A DNA stretch of 32,000 bases from Haloferax volcanii DS2. GTDB lineage: Archaea > Halobacteriota > Halobacteria > Halobacteriales > Haloferacaceae. The notes beneath the pieces are model-generated. The model was given only the letters and a program-made list of their open reading frames with translations. It was not told the DNA's origin and did no database searches. Below, one piece after another: positions 1 through 32,000 of this stretch. How positions within the stretch are numbered: position 1 is the first letter of the stretch; the number at the start of each line of letters is the position of its first letter. The stretch is taken from assembly GCF_000025685.1 (NCBI RefSeq), contig NC_013967.1, positions 2,640,001 to 2,672,000 on the forward strand, read 5' to 3'. The position numbers were made by a program, and so were the translations under genes.

Positions 1-557
1 TGGCGCTGCTCGTCGAGTTCGCCGTCCGGAAGCGAGTTCGTCTGGAAGTACGGCTCGACCGACTCCATCTGGTCGTAGAAGTGCTCCATGTCGACGACGA
101 GGTCTTTGACCACGTCGGAGTGCGGGAGCGGTTCGACCCGAATCGGCTCCGAGAGGTCCGACAGTTGGGTCTTACAGCCGAGTCGCTGCGACCCGTTGAC
201 GAACAGCGCGTCGGACCCACAGATTGCCTGCCGGCAGGAGTGCCGGAAGGTAAGCGAGGAGTCGTAGTGGTCCCGTGCCCACATGAGCGCGTCGAGAATC
301 GTCATGCCCTGTTTGTACGGGACGTGGAAGTCGTCGAAGCGGGGCTCCTGTTTCTCCGGCACCTCGGGGTCGTAGCGGAAGACCTTGAGGTGGTAGGTGT
401 CGTCCGCGGAGCGCGCTTTCTCGGCCGCCTCGGCCTCGCGCTGCTCTTGGACGCGCTCGGCGCGCTCGCGCTTTTTGGCGTCGCGCTTCTGCTTGCCGGC
501 GGACGCCGCCTCCGTGGCCGATTCCTCCTCGACAGTTTCGGGAACTTGCGTGCTCAT
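1..557 (-). CDS. sdhB: succinate dehydrogenase iron-sulfur subunit, 5' part (gene continues past the left edge)
   Basis: Not in the ORF track because there is no stop in the window. Manual minus-strand translation from ATG 557..555 gives MSTQVPETVEEE..YHLKVFRYDPEVPEKQEPRFDDFHVPYKQGMTILDALMWARDHYDSSLTFRHSCRQAICGSDALFVNGSQRLGCKTQL. This matches the 2Fe-2S N-domain pattern of SdhB/FrdB. The start overlaps the sdhD stop by 1 nt. Confidence 0.85.
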   Translation of the reverse strand, partial: MSTQVPETVEEESATEAASAGKQKRDAKKRERAERVQEQREAEAAEKARSADDTYHLKVFRYDPEVPEKQEPRFDDFHVPYKQGMTILDALMWARDHYDSSLTFRHSCRQAICGSDALFVNGSQRLGCKTQLSDLSEPIRVEPLPHSDVVKDLVVDMEHFYDQMESVEPYFQTNSLPDGELDEQR

Positions 558-928
558 TAGATGGGAACACCTCCGGCCCACTCGAGGGCCGTGCGGACGC
601 CCTGCACGATGAGCAGGACGCTCGCGAGACCGAGAATCGCCTTGACCGCCGTCTTCCGGGTTCCAGAGAGACCCTGGTTGACGAGGGCGTTGTAGACGCC
701 GTTGACCCCGTGGAACGTCGCGGTGACGAGGAACAGGATCATCAGCGAGAAGTACGTCAGCTGCTCCATGCGCGCCTGCGAGAGGGCGAACGTCACTTCG
801 TCGGCGTGGTTGACGAAGTGGAGCAGGAAGAAGTGGAACGCCAGCACCACGACGAGGAAGGCGGCGGTCAGCCGCTGCCAGAGCCACCGCCGGCCGCCGG
901 GCTCGAAGGACGTGTATCGTTCTGCCAT
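557..928 (-). CDS. sdhD: succinate dehydrogenase membrane subunit D
   Basis: An internal ATG (928..926) of track ORF 557..1279 gives 123 aa, [20 protein letters not shown].., with hydrophobic helices. The upstream part of the track ORF is Arg/Gly-rich junk. The gene sits between sdhC and sdhB with 1-nt stop/start overlaps on both sides. Confidence 0.8.
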   Translation of the reverse strand: MAERYTSFEPGGRRWLWQRLTAAFLVVVLAFHFFLLHFVNHADEVTFALSQARMEQLTYFSLMILFLVTATFHGVNGVYNALVNQGLSGTRKTAVKAILGLASVLLIVQGVRTALEWAGGVPI

Positions 929-1323
929 TAGATGCTCACCCCCGAGAGGAACGTGGGGACGCTCGCAACGACGATGACACCCGTGAGGATGAGCGACGCG
1001 TAGAAGCTCTTGTCCTGTGCTTCCAGCCCGACGCCCAGGTCGACGAACAGCAGCCGCAGCCCGTTGAGGATGTGGAACACCGCCACCGCGAGCAGCCCGA
1101 CTTCGAGAATACGCACGACCAGGAGGCTCTCGAGCGCCTGAATCGTGTTCGTGTACGCCGTCGCGCCCGAGAGGGCCGTCGACAACACGGCGATGTGGGT
1201 GAAGAGATAGCCCACAAGCACCCAGCCGGTGAACTTGTGGAATATCCAGGCCCACATGCCGGCCGAGAACTCCCGCCATCTGCTGAAGTCCTCGATGAGG
1301 CCCCGATTGTAAGACTGACTCAT
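928..1323 (-). CDS. sdhC: succinate dehydrogenase cytochrome b subunit C
   Basis: 131-aa hydrophobic protein ([43 protein letters not shown]) at the first position of the sdhCDB operon. Confidence 0.8.
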
Positions 1324-1432
1324 GCTCTTGTGAGTGTCGGGAAGGGGAGGGTATAGAACTTACGTGTATGGAGTTTCGTGAGGGTCGGCAAAAATCGCCG
1401 CCCCCGGGCGTCTCGGGTCGAGCCGAACGGTC

Positions 1433-2458
1433 TCAGCGCGTCGTTTCGGGGGAGCCGGACTGCTCGCGCTCGACGACGCGCCGCACCTTGTCTTTGAGTT
1501 CGACGAGGTGGCAAAGCGGGTTGCCGGGGTAGACGACCGGGTTTTCGAGGACGCCGACGAGCAGGCCCGTGAAGGGGGCGACGACCGTCACGTTGTCGTC
1601 CTTGAACGGGTTCGTAATCGTGCAGATGCGGTCGCCCTCGTGGACGAGCGCGCCGCGGTCGTGGTGCATGTCGACGATGCCGCCCGCGTCGGCGCGGAGC
1701 CACGTCTTCTCGTTTTCGTCGGAGATGACGGTGCGCCAGCCCGGCCAGTTGACCGTCGAGGTTCCTCGGAGGCCGTACTCGGCGAAGACGCTCTCGACGC
1801 CCGCCAGCGCCTCGTCGATGAGTTCGCGCTGGAAGCGGTGTGCCTCGCCCATCTCGACGGTGATGGCCGGCGTCCCGTTCGCGGACGACTCGGTTCGGAG
1901 CATCCCGCTGGACCCGGAGCTGTCGATGATGACGTGCGAGCCGAAGGCGTTGGCGAGGCGCGCGACCGCGGGGTCGGACATATCGGCGCGGACGTGGAGC
2001 ATGTTGGTCCGCCCCCGCGTCGAGGTATGGAAGTCGATGCCGAGGTCGCAGGGCGCGATGAAGTTCTGGTAGATGCGGTGGGCCATCCGCTTGGCCCCCG
2101 TCGAGGTCTCGGAGCCCGGAAACGACCGGTTCAGGTCGCGGTCGTAGATGGGGAGATACCGCTGTTGGGCGAGAAAGGCCGGGACGTTCATCACCGGCAT
2201 GCAGACGAGCGTGCCCGCGAGGTCCGCGAGGTCCCACTCATAGGCCACCTCGCGGACGACCTCGATACCGTTCAGTTCGTCGCCGTGAGCGGCGGCGGAG
2301 AGGAACACGGTCGGCCCCGGCGGCTCCCCGTTGATGATGGTGACGGGGATGCGAACCGGGTCCCCGAGATACGTCTCGGAGATGCCGTACCGGATGTCCT
2401 GTGTCTCGCCCGGCTCGACCTTCCCGCCGTTGTAGGTGAAGGCCTCGTTGTCGGCCAT
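1433..2458 (-). CDS. succinylglutamate desuccinylase/aspartoacylase-family (M14-like) zinc deacylase
   Basis: 341 aa with an AstE/AspA-like pattern: VFLSAAAHGDELNG (His/Glu zinc ligands), DLNRSFPG, IDFHTS. It is divergent from a RimK-type ligase, a pairing I recall as recurrent in haloarchaea. Confidence 0.75.
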   Translation of the reverse strand: MADNEAFTYNGGKVEPGETQDIRYGISETYLGDPVRIPVTIINGEPPGPTVFLSAAAHGDELNGIEVVREVAYEWDLADLAGTLVCMPVMNVPAFLAQQRYLPIYDRDLNRSFPGSETSTGAKRMAHRIYQNFIAPCDLGIDFHTSTRGRTNMLHVRADMSDPAVARLANAFGSHVIIDSSGSSGMLRTESSANGTPAITVEMGEAHRFQRELIDEALAGVESVFAEYGLRGTSTVNWPGWRTVISDENEKTWLRADAGGIVDMHHDRGALVHEGDRICTITNPFKDDNVTVVAPFTGLLVGVLENPVVYPGNPLCHLVELKDKVRRVVEREQSGSPETTR

Positions 2459-2481
2459 GTGATGCGATGGGAGGGCCGGGG

Positions 2482-2488
2482 TTATAAA
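2482..2488 (-). promoter_or_regulatory. TATA-box-like element (TTATAAA) about 27 nt upstream of ATG 2458; candidate promoter of a leaderless transcript
   Basis: TTATAAA stands out in otherwise GC-rich intergenic DNA. Its centre is 27 nt from the start codon of the 1433..2458 gene, the usual archaeal TATA-to-TSS spacing. Confidence 0.45.
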
Positions 2489-2589
2489 CGGTCGCGACGG
2501 ACCGCCCGACGCCGTCCTCGCGGCTGCGAACCGAAGGCCTCCAACTCTCGACCGTCATGTCTTTGAAACCGGGAGGATATCAACTGAGT

Positions 2590-3951
2590 ATGTCCACCAC
2601 AGACGACGCCGTGCGTGTCGGCGTGCTTTCTCTGCACAACAGTAAGGAGACGAAGGCAATCCTCAACGCGGTCGAAGACCTCGGTCACGAGCCGGTGTGG
2701 CTCCGTCGAGAGAACGCGGCGGTCAGCATCGAAGACGGCGAGGTGACAGTCGAGCCTGAGGTGGACATCATCGCGAACCGACTGCTCCTGTCGAACACCG
2801 AGGAACCCGCCGAACTCCTCGGGCTGGCGACGACGTTCAACCGCATCCGACCGATGCTCAACGAGCCGGACGCGGTTCTCGCGGCCATCCACAAGTTCGC
2901 CACGGCCGCGACGCTCGCCAACTGGAACATCCAGGTACCCGACGCGCTGCTCGCGCTCTCGAACGACCGGCTCAACAAGGGCCGCGAACGCTTCGGCGAC
3001 GTGGGCGTCTACAAGTCCGCCATCGGCACCCACGGCGGCGGGACGTGGAAGGTCGACCTGACCGAGCCCGTCAACCCGAAGGTCGGTAACCGGCAGGCGT
3101 TCCTCCAGAGGCTCATCGACCGCGACGGCGACCGCCACCGCGACCTGCGCGTCTACATCGTCGACGGCGACATCGTCGGCGCGATGTACCGCTACGCCCC
3201 GGAGGGCGACTGGCGGACCAACGTCGCCCTCGGCGGCGACGTGCTCGACGCGACCGACGAGATGCCCGATGAGGCCAAGCAGACGGCGCTCTACGCCGCC
3301 GAAGTGATGGAGATGGACTACGTCGGCGTCGACCTCGTCGAGGGCGACGACGGCTGGTTCGTCCTCGAAGCCAACCCGACGGCCGGCTTCAAGGGCCTCT
3401 ATCAGGCGACGGGCAAGAGCCCCGCACCGCACATCGCGAAGCTCGCAATCGAGCGCGCGGGCGGCGAGGCCGACGAGACGCGCGTCGAGGAGTTGTCGGC
3501 GACGCTCGACGACTCCGTCCCTTCGTGTGCCCCCAACGAGTCACCCATCATCGACGGCGAAGCGCCCCTCATCGGCTACATCGAGGAGGTCGTCGTCAAC
3601 GGGACCAGCGGCTCCCAGCAGACCCTCGCGAAGTCCGACACCGGCGCGACCCGGACGAGCATCGACACGAGCCTCGCCGCCGAAATCGGCGCGGGGCCCA
3701 TCAAGAGCATGACGCGCGTGAAGTCCGGGAGCCTCAAGAGCGGGAAGGCCCGCCCCGTAGTCGACCTCGTCATCGGTATCGGCGGCACCCAGCACACCGT
3801 GACCGCCAGCGTCGAGGACCGCTCGCACATGGACTACCCGCTGCTGCTCGGTCGCGACATCCTCGAACACTACCGCGTCGACGTGCGCCGCCGCGCCAAC
3901 GCCGACCGAAACGACAGCGACGACGAGGAAGAAGAGCTCCTCGAAGAGTAA
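2590..3951 (+). CDS. rimK: RimK-family ATP-grasp alpha-L-glutamate ligase fused to a C-terminal retropepsin-like (DTGA) protease domain
   Basis: ATP-grasp pattern (VYKSAIGTHGGGTWKV, DLRVYIVDGDIVGAMYR, GVDLVEGDDGWFVLEANPTAGFKG) followed by LAKSDTGATRTSID..LLLGRDIL. Start chosen at MSTTDDAV; the track ORF start at 2557 is an alternative. Confidence 0.8.
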   Translation: MSTTDDAVRVGVLSLHNSKETKAILNAVEDLGHEPVWLRRENAAVSIEDGEVTVEPEVDIIANRLLLSNTEEPAELLGLATTFNRIRPMLNEPDAVLAAIHKFATAATLANWNIQVPDALLALSNDRLNKGRERFGDVGVYKSAIGTHGGGTWKVDLTEPVNPKVGNRQAFLQRLIDRDGDRHRDLRVYIVDGDIVGAMYRYAPEGDWRTNVALGGDVLDATDEMPDEAKQTALYAAEVMEMDYVGVDLVEGDDGWFVLEANPTAGFKGLYQATGKSPAPHIAKLAIERAGGEADETRVEELSATLDDSVPSCAPNESPIIDGEAPLIGYIEEVVVNGTSGSQQTLAKSDTGATRTSIDTSLAAEIGAGPIKSMTRVKSGSLKSGKARPVVDLVIGIGGTQHTVTASVEDRSHMDYPLLLGRDILEHYRVDVRRRANADRNDSDDEEEELLEE

Positions 3952-4064
3952 GCCGGCCCGCCACACCGGACCACCAGCGCGGCCACCGCCGTCGAAGATG
4001 GGCGACCGCATCCGAGCACCCGAGACACGCGCACTTTTCTCTCCGACGACCCAACCACGAGTCG

Positions 4065-4646
4065 ATGAGCGACGACGCCTACCGAGAACTCCGTGCGGAC
4101 CCGAACCTCGGCGATGTGGTCGACGAACACGGCCCGCTCTCGCTCGACCCCGCCGACGACCCCTTCGAGCGACTGGTCGTCTCGATTGTCAACCAACAGC
4201 TCTCGACGACCGCGGCGGCGACGATTCGCGACCGCCTGTTCGACCGCGTCGAGGTCACCCCCGAGGGGATACTCGCCGTCGACGAGGATGTCCTGCGCGA
4301 CTGCGGCCTCTCGAACCAGAAAGTTGGCTACGTCCGCAACGTCGCCGACGCGTTCCGAGACGGCCTGTCGGCCGAGTCGTTACGAGAGATGGACGACGGC
4401 GAGGTCGTCTCGGCGCTCACCGAGATTCGCGGCGTCGGTGACTGGACCGCCAAGATGTTCCTCATCTTCGTGCTCGCCCGCGAGGACGTGTTCCCGGTCG
4501 AGGACCTCGGGATTCGTCGCGGGATGGAACACGTCTTCGGGTTCGAACAGGACGCCGTCTCCCGCGGCGAGATGCGCGAGCGCGCCGAGCGATGGGCACC
4601 CTATCGAAGCTACGCCAGCCGGTATCTCTGGCGGTGCGTGGACTAA
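4065..4646 (+). CDS. alkA: HhH-GPD DNA-3-methyladenine glycosylase II (AlkA-like)
   Basis: An internal ATG of track ORF 3525..4646 gives the acidic 193-aa protein MSDDAYRELRADPNLG.. . The HhH-GPD signature is LTEIRGVGDWTAKMFLIFVLAREDVFPVEDLGIRRG. The upstream part of the track ORF is Arg-rich junk overlapping rimK. Confidence 0.8.
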   Translation: MSDDAYRELRADPNLGDVVDEHGPLSLDPADDPFERLVVSIVNQQLSTTAAATIRDRLFDRVEVTPEGILAVDEDVLRDCGLSNQKVGYVRNVADAFRDGLSAESLREMDDGEVVSALTEIRGVGDWTAKMFLIFVLAREDVFPVEDLGIRRGMEHVFGFEQDAVSRGEMRERAERWAPYRSYASRYLWRCVD

Positions 4647-4787
4647 CTTCAGCTGGGTGGAAACGGAGTCTAGTCCGAGTAATCGATACACTGCACCCAC
4701 GTAGACCGCCAATCGAATAAACACAATCTGAGTTTACATTTCACGCGAGGGAAACGTTGAAACCGCGACGCAGTGTAACGTTCTTCC

Positions 4788-6773
4788 ATGAACGTAGATG
4801 ACGTCGACAGTATCACCGTGCTCGGAGCGGGCAACATGGGCCACGGCATCGCGGAGGTCGCGGCCCTCGCCGGCTACGACGTCGTCCTGCGCGACATCGA
4901 AGACGAGTTCGTCCAGCAGGGCTACGACAAAATCGAGTGGTCGCTGAACAAACTCGCCGAGAAGGACCGACTGTCGCAGGACGACGCCGACGCCGCGCTC
5001 GCCCGCGTCTCGACCGCGGTGGACCTCGGCGAGGCCGTCGCCGACGCCGACGTGGTCATCGAGGCCGTCCCCGAGAAGATGGCCATCAAAAAGGAGGTGT
5101 ACGCCGAGTTGGAGGAGTACGCCCCCGACCACGCGGTGTTCGCCACCAACACCTCCAGCCTCTCCATCACCGAACTCTCCGAGGTCACGGAGCGCCCCGA
5201 GCGCTTCTGCGGGATGCACTTTTTCAACCCGCCGGTCCGCATGGACCTCGTCGAGGTCATCTCCGGCGCGCACACCGCCGACGAGACGCTCGACCTCGTC
5301 GAAGACCTCGCCGAGTCGATGGGCAAGACGCCCGTCCGCGTCCGTAAGGACAGCCCCGGCTTCATCGTGAACCGCATCCTCGTCCCGCTGATGAACGAGG
5401 CCGCGTGGATTGTCCACGCCGGCGACGCGACGATGGCCGAAGTGGACGCCACGACGAAGTACGATATGGGCCTCCCGATGGGGAGTTTCGAACTCGCCGA
5501 CTACGTCGGCATCGACGTGGGCTACCACGTCCTCGAATACATGCACGAGGTGCTCGGCGACGCCTACGAACCGTGTCCGCTCCTCTCGGAGAAGGTCGAA
5601 GAAGGCGACCTCGGCCAGAAGACTGGTGCGGGCTTCTACGACTACGAGGACGGCGCGGGCGCTGAAATCCCCCACGACGAGGGGAGCGAAGCGGTCAAGA
5701 ACCGACTCCTCGGCGTCATGGCGAACGAGGTCGCCGGTCTCGTCGGCAACGACGTGGCCGACCCGGCCGCCATCGACCGCGCGGTCAAACTCGGCGGACG
5801 CTTCCCCGACGGCCCGGCGAAGATGGCCGACAGCGCCGGCATCGCCGCCCTCGTCGACGCCCTCGACGAACTCCACGACGAGACCGGCGAAGCGCGCTAC
5901 GAAGCCGTGGAGTACCTCCGCGACCTCGCCCAGTCGGGCGAGGGCTTCTACGGCGACGGCGGCGAGGACGAATCCGGCGACGCTCCCGCGTTCGACGCCA
6001 TCGCCGTCGAGGTGCGCGACGGTGTCGGCCACATCACCCTCGACCGGCCGCACCGACTCAACACCATCAGCGTCGAACTGATGGACGAACTCTCGGAGGC
6101 AATCGACCTGTGTGCCGACGACGACGAGGTTCGAACCGTGCTCCTCACGGGAGCCGGCGACCGCGCGTTCTCCGCCGGTGCCGACGTGACCAGCATCGCC
6201 GCGGGCGGCGGCGACCCCGTCGAGGGCGTCGAAATCTCGCGGAAGGGCCAACAGACGTTCGGAAAGCTCGAGGAACTCGACAAGCCGGTCGTCGCCGGCA
6301 TCGACGGCTTCTGTCTCGGCGGCGGGATGGAACTCGCCATGTGCGCCGACCTCCGCATCGCCACGGAGCGCTCCGAACTCGGCCAGCCCGAGCACGACCT
6401 CGGCCTCCTTCCCGGCTGGGGCGGCACGGTCCGCCTCCAGCGCATCGTCGGCACCGGCCGCGCGAAGGAGATTATCTTCAGCGCCGACCGCTACGACGCC
6501 GAGACGATGGCCGACTACGGCTTCGTCAACGAGGTCGTCGAGAACGACGACGACTTCGAAGAACGGGCCTTCGAGTACGCGAAGCGGTTCGCACAGGGTC
6601 CGCCGGTCGCCCAGCGCTACACCAAGCGCGCCATGCACAACGGCTGGGAAGACACTGATTCGGGACTGGAAGTCGAAGCGCAGGCGTTCGGTCTGCTGTT
6701 CACCACCTCGGACTTGATGGAGGGCGTCGCCGCCTTCACGAGCGACCGCGACCCCGAGTTCACGGGCGAGTAA
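4788..6773 (+). CDS. bifunctional 3-hydroxyacyl-CoA dehydrogenase / enoyl-CoA hydratase (FadB-like fusion)
   Basis: 661 aa. N-terminal Rossmann fold (VLGAGNMGHGIA) with HCDH motifs (FATNTSSLSIT, GMHFFNPP). C-terminal crotonase fold (LTGAGDRAFSAGADV, GGGMELAMCADLRIA). Confidence 0.9.
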   Translation: MNVDDVDSITVLGAGNMGHGIAEVAALAGYDVVLRDIEDEFVQQGYDKIEWSLNKLAEKDRLSQDDADAALARVSTAVDLGEAVADADVVIEAVPEKMAIKKEVYAELEEYAPDHAVFATNTSSLSITELSEVTERPERFCGMHFFNPPVRMDLVEVISGAHTADETLDLVEDLAESMGKTPVRVRKDSPGFIVNRILVPLMNEAAWIVHAGDATMAEVDATTKYDMGLPMGSFELADYVGIDVGYHVLEYMHEVLGDAYEPCPLLSEKVEEGDLGQKTGAGFYDYEDGAGAEIPHDEGSEAVKNRLLGVMANEVAGLVGNDVADPAAIDRAVKLGGRFPDGPAKMADSAGIAALVDALDELHDETGEARYEAVEYLRDLAQSGEGFYGDGGEDESGDAPAFDAIAVEVRDGVGHITLDRPHRLNTISVELMDELSEAIDLCADDDEVRTVLLTGAGDRAFSAGADVTSIAAGGGDPVEGVEISRKGQQTFGKLEELDKPVVAGIDGFCLGGGMELAMCADLRIATERSELGQPEHDLGLLPGWGGTVRLQRIVGTGRAKEIIFSADRYDAETMADYGFVNEVVENDDDFEERAFEYAKRFAQGPPVAQRYTKRAMHNGWEDTDSGLEVEAQAFGLLFTTSDLMEGVAAFTSDRDPEFTGE

Positions 6774-6859
6774 CCGGCCGTCGTGGGAGGGTTCCTCTCA
6801 CTCACCCACGATGGAACGCAACGCTTAAAATAGTCCAACGACCACTCGTGAATGCAGAC

Positions 6860-6934
<75 letters not shown>

Positions 6935-7091
6935 TCTCAAGGCTTCTACCGCCTGTTTTTCCGTGGTCTAGGAGAAACAGCAAATGGTCCATTTAGGCCA
7001 AACACGTTCGTCGTACCGTTCCCGTAGCACCGTTGTTCCCCCTTGTAGACGGTCGTCTGTTGCCACAACAGGGGTTTGGAGGCGACAGTAG

Positions 7092-8246
7092 ATGCCGTCT
7101 AAATCCAATGAAGGGGCCAAGGAGGATACAGACGGTGAGACAGCCAAAGTCTGTAAAGCGCCCCTTGTGACTGAACCTGCCCGAAAACAGCTGAATCAAA
7201 GACAGGTTGTAGACTACAAAGAAGAAAGGCGGTCATTGTTAACGTGGCTTCGAGACATAGGAAAGAACCCGTCACGGGGGAAGGGCTATGCATCAGATAC
7301 AGTCTACAACCGTGCTTATCGCATCGATGCGTTCTACCGATGGGTTTGGGAATTTGAAGGGGCCTACACAACCACCCTGACGACGGACCATGCTGATGCC
7401 TACTGTCGTGAGTTACTTGCGGGTGACTACTCGGATAACCACCGTGCAAACACACAGAAAGCCCTCAAATCCCTATTCAAGTGGCGTCAATACCAACGTG
7501 GGGGTGACAAGTGGGAACCTACGATAACCCTCACAGGCGCACCACCCTCACGACAGCCTAAGGATTTCTTTGAAAAAGATGAACGAACAGCATTGCGGGA
7601 AGCCGCCTTAGAATATGGTACTGTTCCACACTACAACAGCCTTAGTGCTGATGAACGTCAGATATGGAAACGACACTTGGCCCAACGGTTCGGTATCCCC
7701 GTTGAAGGCGTCAATGCGGATACGTTTGAACGGGCAAATGGCTGGAAAATACCGTCCTTGGTACAAGCTACGTTAGACGGTGGGCTTCGACCGAAGGAAG
7801 TTGGTCGGGCAAGAGTGTCGTGGGTCGATACGGACAATAACGTCCTCCGTATTCCACCCGAGGACGCTACAAAGAGCAATGACTCTTGGACGGTCGCAAT
7901 CCGACCACAAACGTCACAAGCACTACAACGGTGGATTGGTGAACGAGAGTGCTATGACAAGTATAGTGGAACAGACAGATTATGGCTAACAAGAGAGTCA
8001 AATCCATACGGTTCTACCTCCCTGAATCGACTCTTAGAAAATCTGTGTGAACAAGCTGAAATTGATACCACACACAGGGACCTAAGTTGGTACTCAATTC
8101 GGCATAGTGTCGGTACACTCCTGACTAACGAACGTGACTTAGAAGCCGCAAGAGTACAATTGCGTCACCAGTCACGGACAACGACCATGAAGTATGATTC
8201 TGTATCGACTGACGACAGACGAGACGCATTAGATAGAATCGGATAG
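7092..8246 (+). CDS. tyrosine recombinase / phage-type integrase (int1)
   Basis: 384 aa. C-terminal catalytic pattern: GGLRPKEV (Arg), WYSIRHSVGT (R-H), LRHQSRTTTMKY (His..Tyr). Lies 158 nt downstream of the tRNA. Colinear paralog of 10635..11738, but the gene is clearly AT-richer than the rest of the window. Confidence 0.85.
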   Translation: MPSKSNEGAKEDTDGETAKVCKAPLVTEPARKQLNQRQVVDYKEERRSLLTWLRDIGKNPSRGKGYASDTVYNRAYRIDAFYRWVWEFEGAYTTTLTTDHADAYCRELLAGDYSDNHRANTQKALKSLFKWRQYQRGGDKWEPTITLTGAPPSRQPKDFFEKDERTALREAALEYGTVPHYNSLSADERQIWKRHLAQRFGIPVEGVNADTFERANGWKIPSLVQATLDGGLRPKEVGRARVSWVDTDNNVLRIPPEDATKSNDSWTVAIRPQTSQALQRWIGERECYDKYSGTDRLWLTRESNPYGSTSLNRLLENLCEQAEIDTTHRDLSWYSIRHSVGTLLTNERDLEAARVQLRHQSRTTTMKYDSVSTDDRRDALDRIG

Positions 8247-8255
8247 TCCTCACTC

Positions 8256-8266
8256 TTTTTTCTTTT
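8256..8266 (+). terminator. T-run (TTTTTTCTTTT) right after the int1 stop; archaeal-type terminator candidate
   Basis: Oligo-T tract 10 nt after the stop codon at 8244..8246. Confidence 0.4.
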
Positions 8267-8729
8267 ATAAGGACCAAGTACAGTAGATGTTAATGTAGAA
8301 AGCTTCCTTGGAGATTGAGATTGTGATAGATATGGTTCAACGGTTCGTCCTCGAAATACTTTCAGCATTTCTCGTCCTCACGTTGAACCGTTCCCGCAAA
8401 CAGCACAGTACAAATCACAACGTATCTGATAGGTGGAATTGTGACCGCCCTCGGGTGGGGTAGGGTTTTATGAGCCGATTTTGCTGTCTAGCGATATTGG
8501 GGAATTTATTGCCGCATTGTTTGTTAGGCGGATTGGGATTATTTAACATCGATTAGAAATCCGTCGAGTGGGGTTCTAGTGGTGACTACCCTTGGGGTTT
8601 TGTCTCCAAGATGGTGGTTAGCTACTCTAAATATAACCAGTACCAAATTTTGCAAACAAATTGAATAGCTATCAAAATTATTAAATAATTTGGAATCGGT
8701 GATAAACCTCCGCCGTATATTACGATTCT

Positions 8730-10127
8730 CAGTACCTCACAAAGCCGTTTAGTTAGAAGGTCTGCTTGCTGAAGATGTGTCCAACAACCAGCAAACAGAC
8801 GATGAAATCCACGAGGACCAGCTCCTTAACTTCCTCGTCAACTCTCTTGACGAGGAAGTTGCTCTCTCACTCGCTGAAAACGCTGAACTCGATGCTGAAG
8901 ACATCTACGAGGTCCTCGTCGGCGCCTGCGCCGACGGGACCTCGGTCTCTACACTCTGCAAGAGAAGCGAAGATGCACCTCACGAAAACTCGGTTCTCTA
9001 CCATCTCCGCACCAAGTTCGACCTCGAGACGCTCGAACAAATCGGGAACACGCTCCTCCAGAAAGACGTTCTCGACGTCCTTCCCCAGCAGGTGGAGGTC
9101 TGCGCAGACCTCCACCTGCGGCCCTACTACGGCGACGAAGACGATACAGACGGCCTGTATCACTCACAAGCGAAGCGTGGAACCACCGCGTTTCACGCGT
9201 ACGCGACACTGTACGCACGCGTGAAGAACAAACGCTACACGCTGGCGGTGCGCCGTCTCGAAGACGGCGACACCGCCAGCAGTGTCCTCGCAGAGTTCCT
9301 CGGTATTCTCGACGGCCTTGACCTCGGTGTCAAGGCCGTCTATCTTGACCGCGAATTCTACGACAGCAAGTGTTTGACGCTGCTTCAGGCGCACAACCAC
9401 GCCTACGTCATGCCGATCGTCCGCTGGGGACGGACGATCAAGCGAGAACTCTCAGAAGGGTGGAGTCGCGTGATTCAGCACAGTCTGACAGCGAAACTCG
9501 ACGGTCACAGCTGGACCGTCGAGTTTCCCGTCTACATCGACTGTACCTACCAGAACGGACGGTACGACGAACATGGCGTGGCGCGTCACGGCTACGCCGC
9601 TGACGCGCCGTTCATCGACTCACCACGGGACGCTCGATACCACTACGCGAAACGCTTCGGTATCGAGGCAAGCTATCGACTCTCCGAGCAAAGTATCGCG
9701 ACGACCTCGACACAAAATCCGGTCGTACGGCTGTTGTACGTCGTGGTGAGCCTGCTGTTACAGAACGTCTGGCGGTATTTGCACTGGGAGTACGTGGCGA
9801 CGCCCCGCCGTGGGGGGCGTCGCCTCTGGGAGTGGTCGTTCAAGGAGTTCATCAATATGGTCCGTCGAGCAGCGTGGACGGCCCTCGCGGTGCGTCGGGC
9901 CGTCCCCGCGAACCGACCACCAGACGACCGGTTCCACCGGTAACTCCCGACCGGGCTAGCCAACAGTGGGAGTGGCGACGCTGTCGCGTCGGCGGCAGCC
10001 GCCGCCGACAGCGACGGCTCTCCGCCGATCCGTCCATGATTCTGTCGTCGAGACCGCCAATGCAACCGCTCGGCCACAGAATTCAGGCTTCAGAGACAGC
10101 TAGGCGAGGATGCTTTGTGAGGTACTG
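8730..10127 (+). mobile_element. ISH3/IS4-superfamily insertion sequence, copy A (1398 bp)
   Basis: 16-bp terminal inverted repeats: CAGTACCTCACAAAGC (8730..8745) and GCTTTGTGAGGTACTG (10112..10127). One transposase ORF. A near-identical second copy lies at 11879..13279. Size and IR length resemble the ISH27/ISH51 group as I recall it. Confidence 0.85.
8777..9943 (+). CDS. DDE transposase of IS copy A
   Basis: 388 aa with candidate DDE residues (ADLHLRPYYGD, AVYLDREFYD, YAKRFGIEASYR = Y-x2-R-x3-E). The track start is GTG and the true start is uncertain. Confidence 0.85.
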   Translation: MSNNQQTDDEIHEDQLLNFLVNSLDEEVALSLAENAELDAEDIYEVLVGACADGTSVSTLCKRSEDAPHENSVLYHLRTKFDLETLEQIGNTLLQKDVLDVLPQQVEVCADLHLRPYYGDEDDTDGLYHSQAKRGTTAFHAYATLYARVKNKRYTLAVRRLEDGDTASSVLAEFLGILDGLDLGVKAVYLDREFYDSKCLTLLQAHNHAYVMPIVRWGRTIKRELSEGWSRVIQHSLTAKLDGHSWTVEFPVYIDCTYQNGRYDEHGVARHGYAADAPFIDSPRDARYHYAKRFGIEASYRLSEQSIATTSTQNPVVRLLYVVVSLLLQNVWRYLHWEYVATPRRGGRRLWEWSFKEFINMVRRAAWTALAVRRAVPANRPPDDRFHR

Positions 10128-10410
10128 ATCCTGGTTCGAACCAGTCGTGGAACGATGCGTAGGAGAGTTCGTCACAGTCAGCCATCTCGACGTAGCGTTC
10201 GAGAAATGCTTGGAGAGAGCGGTCTGAGCCAGCAGCGAAGCCAAACGAGAGTGTGTAGAACAGCGCAACGATGTCGAATTTCCGCTCTCGTTGGACGAGA
10301 TTCGTTGCGCGAGCGCGCTCGCGCAACTCATCGGAGGGAAACGCTCTTTGAATCCGGTCAACAACTACCGAGTCCGGTGGTGAGTACACATCATCCACCG
10401 GGTTCTTCAA
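10128..10410 (-). pseudogene. 5' fragment of an IS4-family transposase gene, truncated by insertion of IS copy A
   Basis: The N-terminal ~94 aa (..DRIQRAFPSDELRERARATNLVQRERKFDIVALFYTLSFGFAAGSDRSLQAFLERY..YASFHDWFEP) parallel the N-terminus of the intact IS4 transposase at 24702..26000 (ELIEDIARERDVVQRDRKIDITMLVWTLIMGFAVDG..SSFYDRFTP). The reading frame runs straight into the IS copy A terminus at 10127. Confidence 0.75.
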
Positions 10411-10634
10411 CCGGGTAGTTGCGACGATATCTAATCAACAAACAGCGACCGCATTCTCTGCTAAACTAGAACGCATGGGTCGTGAACAGAGCGATGATAG
10501 CCAATGTTTCAGGCCAAGCCGATTCACTCGACTCGACGAACCCGACGCCGTCTTGCGATTAGCCTTTTTGTCCCGCCAAGTAGATTCGCCGGGTTTGCCC
10601 GGAACCGCAGGTACGGCCGCCGGAGGCGGCGTTC

Positions 10635-11738
10635 ATGAGCGATCTGGACGAACTCCCGGTCGTCACCGACGCCTCGAAGGAGTACTTGAACCCCCGCCAG
10701 TTGCTCGACTACCGAGCCGAACGAGAGGCGTGTCTCGACTGGCTGCTCACCTTCGGGAAGAAACCGGACGAGGCGAAGGGCTACGCGCTCGGGACCATCA
10801 AGACGGGTGCCTACCGGATGGACCGGTTCTACCGGTTCGTCTGGGAGGACGAGGGCGGGTACACCGCGAACGTCACCCACGAGCACGCCGACGCTTGGAT
10901 GAAACACCTCGCACGCGGGAACTCGGGCGCGGCACACAAACGCAACTGCCAGAAGTCGATCAAGCGCCTGTTCAAGTGGCGGCAGCACGAGCACGGTCTC
11001 GGGGAGTGGACACCGGACATTACGTTCGCCGCGGACTCCAGCACGAACCCCCGTGACTACTTAACGCGCGAGGAACGCGCGAGTGTGCGCGAAGCCGCGC
11101 TCGAATACGGATCCGTCCCGAACTACGATGGTCTCGCTCCGGCCGAGCGAGACCGGTGGAAGCAGTACCTCGCCCAGCGGTTCGAGAAACCGAAGTCCGA
11201 GGTCACGCCGGACGACTGGGACCGAGCGAACGGGTGGAAGGTCCCGTCGCTCGTCTGGACGAGCCTCGACGCCGGGCTCCGACCCATCGAGGTAGAACGC
11301 TCCACGGTCGGTTGGGTCGATACGGACAACGCGGTCCTCCGGATTCCGAAGGAGGAGAGCTCGAAGAACCGAGATCACTGGGTCGTCGGCCTCACGTCCA
11401 GGACCGCGCAGGCGCTCGACAACTGGCTCGAAGAGCGCGAGACGTACCCCGAGTACGACGACACGGACGCGATCTGGCTGACGCGGAAGTCGAACCCGTA
11501 CGGCACGGCCACGCTTGCATACCTGCTGCGGCAGCTGTGTGACATCGCCGGAATCGACACGACGCACCGGAAGATGTCGTGGTACGCGATCAGACACTCC
11601 GTCGGGACGTACATGACCCGGGAGGAGGACCTCGCGGCGACGCAGGCACAGCTCCGCCACAAGAGCCCCGAGACGACGATGAAGTACGATCAGGTGCCGG
11701 TCGAGGATCGTCAGGACGCCTTAGATCGGATGGGGTAG
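10635..11738 (+). CDS. tyrosine recombinase / phage-type integrase (int2), paralog of int1
   Basis: 367 aa, colinear with int1 (roughly half of residues identical by eye). Same catalytic pattern: AGLRPIEV, WYAIRHSVGT, LRHKSPETTMKY. GC content is host-like. Confidence 0.85.
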   Translation: MSDLDELPVVTDASKEYLNPRQLLDYRAEREACLDWLLTFGKKPDEAKGYALGTIKTGAYRMDRFYRFVWEDEGGYTANVTHEHADAWMKHLARGNSGAAHKRNCQKSIKRLFKWRQHEHGLGEWTPDITFAADSSTNPRDYLTREERASVREAALEYGSVPNYDGLAPAERDRWKQYLAQRFEKPKSEVTPDDWDRANGWKVPSLVWTSLDAGLRPIEVERSTVGWVDTDNAVLRIPKEESSKNRDHWVVGLTSRTAQALDNWLEERETYPEYDDTDAIWLTRKSNPYGTATLAYLLRQLCDIAGIDTTHRKMSWYAIRHSVGTYMTREEDLAATQAQLRHKSPETTMKYDQVPVEDRQDALDRMG

Positions 11739-11878
11739 CTGTAGATGACGGCACTGGCAAAATGTCTCTGCAATAACTGAGGTGCGCTGTTATTCCAAAG
11801 CGCTCCCACCTTGGCAGCGCAGACGTGAGTCAACCGTAAGTTTCCCTCGGGACCCCCCCGAGACCCCTGCGGAAGACT

Positions 11879-13279
11879 CAGTACATCACAAAGCCTGTTA
11901 GTTGAGACGTCTGCTTGCTGAAGATGTGTCCAAGCAACCACAGCAAGCAGACGATGAAATCCACGAGGACCAGCTCCTTAACTTCCTCGTCAACTCTCTT
12001 GACGAGGAAGTTGCTCTCTCACTCGCTGAAAACGCTGAACTCGATGCTGAAGACATCTACGAGGTCCTCGTCGGCGCCTGCGCCGACGGGACCTCGGTCT
12101 CAACGCTCTGTGAGAGAAGCGAAGATGCACCCCACGAAAACTCCGTTCTCTACCATCTCCGCACTAAATTCGATCTAGAAACGCTCGAACAGGTTGGCAA
12201 CATGCTCCTCCAGAAAGACGTTCTCGACGTCCTTCCCCAGCAGGTGGAGGTCTGCGCAGACCTCCACCTGCGGCCCTACTATGGTGACGAAGACGACACG
12301 GACGGCCTGTATCACTCACAAGCGAAGCGTGGAACCACCGCGTTCCACGCGTACGCGACGCTGTACGCACGCGTGAAGAACAAACGCTACACGCTGGCGG
12401 TGCGCCGTCTCGAAGACGGCGACACCGCCAGCAGTGTCCTCGCAGAGTTCCTCGGTATTCTCGACGGCCTTGACCTCGGTGTCAAGGCCGTCTATCTTGA
12501 CCGCGAATTCTACGACAGCAAGTGTTTGACGCTGCTTCAGGCGCACAACCACGCGTACGTCATGCCGATCGTCCGCTGGGGACGGACGATCAAGCGAGAA
12601 CTCTCGGAAGGGTGGAGTCGCGTGATTCAGCACAGTCTGACGGCGAGACTCGACGGTCACAGCTGGACCGTCGAGTTTCCCGTCTACATCGACTGTACCT
12701 ACCAGAACGGACGGTACGACGAACATGGCGTGGCGCGTCACGGCTACGCCGCTGACGCGCCGTTCATCGACTCACCACGAGACGCTCGATACCACTACGC
12801 GAAACGCTTCGGTATCGAGGCAAGCTATCGACTCTCTGAACAAAGTATCGCGACGACCTCGACACAAAATCCGGTTGTACGGCTGCTGTACGTCGTGGTG
12901 AGCTTGCTGTTACAGAACGTGTGGCGGTATCTGCACTGGGAGTACGTGGCGACGCCCCGCCGAGGCGGGCGTCGCCTCTGGCAGTGGCCATTCAAGGAGT
13001 TCATCAACATGATCCGGCGGGCAGCGTGGACGGCCCTCGCGACGCGTCGGGCCGTCCCCGCGAACCGGCCACCGGACGACCGGTTCCACCGGTAACTCCC
13101 GACCGGGCTAGCCAACGGTGGGAGTGGCGACGCTGTCGCGTCGGCGGCAGCCGCCGCCGACAGCGACGGCTCTCCGCCGATCCGTCCATGATTCTCTCGT
13201 CGAAACCGCCAATGCAACCGCTCGGCCACAGAATTCAGGCTTCAGAGACAGCTAGGCGAGGATGCTTTGTGAGGTACTA
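11879..13279 (+). mobile_element. ISH3/IS4-superfamily insertion sequence, copy B
   Basis: IRs are CAGTACATCACAAAGC (11879..11894) and GCTTTGTGAGGTACTA (13264..13279), each with 1 mismatch to copy A. The body is near-identical to copy A and in the same orientation. Confidence 0.85.
11902..13095 (+). CDS. DDE transposase of IS copy B
   Basis: 397 aa. Differs from the copy A protein at only a few positions plus the extreme N-terminus (TTG track start). Confidence 0.85.
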   Translation: MRRLLAEDVSKQPQQADDEIHEDQLLNFLVNSLDEEVALSLAENAELDAEDIYEVLVGACADGTSVSTLCERSEDAPHENSVLYHLRTKFDLETLEQVGNMLLQKDVLDVLPQQVEVCADLHLRPYYGDEDDTDGLYHSQAKRGTTAFHAYATLYARVKNKRYTLAVRRLEDGDTASSVLAEFLGILDGLDLGVKAVYLDREFYDSKCLTLLQAHNHAYVMPIVRWGRTIKRELSEGWSRVIQHSLTARLDGHSWTVEFPVYIDCTYQNGRYDEHGVARHGYAADAPFIDSPRDARYHYAKRFGIEASYRLSEQSIATTSTQNPVVRLLYVVVSLLLQNVWRYLHWEYVATPRRGGRRLWQWPFKEFINMIRRAAWTALATRRAVPANRPPDDRFHR

Positions 13280-13625
13280 ATGCTGCCTTTGAGGACTGGG
13301 TTCGGCGGGAAATCAATCTGTCCGATTTCAACACTGACCTGTAATTCTGTGGGAGACAGATCTTTGACTCCATTGGCTCTGTTGGATTTTTCGACCAGAG
13401 ATAGGATTTCGCCGTCGTGAAGGATACATCTCTCTATTCACCTATGGAAATTCTGCTGGCTCAACTAACCACCGCTGGCGATAAAGTTGTTCGCACGATC
13501 TAGCTTCTCTAGTCCCTCAACGACGAGAAACCACTAGACAACGTGGTGATTGAGACCTCCACAACCGGTAGGCGGTCGGAACGAGTCTTGCTAGAGCTGT
13601 CGCTTACGCTGGCCTCATCCGGCCA

Positions 13626-13654
13626 CTGAGGAACGCCGGTCCGGCGTTCCTCAG
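13626..13654 (-). terminator. perfect 14-bp-arm hairpin 11 nt downstream of the IS110 transposase stop
   Basis: CTGAGGAACGCCGG-T-CCGGCGTTCCTCAG. The role, either a terminator or an IS subterminal structure, is inferred. Confidence 0.35.
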
Positions 13655-13664
13655 ATTCCCTTCT

Positions 13665-14663
13665 TCAGGCGCTCACCCCCGGTGGATCGTAGACTTCCTC
13701 TCGGACGAGCATGTAGTACATCGAGACGAGCAGTTTTCGTGCCGTCGCGACGATCGCTTTTTTCGAGTTCATTCGACGATTCAACCGGTGGAAGAACGTG
13801 CTTAGATACGCGTCTTTACACGTGTACACGGCTGAGTACGCACTCTGAACCAAGATCCAGCGAACTCGTCCTGAGCCGCGTTTCGAGATACCACCCTCGA
13901 TCCGCGAGTCACCGGACTCGCGGATCGTCGGGTTCAGTCCCATGTAACTCACGACCTCTTTGTGGCCGTCGAACCGATCGATCTCACCCAGTTCAGCGTA
14001 GACCAGCAACGCGGAGTAGTAACTGACACCGGGGATGGTCATCAGCAGCTGGGTCTCCTTCAGAGACCCAGCGCGCTCCTCAATCGCCGCTTCCAACTGA
14101 GTCATCTGCTCGGTTAGCGTCTCGACCACGTCGAGATACGAGTCCAAGAGACTGTCCCACGGAGACGGGAGCGAGAGTTCCCGGAGGAACTCTCGTCCCT
14201 CGACACTCAGCGGTTTTACCGTCTGAGTGATGCCGTTATCGGCGAGCAAGCCGTGGATTTTGTTGGCGAACTTGGTCCGATCTTCGACCAAGGTCTGTCG
14301 CCCGCGCACGAGTGCGCGGGCTTCCCGAATCTCGTCGGTAGGAACGTAACTCTGCGGAACAGAGTTCAGCCGGAGCAGCCGCGCGAGTTCTTTCGCGTCG
14401 ACGCGGTCGGTTTTCTTGTCTGACCGAGCGATGAGCGTCAGTTTGCCTGGATGAGCGACGGTTACGTCCAAGTACTCCGCGAGAGTATCGTAGACGTGGT
14501 AGTAATTGCTGGTCGCCTCGATTACTGCACGAGAGCCAGCGTATCGCTGAGCGAGGTCGTCGAGGTTCGCGTTTTTGACGCGAACCTCTTCGACAATCTC
14601 GCCCTCGAGGTCCATTACTGCCACCTGTGCGTATCGTTTGTGTAGGTCGATTCCGAGGTACAT
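13665..14663 (-). CDS. IS110-family (DEDD) transposase
   Basis: 332 aa. N-terminus MYLGIDLHKRYAQVAV (the RuvC-like DEDD start typical of IS110). C-terminal part LLMTIPGVSYYSALLVYAELGEIDRF..GLNPTIRESGDS..GISKRGSGRVRW. Confidence 0.9.
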   Translation of the reverse strand: MYLGIDLHKRYAQVAVMDLEGEIVEEVRVKNANLDDLAQRYAGSRAVIEATSNYYHVYDTLAEYLDVTVAHPGKLTLIARSDKKTDRVDAKELARLLRLNSVPQSYVPTDEIREARALVRGRQTLVEDRTKFANKIHGLLADNGITQTVKPLSVEGREFLRELSLPSPWDSLLDSYLDVVETLTEQMTQLEAAIEERAGSLKETQLLMTIPGVSYYSALLVYAELGEIDRFDGHKEVVSYMGLNPTIRESGDSRIEGGISKRGSGRVRWILVQSAYSAVYTCKDAYLSTFFHRLNRRMNSKKAIVATARKLLVSMYYMLVREEVYDPPGVSA

Positions 14664-15012
14664 GGTTCGTTCCTCCGGGATAGGACGGCGGTGCGTGAAT
14701 CAGAAATTCACCTATGCGGGCTTTCCCGGATGCCGCCAGGAGCGGCATCCGGGCTGTGACGCCCATAACTCGGCTTCTTTCGCACTCGGACCAGTCAGCA
14801 CCACGTGCTCTAGCGCACGGAATACAGCTCGGTCTCTTGCGTCCCATAATTGATTCACGCTCCGATGGGATAGCAGAATTTCCATCAAGTCAGCACACCC
14901 CTCCGATCAACCCTGAAAACATCACCAGACCACCTGACTATAGGTCTCGACTAAGCGACGACGGCCGTCCCACAAGTACGGGTCTTGAAATGACTGTTTG
15001 GCTTACCACTCA

Positions 15013-15035
15013 CTAATTATACAAATAGTTTTTAG
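15013..15035 (+). promoter_or_regulatory. AT-rich patch with TATA-like elements upstream of the HTH-HNH-helicase operon
   Basis: TAATTATACAAATAGTTTTTAGA is the only AT-rich stretch between the IS110 end and ATG 15111. It implies a leader of roughly 50-65 nt. Confidence 0.3.
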
Positions 15036-15110
15036 ACTTCATCCAGTATCCTGAGACGGCGTGAAACCGCCACCCGGTGGTGCAACACCGGGCAACAGGT
15101 GCTGCCTCAG

Positions 15111-15413
15111 ATGACAGCAAGAGACACTAATCGTGTCTTGAGTGATAACTCTGACCCTCGGTCGGTCGAGGGCGCGGAGATCGTCACCGAACACGATACA
15201 CGAAGCAGACGAATCGTCCGACACGCGCGGGAGAACGGCGGGACGACGACCCGCAGAGACCTCGTTGCGAAGACGGATCTCACCGCGAGTGAACTCGGAG
15301 AACGCCTACAAACGCTCGAAGACGGAGGGTACGTAGACCAGATCAGCGACGGGGACCACGAACTGGTCGTGCTGACGTTCCGCGGGGAACACCTCGCCGG
15401 AGGGTACCGATGA
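15111..15413 (+). CDS. small winged-helix DNA-binding protein (operon gene 1)
   Basis: About 100 aa. wHTH-like segment TTRRDLVAKTDLTASELGERLQTLEDGGYVDQI. ATG at 15111 is preferred over the GTG track start at 15099. The stop overlaps the next start (ATGA at 15410). Confidence 0.65.
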   Translation: MTARDTNRVLSDNSDPRSVEGAEIVTEHDTRSRRIVRHARENGGTTTRRDLVAKTDLTASELGERLQTLEDGGYVDQISDGDHELVVLTFRGEHLAGGYR

Positions 15414-15793
15414 GCGACGCCGAGCACGCGTACGCCATCCCCATGGACCCCGACGACGCGTTCCGGGCAATCTCGAACAGCAGGCGTCGCCAGGTGATCC
15501 TCTCGCTCGCACAGTCCGAGAGCGCGCTCACGGCGTCGGAACTCGCCGTGGAGATCGCGGCGATCGAGAACCTCGTCGATCCGTCCGAGGTAACGAGCGA
15601 GCAGCGGACCCGCGTCTACGTCTCGCTGGTCCAGTCTCACCTTGAGACGCTCGACCGGGCGGGCGTCGTCGAGTACGACGAGCGGGGGAAGCGAGTCTCG
15701 CCGACCGACGCCACGGAACCGGTCGCCGGACACGTCCGCCGGATCACGACGGCGTGTTACAGGCCGGACGCGGGGAGGGGCGATGAGTCGTAG
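15410..15793 (+). CDS. ArsR-like HTH protein of a haloarchaea-typical small regulator family (operon gene 2)
   Basis: 127 aa. FRAISNSRRRQVILSLA..LTASELAVEIAAIEN..RTRVYVSLVQSHLETLDRAGVVEYDERGKRV is the pattern of a common haloarchaeal HTH family. Confidence 0.7.
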   Translation: MSDAEHAYAIPMDPDDAFRAISNSRRRQVILSLAQSESALTASELAVEIAAIENLVDPSEVTSEQRTRVYVSLVQSHLETLDRAGVVEYDERGKRVSPTDATEPVAGHVRRITTACYRPDAGRGDES

Positions 15794-16568
15794 CGACGGG
15801 TACCGAACCTTCCCGACGAGCGTTCGGAGAGAAATCCTGAAGCGGGACGATTTCCAGTGCCAGGTCTGCGGACGCCTCGGCCCCGAGCGCGGCGGGAACA
15901 TCGACCTCGAAGCGCACCACATGCGGGAGGACCCCGAGTACGTATATCGGGACCACGCGGACAACGGCACGACGATGTGCATCCCGTGTCACCACCTGAT
16001 CACCCACCGGACGACGGCCGACGACCTCCTGTTCGCCCTCGACGACGTCGCCGCCGAGGTCAACCTCCTGTACAAGGACATCGAGATCCTCGTGTACCTG
16101 TACGAGCACGGCCCCGCGACGACGAGCGAGATCCGCGAGGCGACGAGCGGTTCCGCCCGGACGTCGATCATCGAGCGGCTCTGGACGCTGATGTCCGTAG
16201 ACAGAGACGTCGATTCCCTCGACGGGCCGCTCATCGACAAAGACCTCGACACGGACGAGTGGGGGTACCCCGACGACATCGGTCGGACCGTCCGCGGACG
16301 CGTCCCCGAGGGAGAAGAGGAGTTAGTCAACCGGTTGCGGGACGAACTGCTCCGGCGGCTCCTCGATGCAGGCGTGAACCGATCGACCCTCGCGCTGTTC
16401 TTCGGTCGTTCTCGGAGAGCCACCTTCTACATCGCCAAGCGGGCCGGAGCGATCCGGGTCCCGTTCGACGACGAGTCTCACCCGGACGCGCTGATGGACG
16501 AAGACGAGTTCGACCGGGTGGTCGATGGGATGGAACGATTGTTCAGGGGTAGCGACCGGTCGAGATGA
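15783..16568 (+). CDS. HNH endonuclease domain fused to a C-terminal winged helix (operon gene 3)
   Basis: An internal ATG of track ORF 15642..16568 gives 261 aa. HNH pattern: CQVCG..DLEAHHMRE..NGTTMCIPCHHLITH. Then LVYLYEHGPATTSEIREATSGSARTSIIERLWTL. Overlaps the upstream gene by 11 nt. Confidence 0.75.
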   Translation: MSRSDGYRTFPTSVRREILKRDDFQCQVCGRLGPERGGNIDLEAHHMREDPEYVYRDHADNGTTMCIPCHHLITHRTTADDLLFALDDVAAEVNLLYKDIEILVYLYEHGPATTSEIREATSGSARTSIIERLWTLMSVDRDVDSLDGPLIDKDLDTDEWGYPDDIGRTVRGRVPEGEEELVNRLRDELLRRLLDAGVNRSTLALFFGRSRRATFYIAKRAGAIRVPFDDESHPDALMDEDEFDRVVDGMERLFRGSDRSR

Positions 16569-17452
16569 CCGGTAATTGTTCAAGGGAGATGTGTGTAGCG
16601 ACTGAGAGAACGACGACGAGTCGGAGCCGATCGATGGAACACGTACACGCGCGACATGACGAACTGCCCGGGCAGTTGACGCTGCACGTCGGCGACGAGG
16701 AACTGCTGTTGGACCGGGCTCGCCCCCGCGTTCGACCGACCGAGTTGGTGGTCGCACCCGTCGAGTTGCACAAGCGGAACGTCCAGCGGAGACTTCGTGA
16801 GCGGAGCGCGTCGAAGGGCGCGTTCGAGTTCGAGGACCCCGTGGGAGTGAGCCGGAGCGTCCTCGACGAAACGAACGTGCCGAGCAAGGCGATAGACCGA
16901 ATCGACCGCCTCGCGCTCGTGCGCTCGCTTCTGACGGAGAGCGAGTCGCGGGAGGCAGCCGGGGTATCGTTACCTTCGGGAGTCCCCTCGCGCGACCCGC
17001 AGTCCGTCGAACAGCTTCGCACCGAGGTGGAGGCGTTAACCAACTTCCACCCGGAGCGGGTCGGGGCGTGGAGGAGCGCGGCCGGGAGCTTGTACGAACC
17101 GATCGACGCCGAGAGCGAGGGGCAACTGGACGCCGCGCTCGACGTGGAGCGCGCGCTCCGAGAGCGGACGCCCAAAGCGATTTCCGAGACGGAACTCGTC
17201 CGACGAGCGACCCGTGCGATCACGGCGACGGAGGGCTCCGCGTGGACGGACGCGTATCCGGAAATCGAGCGCCTCACGCTCGTCGGTGTGAGCAGTCTCT
17301 CCGCACCGCACGCCGACCTCGTTCACTCGCTGCTGCTGGCGACGTCGCTGGAGGTTCACGTCCACTTCCGCCGGGGAACCGGGGAGTTCCTCCGAGGTCG
17401 GACGCCGGCACTTCTCGACATCGCCGGCCCGGGGAGGGAGGTGTTCGAATGA
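16565..17452 (+). CDS. AddB/RexB-like N-terminal (domain 1A-like) protein without a Walker A motif (operon gene 4)
   Basis: 295 aa. LTLHVGDEELLLDRA occupies the position of G-x-x-G-x-GKT. ELVVAPVELHKRNVQRRL resembles the AddB 'LIVPEQ..f..E..L' segment. ERLTLVGVSSLSAPHADLVHSLL resembles 'iyiDGF..ftP.E..li..L'. ATGA overlap at 16565; ATG 16634 is an alternative start. Confidence 0.5.
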   Translation: MTGNCSREMCVATERTTTSRSRSMEHVHARHDELPGQLTLHVGDEELLLDRARPRVRPTELVVAPVELHKRNVQRRLRERSASKGAFEFEDPVGVSRSVLDETNVPSKAIDRIDRLALVRSLLTESESREAAGVSLPSGVPSRDPQSVEQLRTEVEALTNFHPERVGAWRSAAGSLYEPIDAESEGQLDAALDVERALRERTPKAISETELVRRATRAITATEGSAWTDAYPEIERLTLVGVSSLSAPHADLVHSLLLATSLEVHVHFRRGTGEFLRGRTPALLDIAGPGREVFE

Positions 17453-18690
17453 CGTCGTCGAACCGGCTCTCGCTCTCGCGTCCGCTCGCAGAGACCGAGA
17501 CGCCGGTCGTCGAAGTCGTGGCGACGACCCGCCGCGAGGAAGCGCGGAGCGCGATGGCGGTCGTCGCGGCGCTGCGCGACCGGGGCGTTCCCGTCCGCGA
17601 TATCGCGGTGGTGGTCAGAGACCTCGACGCGTACGAACCGCCGTTCTTCAGGGCGGCGGTTCAGTACGGGATGGCCCCGGTGTTCTGGACGCAGCTCTAC
17701 GTCACCAGGACCCGCCCGTACGCGCTCGTCGAATCTGTCTGCGACGCGCTCGACGCGGAGGAACTCGACTCGGACACGCTCCTCCGCCCGCTCGAACACC
17801 GATGGGCCCCGGTGGAGGCGACGACGGACGAGTGGCCCGTCGAACCGGCGGCACTCGACCGGGTGAGACGAGCCCTCCCCGGGGGCTCTCGGACGCTCGA
17901 AGAGTGGACCGAGGCGCTGGAGGCGAGCGACGCGGACCCCCGCGTTCTGACGTTCGCGGACTGGCTCGGTACCGCTCCGGACCCGAGTCCTGAAACCGTT
18001 CGGTCCGTCCTGAGCGACGTCGTCGAGGGGTACGCCGAACACGGGCTCCCCGTGACGAAGGAGGCGGACTCGCCGGCACTGCTCGACACGGAGACCGACG
18101 CCCGGGCGGTCGTTCGGGTTCGGACCCTCGTCCGGCAGCTCCGTCACAAGTTCGACGACAGGCTCGACGAGGGAGCGGTCGAACGCTCGTGGGGCGACGT
18201 GGCGGAACTCGCCAACGTGATCGCCACGCAACGCCCGGGGCGACGCGAGCACTCCAACGCCCGCGCGCTGGACGTACTGGAGGCGAACGACGTGTGGGCG
18301 CTAGACGTCCCGTTCGTCGTGGCCGTCGGTCTGACTGCCGACGACTGGCATAGAGTGACCGATTCGATGGTCCCGCCGGAGTTCCAAGAGACGGTGTTGA
18401 GGGGAGACGGCGACGTCGGGAAGCTCGCGCCGAGACCGTCGTGGGTGAACGGACGCGACCGCGACCAGTTCCTCGACACGCTCGGCGCTGCCGGCGAAGC
18501 GGTCATCGTGACGCGGCACACGCAGACCGTCGACGGGAACGAAGTCTATCCATCCCCGTTTCTCGACCGGATAGACGCCCGGAGGATCAACGAATCCGAC
18601 AGACAGCGGCTGGTGAGTGAGGAACGAGAGCTGCCACCGGAGATACGACGGTTACTGCCACCGCAAGCGGAGGTGAGCGATGGTGAGTGA
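17449..18690 (+). CDS. AddB/RexB-like C-terminal (UvrD_C/2A-like) protein lacking a nuclease domain (operon gene 5)
   Basis: An internal ATG of track ORF 17068..18690 gives 413 aa, preceded by GGAGGTG. DIAVVVRDLDAYEPPFFRAAVQYGMAPVF and ALDVLEANDVWALDVPFVVAVGLTADDW resemble conserved AddB/UvrD 2A-domain segments. No PD-(D/E)XK or Cys cluster is visible. ATGA overlap with gene 4. Confidence 0.5.
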   Translation: MTSSNRLSLSRPLAETETPVVEVVATTRREEARSAMAVVAALRDRGVPVRDIAVVVRDLDAYEPPFFRAAVQYGMAPVFWTQLYVTRTRPYALVESVCDALDAEELDSDTLLRPLEHRWAPVEATTDEWPVEPAALDRVRRALPGGSRTLEEWTEALEASDADPRVLTFADWLGTAPDPSPETVRSVLSDVVEGYAEHGLPVTKEADSPALLDTETDARAVVRVRTLVRQLRHKFDDRLDEGAVERSWGDVAELANVIATQRPGRREHSNARALDVLEANDVWALDVPFVVAVGLTADDWHRVTDSMVPPEFQETVLRGDGDVGKLAPRPSWVNGRDRDQFLDTLGAAGEAVIVTRHTQTVDGNEVYPSPFLDRIDARRINESDRQRLVSEERELPPEIRRLLPPQAEVSDGE

Positions 18691-21600
18691 GGAGGAGGCG
18701 ACACCCGACGGCCCGCTCCGGTTGAAAGGGGCACAGCGGGAGATCAGGGACGAGTACTTCGCCTGCGACGCGGGGCTGTTCACGCTCAGCTGCGTTCCCG
18801 GTTCCGGGAAGTCGGCGACCGCAACTCACATCGCCGCAGAAGACCTCCTCCGTCGGTACGTCGACGGTGATCCGACCCCCGAGCTGCACGTCGCGGTGGT
18901 CTCGTTCAACAGGGACGAGGCCGCCTCGATCGTTCCCGCGGTCTGTGAGCGGCTCCGAGTCATCGTCGAACACGAGCTCGTTCCGGCCGCGTCGGAGGTG
19001 TCCGAACCGGAACTGAAGTACCTCCTCCAGCGGGTTCGTCGAGCGCCGTTCATCGGGACCATCGACAGCCTACTCAGGGGAGTCCTCCGAGAGGTCGTTC
19101 ACGACGTGGGGTTCGAGACGATGCCGTCGGTCGGAAACGAGGCGCTGTTGAAACGAGTCCACGCAGAGTGTTACGACCGAATCTCCGACGACCCGGCGTG
19201 CGCACGCCGACTCGAACGGCTGGAAGCCGCGTATCCGTCGGGTGACCACGACGCCGGCGTCGCGGAGATGCTCGAACGGGCGCTGAGGTACTGCCGCGAC
19301 CGGCGGCTCACGACGGAAGCGTTTCGGGTCGAGCTCGAACGAACGCGCGACGCGGTGTACGGAGACGGAGAGCCGGACTCGTTCGAGGACGTAGTATCGA
19401 GCGTGGAGCGCTGTCTCGGCGACTACGAGGCGGCCGGAGAGCGAGCCCGCGATTCGGTAAGCGACGTGGACCGTGGCCGCATCGTCGAAGCGGACAACGC
19501 GCTGTACCACGCGTGGGGCGCGCGTATCGAAGACCTCTGCGAGACGCTCTCGACGTACCGGGAGACCTACCGAGACGCCGTTCGTGAGTTCGGCGTCCTG
19601 TCCCACATCGACGTCTCGTACCTCGTCGACGCGTACTTCGGCGGCGAGTTCGAAGACTTCGACCGCGAGCTCCGGGACCACGTGCTCGGGAAGTACCGGT
19701 CCCGGATTCGGAGCCTCATCGTCGACGAGGCGCAGGACGTCTCGGCGATACAGCACGCCGCGCTCTCGCACCTCGTCACGCCCGAAGTGCGCGTTCTCGG
19801 CTGCGGGGACGTCCTGCAGGGAATCTACCTGTGGCGGCACGCGGACCCGTCGCTGTTCGAGTCGGCCACGACATCCGGTCGGTACCTGGGTATCGACTGG
19901 GACGTCCACGAGAACCGGACCGCGGCGACGACGTACCGCTGCGTGCCGGCGATCGCGTCCGCCGTCAACACCGTCGCGGAACCGATATTCGGCGATCCCG
20001 CCCGCGGGAACATCGGCGACCTCGATGCGGAATACACTCCGCTGGAGGCCGCGCGAGACGAGGTCGAAGAGACCGCCGTGCACGTCTCCTCGTTCACCGG
20101 CGTCGGCCATCCCGGGACGTCCACGTGGGCGAACCCCGACGGGGGACGGGGAGAGGCGAACATCCTGGCGACGCACATCTCTCGCGGTATCTCCGACGGG
20201 ACGTTCGCCGACGAGAACGGAGACCCGCTCGGGATCACCGTCCTGTTCAGGCGCAAATCGAGGATGAGCGATTACGATGCCGCGTTCGAAGCGGAGGGGC
20301 TCCGCGTCCGAAACGCGAGCGAGAACCTCTTCGACTGCCCCGCAGTTCGGGCCGTGTTCGACGTCTGTGACTGGCTCGTCGATTCGGCTTCGCCGGAGGG
20401 GACGAGGCGACTCGTCACGGAGTCGGGTCTCGGCCTCGAATCTCTCGAAGGGATCTTCGAAGCGAACGCGTGGAGTGTCGATCGCGTGCTCGACAGCGCA
20501 GACGAGGGCGCTCTCACCGAAGCCCAAAGAGAAACGCTCGCGGCGCTTCGTCGGCTCCGCGACCGCCGCGACGTCTTCGAGACGTTCCCCGCTCGGACGT
20601 ACGTCGAGGAGGTCGTCGGAGCCCTCGCGCTCAGGGCGGACCCTCACGGTGACTTCGGAGACGTCGATCCCGCGCAGCGGGTCGCAAACGCGGACGCGCT
20701 CGTCGAGACGATAGCGCAGTGGGCGGGTGACGAGCACCACTCTCTCCCCGATCTACTGGACCTCGTCGAGCCGTTCCGAGAGGAACCGGACGCCGGGCCG
20801 ACACGGCCGAGTTCCGTCGACGCCGATTACGACGTGCTCTTCCAGACGGTGCATCGCGCCAAGGGCGACCAGGACGACGTCGTCGTTATCGCGGACCCAG
20901 GGTTCAATATCTGGACCCAGGGCCCCCACGCCCAGCGCTTCGTCGCACAGGGCAACATCGCGGGGCTCGCGCCGCCGACGGACGCGAGCGCTCCCACCGA
21001 CGTCACGATCCCGCCCTTCGACGGTGGGCTGTACGACCCGAGCGACGGGTGGCAGCGCGACGTCGGGCTCCGTTGGGCGACCGCTCGATGGCGTGATACG
21101 GCTGTCCCCACTGCAGATCCCGACGTCCTCGTCGGTCCTCCGAGACTCCGCCGGTTGGCCGAGAACGAGCGGGCCGAGTCCTGGCGGCTGCTGTACGTCG
21201 CGCTCACGCGTGCGATGGACCACTTGATGATCCCGTTACCGAGGACTTTTCCCGGGGGACGCCCGCGAGACCGCTGGCTCGACTCGATCCGTGACGGGCT
21301 CCGCTTCCCGGACGGGTGTACAGAGACGTACACGCTCGCGCCGATCGAGTCGGACCCGAACAGCGAGCGGATACGGATCGGCGTCAACGACGCCGACCTG
21401 CTGGCCCGTCGGCACAGGAAGGGGAGCTCGACGCCGCTTCCCGAGGTCGCCGTGAGAGCTCCCATCTCCGATCGACTGGCTCCGTGGGTTCCTCGTTTCG
21501 TCAACCCGAGCACGATGTATCCCCTCACGAAGGACAAGGACCGATACGCGCTCGCTCACCTGCTCGGAGAACCGCTCCACACCGAGACGAACGACGTCGC

Positions 21601-22204
21601 GGAGGACCTGCCACTCGTCTTCGAGCGGATGGGCCCCGACGAGGTCGGGTCCTGCGTGCACGGGGTACTGACCGAACTCGTCAAACGCGAGGTGTCGGAG
21701 CGCGCCGTCCGATCGATGGGCGACGAGGTCAGAGACGTGTTCGACGAGGTCGTTCACGAACGCGAACCGGGTATCGGCGTCGACGAGCGGGACGGGCTGT
21801 TCGCCTTCTTCTCGGATGTGCTCGACGATTTCTTGGAATCCGACCTCTGGGCGCGGATCGCGGAGGCGGAGACCGTCGTCGTCGAGCGCCCCGTCGACGG
21901 ACTCGTGTCGCTCGGGGACGTCGAGATCGAAGTCCACGGCGAGGCGGACTTCCTCACCGTGTCTCCCTCGGGTGAGATTCACGTCACCGACGTGAAGGCG
22001 TCCCTGACCGATCTGACCGAGGAGACCCGACGCCGGTACGAACTACAGGTAGCCGCCTACGGATACCTCTTCGACCGGCAAGAGGCATCGGCGGAGCCGG
22101 TGCGACGGACCGTCGAGACGTTCGGCGCGACGCGCGAGACCGTCTCGTCGTCGTGGTCGCCGTCGATCGTCGAACGCCGGTTGTCCATGCTCACGGACGA
22201 TTGA
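18680..22204 (+). CDS. AddA/RecB-like SF1 (UvrD/Rep) helicase fused to a C-terminal PD-(D/E)XK nuclease (operon gene 6)
   Basis: 1174 aa. SF1 motifs: CVPGSGKSAT (I), VVSFNRDEAA (Ia), LIVDEAQD (II), GDVLQGIYLWRHA (III), TYRCVP (IV), VHRAKGDQDDVVVI and LLYVALTRA (V/VI). C-terminal nuclease pattern: GSCVHGVL..GEADFL..IHVTDVKAS..YELQVAAYGY. Confidence 0.85.
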   Translation: MVSEEEATPDGPLRLKGAQREIRDEYFACDAGLFTLSCVPGSGKSATATHIAAEDLLRRYVDGDPTPELHVAVVSFNRDEAASIVPAVCERLRVIVEHELVPAASEVSEPELKYLLQRVRRAPFIGTIDSLLRGVLREVVHDVGFETMPSVGNEALLKRVHAECYDRISDDPACARRLERLEAAYPSGDHDAGVAEMLERALRYCRDRRLTTEAFRVELERTRDAVYGDGEPDSFEDVVSSVERCLGDYEAAGERARDSVSDVDRGRIVEADNALYHAWGARIEDLCETLSTYRETYRDAVREFGVLSHIDVSYLVDAYFGGEFEDFDRELRDHVLGKYRSRIRSLIVDEAQDVSAIQHAALSHLVTPEVRVLGCGDVLQGIYLWRHADPSLFESATTSGRYLGIDWDVHENRTAATTYRCVPAIASAVNTVAEPIFGDPARGNIGDLDAEYTPLEAARDEVEETAVHVSSFTGVGHPGTSTWANPDGGRGEANILATHISRGISDGTFADENGDPLGITVLFRRKSRMSDYDAAFEAEGLRVRNASENLFDCPAVRAVFDVCDWLVDSASPEGTRRLVTESGLGLESLEGIFEANAWSVDRVLDSADEGALTEAQRETLAALRRLRDRRDVFETFPARTYVEEVVGALALRADPHGDFGDVDPAQRVANADALVETIAQWAGDEHHSLPDLLDLVEPFREEPDAGPTRPSSVDADYDVLFQTVHRAKGDQDDVVVIADPGFNIWTQGPHAQRFVAQGNIAGLAPPTDASAPTDVTIPPFDGGLYDPSDGWQRDVGLRWATARWRDTAVPTADPDVLVGPPRLRRLAENERAESWRLLYVALTRAMDHLMIPLPRTFPGGRPRDRWLDSIRDGLRFPDGCTETYTLAPIESDPNSERIRIGVNDADLLARRHRKGSSTPLPEVAVRAPISDRLAPWVPRFVNPSTMYPLTKDKDRYALAHLLGEPLHTETNDVAEDLPLVFERMGPDEVGSCVHGVLTELVKREVSERAVRSMGDEVRDVFDEVVHEREPGIGVDERDGLFAFFSDVLDDFLESDLWARIAEAETVVVERPVDGLVSLGDVEIEVHGEADFLTVSPSGEIHVTDVKASLTDLTEETRRRYELQVAAYGYLFDRQEASAEPVRRTVETFGATRETVSSSWSPSIVERRLSMLTDD

Positions 22205-22223
22205 CCGGTACATGACCGATAAG

Positions 22224-22252
22224 GAAATCGAGATTTCGGAAATCACGATTTC
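22224..22252 (+). promoter_or_regulatory. two tandem 14-bp perfect palindromes GAAATC-nn-GATTTC (operator-like)
   Basis: GAAATCGAGATTTC (22224..22237) and GAAATCACGATTTC (22239..22252), in the 239-nt gap between the helicase-nuclease stop and ATG 22444. Confidence 0.5.
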
Positions 22253-22443
22253 TAAATCCGTGCCATCGGCCCGGTACGGTCTCTGAGGGCGAACGTTCGG
22301 GAGACGGCTCTCTCCGAGCGTGGACCCCTTCACCTGGAGTCGGAGTTCCTGCTCCGTACTGATCTCAGCCAGCCGAATACGTCCTTCAGTAATCCGGTTT
22401 CGGGCGGTCGTGGACTTATGACCGTTCGGAAGAATTAGCGTGT

Positions 22444-23394
22444 ATGACCGAATCGGACCCCGCGGAACTCCCACCGCCGAACGAGGGGACGCCGCCGCTC
22501 GACGCCGCGGTCGCGGTGGAGTGGTGGTTCGAGTTCGAGGAGGACGGACGGCCGAAGCTCGACACGTTCCACGGCTTTCACGACGCCGAGAAGATCGCGG
22601 ACGGAGATCTTCCGGAAGTCGAAGACAGCGAGGTAGTCACCGCGACCGGTGCCCCCGTCGATTCGAACGGTGCGCTCGAAGGGGACGCGGGAGACCCCCG
22701 CCACGTGTTCCTCACGCATCGAGAGGCGCTTTCGCGCGGTATCGACCCGTGTACCAGTTGTTTCCCGCGGTACGCGACCGACCGTCGTATCGAGAGGGAG
22801 CGAGGAGACGACGGGCTCCTCACCGAACCGGGCGTCGAGGGTGTCGTGTTCAAGCTCTCCACCCGGTACGACTTGGAGTCCGACTGGACCGTCGATTCGC
22901 TTCACGATTCATACACGTCGATGCTGTACCGCGCTCGCGCGGTTCGTAAACACGCCGGGTCCGCCGGTGGGCGGCTTCGCGTCTCGTACATGCCGATTCG
23001 GCGGTGTGACTACGCGTCGTTCGAGCAGGCGATGGCCGCGGAGCCGTCGATGGCACACGTGTCCAAGCTCAGGTCGATACAGCCCGACGAACTGCCAGCA
23101 GTTCGTGATCGATTCGGCGACGACGCGCTTCGAACGCAGGTCGTCCACGAGCACCGCGTCACGGACACGGCCGACACGAGACCGCCGATACTCCACGAGT
23201 CGGAGAGTCCGCCCTGTGGATACGAACGCGATTCGCCCCTCTGGGGCGGGGAAGAGGACGAAGAGATTCGGGAGATGTTCGAGGATGTCCGACCGACGGT
23301 CGCCGACGTCATCGAACAGGGTAACGTGGTCCGGTTCTGTGAGACGTGTTTCCCGGAGCTCGCGTCGTGGGACGAGGACGCTATGGACGAGTAG
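22444..23394 (+). CDS. acidic hypothetical protein with two C-x-x-C-F-P motifs
   Basis: 316 aa with strongly acidic, haloarchaeal-type composition. DPCTSCFPRY and RFCETCFPEL lie about 200 residues apart and could be a split zinc-binding site. No family recognised. Confidence 0.6.
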   Translation: MTESDPAELPPPNEGTPPLDAAVAVEWWFEFEEDGRPKLDTFHGFHDAEKIADGDLPEVEDSEVVTATGAPVDSNGALEGDAGDPRHVFLTHREALSRGIDPCTSCFPRYATDRRIERERGDDGLLTEPGVEGVVFKLSTRYDLESDWTVDSLHDSYTSMLYRARAVRKHAGSAGGRLRVSYMPIRRCDYASFEQAMAAEPSMAHVSKLRSIQPDELPAVRDRFGDDALRTQVVHEHRVTDTADTRPPILHESESPPCGYERDSPLWGGEEDEEIREMFEDVRPTVADVIEQGNVVRFCETCFPELASWDEDAMDE

Positions 23395-23427
23395 TTCCCT
23401 CGACCGCTCCCGTCCGATAGAAGAGCG

Positions 23428-23700
23428 CACCTCGTTTCCTGACTTCAGCCTTCCGGGCACCTGGTTTCCTTACTGGGGGTTTTGGAACACCTCGTTTCCT
23501 CACTGAGGGTAGACCCCGTTTCCGCACTGGGAGGATTTCGAGCGCTTAACGTCCTTCTGAAGACACCACCTCGTTTCCGCACTGGGTGTTTTCCGGACAC
23601 CACATTTCCGCACTGAAGGTGACCCCGTTTCCGCACTGGATGTTCTGGGGCACATCATTTCCGCACTGAGGCCTCACCTCGTTTCCTCACTGGGACATCG
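23428..23700 (+). repeat. array of nine direct iteron-like repeats, consensus CAC(C)TCGTTTCC(G/T)CACTGRG
   Basis: The (G/A)TTTCC cores begin at 23434, 23464, 23494, 23518, 23573, 23604, 23627, 23657 and 23681. All have the same orientation, with spacings of 30, 30, 24, 55, 31, 23, 30 and 24 nt. The array lies between convergent genes. Confidence 0.85.
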
Positions 23701-23715
23701 AGTTTGAGCGCACGA

Positions 23716-24333
23716 TCACACCTTCAGCAGATGGTCGTAGATTCGCTCGGTCGTCTGGATGCTCCTGTGACGAAGGCGATTACGAACGTCGTAGAGCGAG
23801 TTCCCTTCCTCTTCGTTCATCATCCGGTAGGCGACGCCGTGCCGGAGGGCGTGCGGCGTGACGTCGCCGGGAGTCCCCCTACTCCCATCAAGCCTGAAGG
23901 GGCGAATCTCCGCCTTTTCGGCTATTTTGTGGATCATATTACGGACACCCTGTTCGGAGATGCGATCGGAAGAGCGCGATGGAAAGAGCGCCGGTGTGTC
24001 CTTCCACCGGTTGGTGAGATACGAAGACAGCAGTCGCGTGGTGTCGTCGGAGCATTCGAGCGTGACCGGCGGCGGCGAGTGCTCGTTGGGGTAGTCCTTC
24101 TGGACCTCGGTCGGCAGGTAGAGTTCCGAGTTGTCGTTGCGAAGGAACTCGACGTCGACGCGGACGAGTTCGCCGACGCGGAGTCCCGTGTCGTACATCG
24201 CGGTCACGATGGCTTCGTTGCGTTGCTGTAGGTACTCAGCACCGGTCGTGTAACACGCCGAGCGGAGCGCCTCGACTTGGTCGGGTGTCACCCACACTTT
24301 CGCTCGAACTTTGGAGTTTGCATATTCGCTCAT
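23716..24333 (-). CDS. small tyrosine recombinase (int3), catalytic domain only
   Basis: 205 aa. TGLRVGELVRV (Arg), TPHALRHGVAYRM (H-x-x-R), RLRHRSIQTTERIY (His..Tyr). Confidence 0.8.
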   Translation of the reverse strand: MSEYANSKVRAKVWVTPDQVEALRSACYTTGAEYLQQRNEAIVTAMYDTGLRVGELVRVDVEFLRNDNSELYLPTEVQKDYPNEHSPPPVTLECSDDTTRLLSSYLTNRWKDTPALFPSRSSDRISEQGVRNMIHKIAEKAEIRPFRLDGSRGTPGDVTPHALRHGVAYRMMNEEEGNSLYDVRNRLRHRSIQTTERIYDHLLKV

Positions 24334-24376
24334 CCTGGCACATTCATCTTATAAAGGGTAACGCTCCAAACCCCTT

Positions 24377-24412
24377 TGAACTTTGGAGTCTACAAGAAGA
24401 TTCCAAAGTTCA
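24377..24412. promoter_or_regulatory. 11-bp inverted repeat TGAACTTTGGA / TCCAAAGTTCA with a 14-nt spacer, upstream of int3
   Basis: Arms at 24377..24387 and 24402..24412. A third, direct copy GAACTTTGGAGT lies at 24306..24317 inside the first codons of int3 and is identical to 24378..24389. Confidence 0.6.
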
Positions 24413-24678
24413 GTATGTCTCCGCTGGATAAGAAAGAACACCGCGCCGAAAAAGAGGACATCCACATAGCCTGTCCAGACGAAAGAGTGGACTAGTTGAA
24501 TCAACCATCAACTTTCCGGGAAAGACACCATGGATCACCACGCCAGAAAATTCAAAAGAAACAGACAGGTTCGACGATCGTTTGAGCCGTCACTGTCTGG
24601 CGCTTGAAGGACGGTAGCCATGCTGGCTTGAACGTAATCCCGGTTGGAGGGTAAATCCCTCAGGGTATATCACCGTAC

Positions 24679-26093
24679 GTCTTAGGACCATTGGTGTTCG
24701 GTTAAGCACTGGATCGCCTCCTGAAGGCCTCAGCTACTCGTTCGTTGAGTAAGAGCCGCGATTTCTCTGGTTGGCGGGCGTCACGAAACAGCAGTTCCGA
24801 CAGGTTCGGCGGTGGATGGCCGAACGACTGGGCCAGATCTTCGAGCATGAGCTGGGCGAGAGACCGGAAGGTCTTCGCCCAGCGTTCTCGCGGAAACACT
24901 GTCTCTGGGAACAGCTCCTGAAACACCCCGAGCAAGGCTCTGCTGACCGTCAGCGTCAGCAGAGCCGCCACCACTAACAGCTCCACGATCGCTGGATCAC
25001 TCGTCTGGAATTTCTCCAGCCCATACAGCGACTTCAGTTCCCGGAACACCAACTCCACTTCCCACCGCAACCCGTACAGCGCCCCGACCTGCCTTGGAGT
25101 GAACTCATCGGGCAGATTCGTCACGTACAGGTGGTAGTCGTCGGTGTCCTCGTTGCGGACACCGACGACGCGAAACTCCATCGAATCCGTTGATTCCTTC
25201 CCAGCGTATGCCCGCCGTTTGAACTCGATCTCTACCGTTACGTCGATGATCTCCCGACTGAGATCTTCCAGAACGTCCCGAAGACGACGCTCTGGCAAGG
25301 AAATGGCGCGCCCGCGCCATTTCCGTCGCTCTCCAACGATCAACGGATTCGCGTTCGACTTCAGCCGACTCAGGAAGAACCCGCCGTTCTCCTCGATCAA
25401 CGCGAAGCGGCGGAAACTGTAGAAGCCCAGATCGAACAGTAACAGCCGGCCTCGTAGCCAACTCCCGGTGCGGAGTTGGCTGCTCTCGTGGGTGCGTTCA
25501 TCGGTGAGCTGGAACTGCTCGATCGTCTGCTTGGTCGCGTTCTGCACGAGGTGGAGTTTCGCGCCGGATTGACCCGAGTGAGTGGCTGGAAACGAATCGA
25601 GGAGCCGATGCAACCTGAACACGGTTGCATCGGCGATCAGTACGTCTCGAAACAGCTCGAACTGTGGCGCGATCGTGTGAGGAACCGCGACCTCCTCGAG
25701 AGCGTGCTCGAGGAGGTCGTTCAACAGTGCTGCGAGGGCCGGCGTGAACCGATCGTAGAAGCTTGAGCGGGCAACGGTCTGGTTGGTTGCTGCGGAGTAC
25801 GCCCGTTGAAAGCCGGCGATAGTTCGGGCTTCGCCGTCGACGGCGAAGCCCATGATGAGCGTCCAGACGAGCATCGTGATGTCGATTTTCCGGTCACGCT
25901 GGACGACATCGCGCTCGCGCGCGATGTCTTCGATTAGCTCGGTGGGAAACAGGGAAGTCAACCGTCGTCGTATGAGATCCGGGGAGAGTTGGTTTAGCAC
26001 ATTCTCTCCCCACGCGGTCTACAACGATAGCTTCGTCACTAGAGCGCCGTCTGTCGGTTTCTCCGCTTAACCGAACACGGATGGTCTTAGGAC
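24679..26093 (-). mobile_element. IS4-family insertion sequence (about 1415 bp)
   Basis: Imperfect 29-bp terminal IRs: GTCTTAGGACCATTGGTGTTCGGTTAAGC (24679..24707) and GCTTAACCGAACACGGATGGTCTTAGGAC (26065..26093). A single transposase ORF whose stop lies inside the IR. Confidence 0.85.
24702..26000 (-). CDS. IS4-family DDE transposase
   Basis: 432 aa. LIADATVF and LLLFDLGFYS supply the Asp residues. YGLRWEVELVFRELK matches the IS4 Y-x2-R-x3-E-x6-K signature. Confidence 0.9.
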   Translation of the reverse strand: MLNQLSPDLIRRRLTSLFPTELIEDIARERDVVQRDRKIDITMLVWTLIMGFAVDGEARTIAGFQRAYSAATNQTVARSSFYDRFTPALAALLNDLLEHALEEVAVPHTIAPQFELFRDVLIADATVFRLHRLLDSFPATHSGQSGAKLHLVQNATKQTIEQFQLTDERTHESSQLRTGSWLRGRLLLFDLGFYSFRRFALIEENGGFFLSRLKSNANPLIVGERRKWRGRAISLPERRLRDVLEDLSREIIDVTVEIEFKRRAYAGKESTDSMEFRVVGVRNEDTDDYHLYVTNLPDEFTPRQVGALYGLRWEVELVFRELKSLYGLEKFQTSDPAIVELLVVAALLTLTVSRALLGVFQELFPETVFPRERWAKTFRSLAQLMLEDLAQSFGHPPPNLSELLFRDARQPEKSRLLLNERVAEAFRRRSSA

Positions 26094-26111
26094 GATACAC
26101 CCCCCTGAGCG

Positions 26112-26218
26112 GAGTGTCTACAGACCGATTCGCAAGTTCATATCTCCGTAGACACTCTCTAAGGAGTGTAGAAAGTGTCTACGGTCTTTGAGAAAACATC
26201 AATATATTGATAAACATC
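26112..26218. repeat. cluster of GTGTCTAC motifs plus an AT-only 14-bp palindrome
   Basis: GAGTGTCTAC at 26112..26121, its inverse GTAGACACTC at 26148..26157, and AAGTGTCTACGG at 26173..26184. The perfect palindrome ATCAATATATTGAT at 26198..26211 is flanked by AAACATC on both sides. Confidence 0.7.
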
Positions 26219-26227
26219 CCGGAAATG

Positions 26228-26812
26228 TACATTGAAAAATGCACGATCTATTTGGAATCGTAGGACGGCAAGGGGAGACGTTTCTGAAAATCCTCTGTAT
26301 GTGTGAGAATTTTTAGTTTATCTGGGTCGAATTTGAGTGGAGTCCGCTAATCCGCAGGTCAACCCATGCAACGAAATCACGATGATCTGTTTGGAACCAA
26401 AAGACGGCGATAGATCCGTCCATCACATTGATTTCTGCACGCATTCTTTGGGATCGAAAGACGGCGGAGAGGCGGAAAGAAAGTTCCATTTCCCGGCCGA
26501 ACTCCGCTTGTGCGGCTACTTTCGGTGTCAATCCTGATTTGACCCTTCTGGACGTGATTGTAGTCAGATCTCTGAACTTTTACCTACATTGAAATCCGCA
26601 CGATTGATTCGTAATCCGGAGACAGGGCTCACTTCACGCTTCGCTGTGAAATCGACACGATCCGTTGGGAATCGCTATCCCGCAGCTCGGGTACCGGATC
26701 TCGACGTGGCATCGGAATACTGATGATTGAGATGATAGGTTCCTAAACCACGGATCTCCCGGGTACTACCGGCGAATACTCACATTGAATTTCGTACGAC
26801 TTCTTCGTGTGG
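26228..26812 (+). repeat. six degenerate direct repeats of about 32 nt, consensus ACATTGAAAnnnGCACGATnnnTTTGGAATCG, in AT-rich non-coding DNA
   Basis: Copies start near 26228, 26368, 26424, 26585, 26644 and 26781, alternating long and short spacing (140, 56, 161, 59, 137). Several are followed by a (A/G)GACGGC box. Confidence 0.65.
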
Positions 26813-27267
26813 CAAGTAGAAGCGCCAGCATCCCCAGCTAGCGGTGTTTGAATTTCTGCCATTCGTGTCCGATATTTGTCTGGACATAATTCTATCATAT
26901 AATCGAATAACTCTCTCGAATACCATTATAGAACTCGCACAACTGCTGATTGGACATATAACATAGATGTGCATTCTTATCAAGAGTTTTGACGGATTCA
27001 ATGAGGAATCTGATAGCTTGTCCGAGCAGACCGGAGTTGGAGGGGTTCTAGCCGATCATCGAATTTGAAATACCAACAGAGAGTGTTCTGAAAATATGTT
27101 CTCTGCTGGTATGCAGAGTCGGTGGTCGCGGTTGGGTGGTTCGATGCGCTTAGTCGAACGCCCCATCTTCGACGTCCGGAACCCCCCGAACGGATTGACG
27201 CGACGGATGTCTCAATGGCTTCCTTCTCTGTTTGGTCGGCTGCACTGGTCCGGTCTATGCCGCGCAG

Positions 27268-28163
27268 TCACTCTGCACCGGAGTTCGACTCCGTGGTCTT
27301 GAGACGCAGCGTGTCGCCGTCGCGTTCGATGACCTGCTTATCGAGGAGGCGGGTGATCGCATCGGTCACCGCCCGTTCGTCACCGTCCGAAAGCGACCGC
27401 ACGTTCGACAGGACGAAGGACCGAATCGAACTCGTTTCGCGCCTCCCGTCGTCGATCGCCCCCAGAACGAAGTACTCGGCCTCGAATTCGGTTGCGAATT
27501 CCGAAACGCGTTCTGTGAACGACACCGGTAACCCGGATAGCATCTGCACCGCGGTCTCGATAGCGAACAGCGGGTGGGATCGATCGCGGATGTGTCGCGC
27601 CTCCGTCGAACCCGAATTGAACGGGCGCTGCTTCTCGATCTCCTCCAGGATCGACTCGTACTCCAGCCCGCGTTGCGCGTACAATCGCATGTCCTCGATG
27701 TCCCGCCGCCTTCCGCTCCCCAAGTCACCGCCTGAGACGGCTTTCAGCAGGAACATGTCTTCGTCGGAGAGTACGTACGCCGTCGCGTGCTCGCCGACCC
27801 AGAACTCCTCCGCCCGCTCGTGCATCCGAGTCGTGATCCACACCTTCCCGACTACCTGCCGTTCGAACAGGTCGATTCGGAGCCCTCGCTCGGGATGACG
27901 CGTCTCGACCGTTTCCCGACGCCGTCGAAGGGCTCGGTGGGCTCGTCAATCACCTCGAACCCGTTCCGTTGCAACGCCTCGTACACGTGCTCGAATTCGG
28001 TCGTCACGGCGAGGGCCAAGTCGATGTCCTCGGTCTGGGCTTTGAGTCCCCGAACCGTCATCGCCGACCCGCCCAGTAGGTACACGTCGACGGGTTCCGA
28101 GAGCCATTCGTCGAACTCGGACAGGAACTCCCTGATGGCGTCGCCGCCGCTGAAGACCGCCAT
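27268..28163 (-). pseudogene. AbiEii/AbiGii-like nucleotidyltransferase (toxin-type), interrupted by one frameshift
   Basis: Track ORFs 27852..28163 (VDVYLLGGSAMTVRGLKAQTEDIDLAL = NTase G-[GS]..D-x-D pattern) and 27268..27843 are adjacent. Manual translation shows that the downstream frame continues upstream as ..ETVETRHPERGLRIDLFERQVVGKVWITTRMHERAEEFW. A single +/-1 shift near 27890..27930 (a G3A3 run lies at 27912..27917) would join them into about 295 aa. Confidence 0.65.
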
Positions 28164-29114
28164 TCAGGCGACCCCGTACTGGTCTTTCAGCGCCGCGTAC
28201 TCTCCGGGACTCGGTAAGCGAACTCCTCCCTCATCGCCCGCCTCGATGTCCTCGTCGATGAAAGCGTACATCTGAGAGATCGTCTGCTCGACCCCGTACC
28301 AAGTCGCGGTCTCAGTGAGCGCTTCCCGATCGATCTCTTCCTGTTCGATGAGGAGTAACGCGTAGCTCGTCCGCCGCGAGTCCGCGTCTAGAACGAGCGT
28401 GTGGCAGACGACATCCGCGGGGGTGAGAGGTACGTCCGGCGCGTACCAGAACGCCGGCTCGCCCGCGAGGAAGAACCGCAGGCCGTACGCCCGAAATCTC
28501 GCCAGCCCCGTCAGTTCCCAGTCTTCCGCGCTCTGGAGCGTGTCCGTGTCCTCCGGGTCGTGGACTCTGACCAGAGCCCGCTTCGGGTCGCACCACTCCA
28601 CGGTCGCGCTGGGCGCGAGAGCGCGAACTCGGACTCGGTGTTCGTGCGCGACGACCGCGCGAGCGAATTCGAGCAGCGGTCGCAGGTCGTCGGCGAGCGC
28701 GTATTCCGGCCCTGCCGGATCTAACATCGCCCGGTTCTTCAGCGGTGAGAGGGCTTTGTGAACGGCCTGTCTCGTGATCCCCAGGCGGTCGGCGATCGCC
28801 GTGACGCGACGCGGTTCGTCGAGGAACCAACAGACGCGTATCGTCGCGGGAGAGAGGAGCTCAGGCCATTCGACGTGTCCGAGTTTCGAGGCGAGACGGC
28901 GGTACGCTTCGACGACCGGATCGTCCGTCGCTCTCACGACGCGCTGGTTGTGATGGCCGCGCGTCTCGCGTACCAGGCCCGCCTCGATCATCTCGTCGAC
29001 GACGCGATAGACTTGCTTCCTGCTGTTCCCCGTGTCCGCCGCGAGTTCCTGAGCGGTGGCTTCCCGACCGGTGGAGAGCGCGTCGAGAACAGCGATTCCG
29101 GTCTTCGAGAGCAT
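28164..29114 (-). CDS. double winged-helix transcriptional regulator, AbiEi-like antitoxin candidate
   Basis: 316 aa. wHTH 1: ATAQELAADTGNSRKQVYRVVDEMIEAGLV. HTH 2: RRVTAIADRLGITRQAVHKALSPL. Its stop abuts the NTase start with no intergenic gap. Confidence 0.6.
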   Translation of the reverse strand: MLSKTGIAVLDALSTGREATAQELAADTGNSRKQVYRVVDEMIEAGLVRETRGHHNQRVVRATDDPVVEAYRRLASKLGHVEWPELLSPATIRVCWFLDEPRRVTAIADRLGITRQAVHKALSPLKNRAMLDPAGPEYALADDLRPLLEFARAVVAHEHRVRVRALAPSATVEWCDPKRALVRVHDPEDTDTLQSAEDWELTGLARFRAYGLRFFLAGEPAFWYAPDVPLTPADVVCHTLVLDADSRRTSYALLLIEQEEIDREALTETATWYGVEQTISQMYAFIDEDIEAGDEGGVRLPSPGEYAALKDQYGVA

Positions 29115-29134
29115 ATTTGTAAACTATATTGTCC

Positions 29135-29152
29135 GAACACTCAAAAGTGTTC
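29135..29152. promoter_or_regulatory. 18-bp palindrome GAACACT-CAAA-AGTGTTC, 21-38 nt upstream of the regulator start; operator candidate
   Basis: Perfect 7-bp arms centred about 29 nt upstream of ATG 29114, which would overlap the -27 promoter position of a leaderless transcript. Confidence 0.5.
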
Positions 29153-29233
29153 CCACGGTTTGGTTTACGATTTGGCCCTTAGTCTGAGCGTGCTCCCGGT
29201 ACGGGAAAGGGCTCGATTGCGTCACGCGCCAGC

Positions 29234-29872
29234 TCAGACCGCGCGCTCGGAGCTTCGGCAGTGTTCCCCGAACGGGCACGTCTCGCACTGCGGAGTGCGT
29301 GCGGTGCAGACGTCGGCCGCGAAGTCCAACATAGCGTGCTGGAAATCGCTCCCGCGTCGAGAGGGAGCGAGCGCGTCGGCGAGATGTGGGAGAACTTCCG
29401 AGTCCGGGGGTAAGTCGAAGAAGCGAGATATCAGACGCCGAACGTTCGTGTCCACCGCCGCGATGTCCTCGTCGAACGCGTGTATCAGTACCGAGCGTGC
29501 AGTGTAATCTCCGACGCCGTGGAGTTCCAGTAGGTCGGCATATCGGCGAGGGACGTCGCCCGAGTGCCGCGCGATCAACTGCTGTGAGGTCCGTCGAATG
29601 AACTCCGCTCGTTTCGCCAGACCGAGCGGAGCGATTCGTCGTTCGATCGCCTCCGGGCTCGCGGCGACGACGGTTTCGGGCGACGGGTACCGCGCGACTA
29701 TCGGGAGGTACGCACCAGAGACTGACGCGGCGGTCGTTCGCTGAAGCAGTATCTCCGCGATCAGGATCTCGAACGCCGACCGGCCGGGCTCGCGCCAGGG
29801 TAGCCGATGCCGGCCGTTCTCTTCGTGCCAAGCAAGTAGTGGTCCGACGAACGACTGCTGAGGGTTCAACAC
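29234..29872 (-). CDS. HhH-GPD / 4Fe-4S DNA glycosylase (MutY / endonuclease III family)
   Basis: 212 aa. LPWRE..FEILIAEILLQRT, HhH segment LLELHGVGDYTARSVL, catalytic-region VDTNVRR, and C-terminal cluster CTARTPQCETCPFGEHC (C-x6-C-x2-C-x5-C). Confidence 0.8.
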   Translation of the reverse strand: MLNPQQSFVGPLLAWHEENGRHRLPWREPGRSAFEILIAEILLQRTTAASVSGAYLPIVARYPSPETVVAASPEAIERRIAPLGLAKRAEFIRRTSQQLIARHSGDVPRRYADLLELHGVGDYTARSVLIHAFDEDIAAVDTNVRRLISRFFDLPPDSEVLPHLADALAPSRRGSDFQHAMLDFAADVCTARTPQCETCPFGEHCRSSERAV

Positions 29873-29961
29873 GTGACGCTCTGCCGCGTCATCGATGAAA
29901 TACGTTCGTCGGGGACGTCGGTAGTTCGATTCTCCTCGATGGTGGGTTCAGCTTCGCCCGG

Positions 29962-29996
29962 ATCGTACTTCAGAGTATGATACTTTGAAGTACGAT
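29962..29996. repeat. 35-bp AT-rich near-perfect palindrome
   Basis: ATCGTACTTCAGAGTAT-G-ATACTTTGAAGTACGAT, with 16 of 17 arm positions complementary. It lies 90 nt upstream of the MutY-like start and about 200 nt inside attR. Confidence 0.7.
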
Positions 29997-30199
29997 GATC
30001 GTCTCGCGTCGCTACCGGGACCACTCGTTCGACGACATAGAGACAGTGATATCCGGTCGAATCGAACTTGGCCGGTGGACAAGCATCTGGTGATTTAAGT
30101 GGATAGCCCGCGTGTGTCCAGTCAGTAGCGGCCGAAAACCGCAGATGCGCGGAAGTGGGATGCACTCGAACGGGCCGAGCTCGCGGCGAACGAAGGAGC

Positions 30200-30241
30200 C
30201 CTTTCGAGCCGAGGACCAGGGTTCAAATCCCTGACCGAGCA
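30200..30241 (+). repeat. attR: exact 42-nt copy of the tRNA-Glu 3' part
   Basis: Identical to 6893..6934. Not preceded by the 5' half of a tRNA. Confidence 0.85.
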
Positions 30242-30321
30242 CTTCTCTGAGGAACAACGTGACGAAGAGAGAGCGGAGCGTAGGGGATTTGAAACAGGGA
30301 GCGAACAGAGCGAGCGACTGA

Positions 30322-30348
30322 GGTTCAAATCCCTGACCGAGCACTTCT
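30322..30348 (+). repeat. third, shorter att copy (27 nt identical to 30220..30246)
   Basis: GGTTCAAATCCCTGACCGAGCACTTCT. It covers the tRNA 3' end plus 5 nt of shared downstream sequence. The preceding ~12 nt (GAGCGAGCGACTGA) are a degraded match to the tRNA. Confidence 0.8.
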
Positions 30349-30487
30349 TTGCTGAACGATCTTCGAAGCGACCGCTTTGCGTGTCGCTTCGACTGTGGAG
30401 CAGGAATGCGACCAGGGAATTAGAACTAGCGAGCACCGTGTTGCGAGTGGAGTTCAACTCCCCTCCAGACCATCCCATTCTACCGCA

Positions 30488-30639
30488 GTCTGCGATAGCT
30501 CTTGTGTCCCACCAAGTAGCGTCGCCGGATTCACGCGGAACCGTAGGTGCGGCCGCTGGGGGAGGCGTTCATGAGAGCCCCGCTGAACTCACAGTCGAAC
30601 GGTGGGCTCGCTCCGGTGTTACAGGACGCGAAACACTGA
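30488..30639 (+). pseudogene. remnant of an int2-type integrase: conserved upstream leader plus start codon, then a 22-codon dead-end ORF
   Basis: 30488..30573 aligns with 10550..10637, with about three quarters of positions identical by eye, through GGAGGCGTTCATGAG. After the ATG at 30571 the frame reads MRAPLNSQSNGGLAPVLQDAKH and then a stop. Confidence 0.6.
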
Positions 30640-30664
30640 TTACCCATTTACCGTTCAACATCTC

Positions 30665-31150
30665 ATGCCCTCGGACATGGAATTCAAGTTCAATGGCCCA
30701 TCTGGACCGCTCGGGGTCGCACTCCTCCTTATCTTAGGACTGGGCGTTATGGGGTACGGGGGGTACAGTTACTTGGCCCAATCTTCGGCGTTGGACGCCA
30801 CGGAGACGGTTGACGCGACTATCGTTTCGACCGCAATCGAACAGGTCAACCAGCGACGAGGGACGGACGATTACAGACCGCAAGCGACTTTCAGATACAC
30901 CTATGAAGGCGAACGCTATACGTCAACACATATGTATCCCGGAGGTGTTTCGCGCGAATTCGAGACGAAGGAAGACGCTCAATCGCAGTTAGGGGGTTAC
31001 GAGCAAGGAGCGACCGTGACCGCCTACGTACCATCGAATTCCCCCGGTGACGCGTTCCTGATACATGAGAGCAGCACTAAGCCGCTCTACATAACCGGGT
31101 TTGGTGCTGCTCTCGTGCTTGGCACGCTCGTTTCGGTCCTTCGAAACTGA
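30665..31150 (+). CDS. DUF3592-like two-TM membrane protein
   Basis: N- and C-terminal hydrophobic helices flank ..DATIVSTAIEQVNQRRGTDDYRPQATFRYTYEGERYTS.. . Start taken at MPSDMEFKF (30665); 30677 and the track start 30602 are alternatives. Confidence 0.6.
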   Translation: MPSDMEFKFNGPSGPLGVALLLILGLGVMGYGGYSYLAQSSALDATETVDATIVSTAIEQVNQRRGTDDYRPQATFRYTYEGERYTSTHMYPGGVSREFETKEDAQSQLGGYEQGATVTAYVPSNSPGDAFLIHESSTKPLYITGFGAALVLGTLVSVLRN

Positions 31151-31332
31151 GGGTCTGGCAGATTATCCGGCTACCGCGTTTCTGTGTCAGAACGGGCGGG
31201 AAACACTATACGTATCCACAGTCCAACGATGACGCATGCACGGGCTCCTGAACGCTCTCCGTCGATGGGTCAACCAACCCCCATCGGTCGGGAGAAACCG
31301 CGTCTGGAACGTTGCAGGAGCGTAGGGAATCG

Positions 31333-32000
31333 ATGACAGACGGAACCTCCATGGCCATCCCGCTCGACGAATTTCGGGTGCCAGTCGTCGCCTACGCCGT
31401 GACGAACGGCGAGCCTCGTATCACTGCAACGAACGGGGCTTTCGAGTCGGTGTTCGAGAGTCCCTCGCCCGAAACGCCCGTAACGGCGATATTCGAGCGA
31501 TTCAGTCTCGTCAACTCGACCGGTGACGAGAACCCGGTCACGCACCTCATTCGTGGCGACAGTGTCGGGATGTACCTCGACGGGGGCGGTTCGGGTGGGC
31601 CGTTCTTCGCTCGGATACTCTCTTCTGACGGTGACACCGGCTACGTTGTGTTTCGAGACGCGAACGAGTTCCCCGGTATCGCGTGCACTCCGGCCGTAGA
31701 ACCCGTGAGCAGTGTGATCAGCCACGACCTCCGTAACCCGCTGGACGTCGCCAAGGCCCACCTCCGAGCAGCACGGGAGACAGGTGACACCGAGCACTTC
31801 GAGGCAGTAGCCGACGCGCACGAGCGAATGGAACGTATCATCCGCGACGTACTGACTATCTCGCGGGACCGAACCGTGTTGGACCCGACCGGCAACGTCT
31901 CGATAGAAGCCGCCGCGAAGGATGCGTGGCAATCCGTCGATACCGAGTACGCCACGCTGGATGTGGCGGACACACTCCCGACTGCGACTGCCGACTCTGG
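31333..32000 (+). CDS. sensor histidine kinase, 5' part (continues past the right edge)
   Basis: Not in the ORF track because there is no stop in the window. Manual translation from ATG 31333: MTDGTSMAIPLDEFRVPVVAYAVTNGEPRITATNGAFESVFE (PAS-like) ..VSSVISHDLRNPLDVAKAHL (HisKA H-box) ..ERMERIIRDVLTISRD. Confidence 0.8.
   Translation, partial: MTDGTSMAIPLDEFRVPVVAYAVTNGEPRITATNGAFESVFESPSPETPVTAIFERFSLVNSTGDENPVTHLIRGDSVGMYLDGGGSGGPFFARILSSDGDTGYVVFRDANEFPGIACTPAVEPVSSVISHDLRNPLDVAKAHLRAARETGDTEHFEAVADAHERMERIIRDVLTISRDRTVLDPTGNVSIEAAAKDAWQSVDTEYATLDVADTLPTATADS

Follow-up and report, generated by a model that had tools for sequence, protein, structure and literature searches.

Does the model archaeon Haloferax volcanii encode a bacterial-type AddAB-like enzyme? 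The question is raised by six plus-strand open reading frames of strain DS2, HVO_2822-HVO_2827 (G1 to G6; 15111-22204 of the analysed window, a stretch of 32,000 nt), and it matters because recent papers deny H. volcanii such an enzyme. A review (PMC7776575) describes H. volcanii as lacking HerA and NurA and does not include HVO_2827 in its list, and a 2026 preprint, in which deletion of mre11-rad50 is tolerated, assumes that an AddAB or RecBCD homologue is absent. On balance, we consider it probable that three of the genes, G4-G5-G6 (HVO_2825-2827), specify an enzyme of three polypeptides that is related to the DNA-end helicase-nucleases AddAB and RecBC of bacteria.

Operon layout and genomic setting

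An ORF check of the sequence recovered all six ORFs that an earlier note on this DNA had listed (Table 1). Direct reading of the junctions revealed overlaps of 4 or 11 nt at all five, located exactly where the note had put them (ATGA at 15410, 16565 and 17449; 11 nt at 15783 and 18680). GenBank and RefSeq start G4 at 16634, giving 272 aa, and with this start the G3/G4 overlap would vanish; many G4 homologues are annotated at 294-295 aa, and the ATGACC start of G4 overlapping the stop of the HNH gene is kept in four loci that are ~60% identical (L001, L002, L015 and L017). The only AT-rich stretch of the operon leader, at about 15014-15040 (TAATTATACAAATAGTTTTTAGAC), is a candidate archaeal TATA/BRE promoter. 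Compared with H. massiliensis, dN/dS was 0.09-0.24 for G2-G6 (0.09 for G2; 0.21-0.24 for the G4-G6 core) and 0.57 for G1. These low ratios, and the homologue clusters of G4, G5 and G6, which number more than 120 for each gene, argue that purifying selection acts on the operon and that its genes are real.

The operon is carried by an integrated island of ~23.3 kb at tRNA-Glu, with 42-nt direct repeats at both boundaries and a tyrosine integrase directly after attL. The island boundaries, the IS110 before the operon, and the iterons and recombinase after it bear out the accessory setting described previously. A further partial copy of the tRNA-Glu 3' end lies at 30302-30343.

Table 1. Features of the operon and its island (window coordinates)
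Feature	Position	Strand	Remarks
tRNA-Glu(UUC) gene	6860-6934	+	ARAGORN and Rfam
attL	6893-6934	+	3' 42 nt of tRNA-Glu(UUC); left island boundary
Tyrosine integrase	7092-8246		
IS110 transposase	13665-14663		
Operon leader	14926-15110	+	collinearity with H. massiliensis island starts at 14926
G1 (HVO_2822)	15111-15413	+	100 aa; GTG at 15099 is an alternative start
G2 (HVO_2823)	15410-15793	+	127 aa
G3 (HVO_2824)	15783-16568	+	261 aa
G4 (HVO_2825)	16565-17452	+	295 aa
G5 (HVO_2826)	17449-18690	+	413 aa
G6 (HVO_2827)	18680-22204	+	1174 aa
G6 Walker A, GSGKS (G41-S45)	18800-18814		
G6 DEAQD	19724-19738		
G6 nuclease motifs, D1090 to K1106	21947-21997		
G6 QxxxY (Q1123-x3-Y1127)	22046-22060		
Iterons	23411-23697		nine copies, ~23 nt each
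Tyrosine recombinase	23716-24333		
attR	30200-30241	+	exact 42-nt copy of tRNA-Glu 3' end; right island boundary; repeat search

G6 as an AddA/RecB-type motor-nuclease

G6 matched the Pfam families UvrD-helicase (1.7e-14) and PDDEXK_1 (4e-10), and a search of PDB sequences with the G6 family profile retrieved AddA (3u44_A, 2.3e-30), AdnB (2e-24) and RecB (1.7e-8). Walker A, DEAQD, H994, D1090, [D/E]1104-x-K1106 and Q1123-x3-Y1127 were kept in all 26 G6 homologues, and the coordinates previously assigned to GSGKS and to the D1104 codon (21989-21991) were correct. The three lines of evidence agree on the AddA-like SF1 helicase and RecB-type nuclease proposed earlier, and G6 is an AddA/RecB-type subunit in which an active-looking UvrD-family SF1A motor precedes a C-terminal RecB-type PD-(D/E)XK nuclease. 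Its score against the NCBIfam AddA equivalog was about 50 bits, far below the cut-offs of 700-860, so G6 and the characterised AddA proteins are not orthologues.

G4 and G5 as a split AddB-like partner

The AF2 model of G4 (pLDDT 87.6, pTM 0.86) retrieved AddB chains first in Foldseek (4cej_B, E 1.7e-5, TMq 0.60), followed by UvrD and RecC, and the model of G5 (pLDDT 80.6) also retrieved AddB first (3u4q_B, E 1.6e-13), followed by UvrD, PcrA, RecC and AdnA. On these models, G4 is the N-terminal half (1A/1B RecA-like domain) and G5 the C-terminal half (2A/2B domains) of an AddB-like scaffold, the two being RecA-like halves of one ATPase-dead helicase. All G4 homologues carry the Pfam family PF26510 (Halo_UvrD_like). 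The G5 profile matched only AdnA among PDB sequences (E 0.0019), and hhalign aligned G5 with residues 314-718 of the 1155-residue full-length haloarchaeal AddB-like protein P0454 at a probability of 98.75%. Moreover, G4 and G5 form a single ORF in 9 of 30 related loci. Foldseek, gene fusion and hhalign thus converge on the two-piece AddB-type scaffold that had been suggested.

Many residues of G4 and G5 are invariant. Walker A was found in none of the 30 G4 homologues, no G4/G5 family member examined contained Walker A or a CX2CX5C Fe-S motif, and G5 stops where the nuclease domain of AddB would start. The likeness to AddAB that the note had seen therefore held for the AddB-type fold of G4+G5, but not for the defining C-terminal Fe-S nuclease domain of AddB, which is missing. 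Since the G4-G5 partner lacks this domain, the enzyme would have a single nuclease, and its logic appears nearer to RecBC than to AddAB.

Conserved core and facultative module

G4-G5-G6 was found in all 30 related loci with its overlaps conserved, and the split G4/G5 form with the same 4-nt overlap occurred in most of the G5 homologue clusters. The upstream genes were far less constant: 10 loci had G2, which was frameshifted in a further locus, 7-8 had G1 and 6 had the HNH gene G3, and all three were missing in 19. As judged from these loci, the conserved unit is G4-G5-G6, and not the six genes put forward earlier. The family occurs in Halobacteria only, with a patchy range, often on megaplasmids (at least 15) and in some genomes in two copies; identity among the versions in the genus Haloferax runs from 96% down to 39%. 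No family member was found among 2.9 million IMG/VR viral contigs, and no linked replication or transfer gene was conserved.

Pfam placed G1 just under the curated cut-offs of DUF7343 (E 3e-6), HTH_24 (2e-4) and MarR_2 (4e-4), and PHROG matched it to a transcriptional regulator (6e-5); G2 matched DUF7344 in Pfam (E 2e-23) and ArsR/SmtB in NCBIfam (5e-6). Both are winged-helix proteins by Pfam, in keeping with the small HTH proteins first described, and are presumed to be regulators, G1 MarR/DUF7343-like and G2 ArsR-like. G3 has an N-terminal zinc-finger HNH nuclease domain (C26, C29, H45, H46, N61, C66, C69 and H70 invariant), a winged helix at about residues 95-140 and a C-terminal HTH at about 190-225, with weak but recurrent HTH matches. 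Its HNH domain matched PHROG families (E 1.8e-8), NCBIfam IscB HNH (2.7e-5) and Pfam HNH (0.016 for G3 itself; 1e-6 and 5e-7 for plasmid homologues). The PHROG and Pfam matches and the invariant residues support its description as an HNH nuclease with HTH domains. G3 homologues also occurred without the core on three plasmids. In L002 and L015, G3 was the most conserved gene (81-88% identity versus 61-68% for G4-G6). In four loci another small gene fills the module slot, replacing the HNH gene in two (L018 and L020); its weak Mut7-C/PIN-like matches (E 0.003-0.17) are below any threshold.

Neighbouring genes and prior naming

Near core loci lie McrBC and a DUF1156 methylase, as well as an SNF2 helicase with a DUF1156 (DISARM-like) methylase, and methylases stand on both sides of a sister AddAB-like pair. 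Of 208 ORFs in the surroundings, no more than about a dozen matched PADLOC models, a raw count without a background rate; MkoA, Csx1 and a type IIG RM enzyme were among them. Several core loci sit among chromosomal housekeeping or ordinary metabolic genes. The operon itself matched none of the PADLOC systems, G6 sharing only the generic UvrD motif of GajB, which agrees with the earlier view that its gene set differs from Gabija, Hachiman, Nhi, Hna, DISARM and Zorya. The label "undescribed" was apt for the literature, in which no mention of HVO_2822-HVO_2827 was found, but not for the databases: helicase/nuclease subunit A and B are the names already given to these proteins by the pipelines of UniProt, JGI and NCBI, and G4 has PF26510.

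Proposed function and alternative explanations

Gene structure, folds, conserved motifs, the splitting and fusing of genes, distribution and island setting are direct findings. G4-G5-G6 is most likely a RecBC/AddAB-like enzyme that acts at DNA ends, and we infer its complex formation, end-dependence, strand polarity and biological role as follows. G6 would be the sole ATPase motor (UvrD-type, 3'-5') and the sole nuclease of the complex. The AddB-like partner no longer binds ATP, by its motifs, has shed the C-terminal Fe-S nuclease domain and is split at the inter-domain linker, and the 4-nt ATGA overlap may provide tight translational coupling through which the G4 and G5 halves reassemble. As in AddAB and RecBC, the complex would load on free duplex ends; the G6 motor would unwind them, the G6 nuclease would cut the displaced strand(s), and the other strand would stay bound to the dead G4-G5 scaffold, which possibly scans it. 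G1, G2 and G3 are probably regulators plus an auxiliary nuclease, a module that may have been gained in one sub-lineage and that the core would not require.

A defence role for the operon is suggested only by its genomic context, and anecdotally: the att-bounded island, the megaplasmids, the divergent Haloferax versions and the restriction-type neighbours would fit an accessory or defence-like ecology. We tentatively propose, at somewhat short of even confidence, that the locus pays off chiefly by keeping out viruses and plasmids, whose linear or broken DNA would be destroyed or processed on entry in an ExoV-like way. G4-G5-G6 could also deliver ends into recombination. In bacteria, the main task of AddAB and RecBCD is repair. 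It is conceivable, if rather unlikely, that the operon serves mainly double-strand-break repair, resecting ends over long distances for homologous recombination where the host has no HerA-NurA, with an incidental island location. The homology to AddAB, AdnAB and RecBCD, the reported lack of HerA and NurA, the tolerated mre11-rad50 deletion and the loci among metabolic genes would fit such a role, whereas carriage on islands and megaplasmids, the presence of two copies in some genomes, the high divergence within Haloferax, the facultative HNH association and the restriction-type neighbours tell against it. Given its patchy distribution, G4-G5-G6 cannot be the general resection solution of Halobacteria.

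We regard as improbable a single obligate six-gene defence system in which the HNH protein is an effector or second-strand nuclease replacing that of AddB and the HTH pair are sensors or regulators. The overlaps at all junctions, the G3/G4 ATGA kept in four divergent loci and the strong conservation of G3 speak for it, and the Mut7-C/PIN-like slot gene may mean that a second nuclease is needed; however, those matches are subthreshold, the HNH gene is present in few loci and also without the core on plasmids, most loci lack the whole module, and one nuclease is enough for this enzyme class, as RecBCD illustrates. Even less probable is a service to the mobile element, by DNA-end processing in replication, transfer or integration or by competition with rival elements: the adjoining iterons and recombinases in an att-bounded island, and the frequent location of the core on megaplasmids among toxin-antitoxin and IS genes, are set against its presence in unrelated backbones and among housekeeping genes, its absence from the viral contigs and the lack of a conserved replication or transfer gene. 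That the operon is what is left of an AddAB operon acquired horizontally and now decaying, its split AddB without nuclease domain or ATP-binding motifs being a pseudogene, is scarcely credible and is contradicted by the widely conserved split and overlap, the invariant G4/G5 residues, the low dN/dS and the confident AF2 models.

Comparison with known systems

Among defence systems, the UvrD-family GajB of Gabija was the only PADLOC family that G6 matched repeatedly (best E 3.5e-14), in alignments of no more than about 60-110 residues that surround helicase motifs II and III. Unlike G6, GajB lacks both a RecB nuclease domain and a partner of the AddB type, and GajA, an OLD-family ATPase-TOPRIM, is absent from the operon. 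In mycobacterial AdnAB, AdnA and AdnB are each equipped with ATPase motifs and a nuclease domain of the RecB type. The G4-G5 partner has neither, but AdnAB (PDB 6PPJ, 6PPR) resembles the operon products as a heterodimer of two UvrD-like subunits working at DNA ends, and among the solved relatives of G6, AdnB ranks second.

The logic of E. coli RecBCD/RecBC is alike: RecB corresponds to the G6 motor-nuclease and RecC to the dead helicase-like scaffold of G4+G5, RecC chains are among the Foldseek matches of both, and each machine has one nuclease. In contrast, a RecD-type SF1B second motor is absent from the operon, RecC retains a dead nuclease-like C-terminal domain that G5 lacks, and RecB is less like G6 in sequence than AddA is.

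The closest solved system is AddAB (RexAB; B. subtilis and other bacteria, PDB 3U44, 4CEH), with AddA for G6 and, structurally, AddB for both G4 and G5. The gene of the B-type partner likewise precedes that of the A subunit, which combines a UvrD-type SF1A motor with a C-terminal RecB nuclease, and the B subunit is folded like UvrD but is no active helicase. Unlike AddAB, the G4-G5 partner is split in two and has neither Walker A nor the C-terminal Fe-S RecB-type nuclease domain, the operon falls well short of the cut-offs of the NCBIfam equivalogs for AddA and AddB, and it resides in an archaeal host at a mobile-island locus. The nearest relatives outside the family are full-length haloarchaeal AddB-like/AddA-like pairs, such as those of Halobacterium sp. 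NMX12-1 (WP_353634488.1; L103) and of a Natribaculum luteum plasmid (L102). They share the gene order, and their A subunit is collinear with G6 at 24% identity. Their partner is one protein of about 1140-1155 aa, in contrast to the split G4/G5; that of P0454, which an AddA-like gene adjoins, ends in CX2CX5C and so retains the AddB-type C-terminal domain.

Conserved core of the operon

The six plus-strand genes of the operon, G1–G6, were identified by exact-sequence match as HVO_2822 to HVO_2827, with HVO_2828 lying downstream. To define the conserved unit, we examined the 30 related loci with sufficient upstream sequence to judge. Homologues of both G4 and G5 lay upstream of the G6 homologue in 30/30 loci, and nine loci, which form a more distant clade (G6 identity 34–40%), carried G4 and G5 fused as one ORF of ~670–720 codons. 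G6, the motor-nuclease subunit with intact catalytic motifs, is never encoded apart from its AddB-fold partner, which can neither bind ATP nor supply a nuclease. The upstream genes were far less constant: G2 was present in 10/30 loci plus one frameshifted copy, G1 in 7–8/30 and G3 in 6/30, and G1–G3 were missing from some loci whose G6 is equally close. By these counts the conserved unit is smaller than the six-gene operon of the earlier note, and G1, G2 and G3 are outside it.

G6 matched Pfam UvrD-helicase (1.7e-14) and PDDEXK_1 (4e-10). Searched against solved structures, a G6 profile built from 26 homologues gave Bacillus subtilis AddA as the best match (2.3e-30), followed by mycobacterial AdnB (2e-24) and then by Rep, UvrD, PcrA and RecB (RecB 1.7e-8). 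The Walker A motif (G41-x-G43-K44-[S/T]), DEAQD 349–353 and motifs III to VI were conserved in 26/26 sequences, with G41, G43, K44, D349, E350, Q380, R420, K728, G729 and R844 invariant; the nuclease residues H994, D1090, [D/E]1104-x-K1106 and Q1123-x3-Y1127 were likewise conserved in all 26. The complete UvrD/SF1A motif set of an AddAB A subunit (Walker A, DExx, III–VI) and its C-terminal RecB-type PD-(D/E)XK nuclease are therefore both found in G6. The motif positions read earlier by eye were correct, and the SF1 and PD-(D/E)XK identity is supported by the Pfam matches and this conservation. G6 did not reach the AddA equivalog scores of TIGR02785 (50.5 versus a cut-off of 707.65 bits) or TIGR02784 (53.7 versus 860.75 bits). 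In architecture G6 is an AddA, yet it is not an orthologue of a characterised AddA.

When G4 and G5 were searched as single sequences, Pfam, NCBIfam, PADLOC, PHROGs and PDB sequences returned nothing usable, and among sequence and structure methods their identity was settled solely by structure prediction and profile searches. AlphaFold2 models of both proteins were confident (G5, pLDDT 80.6; G4, pLDDT 87.6, pTM 0.86). Foldseek against the PDB placed AddB chains at the top for both models with probability 1.00 (G5 to 3u4q_B, 1.6e-13; G4 to 4cej_B, 1.7e-5, TMq 0.60), with UvrD, PcrA, Rep, RecC (chains 8b1t_C, 7mr4_C and 1w36_C) and AdnA/B below. On these models, G4 is predicted to be the 1A/1B half and G5, which terminates after the 2A-like domain, the 2A/2B half of an AddB-like scaffold. 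An exhaustive G5-profile search recovered 56 clusters (50% identity) in the family proper and, after a gap, proteins of 1100–1190 aa, to which G5 aligned at approximately residues 300–710 and which had a weak addB_Gpos match (4e-13). Aligned with hhalign to P0454, a full-length haloarchaeal AddB-like protein of Halobacterium sp. NMX12-1, the G5 profile covered residues 314–718 of 1155 with a probability of 98.75%.

Walker A was absent from the family members of both proteins (0/30 G4 and 0/40 G5), and the CX2CX5C motif was likewise missing throughout the G4 and G5 members examined. The modelled G4 and G5 together present the UvrD-like fold without active helicase of an AddAB B subunit; its RecB-type C-terminal nuclease and 4Fe-4S cluster (CX2CX5C staple) are missing. 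The AddB equivalog TIGR02773 was not reached (8.7 bits, E 0.27, versus a cut-off of 903.7). Because of the fusion seen in the neighbourhoods, the models, the profile search and the missing motifs, we conclude that G4 and G5 are one AddB-type scaffold, ATPase-dead and without the nuclease domain, whose chain is broken at the inter-domain linker. Of the earlier description as a two-piece AddB-like protein, the fold and the two pieces stand, but the AddB nuclease is gone. The idea that the split partner is a decaying pseudogene was rejected on its conservation, dN/dS and model confidence. PF26510 (Halo_UvrD_like; PF26510.1) was present on all 120 G4 homologues among the matches listed, the H. massiliensis protein (94% identical) being one of them, and the membership of G4 follows from these precomputed Pfam hits of its homologues.

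Both halves of the scaffold contain invariant polar blocks, PVELH-R-N-Q-RRLRE and IDRIDRL in G4 and QRPGRREHSNA...D..EA.D.W in G5, which from their sequence are candidate DNA or subunit contacts. The most conserved G5 block, QRPGRREHSNARA (window 18229–18267, residues 261–273), falls in a low-confidence AlphaFold loop (pLDDT <50) and may be ordered only once DNA or a partner subunit is bound.

Operon layout and upstream genes

Direct reading of the junctions confirmed the six-gene layout proposed earlier, with an overlap at each junction of, from G1 to G6, 4 (ATGA), 11, 4, 4 and 11 nt. GenBank starts G4 at 16634, giving 272 aa. The longer start of the earlier note is plausible, because the ATGACC start overlapping the G3 stop is kept in four loci only ~60% identical to the window and many G4 homologues are annotated at 294–295 aa. 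Relative to the H. massiliensis locus (95–96% identical), dN/dS was 0.09–0.24 for G2–G6 and 0.57 for G1; all six genes are maintained by selection.

Features of the window and of related loci (window coordinates unless a locus is named)
Feature	Coordinates	Strand	Remark
tRNA-Glu, last 42 nt	6893–6934
Tyrosine integrase, first	7092–8246		left part of island; paralogues 53% identical
~1.2-kb unit, first copy	8728–9943		copies 88–94% identical over aligned 57 and 300 nt
80 nt leading into second integrase	10560–10639
Tyrosine integrase, second	10635–11738		left part of island
~1.2-kb unit, second copy	11877–13095
IS110	13665–14663
G1	15111–15413	+	ORF
G2	15410–15793	+	ORF
G3	15783–16568	+	ORF
G4	16565–17452	+	ORF
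G5	17449–18690	+	ORF
G6	18680–22204	+	ORF
HVO_2828	22444–23394		316 aa; no family match
tRNA-Gly(CCC) call	22648–22729	-	82 nt; probably false positive
Nine ~23-nt iterons	23411–23697		consensus about CACCTCGTTTCCGCACTGRG; spacing 23–55 nt
Tyrosine recombinase	23716–24333	-	205 aa
IS4-family DDE transposase	24702–26000	-	missing from H. massiliensis island
Exact copy of tRNA-Glu end	30200–30241		attR
Partial copy of tRNA-Glu end	30302–30343		last 22 nt identical
Repeat of 80-nt segment	30496–30575		81% identity
ORF after repeat	30602–31150		unrelated to integrase
167–175-aa gene	L002 6614–7117; L017 2735–3238; L018 7342–7869; L020 7342–7869
Canonical AddAB-like pair	L103 1442–8523; L102 3471–10453

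G2 is a DUF7344 winged-helix protein (Pfam 2e-23), and G1 is a MarR/DUF7343-like winged helix that scores slightly below curated cut-offs. G3 carries a zinc-finger HNH motif, as seen from PHROG HNH families (1.8e-8), an IscB HNH model (2.7e-5) and a McrA alignment, with C26, C29, H45, H46, N61, C66, C69 and H70 invariant; matches to a central winged helix and a C-terminal HTH were weak but recurrent. G1 and G2 are probable regulators of the operon; a second nuclease may come from G3.

Homologues of G3 (34–42% identity) also occurred on three plasmids without the core. G3 identity exceeded that of G4–G6 at L002 and L015 (81–88% versus 61–68%) and, with L017 included, at three related loci (76–88% versus 54–68%); G3 may be under tighter constraint, or the upstream module may have been exchanged recently. 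At four loci a different gene, encoding 167–175 aa, filled the slot between G2 and G3 or, at loci without an HNH gene, the slot immediately ahead of G4, and its product gave weak matches to Mut7-C, a PIN-like RNase with zinc ribbon (E 0.003–0.17).

Distribution and genomic context

All named homologues belong to Halobacteria, in ~20 genera. A single-protein scan of genome contigs yielded the H. massiliensis orthologue only. The family was present on at least 15 haloarchaeal megaplasmids and in two copies in some genomes, and G6 identity within Haloferax ranged from 96% down to 39%; the megaplasmids, double copies and divergent Haloferax versions indicate horizontal spread. Within Halobacteria the machine occurs widely but patchily and is accessory. 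A viral origin was rejected, since IMG/VR viral contigs contained no family member (the nine matches were to the generic UvrD motif) and PHROGs gave generic helicase and HNH only.

Some family loci lay near McrBC and a DUF1156 methylase, and one neighbourhood, with an SNF2 helicase, a second helicase and a DUF1156 methylase, had a DISARM-like look. Other neighbours were TnpB, MazE, PIN toxins and IS elements, and a PADLOC scan of 208 neighbouring ORFs gave scattered defence matches, including MkoA, Csx1, a type IIG RM and DrmMI. Further family loci were situated among plain metabolic genes. Taken as a raw tally, these neighbours hint at, but do not prove, a defence or mobile context.

In H. 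volcanii the last 42 nt of tRNA-Glu recur exactly and bound an island of ~23.3 kb, which contains two tyrosine integrases, a small recombinase, IS110 and IS4 transposases, a duplicated ~1.2-kb unit and an iteron array. These att repeats, integrases and IS elements around the operon support the accessory island context proposed earlier. The island is none of the four published H. volcanii proviruses, which differ in tRNA site or gene range (Halfvol1–3 at tRNA-Pro, tRNA-Ala and tRNA-Arg; Halfvol4, HVO_2252–2293). A third, partial copy of the tRNA-Glu end lies 100 nt beyond attR and suggests successive integrations at the site. Just past attR, the 80-nt lead-in of the second integrase recurs, followed by an unrelated ORF. 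Overall, the island looks composite or tandem.

Each ~1.2-kb unit contains an ORF of ~390 aa without a Pfam or PHROG match, and its repetition makes the unit probably an ISH-type insertion sequence. The iteron array sits between HVO_2828 and the minus-strand tyrosine recombinase and could be the element's replication origin or a recombinase-binding site. ARAGORN called a tRNA-Gly(CCC) inside HVO_2828, which is probably false because Rfam, at its gathering threshold, finds tRNA-Glu alone in the window. The H. massiliensis island (L001) has the same module without IS4, joining window 24688 to 26084, and is otherwise collinear, so IS4 is a recent insertion; IS110 is also beyond the segment shared with this locus. 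G+C was low at 7001–9000 (0.45–0.51) and 26001–27000 (0.47) compared with the operon and its flanks (0.63–0.70). The island has the appearance of a mosaic, put together from DNA of different origins.

Literature status and possible role

AddAB and RecBCD enzymes are regarded as a bacterial hallmark. A preprint of 2026 on H. volcanii holds that AddAB/RecBCD nucleases "are not present in archaea" and that the species lacks direct homologues, and a review of H. volcanii repair (PMC7776575) records HerA and NurA as absent and does not list HVO_2827. Our literature search found no paper naming HVO_2822–2827 or describing an archaeal AddAB-like enzyme, and none of the supplementary tables of H. volcanii transcriptome papers searched mentions the operon genes. 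Automated annotation already carries the label 'ATP-dependent helicase/nuclease subunit A/B', and PF26510 is a Pfam family, so the similarity is in the databases, not in the literature; the word "undescribed" used earlier holds for the latter but not for the former. What makes the locus interesting is less any new mechanism than the correction of a current assumption: an AddAB-type machine is encoded by the laboratory species itself, which is genetically tractable.

By analogy with AddAB, AdnAB and RecBCD, G4, G5 and G6 would assemble into a complex and load on duplex ends. G6 would translocate 3'-5' and its nuclease would cut the unwound DNA, with the dead G4–G5 scaffold guiding the other strand. 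As to the role, we tentatively favour the exclusion or processing of linear foreign DNA, a reading that we hold at somewhat less than even chances. Dedicated DNA repair is the less likely role; the two are not mutually exclusive, because RecBCD shows both. A more ambitious proposal is that HVO_2825–2827 are a working archaeal RecBCD/AddAB counterpart, an end-processing hub that would degrade linear invader DNA, make substrates for homologous recombination and CRISPR spacer acquisition, and read a Chi-like self-marker through invariant polar residues on the surface of the split, dead AddB-like subunit. We consider this improbable; if true, Archaea would have their first example of Chi-type self/non-self discrimination. 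Deleting the genes in H. volcanii could address the agent of long-range end resection, the source of free ends for spacer acquisition, and whether ExoV-type degradation protects archaea against viruses and plasmids.

Comparison with known systems

Gabija and the other named defence systems in PADLOC were rejected: none of the six proteins matched GajA in PADLOC, and the matches of G6 to the UvrD-like GajB were local, covering residues 335–446 at most. G4 and G5 had no PADLOC matches, and the remaining matches were weak (G3 to PtuB, 8.6e-4; G1 and G2 to Csa3/CARF-wHTH). In PADLOC-DB v2.0.0, a comparison that covers systems named up to 2023, the component proteins matched no single system full-length, in agreement with the earlier statement that the gene set does not fit the architectures of Gabija, Hachiman, Nhi, Hna, DISARM or Zorya.

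Haloarchaea have a second, more canonical AddAB-like pair, in which the gene for a partner of 1138–1155 aa immediately precedes that for a UvrD+PDDEXK protein of 1189–1204 aa (1204 aa at L103, the Halobacterium sp. NMX12-1 locus). P0454, the partner at this locus, has the AddB/Cas4-type Fe-S staple C-x2-C-x5-C at its end, and G6 is collinear with the motor protein paired with P0454 at 24% identity. The other pair, on a Natribaculum luteum plasmid (L102), has DNA methylases on its flanks. Three evolutionary states of the machine occur, with a partner that is full-length, nuclease-less, or nuclease-less and split, and they constitute a natural experiment on how much AddB an AddAB-type enzyme needs.

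In AdnAB both subunits have ATPase motifs and a RecB nuclease, whereas here G6 alone has them and G4 and G5 have neither. No further helicase gene that could represent a RecD-type SF1B second motor was found in the operon or the conserved neighbourhood. The core shares with RecBCD the pairing of a RecB-like motor-nuclease with a RecC-like dead scaffold, a resemblance of logic only. In sequence affinity it is closer to AddAB than to RecBCD, and it differs from AddAB in that the G4+G5 partner has no nuclease or Fe-S motif; in its one-nuclease design, the core is more like RecBC than AddAB.

Follow-up and report, generated by a model that had tools for sequence, protein, structure and literature searches.

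The locus examined here raises the question of whether two short, overlapping reading frames that precede a helicase-nuclease gene in Haloferax volcanii DS2 represent an AddB-like partner of that enzyme, divided in two and stripped of its catalytic sites, or the remains of a single broken gene. Within the window (the whole 32,000-nt stretch of DNA that was analysed), all of the genes concerned lie on the + strand. The operon is headed by two small wHTH genes, DUF7343 (15099..15413) and DUF7344 (15410..15793), followed by a gene for an HNH-type nuclease of ~260 aa with a C-terminal wHTH (15786..16568; the HNH matches are weak) and by the three genes of interest. These are gene 4 (16565..17452, 295 aa, or from 16634, 272 aa; GenBank ADE03573.1) and gene 5 (17449..18690, 413 aa; ADE03020.1), each defined by an open reading frame and its translation, and gene 6 (18680..22204, 1174 aa). 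They probably correspond to HVO_2825, HVO_2826 and HVO_2827, with HVO_2827 alone confirmed by name. The internal ATG at 16634 is the start used by GenBank and by most gene 4 homologs, and the start is ambiguous because some other homologs keep a conserved MTDNxS... extension; the stop of the HNH-wHTH gene overlaps the longer start (16565) by ATGA. Genes 5 and 6 share 11 nt (18680-18690), with an SD-like motif, GGAGGTGA, at 18669..18676 upstream of the gene 6 ATG at 18680, and this boundary is also overlapping in loci L001, L003 and L004. The features on which the original prediction drew, namely the reading frames, the ATGA and GGAGGTG motifs, LHVGDEELL in gene 4, and the VVVRDLDAYEPPFFRAAVQYGMAPVF and VLEANDVWALDVPFVVAVGL segments of gene 5, were all found at the positions given for them.

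From its motifs and profile matches, HVO_2827 is predicted to be an AddA-like SF1A helicase of the UvrD family fused to a C-terminal PD-(D/E)XK nuclease. It matches the Pfam models UvrD-helicase (1.7e-14) and PDDEXK_1 (4e-10), its best PDB sequence match is AddA (3u44_A), and 50 loci conserve its motor motifs GSGKS, DEAQD and TRA along with D...DxK and QxxxY of the nuclease. Its scores against the AddA/RecB NCBIfam models fall below the curated cut-offs (TIGR02784, 53.7 against 860.75; TIGR02785, 50.5 against 707.65), indicating a divergent relative rather than an equivalog. In PADLOC-DB 2.0.0 it obtained partial, generic GajB/UvrD matches only, and no GajA-like partner is present beside it. 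HVO_2827 would supply the sole motor and the sole nuclease of the conserved core. The earlier proposal of a machine with one motor and one nuclease describes this core, but not necessarily for the whole operon, because the HNH-wHTH gene lies upstream. That gene is directly upstream in 9 loci only, the H. volcanii locus and eight others, and is a lineage-specific accessory.

Structure prediction places genes 4 and 5 as the two halves of an AddB-like inactivated helicase. Gene 4 is modelled as the N-terminal half, with domains 1A-1B-1A; the top Foldseek match of its AF2 model (pLDDT 87) is AddB chain 4cej_B (E 9e-5, TMq 0.60), and its secondary-structure order agrees with this arrangement. Gene 5 is modelled as the C-terminal half, with domains 2A-2B-2A, again with an agreeing secondary-structure order and with AddB chain 3u4q_B as the top match of its model (pLDDT 84; E 5.9e-15). 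After AddB, the matches of both models are to UvrD, PcrA, Rep, RecC and AdnA/B. By Foldseek and hhalign, the two genes together cover the UvrD-like 1A, 1B, 2A, 2B fold collinearly, although the single polypeptide of ~1000-1200 aa typical of AddB is not matched, its place being taken by frames of 272/295 and 413 aa.

Profile comparisons extend this relationship. Against the full-length AddB-like proteins of haloarchaea, hhalign gave 97.9% for gene 4 (residues 3-280) and 99.5% for gene 5 (residues 314-708); against canonical AddB-like proteins gene 5 again reached 99.5%, whereas gene 4 against canonical AddB gave 5% (E 0.007), which is weak taken alone. A gene 5 profile search reaches the AddB-like proteins of ~1140-1190 aa over residues ~300-716 (E 1e-17 to 1e-4). 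The haloarchaeal full-length proteins align with canonical AddB-like proteins at 100%, and their matches to TIGR02773 (addB) fall at model positions ~300-390. When genes 4 and 5 were searched directly by sequence, Pfam, NCBIfam, PADLOC and the PDB sequences yielded nothing significant, and against the curated AddB models (TIGR02773, TIGR02774, TIGR02786) gene 5 scored 8.7 bits, the cut-off being 903.7, and gene 4 had no match; it is predicted structure and a chain of profiles that link the two genes to AddB. By these two routes the proteins are strongly similar to AddB, RecC and UvrD, and the original prediction of an AddB-like partner split into two overlapping reading frames stands. PF26510 ('Halo_UvrD_like') matches all 83 gene 4 homologs (265-300 aa), among them P0121, which is 94% identical and represents gene 4's own 90%-identity cluster; these matches come from precomputed annotation of the homologs, the model being absent from the Pfam copy scanned with gene 4. 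The 159 homologs of gene 5 are each about 410-420 aa long.

The AddB-like partner of HVO_2827 lacks both an ATP site and a nuclease, because Walker A and B are absent from both genes and gene 5 stops ~25 residues beyond its last 2A-domain element; both of the losses originally proposed are confirmed. At the P-loop site, where LHVGDEELL occurs in gene 4, the family consensus is LTLHVGxEExLLERA, corresponding to strand beta1, three residues and a helix, and in the AF2 model the gap between strand and helix is likewise three residues only. HVGDEE lines up, at low confidence in hhalign, with the RSGKT P-loop of P0299, a protein matching TIGR02773 over model positions 3-687 (E 2e-52). There is no Walker A/B in gene 4 or across its family, no GK[ST] in the consensus, and no acidic Walker B after the strand at 213-219 of the gene 4 model. 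The stop of gene 5 corresponds to approximately residue 710-720 of AddB-like proteins, at which the AddB linker and iron-sulfur nuclease would start; gene 5 has no PDDEXK match, the Fe-S signature CxxCx5C is absent from it, and it has a single invariant cysteine (C98), gene 4 having none.

The junction between the two halves determines whether the split is a stable feature. The ATGA overlap (17449..17452), a candidate termination-reinitiation site, is preceded by a Shine-Dalgarno-like GGAGGTG (17437..17443), 5 nt upstream of the gene 5 ATG. Among related loci, a 4-nt RTGA overlap is kept in 55 of 57 (22 ATGA, 33 GTGA), across many genera and at protein identities down to ~35%, and it falls within a variable interdomain linker. 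SD-like variants (GGAGGTG, GGTGGTG, GAGGTGA) precede it in most loci, and are retained even where the encoded C-terminal peptide differs (EVFE, VVFES, EVNL, EGDL). Overlaps of the ATGA type have been shown to couple translation in H. volcanii, in many cases of genes whose products belong to the same complex (PMC6728339, PMC10666635), and the conserved junction and SD-like motif are as would be expected under such coupling. The dN/dS ratio across genes 4 and 5 is 0.16-0.31 (0.18-0.31 for gene 4), consistent with purifying selection and close to that of gene 6 (0.23). The competing explanation, that genes 4 and 5 are a non-functional pseudogene produced by a recent frameshift in a single gene of ~700 aa, draws on the existence of fused relatives of ~660-713 aa, and on the fact that gene 5 is read in the -1 frame with respect to gene 4, such that one frameshifting indel could turn a fusion into an RTGA overlap. 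However, a recent accident is scarcely credible for a junction with this breadth of conservation and its SD-like motif retained, every homolog of either half being of half-size length, and this explanation is in effect refuted. The split pair is not a pseudogene, because the RTGA junction is so widely kept, both halves are under purifying selection and the three genes co-occur; the suggestion of a coupled restart rather than a recent frameshift is likewise sustained.

Fused versions occur in other haloarchaea, including Halomicrobium mukohataei (on pHmuk01), Natrialba and Halarchaeum. A survey of homologous loci had been proposed to establish whether the split or an intact frame is the norm; within the clade the split is conserved and the intact frame is not the norm, but fused versions also exist. 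Because these account for roughly 14 of some 34 clusters formed at 50% identity, fused and split forms are alternative stable states. The full-length haloarchaeal AddB-like proteins (~1140-1190 aa) carry a C-terminal CxxCx5C iron-sulfur nuclease signature, but Walker A is absent from them too, so that loss of the P-loop predates both loss of the nuclease and the split. The forms can be arranged as an evolutionary series, from full AddB-like proteins with the Fe-S nuclease, through nuclease-less versions of ~780 and ~680 aa, to the pair split at the 1A|2A linker. In every version the AddB-like gene precedes the AddA-like gene: a full-length protein of 1140 aa is followed by an AddA-like protein of 1315 aa (TIGR02785, 2e-48; BLASTP to gene 6, 8e-32), a 779-aa version by a UvrD+PDDEXK protein, and a fused 690-aa version by a UvrD protein; at about 50 loci it is the split pair that precedes a UvrD+PDDEXK protein. 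Complete, two-nuclease AddAB-like pairs also occur in haloarchaea.

This constancy of gene order bears on whether genes 4 and 5 partner gene 6 at all. They could instead be degenerate helicase remnants with another role, such as regulators or a toxin-antitoxin-like pair, given that the small proteins have no catalytic motifs. However, the three genes occur together in the same order at every locus whose contig is long enough, with overlapping or abutting frames at both the 4/5 and 5/6 junctions, and an AddA-like gene always follows the fused and full-length relatives, making an unconnected role very improbable. It is likely, in our assessment, that genes 4-6 encode a reduced AddAB/RecBC-type helicase-nuclease, a one-motor, one-nuclease enzyme of double-stranded DNA ends with a split AddB-like partner that has neither P-loop nor nuclease.

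In such an enzyme, HVO_2827 would be the AddA-like subunit, with an active-looking SF1A 3'-5' motor and PD-(D/E)XK nuclease. Its partner would have lost the Walker A/B ATP site and the entire C-terminal Fe-S nuclease domain, and would have been cut in the 1A/2A linker, leaving 1A/1B to gene 4 and 2A/2B to gene 5. RTGA termination-reinitiation behind the SD-like motif may then yield the halves in fixed proportion, and the two halves are expected to reassemble into an inactivated-helicase scaffold. On the model of AddB and RecC, this scaffold would dock on the AddA-like subunit and take up the 3' strand as it leaves the motor, and might read DNA sequence. The product would be functionally closest to RecBC without RecD. 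Assembly as a heterotrimer, an action on DNA ends and Chi-like recognition, if any, are all inferred. The proposed enzyme, having neither a second nuclease nor RecD, offers no account of what happens to the 5' strand. In Bacillus subtilis AddAB, duplex contacts and stability are provided in part by the nuclease domain of AddB with its Fe-S cluster (PMC3321194); the mode of end binding may differ in a partner that has lost this domain, or ends may not be its substrate.

The cassette is accessory and moves horizontally, occurring on islands and megaplasmids and in several copies per genome. In H. volcanii it lies on an integrated island that follows tRNA-Glu and bears integrases and IS elements; it is present on 15 haloarchaeal plasmids, and about eight genomes carry at least two copies. 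This distribution would fit an innate defence role, in which a RecBCD-like exonuclease destroys linear DNA of viruses or plasmids as it enters the cell, with Chi-like discrimination of self from non-self supplied by the split scaffold. One locus (L001) adjoins McrBC, Fic and a DUF1156 methyltransferase, others adjoin an HNH nuclease, and the cassette was not found in virus collections. However, PADLOC matches are absent for genes 4 and 5 and only generic for gene 6; across 149 flanking ORFs at 37 loci the neighbourhood gave no consistent functional signal and no consistent enrichment of defence genes, the commonest neighbour being DUF7344 (14 loci); and ~8 Halorubrum loci adjoin housekeeping genes (thioredoxin, aEF-1beta) in conserved synteny. 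A defence role is on balance doubtful.

That chromosomal synteny in Halorubrum is among the observations pointing to an auxiliary enzyme of double-strand-break or replication-fork processing, a true AddAB/RecBC analogue working beside Mre11-Rad50, as are the AddAB homology throughout, the addB-addA gene order and the presence in haloarchaea of complete two-nuclease pairs. Set against this are the patchy, mobile distribution, the missing 5'-strand nuclease that would be needed to make 3' tails, and the treatment of Mre11-Rad50 as the resection machinery in the H. volcanii literature (bioRxiv 10.64898/2026.05.08.723854), and a repair role can be entertained only tentatively. More speculative, and in our view unlikely, is that the cassette represents the missing 'one motor, one nuclease' class on archaeal mobile elements, its two-piece, ATP-independent scaffold acting as a Chi-like sequence reader, so that incoming linear DNA is destroyed and host DNA is spared or its recombination promoted. 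Were this so, the cassette would also contribute to the acquisition of CRISPR spacers by H. volcanii, which is now attributed to Mre11-Rad50 only.

To our knowledge, archaea are usually said to have no AddAB-type enzyme. For H. volcanii it is stated that there are no direct RecBCD/AddAB homologs (bioRxiv 10.64898/2026.05.08.723854), and no mention of HVO_2825-2827 was found in the literature searched. The present locus and the full-length haloarchaeal pairs show that this assumption is too strong, and mutants in HVO_2825-2827 are a variable so far unconsidered in work on break repair, transformation by linear DNA and CRISPR adaptation. The AddB-like family would extend the idea, drawn from AddB and RecC, of a motor turned into a sequence-recognition scaffold, and the cassette offers a minimal system for determining what an inactivated helicase partner alone contributes. 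Genes 4 and 5 further represent a clean gene fission held by a 4-nt coupled overlap, for which natural fused controls exist.

Among known systems, AdnAB has two motors and two nucleases, AddAB one and two, and RecBCD two and one. AddAB of the Bacillus subtilis type (PDB 3u4q, 4cej) shares with the haloarchaeal cassette a single motor, borne by an AddA-like SF1A helicase that carries a PD-(D/E)XK nuclease at its C-terminus, a partner gene placed before it, and an inactivated UvrD-like 1A/1B/2A/2B partner, which is the best structural match to genes 4 and 5. In contrast to AddB, the haloarchaeal partner consists of two polypeptides split at the 1A|2A linker and lacks the Walker A that AddB keeps and that stabilises the Chi complex (PMC3321194). 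AddAB also has two nucleases and a 4Fe-4S cluster in AddB, whereas the cassette has one nuclease and no cluster, resides in an archaeal host on mobile islands and plasmids, and encodes proteins scoring far under the curated AddA/AddB cut-offs. RecC is likewise a helicase-like scaffold without any ATP site, and its chains are among the top Foldseek matches, but it has a C-terminal dead-nuclease domain that channels the 5' strand, whereas gene 5 ends directly after 2A; the haloarchaeal partner is moreover split in two genes and has no significant match to the RecC model. The tally of one active nuclease is shared with RecBCD, and that of one motor and one nuclease with RecBC without RecD; the RecD-type SF1B helicase of RecBCD has no counterpart in the cassette, no SF1B helicase gene being present in the island within the window or in the conserved neighbourhood. 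Mycobacterial AdnAB belongs to the same heterodimer-type UvrD-like family, and AdnA and AdnB chains are significant structural matches, but ATPase motifs and nuclease domains occur in both of its subunits and in only one of the cassette. The gene 4 family has its own Pfam entry, PF26510, whose name shows that a UvrD-like fold was noticed by its curators, although the entry covers gene 4 only and nothing was seen that connects it with gene 5, the split or an AddB-type partner. Outside the family, the nearest relatives in sequence are the haloarchaeal full-length AddB-like/AddA-like pairs (P0265 with its 1315-aa neighbour, and P0321 of Halobacterium sp. NMX12-1; hhalign 97.9-99.5%), which share the P-loop-less N-terminus and the gene order, and differ in that the partner is a single polypeptide of ~1140-1190 aa that keeps the CxxCx5C Fe-S nuclease region.

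Direct reading and an ORF listing reproduced all the original coordinates for the ORFs, their overlap and the GGAGGTG motif. On the forward strand, gene 4 (16565..17452, 295 aa) and gene 5 (17449..18690, 413 aa) share an ATGA at 17449-17452, with GGAGGTG at 17437-17443, and the start of gene 6 at 18680 falls 11 nt within gene 5, preceded by GGAGGTGA at 18669-18676 on the same strand. The start site of gene 4 is ambiguous: the ATG at 16634, which is used by GenBank and most homologs, gives 272 aa, whereas the ATG at 16565 shares an ATGA with the stop codon of the HNH gene before it, and an N-terminal extension (MTDNxS...) resembling the 295-aa form is conserved in many homologs. The protein encoded by gene 5 matches ADE03020.1 from the H. 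volcanii main chromosome (2,847,757 bp) at 100% identity, and gene 6, downstream of it, is HVO_2827 (1174 aa). An ORF on the minus strand (28164-29114) has a full-length match to the Pfam HVO_2833_C and N-terminal wHTH domains and is probably HVO_2833 itself, in agreement with the numbering of gene 6.

The product of gene 6 carries an N-terminal UvrD-helicase and a C-terminal PDDEXK_1 domain (Pfam), and its top NCBIfam matches are AddA, RecB and UvrD, with every score far under the equivalog cut-offs; AddA (3u44_A) is also its top match among PDB sequences. The GSGKS Walker A, DEAQD, LLYVALTRA, nuclease D...DxK and QxxxY motifs are kept over 50 related loci, dN/dS is 0.23, and the gene comes after the gene 4/gene 5 pair in each locus whose contig reaches far enough. 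Gene 6 encodes an AddA-like subunit whose motor and nuclease motifs are intact.

In a word-indexed search, all homologs of gene 5 (159/159) and gene 4 (83/83) were half-size, the latter bearing Pfam PF26510 'Halo_UvrD_like', and when each GTDB species was represented by one genome, a scan recovered 54 loci, exclusively in Halobacteria. The junction was then analysed by ORF and HMM in 57 loci having both halves: the end of gene 4 overlaps the start of gene 5 by a 4-nt RTGA in 55 of them (22 ATGA, 33 GTGA), including loci at ~35-39% identity (L053, L056, L057), and the two halves are fused in 2 of the 57. A GGAGGTG, GGTGGTG or GAGGTGA motif lies upstream of the overlap in most loci, and because this Shine-Dalgarno-like motif is kept while the encoded C-terminal peptide varies, its persistence points to constraint acting on the nucleotide sequence itself. 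There does not appear to be any slippery heptamer for programmed -1 frameshifting at the junction. A pseudogene reading was rejected on the recurrence of the overlap and on dN/dS values of 0.16-0.31 (gene 4, 0.18-0.31; gene 5, 0.16-0.28), and the same evidence, together with the retained motif, upholds the original prediction of a coupled restart rather than a recent frameshift. H. volcanii has been shown to use termination-reinitiation at overlaps of this kind, and overlap-coupled genes typically encode subunits of one complex (PMC6728339, PMC10666635). Genes 4 and 5 represent a conserved pair with putative translational coupling.

There were no significant matches for genes 4 and 5 in direct sequence searches of the local Pfam-A copy, NCBIfam and PADLOC, nor among PDB sequences with single-sequence and family-profile queries, and the proposed link to AddB was reached solely via predicted structure and a chain of profile comparisons. 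AlphaFold2 models built from family alignments were confident (pLDDT 87.3 for gene 4 and 84.2 for gene 5), with secondary structure following a 1A-1B-1A pattern in gene 4 (beta-alpha-beta-alpha-beta, helical insert, beta-alpha-beta-alpha) and a 2A-2B-2A pattern in gene 5. As anticipated from the sequence, Foldseek against the PDB ranked AddB first for both halves: 4cej_B for gene 4 (E 9.4e-5, TMq 0.60), followed by RecC and UvrD, and 3u4q_B for gene 5 (E 5.9e-15), followed by UvrD, PcrA, Rep, RecC and AdnA. When the gene 5 alignment was used as the profile in an exhaustive search, 107 proteins were recovered; outside the family itself, the search reached acidic proteins of ~1100-1190 aa at their residues ~300-716, which align to positions ~300-390 of the TIGR02773 addB model; two of these, P0297 and P0299, match AddB models strongly (P0299 over positions 3-687, E 2e-52). 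With hhalign, gene 4 aligned to the haloarchaeal full-length AddB-like proteins at 97.9% (E 6e-13, residues 15-265 onto 3-280) and gene 5 at 99.5% (residues 23-387 onto 314-708); these full-length forms aligned to a canonical AddB-like set at 100%, as did gene 5 directly at 99.5% (E 8e-23). The direct alignment of gene 4 to the canonical set was weak (5%, E 0.007) and collinear, placing HVGDEE with low confidence on the RSGKT P-loop of P0299. The models and profile comparisons together show that genes 4 and 5 jointly correspond to the helicase-like portion of AddB. Conservation in the gene 5 family peaks in a nearly invariant QRPGRREHSNA loop at residues 261-271 (window ~18229-18261), which has pLDDT <50 in the model and may become ordered only upon binding of DNA or a partner subunit.

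The predicted losses of the ATP-binding site and the nuclease were both borne out. The gene 4 family consensus, LTLHVGxEExLLERA, is devoid of GK[ST], only three residues join beta1 to the next helix in the model, and the acidic residue of a Walker B is absent after strand 213-219. B. subtilis AddB, in contrast, retains a Walker A, which stabilises the Chi complex (PMC3321194), such that gene 4 resembles RecC rather than AddB in this respect. Gene 5 terminates ~25 residues past domain 2A and has a single invariant cysteine; the entire AddB linker and Fe-S nuclease region is missing. The haloarchaeal full-length forms have the C-terminal CxxCx5C iron-staple signature of AddB without a Walker A, and because they share the P-loop loss, this loss is older than the other changes.

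Although the split is conserved in 55 of the 57 homologous loci, fused relatives occur elsewhere in haloarchaea. Exhaustive searching identified proteins of ~660-713 aa that carry the gene 4 and gene 5 equivalents collinearly in a single chain in Halarchaeum grantii, Natrialba sp. SSL1, Salinadaptatus, Haloarchaeobius, Halorubrum gandharaense and metagenomes, and Halomicrobium mukohataei pHmuk01 has a 690-aa fused ORF followed by a UvrD-domain protein. A variable, low-complexity linker joins the last 1A helix to the first 2A strand, and it is here that the split falls. In a neighbour-joining tree without bootstrap, fused and split forms are mixed near the base, and the window copy lies in a large split clade within which one fused form, P0205, is nested. 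A single ancient fission with strictly vertical descent is unsupported by this topology, and because the forms intermix, multiple fission or fusion events are likely; repeated events are also plausible because one frameshifting indel could turn the RTGA overlap into an in-frame fusion. The full-length, 779-aa nuclease-less and fused or split forms make an evolutionary series, in which the order is constantly AddB-like partner then helicase-nuclease, as in B. subtilis addB-addA. Downstream of the full-length P0265 (1140 aa), and overlapping it by 4 nt, lies the gene for an AddA-like protein of 1315 aa (TIGR02785 2e-48; BLASTP to gene 6 8e-32); a UvrD+PDDEXK protein comes after the 779-aa form.

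Complete AddAB-like pairs were also observed in haloarchaea, at locus L061 (6001-13367) and in Halobacterium sp. NMX12-1 (P0266/P0321), with a ~1140-1155-aa AddB-like protein carrying C-terminal CxxCx5C, then a ~1315-aa AddA-like protein (TIGR02785 2e-48). These contradict the general view that archaea are without AddAB-type enzymes; a 2026 preprint describes H. volcanii as lacking direct RecBCD or AddAB homologs (bioRxiv 10.64898/2026.05.08.723854). The searchable literature contained no mention of HVO_2825-2827 or haloarchaeal AddAB and no description of the system, nor of a split, P-loop-less, nuclease-less architecture with natural fused and full-length relatives. The automated name 'ATP-dependent helicase/nuclease subunit B' and the PF26510 entry show partial prior recognition.

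The cassette of genes 4 to 6 is located in an island starting past tRNA-Glu(TTC) (6860..6934), where GC falls to 0.45-0.51 (7001-9000); an integrated element probably has its left end here, and no att repeat was detected. A tyrosine integrase (10635..11738) and an integrase fragment (23716..24333, minus strand) are encoded on the island, with IS110-family (13665-14663, minus) and IS4-family (DDE_Tnp_1; 24702-26000, minus) transposases within it or at its edge. Fifteen haloarchaeal plasmids bear the cassette, and ~8 haloarchaeal genomes have two or three diverged whole-cassette copies, some on separate contigs or plasmids (loci L007/L027, L011/L015, L014/L032, L008/L048, L034/L042, L040/L043, L029/L039 and L038/L049/L058). 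Identity with the known proviruses Halfvol1-4 was rejected, as these adjoin tRNA-Pro, tRNA-Ala or tRNA-Arg or have 50% GC and the island follows tRNA-Glu, and a virus origin was rejected on 0 matches in 50,697 phage/virus records and in IMG/VR. Separately, six to eight imperfect ~22-nt direct repeats (core ACCyCGTTTCCGCACTG, 23411-23691) sit between an acidic ORF (22444..23394) and the integrase fragment, and look like iterons or integrase arm-type binding sites. An 82-nt tRNA-Gly(CCC) called by ARAGORN inside this acidic ORF (22648-22729, minus) is probably a false positive. A duplicated segment (8728-9088 and 11877-12240, 88-94% identity) comprises the 5' ends of paralogous ORFs 8777..9943 (388 aa) and 11902..13095 (397 aa), which stand either side of the tyrosine integrase gene and have no Pfam match.

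The operon is headed by DUF7343 and DUF7344 wHTH genes, then an HNH-type nuclease gene with C-terminal wHTH (15786-16568, forward strand), all boundaries overlapping. DUF7344 recurs in 14 loci. The HNH gene, weakly similar to PtuB, type II REase and IscB-HNH, precedes the cassette in just 9 loci, and was rejected as a family-wide obligatory 'replacement nuclease'; such a role is possible at the window locus, and within its subclade the HNH protein may supply a second nuclease in trans. Locus L001 adjoins McrBC, Fic and a DUF1156 methyltransferase, but across 149 flanking ORFs from 37 loci there was no consistent defence or repair association, and Halorubrum loci have housekeeping neighbours. 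Auxiliary break processing and defence against linear foreign DNA are both tentative readings of the role, the former slightly favoured.

The probable mechanism, by analogy with AddB and RecC, is that the two halves would reassemble, dock onto the AddA-like subunit and guide or inspect the 3' strand. This accounts neither for the handling of the 5' strand nor for end binding; in AddAB it is the AddB nuclease domain, missing here, that contacts the duplex (PMC3321194). The product would be a one-motor, one-nuclease end-processing enzyme, the analogue of which would be RecBC without RecD.

Follow-up and report, generated by a model that had tools for sequence, protein, structure and literature searches.

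A lineage-restricted array of ORB-like repeats in a tRNA-Glu island of Haloferax volcanii, probably an orphan initiator-binding array

A row of nine 18-nt units, all on one strand of the Haloferax volcanii DS2 main chromosome between HVO_2828 (+) and the tyrosine recombinase gene int3 (-), is on sequence grounds best described as a set of selected, lineage-restricted, ORB-like protein-binding sites in the plasmid-like backbone of an island integrated at tRNA-Glu. ORBs are the sites bound by archaeal Orc1/Cdc6 initiators. Rather than a recombinase site, it is probably an orphan array for the binding of an initiator. We give a probability of about 0.4 to the reading in which its binder is one of the Orc1/Cdc6 paralogues, works in trans and takes part in origin function or initiator titration. 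Arrays of ORBs or iterons are a category which is already known; what is new is an ORB-like array with a new specificity box and no initiator gene.

Haloferax volcanii is a model for origin-dependent versus origin-independent replication in archaea and has sixteen Orc1/Cdc6 paralogues, and to our knowledge most of these have no known DNA target. The array offers a concrete bait, easy to clone, with which an orphan Orc paralogue could be assigned its target, and it could show whether the mobile elements of archaea titrate the initiators of their host or use them in trans. Should a protein other than Orc turn out to bind it, the locus would still provide a protein-DNA array of high density that is new, in an organism with well-developed genetics, and its wider significance would be modest.

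The repeats and their conservation

The window is the whole stretch of DNA which was analysed, 32 kb long. With repeat tools and by reading of the sequence the GTTTCC cores were placed at starting positions 23434, 23464, 23494, 23518, 23573, 23604, 23627, 23657 and 23681, with core-to-core spacings of 30, 30, 24, 55, 31, 23, 30 and 24 nt (Table 1). TRF finds a super-period of 54 nt, which is a doublet of 30+24. The invariant core of the unit is GTTTCC(G/T)CACTG, and its 18 informative positions, taken on the minus strand, are CAGTG(C/A)GGAAA(C/T)G(A/G)GGT(G/C).

The initial annotation took the nine regular repeats of one orientation to be iteron-like and not due to chance, and this was found to be real. 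The 12-mer GTTTCCKCACTG with at most two mismatches occurs 13 times in the 32 kb compared to 4.0 +/- 1.9 times in shuffles, no shuffle reached 13, and 9 of the 13 matches lie within 260 bp on a single strand. An 18-nt weight matrix made from 38 array units exceeds 10 bits in the whole window at the nine array sites only, where it gives 26-37 bits. The looser pattern GGAAAYGNGGKG is found nowhere in the window besides the array, which is also the only iteron-like k-mer cluster there. Plasmid iterons are several direct repeats of ~17-22 bp with a spacing of roughly 2-3 helical turns, and nine 18-nt units spaced 23-31 bp apart agree with this. No inverted copy of the unit above 10 bits was found in the window with the weight matrix; a candidate at 26999-27010 scored below 10 bits and was dropped. 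The flanking genes are also as annotated, a 316-aa ORF (+) ending at 23394 and a 205-aa recombinase ORF (-) ending at 23716.

Table 1. Features of the array and its surroundings (positions are those of the window)
Feature	Position	Strand	Evidence
attL, 3' 42 nt of tRNA-Glu(TTC) (gene 6860-6934)	6893..6934	+	direct repeat
HVO_2828, 316 aa, two CxxCFP motifs, stop codon 34 nt from unit 1	22444..23394	+	ORF list, profile search
Whole array, nine ORB-like units, left sub-array of 4 and right sub-array of 5	23428..23692	- (strand reading box then G-rich tail)	repeat tools, matrix
Unit 1, most degenerate, + strand CACCTCGTTTCCTGACTT	23428..23445	-	26.4 bits
Unit 2	23458..23475	-	32.0 bits
Unit 3	23488..23505	-	37.0 bits
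Unit 4	23512..23529	-	27.9 bits
Central spacer, unique, separating the sub-arrays	23530..23566	.	allele comparison
Unit 5, minus strand CAGTGCGGAAACGAGGTG, exactly the consensus	23567..23584	-	34.5 bits
Unit 6, + strand GACACCACATTTCCG	23598..23615	-	32.1 bits
Unit 7	23621..23638	-	33.8 bits
Unit 8	23651..23668	-	32.2 bits
Unit 9	23675..23692	-	34.3 bits
int3, small tyrosine recombinase, 205 aa, catalytic domain only (D4GX89)	23716..24333	-	PF00589 Phage_integrase, E=9.6e-23
Third int3 half-site copy (GAACTTTGGAGT) in the int3 5' coding region	24306..24317	+	half-site search
Conserved dyad TGAACTTTGGAGTCT-N6-AGATTCCAAAGTTCA upstream of int3, motif unrelated to the array	24377..24412	.	cross-genus comparison
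ISHvo12 insertion (432-aa transposase), DS2-specific, outside the array system; 10-bp target duplication 24679-24688 / 26084-26093	24689..26083	-	comparison with relatives
Conserved non-coding AT-rich region, 60-68% AT at 26144-26260 and 26844-26990, with its own ~41-nt dispersed repeat family	26094..27267	.	AT profile, allele comparison
attR, exact 42-nt direct repeat of the tRNA-Glu 3' end, right border of the island	30200..30241	+	direct repeat

A right-hand backbone consisting of HVO_2828, the array, the recombinase, a ~1.5-kb non-coding region and genes for a nucleotidyltransferase-like, a wHTH and an endonuclease III-like protein is shared with three other Haloferax genomes or contigs: L237, L244 (H. 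massiliensis) and L245 (another H. volcanii strain). The number of array units is 9 in DS2, 10 in L237, 8 in L244 and 11 in L245, and the indels between alleles are whole units. All four alleles keep the plan of two sub-arrays, with a core-to-core gap of 55-56 nt across the central spacer; the spacer has kept its length in all of them, and its sequence has diverged in H. massiliensis.

Between strains the identity is 96-98% for the 12-nt cores, 75-94% for the spacers and 76-87% for the third codon positions of int3. Slippage or gene conversion would copy the spacers too, yet the cores are clearly better conserved than the spacers, which argues for purifying selection on the cores as sequence-specific binding sites. 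It is highly probable that the array consists of functional protein-binding sites.

The array is restricted to one narrow Haloferax lineage, and the power of the comparison is low for this reason. Neither array nor recombinase adjoins the more distant homologues of HVO_2828 (54-69% identity). The initial annotation had suggested looking for the unit in haloarchaeal plasmids and proviruses, and no match came out of this: blastn of the array against plasmids and phages gave nothing similar, and similar arrays were not found in viral contigs and JGI metagenomes. The scan of viral and metagenome sequences matched unrelated arrays only, two of which (L216 and L269), in phage-like DNA of bacteria, are operators with the palindrome GTGCGG-TTT-CCGCAC. 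A scan of genome contigs with a loose two-unit pattern gave mostly chance matches, and the haloarchaeal ones among the matches listed (L009, L092 and L093) are unrelated tandem repeats. The searchable literature has no mention of the array motif in a relevant context, and for the names of the neighbouring genes one unrelated mention, of HVO_2830.

Likeness to ORBs and to known origins

For comparison we took ORBs from Additional file 4 of Wu et al. 2012 (PMC3528665), which contains origin sequences. They include the oriC2/orc5 ORBs of H. volcanii (TTCACCGGAAACGTGGTG and TTCACCGGAAACGTGGTGTG), the ORB of the Halogeometricum orthologue Hbor_14700 (TTTCACCGGAAACGAGGTGT) and those of orc8 and Halobacterium-orc4 (AACGTCGGAAACGTGGGGTGGG) (PMC3528665). 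A likeness to ORB cores had been noted in the initial annotation, and as far as the core is concerned this stands. The array consensus has 12 of 13 nt in common with the oriC2 ORBs (CGGAAACGWGGTG) in the same register, the 13-nt block is also common to Hbor_14700 and the orc8/Hbt-orc4-type ORBs, and the register, a box and then a G-string, aligns the array unit to the ORBs of orc1, orc2 and orc8 as well. The score of the contiguous 13-nt block was equalled by 3 of 3000 consensus shuffles (p about 0.001); this block alone is significant, the total-match similarity between array and ORBs being non-significant (319 of 3000 shuffles). Unit 6 is identical to one oriC2 ORB over 15 nt. The array unit has the ORB core, which is …GGAAAC and then a G-string in a fixed register, and its grammar is that of an ORB: a specificity box which ends in GGAAAC, followed directly by a short G-rich tail.

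The whole repeat, with its specificity box, matches the ORB of no known Orc family. The 5' box of the array, CAGTGCGG, has 0 occurrences in the predicted origins of 15 haloarchaeal genomes, and known ORBs reach just 0.5-5 bits under the full 18-nt matrix, though they are top-ranked in their origins. A text search in ~100 kb of origin-supplement sequence counted CGGAAACGTGG/CCACGTTTCCG 32 times and CGGAAACGAGG/CCTCGTTTCC 4 times (PMC3528665).

The ORBs of oriC2/orc5 ('oriCb') and of orc8/Hbt-orc4 resemble the array unit in the core CGGAAACG(A/T)GGTG (12/13, same register, box and then G-rich tail; PMC1868953, PMC3528665), and like the array they occur in several copies per locus, many of them in one orientation on one side of the origin. 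They differ in the specificity box, which is TTCAC or AACGT in these ORBs and CAGTG in the array, in the G-string, which is shorter in the array (a 6 nt tail), and in the spacing, which is 46-167 bp at oriC2 and 23-31 bp in the array. The array also lacks an orc gene alongside, an inverted ORB and a DUE placed among the repeats. The euryarchaeal mini-ORB consensus is GTTCCAGTGGAAAC, in the form GTTCCAGTGGAAAC-AAA----GGGGG (Norais et al., 2007, PMC1868953). Its CCAGTG half is present in the array unit together with the GAAAC half and the G-rich tail; the unit however has two additional bases (CG) between the halves, which breaks the dyad, and the left TT is missing.

It had been held against an ORB array that the copies are direct. 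This has to be corrected, because ori-pHV1/4 of H. volcanii, a validated ARS linked to orc10 (PMC1868953), has eight direct ORB-like repeats spaced 28-34 bp apart when read from the published origin sequence. The two loci are alike in that the same organism carries a dense array of one orientation with about 8 repeats and ~30-bp spacing. The box at ori-pHV1/4 is different, CACTCGACAC-GGTGGTG, and its array is placed directly between a DUE of 68% AT and the orc10 start codon with an inverted ORB beyond the DUE, all of which is lacking at the island array.

The array itself is 42-46% AT. The initial annotation saw no AT-rich unwinding element flanking the repeats, and it is true that none adjoins them. 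The nearest stretches of at least 60% AT, at 24340, 26144-26260 and 26844-26990, are all beyond int3, so that this gene in its whole length separates the array from the nearest AT-rich DNA; stretches of 60-68% AT nevertheless exist on the box-proximal side. The conserved non-coding region at 26094..27267 is the only candidate unwinding region on that side. At both oriC1 and ori-pHV1/4 the ORBs adjoining the DUE point their box ends at it, as read from the sequences, and the box ends of the array point toward int3 and the conserved ~1.5-kb non-coding region with its 60-68% AT stretches. The orientation fits an ORB side facing an unwinding region, which is suggestive but weak.

An archaeal origin has an AT-rich element between inverted ORBs and an adjacent orc1/cdc6 gene, and a Rep-iteron origin has a cognate rep in cis and an adjacent AT-rich region; none of these was found at the array. 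Neither the island nor the rest of the 32 kb contains an orc1/cdc6, rep or primase gene according to Pfam and NCBIfam searches of all sizeable ORFs, among which no AAA+/Cdc6_C match was obtained, in agreement with the initial annotation for orc1/cdc6 and rep. No orc1/cdc6 gene is found within +/-8 kb of the array in L244, L245 and L237 either. The missing orc/rep gene is the main obstacle to assigning an origin to the array. No origin is known at this locus from the published ARS screens and replication profiles of H. volcanii.

What may bind the array

For an Orc1/Cdc6 binder we infer that one paralogue, encoded elsewhere in the genome, would bind the eight to eleven packed sites of the same orientation cooperatively. 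The excised island might then have a trans-served origin, at which the array loads the initiator and the AT-rich region past int3 is unwound. Alternatively the array might act by initiator titration or handcuffing, in the manner of P1 incA or E. coli datA. P1 incA has nine 19-bp repeats downstream of repA, and F incC and E. coli datA are comparable control loci outside the origin. Like the array, such loci have about nine direct sites of the initiator type, placed at the 3' end of a gene and lacking an unwinding element, and titration or handcuffing is plausible for the array. The differences are that Rep or DnaA is bacterial, that the initiator is in cis and that matching iterons are present in a nearby origin; for the island array neither a cognate initiator nor a second iteron set was identified.

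The context suggests a plasmid-like element, as the array lies in a tRNA-Glu island and the neighbouring recombinase is homologous to Int2 of a repH-parA module. It is conceivable, if unlikely, that of an archaeal origin the island has the cis half alone, in which ORB-like sites with a new box stand in a dense row and a gene for an initiator is missing, and that it borrows or soaks up one of the sixteen Orc1/Cdc6 paralogues of the host. If so, the excised circle may have a trans-served origin, and an initiator sink of the datA/incA type could let the element sense or manipulate the licensing of host replication.

The binder could also be a protein other than Orc. Candidates are HVO_2833, which has a double winged helix, HVO_2828 with its zinc motif, and host factors, and the array would in that case be a centromere-like partition, pairing or silencing site whose likeness to ORBs is convergent or merely ancestral. 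We consider this unlikely. The conservation of cores over spacers shows binding and leaves the identity of the protein unspecified, the 5' box is that of no known Orc-associated ORB, dense direct repeats of such size are typical of plasmid centromeres, parC and parH for example, and each of the four alleles keeps the array together with HVO_2828, int3 and the genes for the nucleotidyltransferase-like, HVO_2833-type wHTH and endonuclease III-like proteins. However, profile searches found no ParA/ParB/SegAB-type gene in the island, and with no ParA/ParB adjoining the array the partition site which had been proposed at the outset is not supported. The more distant HVO_2828 homologues have no array nearby, the position at the 3' ends of two convergent genes makes the array an operator for neither, and coincidence would have to account for the 12 of 13 nt that match ORBs in register (p about 0.001). 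A replication origin of the plasmid ancestor might alternatively have lost its orc gene and unwinding element, or had them displaced by cargo and the int3 cassette, and have left repeats which are decaying or idle and persist without function by duplication and loss of units. The ORB-like sequence and layout without orc gene, inverted ORB or adjacent DUE would be explained in this way, as would the drift in copy number (8-11) among close relatives, the degenerate outermost unit and an island full of IS elements with a frameshifted gene. We find it improbable nonetheless, as conservation is clearly higher in the cores than in the spacers or at synonymous sites of the neighbour gene, as the homogenisation of whole units including spacers which is expected from slippage or gene conversion is not seen, and as at least 8 units and the same plan of two sub-arrays are kept in all four lineages.

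The recombinase and RNA have to be weighed as well. Between the end of the array and the int3 stop codon there are 23 nt, array and gene are inherited together in four Haloferax genomes, small recombinases use repeat clusters in phiCh1/phiH (PMC6210493), and gains and losses of whole units could be recombinase products. The repeats might accordingly be accessory sites, architectural or arm-type, on which int3 builds a resolution or inversion synapse, as with the DR sites of Tn4430 TnpI, the lambda arm sites and the phiCh1 Int1 clusters. Int3 has no N-terminal arm-binding domain though, the family has a 14-6-14 dyad of its own in six other loci, and the array motif is unrelated to this dyad. 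The two are about 680 bp apart with the entire int3 gene between them. Neither the nine-fold array nor any matrix match was found at seven int3-family loci from seven other genera (0/7). A core site would have two inverted elements around a crossover spacer of 6-8 bp, and all nine units are on one strand; arm-site repeats would co-occur with the recombinase family and with an arm-binding domain, and they do not. The reading as arm or recombination sites, which the initial annotation had offered, is unsupported because the dyad is separate and conserved, the array is missing from the seven loci, its motif is unrelated and an inverted second cluster is absent; we regard it as very unlikely. Finally, the array might act as RNA, as a 3' UTR of HVO_2828 or int3 or as a small RNA, for example a sponge of the CsrB type sequestering an RNA-binding protein. 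Lying between two convergent 3' ends it is probably transcribed from at least one side, and a sponge made up of single-stranded motifs would agree with the little structure that is predicted. The folding z-scores are +1.04 and +1.88, both strands folding worse than shuffles, and a structured RNA was rejected. No Rfam family was matched (the only Rfam match in the window is the tRNA-Glu), no TATA-like element is present within the array, and the conserved 18-nt unit with a G-rich tail is typical of duplex ORB sites. The CCTC...GAGG hairpin which can be drawn inside each unit was rejected too, its flanks showing no covariation in a manual comparison of the alleles. The TSS and transcriptome supplements searched have no entry for HVO_2827 to HVO_2830. 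We give an RNA function hardly any credence.

The recombinase and the surrounding island

The best NCBIfam match of int3 is the catalytic part of archaeal XerA. The protein is 45-49% identical to Int2 of the haloviruses phiCh1, phiH and ChaoS9, and in phiCh1 and phiH int2 sits within the repH / repR / parA maintenance module. The int3 family, of 205 aa, has 752 proteins at E<=1e-40, with 72-87% identity across genera among those listed. No relatives of the int3 locus were found in viral contigs.

A near-perfect dyad, GAACTTTGGAGTCT-N6-AGACTCCAAAGTTC, lies ~45-80 nt upstream of the start codon and right before a TATA-like box in DS2 and in six loci from six other genera (DL31, Haladaptatus, Halorubrum, Haloarcula, Halobacterium and Halocalculus), and was not detected at a seventh int3-family locus (Salinigranum, L004). 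An additional weaker half-site is present in the 5' coding region in 3 of the 6 loci from other genera, as it is in DS2. The 14-6-14 dyad has the architecture of a tyrosine-recombinase core site, and the copy at 24377-24412 is probably a recombination or operator site of int3.

That small haloarchaeal recombinases act on repeat clusters is known from phiCh1/phiH (PMC6210493). The invertible segment of Int1 in these viruses is similar to the array region in having a small haloarchaeal recombinase beside a cluster of ~30-bp direct repeats. Its 30-bp repeats differ in being within tail-fibre ORFs, in forming two inverted clusters around int1 and in their unrelated sequence, whereas the island has one cluster, which is intergenic, and int3 is homologous to Int2 and not to Int1.

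The initial annotation had thought of plasmid or provirus iterons, and the repeats do lie in an integrated mobile element. The array is inside an element of ~23.3 kb at tRNA-Glu, bordered by attL and attR, and belongs to its conserved right-hand backbone. The island contains two paralogous integrases, four IS copies, an operon for an AddA/UvrD-like helicase-nuclease, HVO_2828, the array and the small recombinase, and in addition the AT-rich non-coding region, the nucleotidyltransferase-like gene, which is frameshifted, the HVO_2833-type double wHTH gene and the endonuclease III-like gene. For HVO_2828 neither a family match nor a fold match was obtained. The array was also considered as the terminus of a transposon, IS or MITE, which the initial annotation had named as a finding that would speak against its own reading, and this was rejected: ISHvo12 is 988 bp off and missing from array-bearing relatives, both flanks of the array are conserved in every allele, and there is no inverted set. 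The island differs from the four described proviruses Halfvol1-4 (PMC12091111). The same attR is present in L244 and L245, the L237 locus stops short of the attR position, and the cargo to the left of HVO_2828 varies among DS2, L237, L244 and L245.

The tRNA-Glu island and its cargo

The array lies in an integrated island of ~23.3 kb, bounded by the 3' end of tRNA-Glu(TTC) and by an exact repeat of its 3' 42 nt. A third, partial copy of 22 nt is found ~100 nt past this repeat and suggests an earlier tandem integration. The island is none of the described proviruses Halfvol1-4.

The island carries two integrases which are paralogues (53% identical), each followed by an ISH3-family transposase, and the transposase copies are ~94% identical over 300 nt. 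Either an int+IS arrangement was duplicated here, or two elements have accreted. The cargo differs between strains: DS2 and H. massiliensis carry a UvrD operon, whereas another H. volcanii strain (L245) has other genes in its place. The island has the appearance of a defence island.

Features of the island and related loci (DS2 window positions unless stated)
Feature	Position	Strand	Remark
tRNA-Glu(TTC) gene	6860-6934
Integrase / ISH3-family transposase, pair 1	7092-8246 / 8777-9943
Integrase / ISH3-family transposase, pair 2	10635-11738 / 11902-13095
Cargo operon	16634-22204		Halo_UvrD_like, 413-aa, 1174-aa UvrD/PD-(D/E)XK (AddA/GajB-like)
L245 cargo	L245 1-7230		methyltransferase, DEAD helicase, SMC-like ATPase
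HVO_2828	22444-23394	+
tRNA-Gly(CCC) call	22648-22729	-	ARAGORN; inside HVO_2828; probably false
int3	23716-24333	-
Third dyad half-site	24306-24317		int3 5' coding region
int3 dyad	24377-24412		directly upstream of int3 TATA box
ISHvo12	24689-26083		10-bp target duplication, 24679-24688 = 26084-26093
Inverted repeat	around 26110-26185		AT-rich non-coding region
~41-nt repeats	26229-26269, 26368-26408, 26425-26465, 26586-26626, 26782-26808		AT-rich non-coding region
Nucleotidyltransferase-like gene	27268-28163	-	upstream of HVO_2833-type gene
42-nt tRNA-Glu repeat	30200-30241
Partial tRNA-Glu copy	30322-30343
Palindromic operators	L216 4560-4665; L269 600-700 (rc)		3-4 direct copies

The int3 dyad and the upstream region

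Int2 of phiCh1 and phiH is a homologue of the 205-aa recombinase family to which int3 belongs. The 14-6-14 dyad of this family, GAACTTTGGAGTCT-N6-AGACTCCAAAGTTC, is kept directly upstream of the TATA box in DS2 and at the loci from six other genera; three of these loci, like DS2, also have a third half-site within the 5' coding region. The gene and its dyad look like a widespread, undescribed Xer-like module for resolution or autoregulation.

The non-coding region upstream of int3 is interrupted in DS2 by ISHvo12, which is not present in the three other Haloferax loci (L237, L244, L245). The conserved AT-rich non-coding region contains a dispersed family of ~41-nt repeats of its own, ACATTGAAAnnnGCACGAT...TTTGGAATCGnAAGACGGC. 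This region may serve as a promoter, as a cluster of sRNAs or as the core of an origin.

Motif overlap and flanking genes

The 12-mer shared by the array units is also contained in the palindromic operator GGT(A/G)CGGTTTCCG(C/T)ACTGG, found in two contigs of unrelated bacterial phage-like DNA. The motifs overlap by chance, and the operator is not a homologue of the array unit.

The genes on either side of the array have changed in different ways. HVO_2828 has an amino-acid identity of 89-95% and a third-position identity of 87-95%, that is, many amino-acid changes; for int3 the values are 94-97% and 76-87%, that is, strong constraint. It should be noted that the tRNA-Gly(CCC) called within HVO_2828 is probably a false positive, because Rfam gives no support at the gathering threshold. 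The nucleotidyltransferase-like gene is broken by a frameshift in DS2, giving ORFs of 103 aa and 191 aa, and is an intact ORF of 298 aa in H. massiliensis (L244) and in L245.
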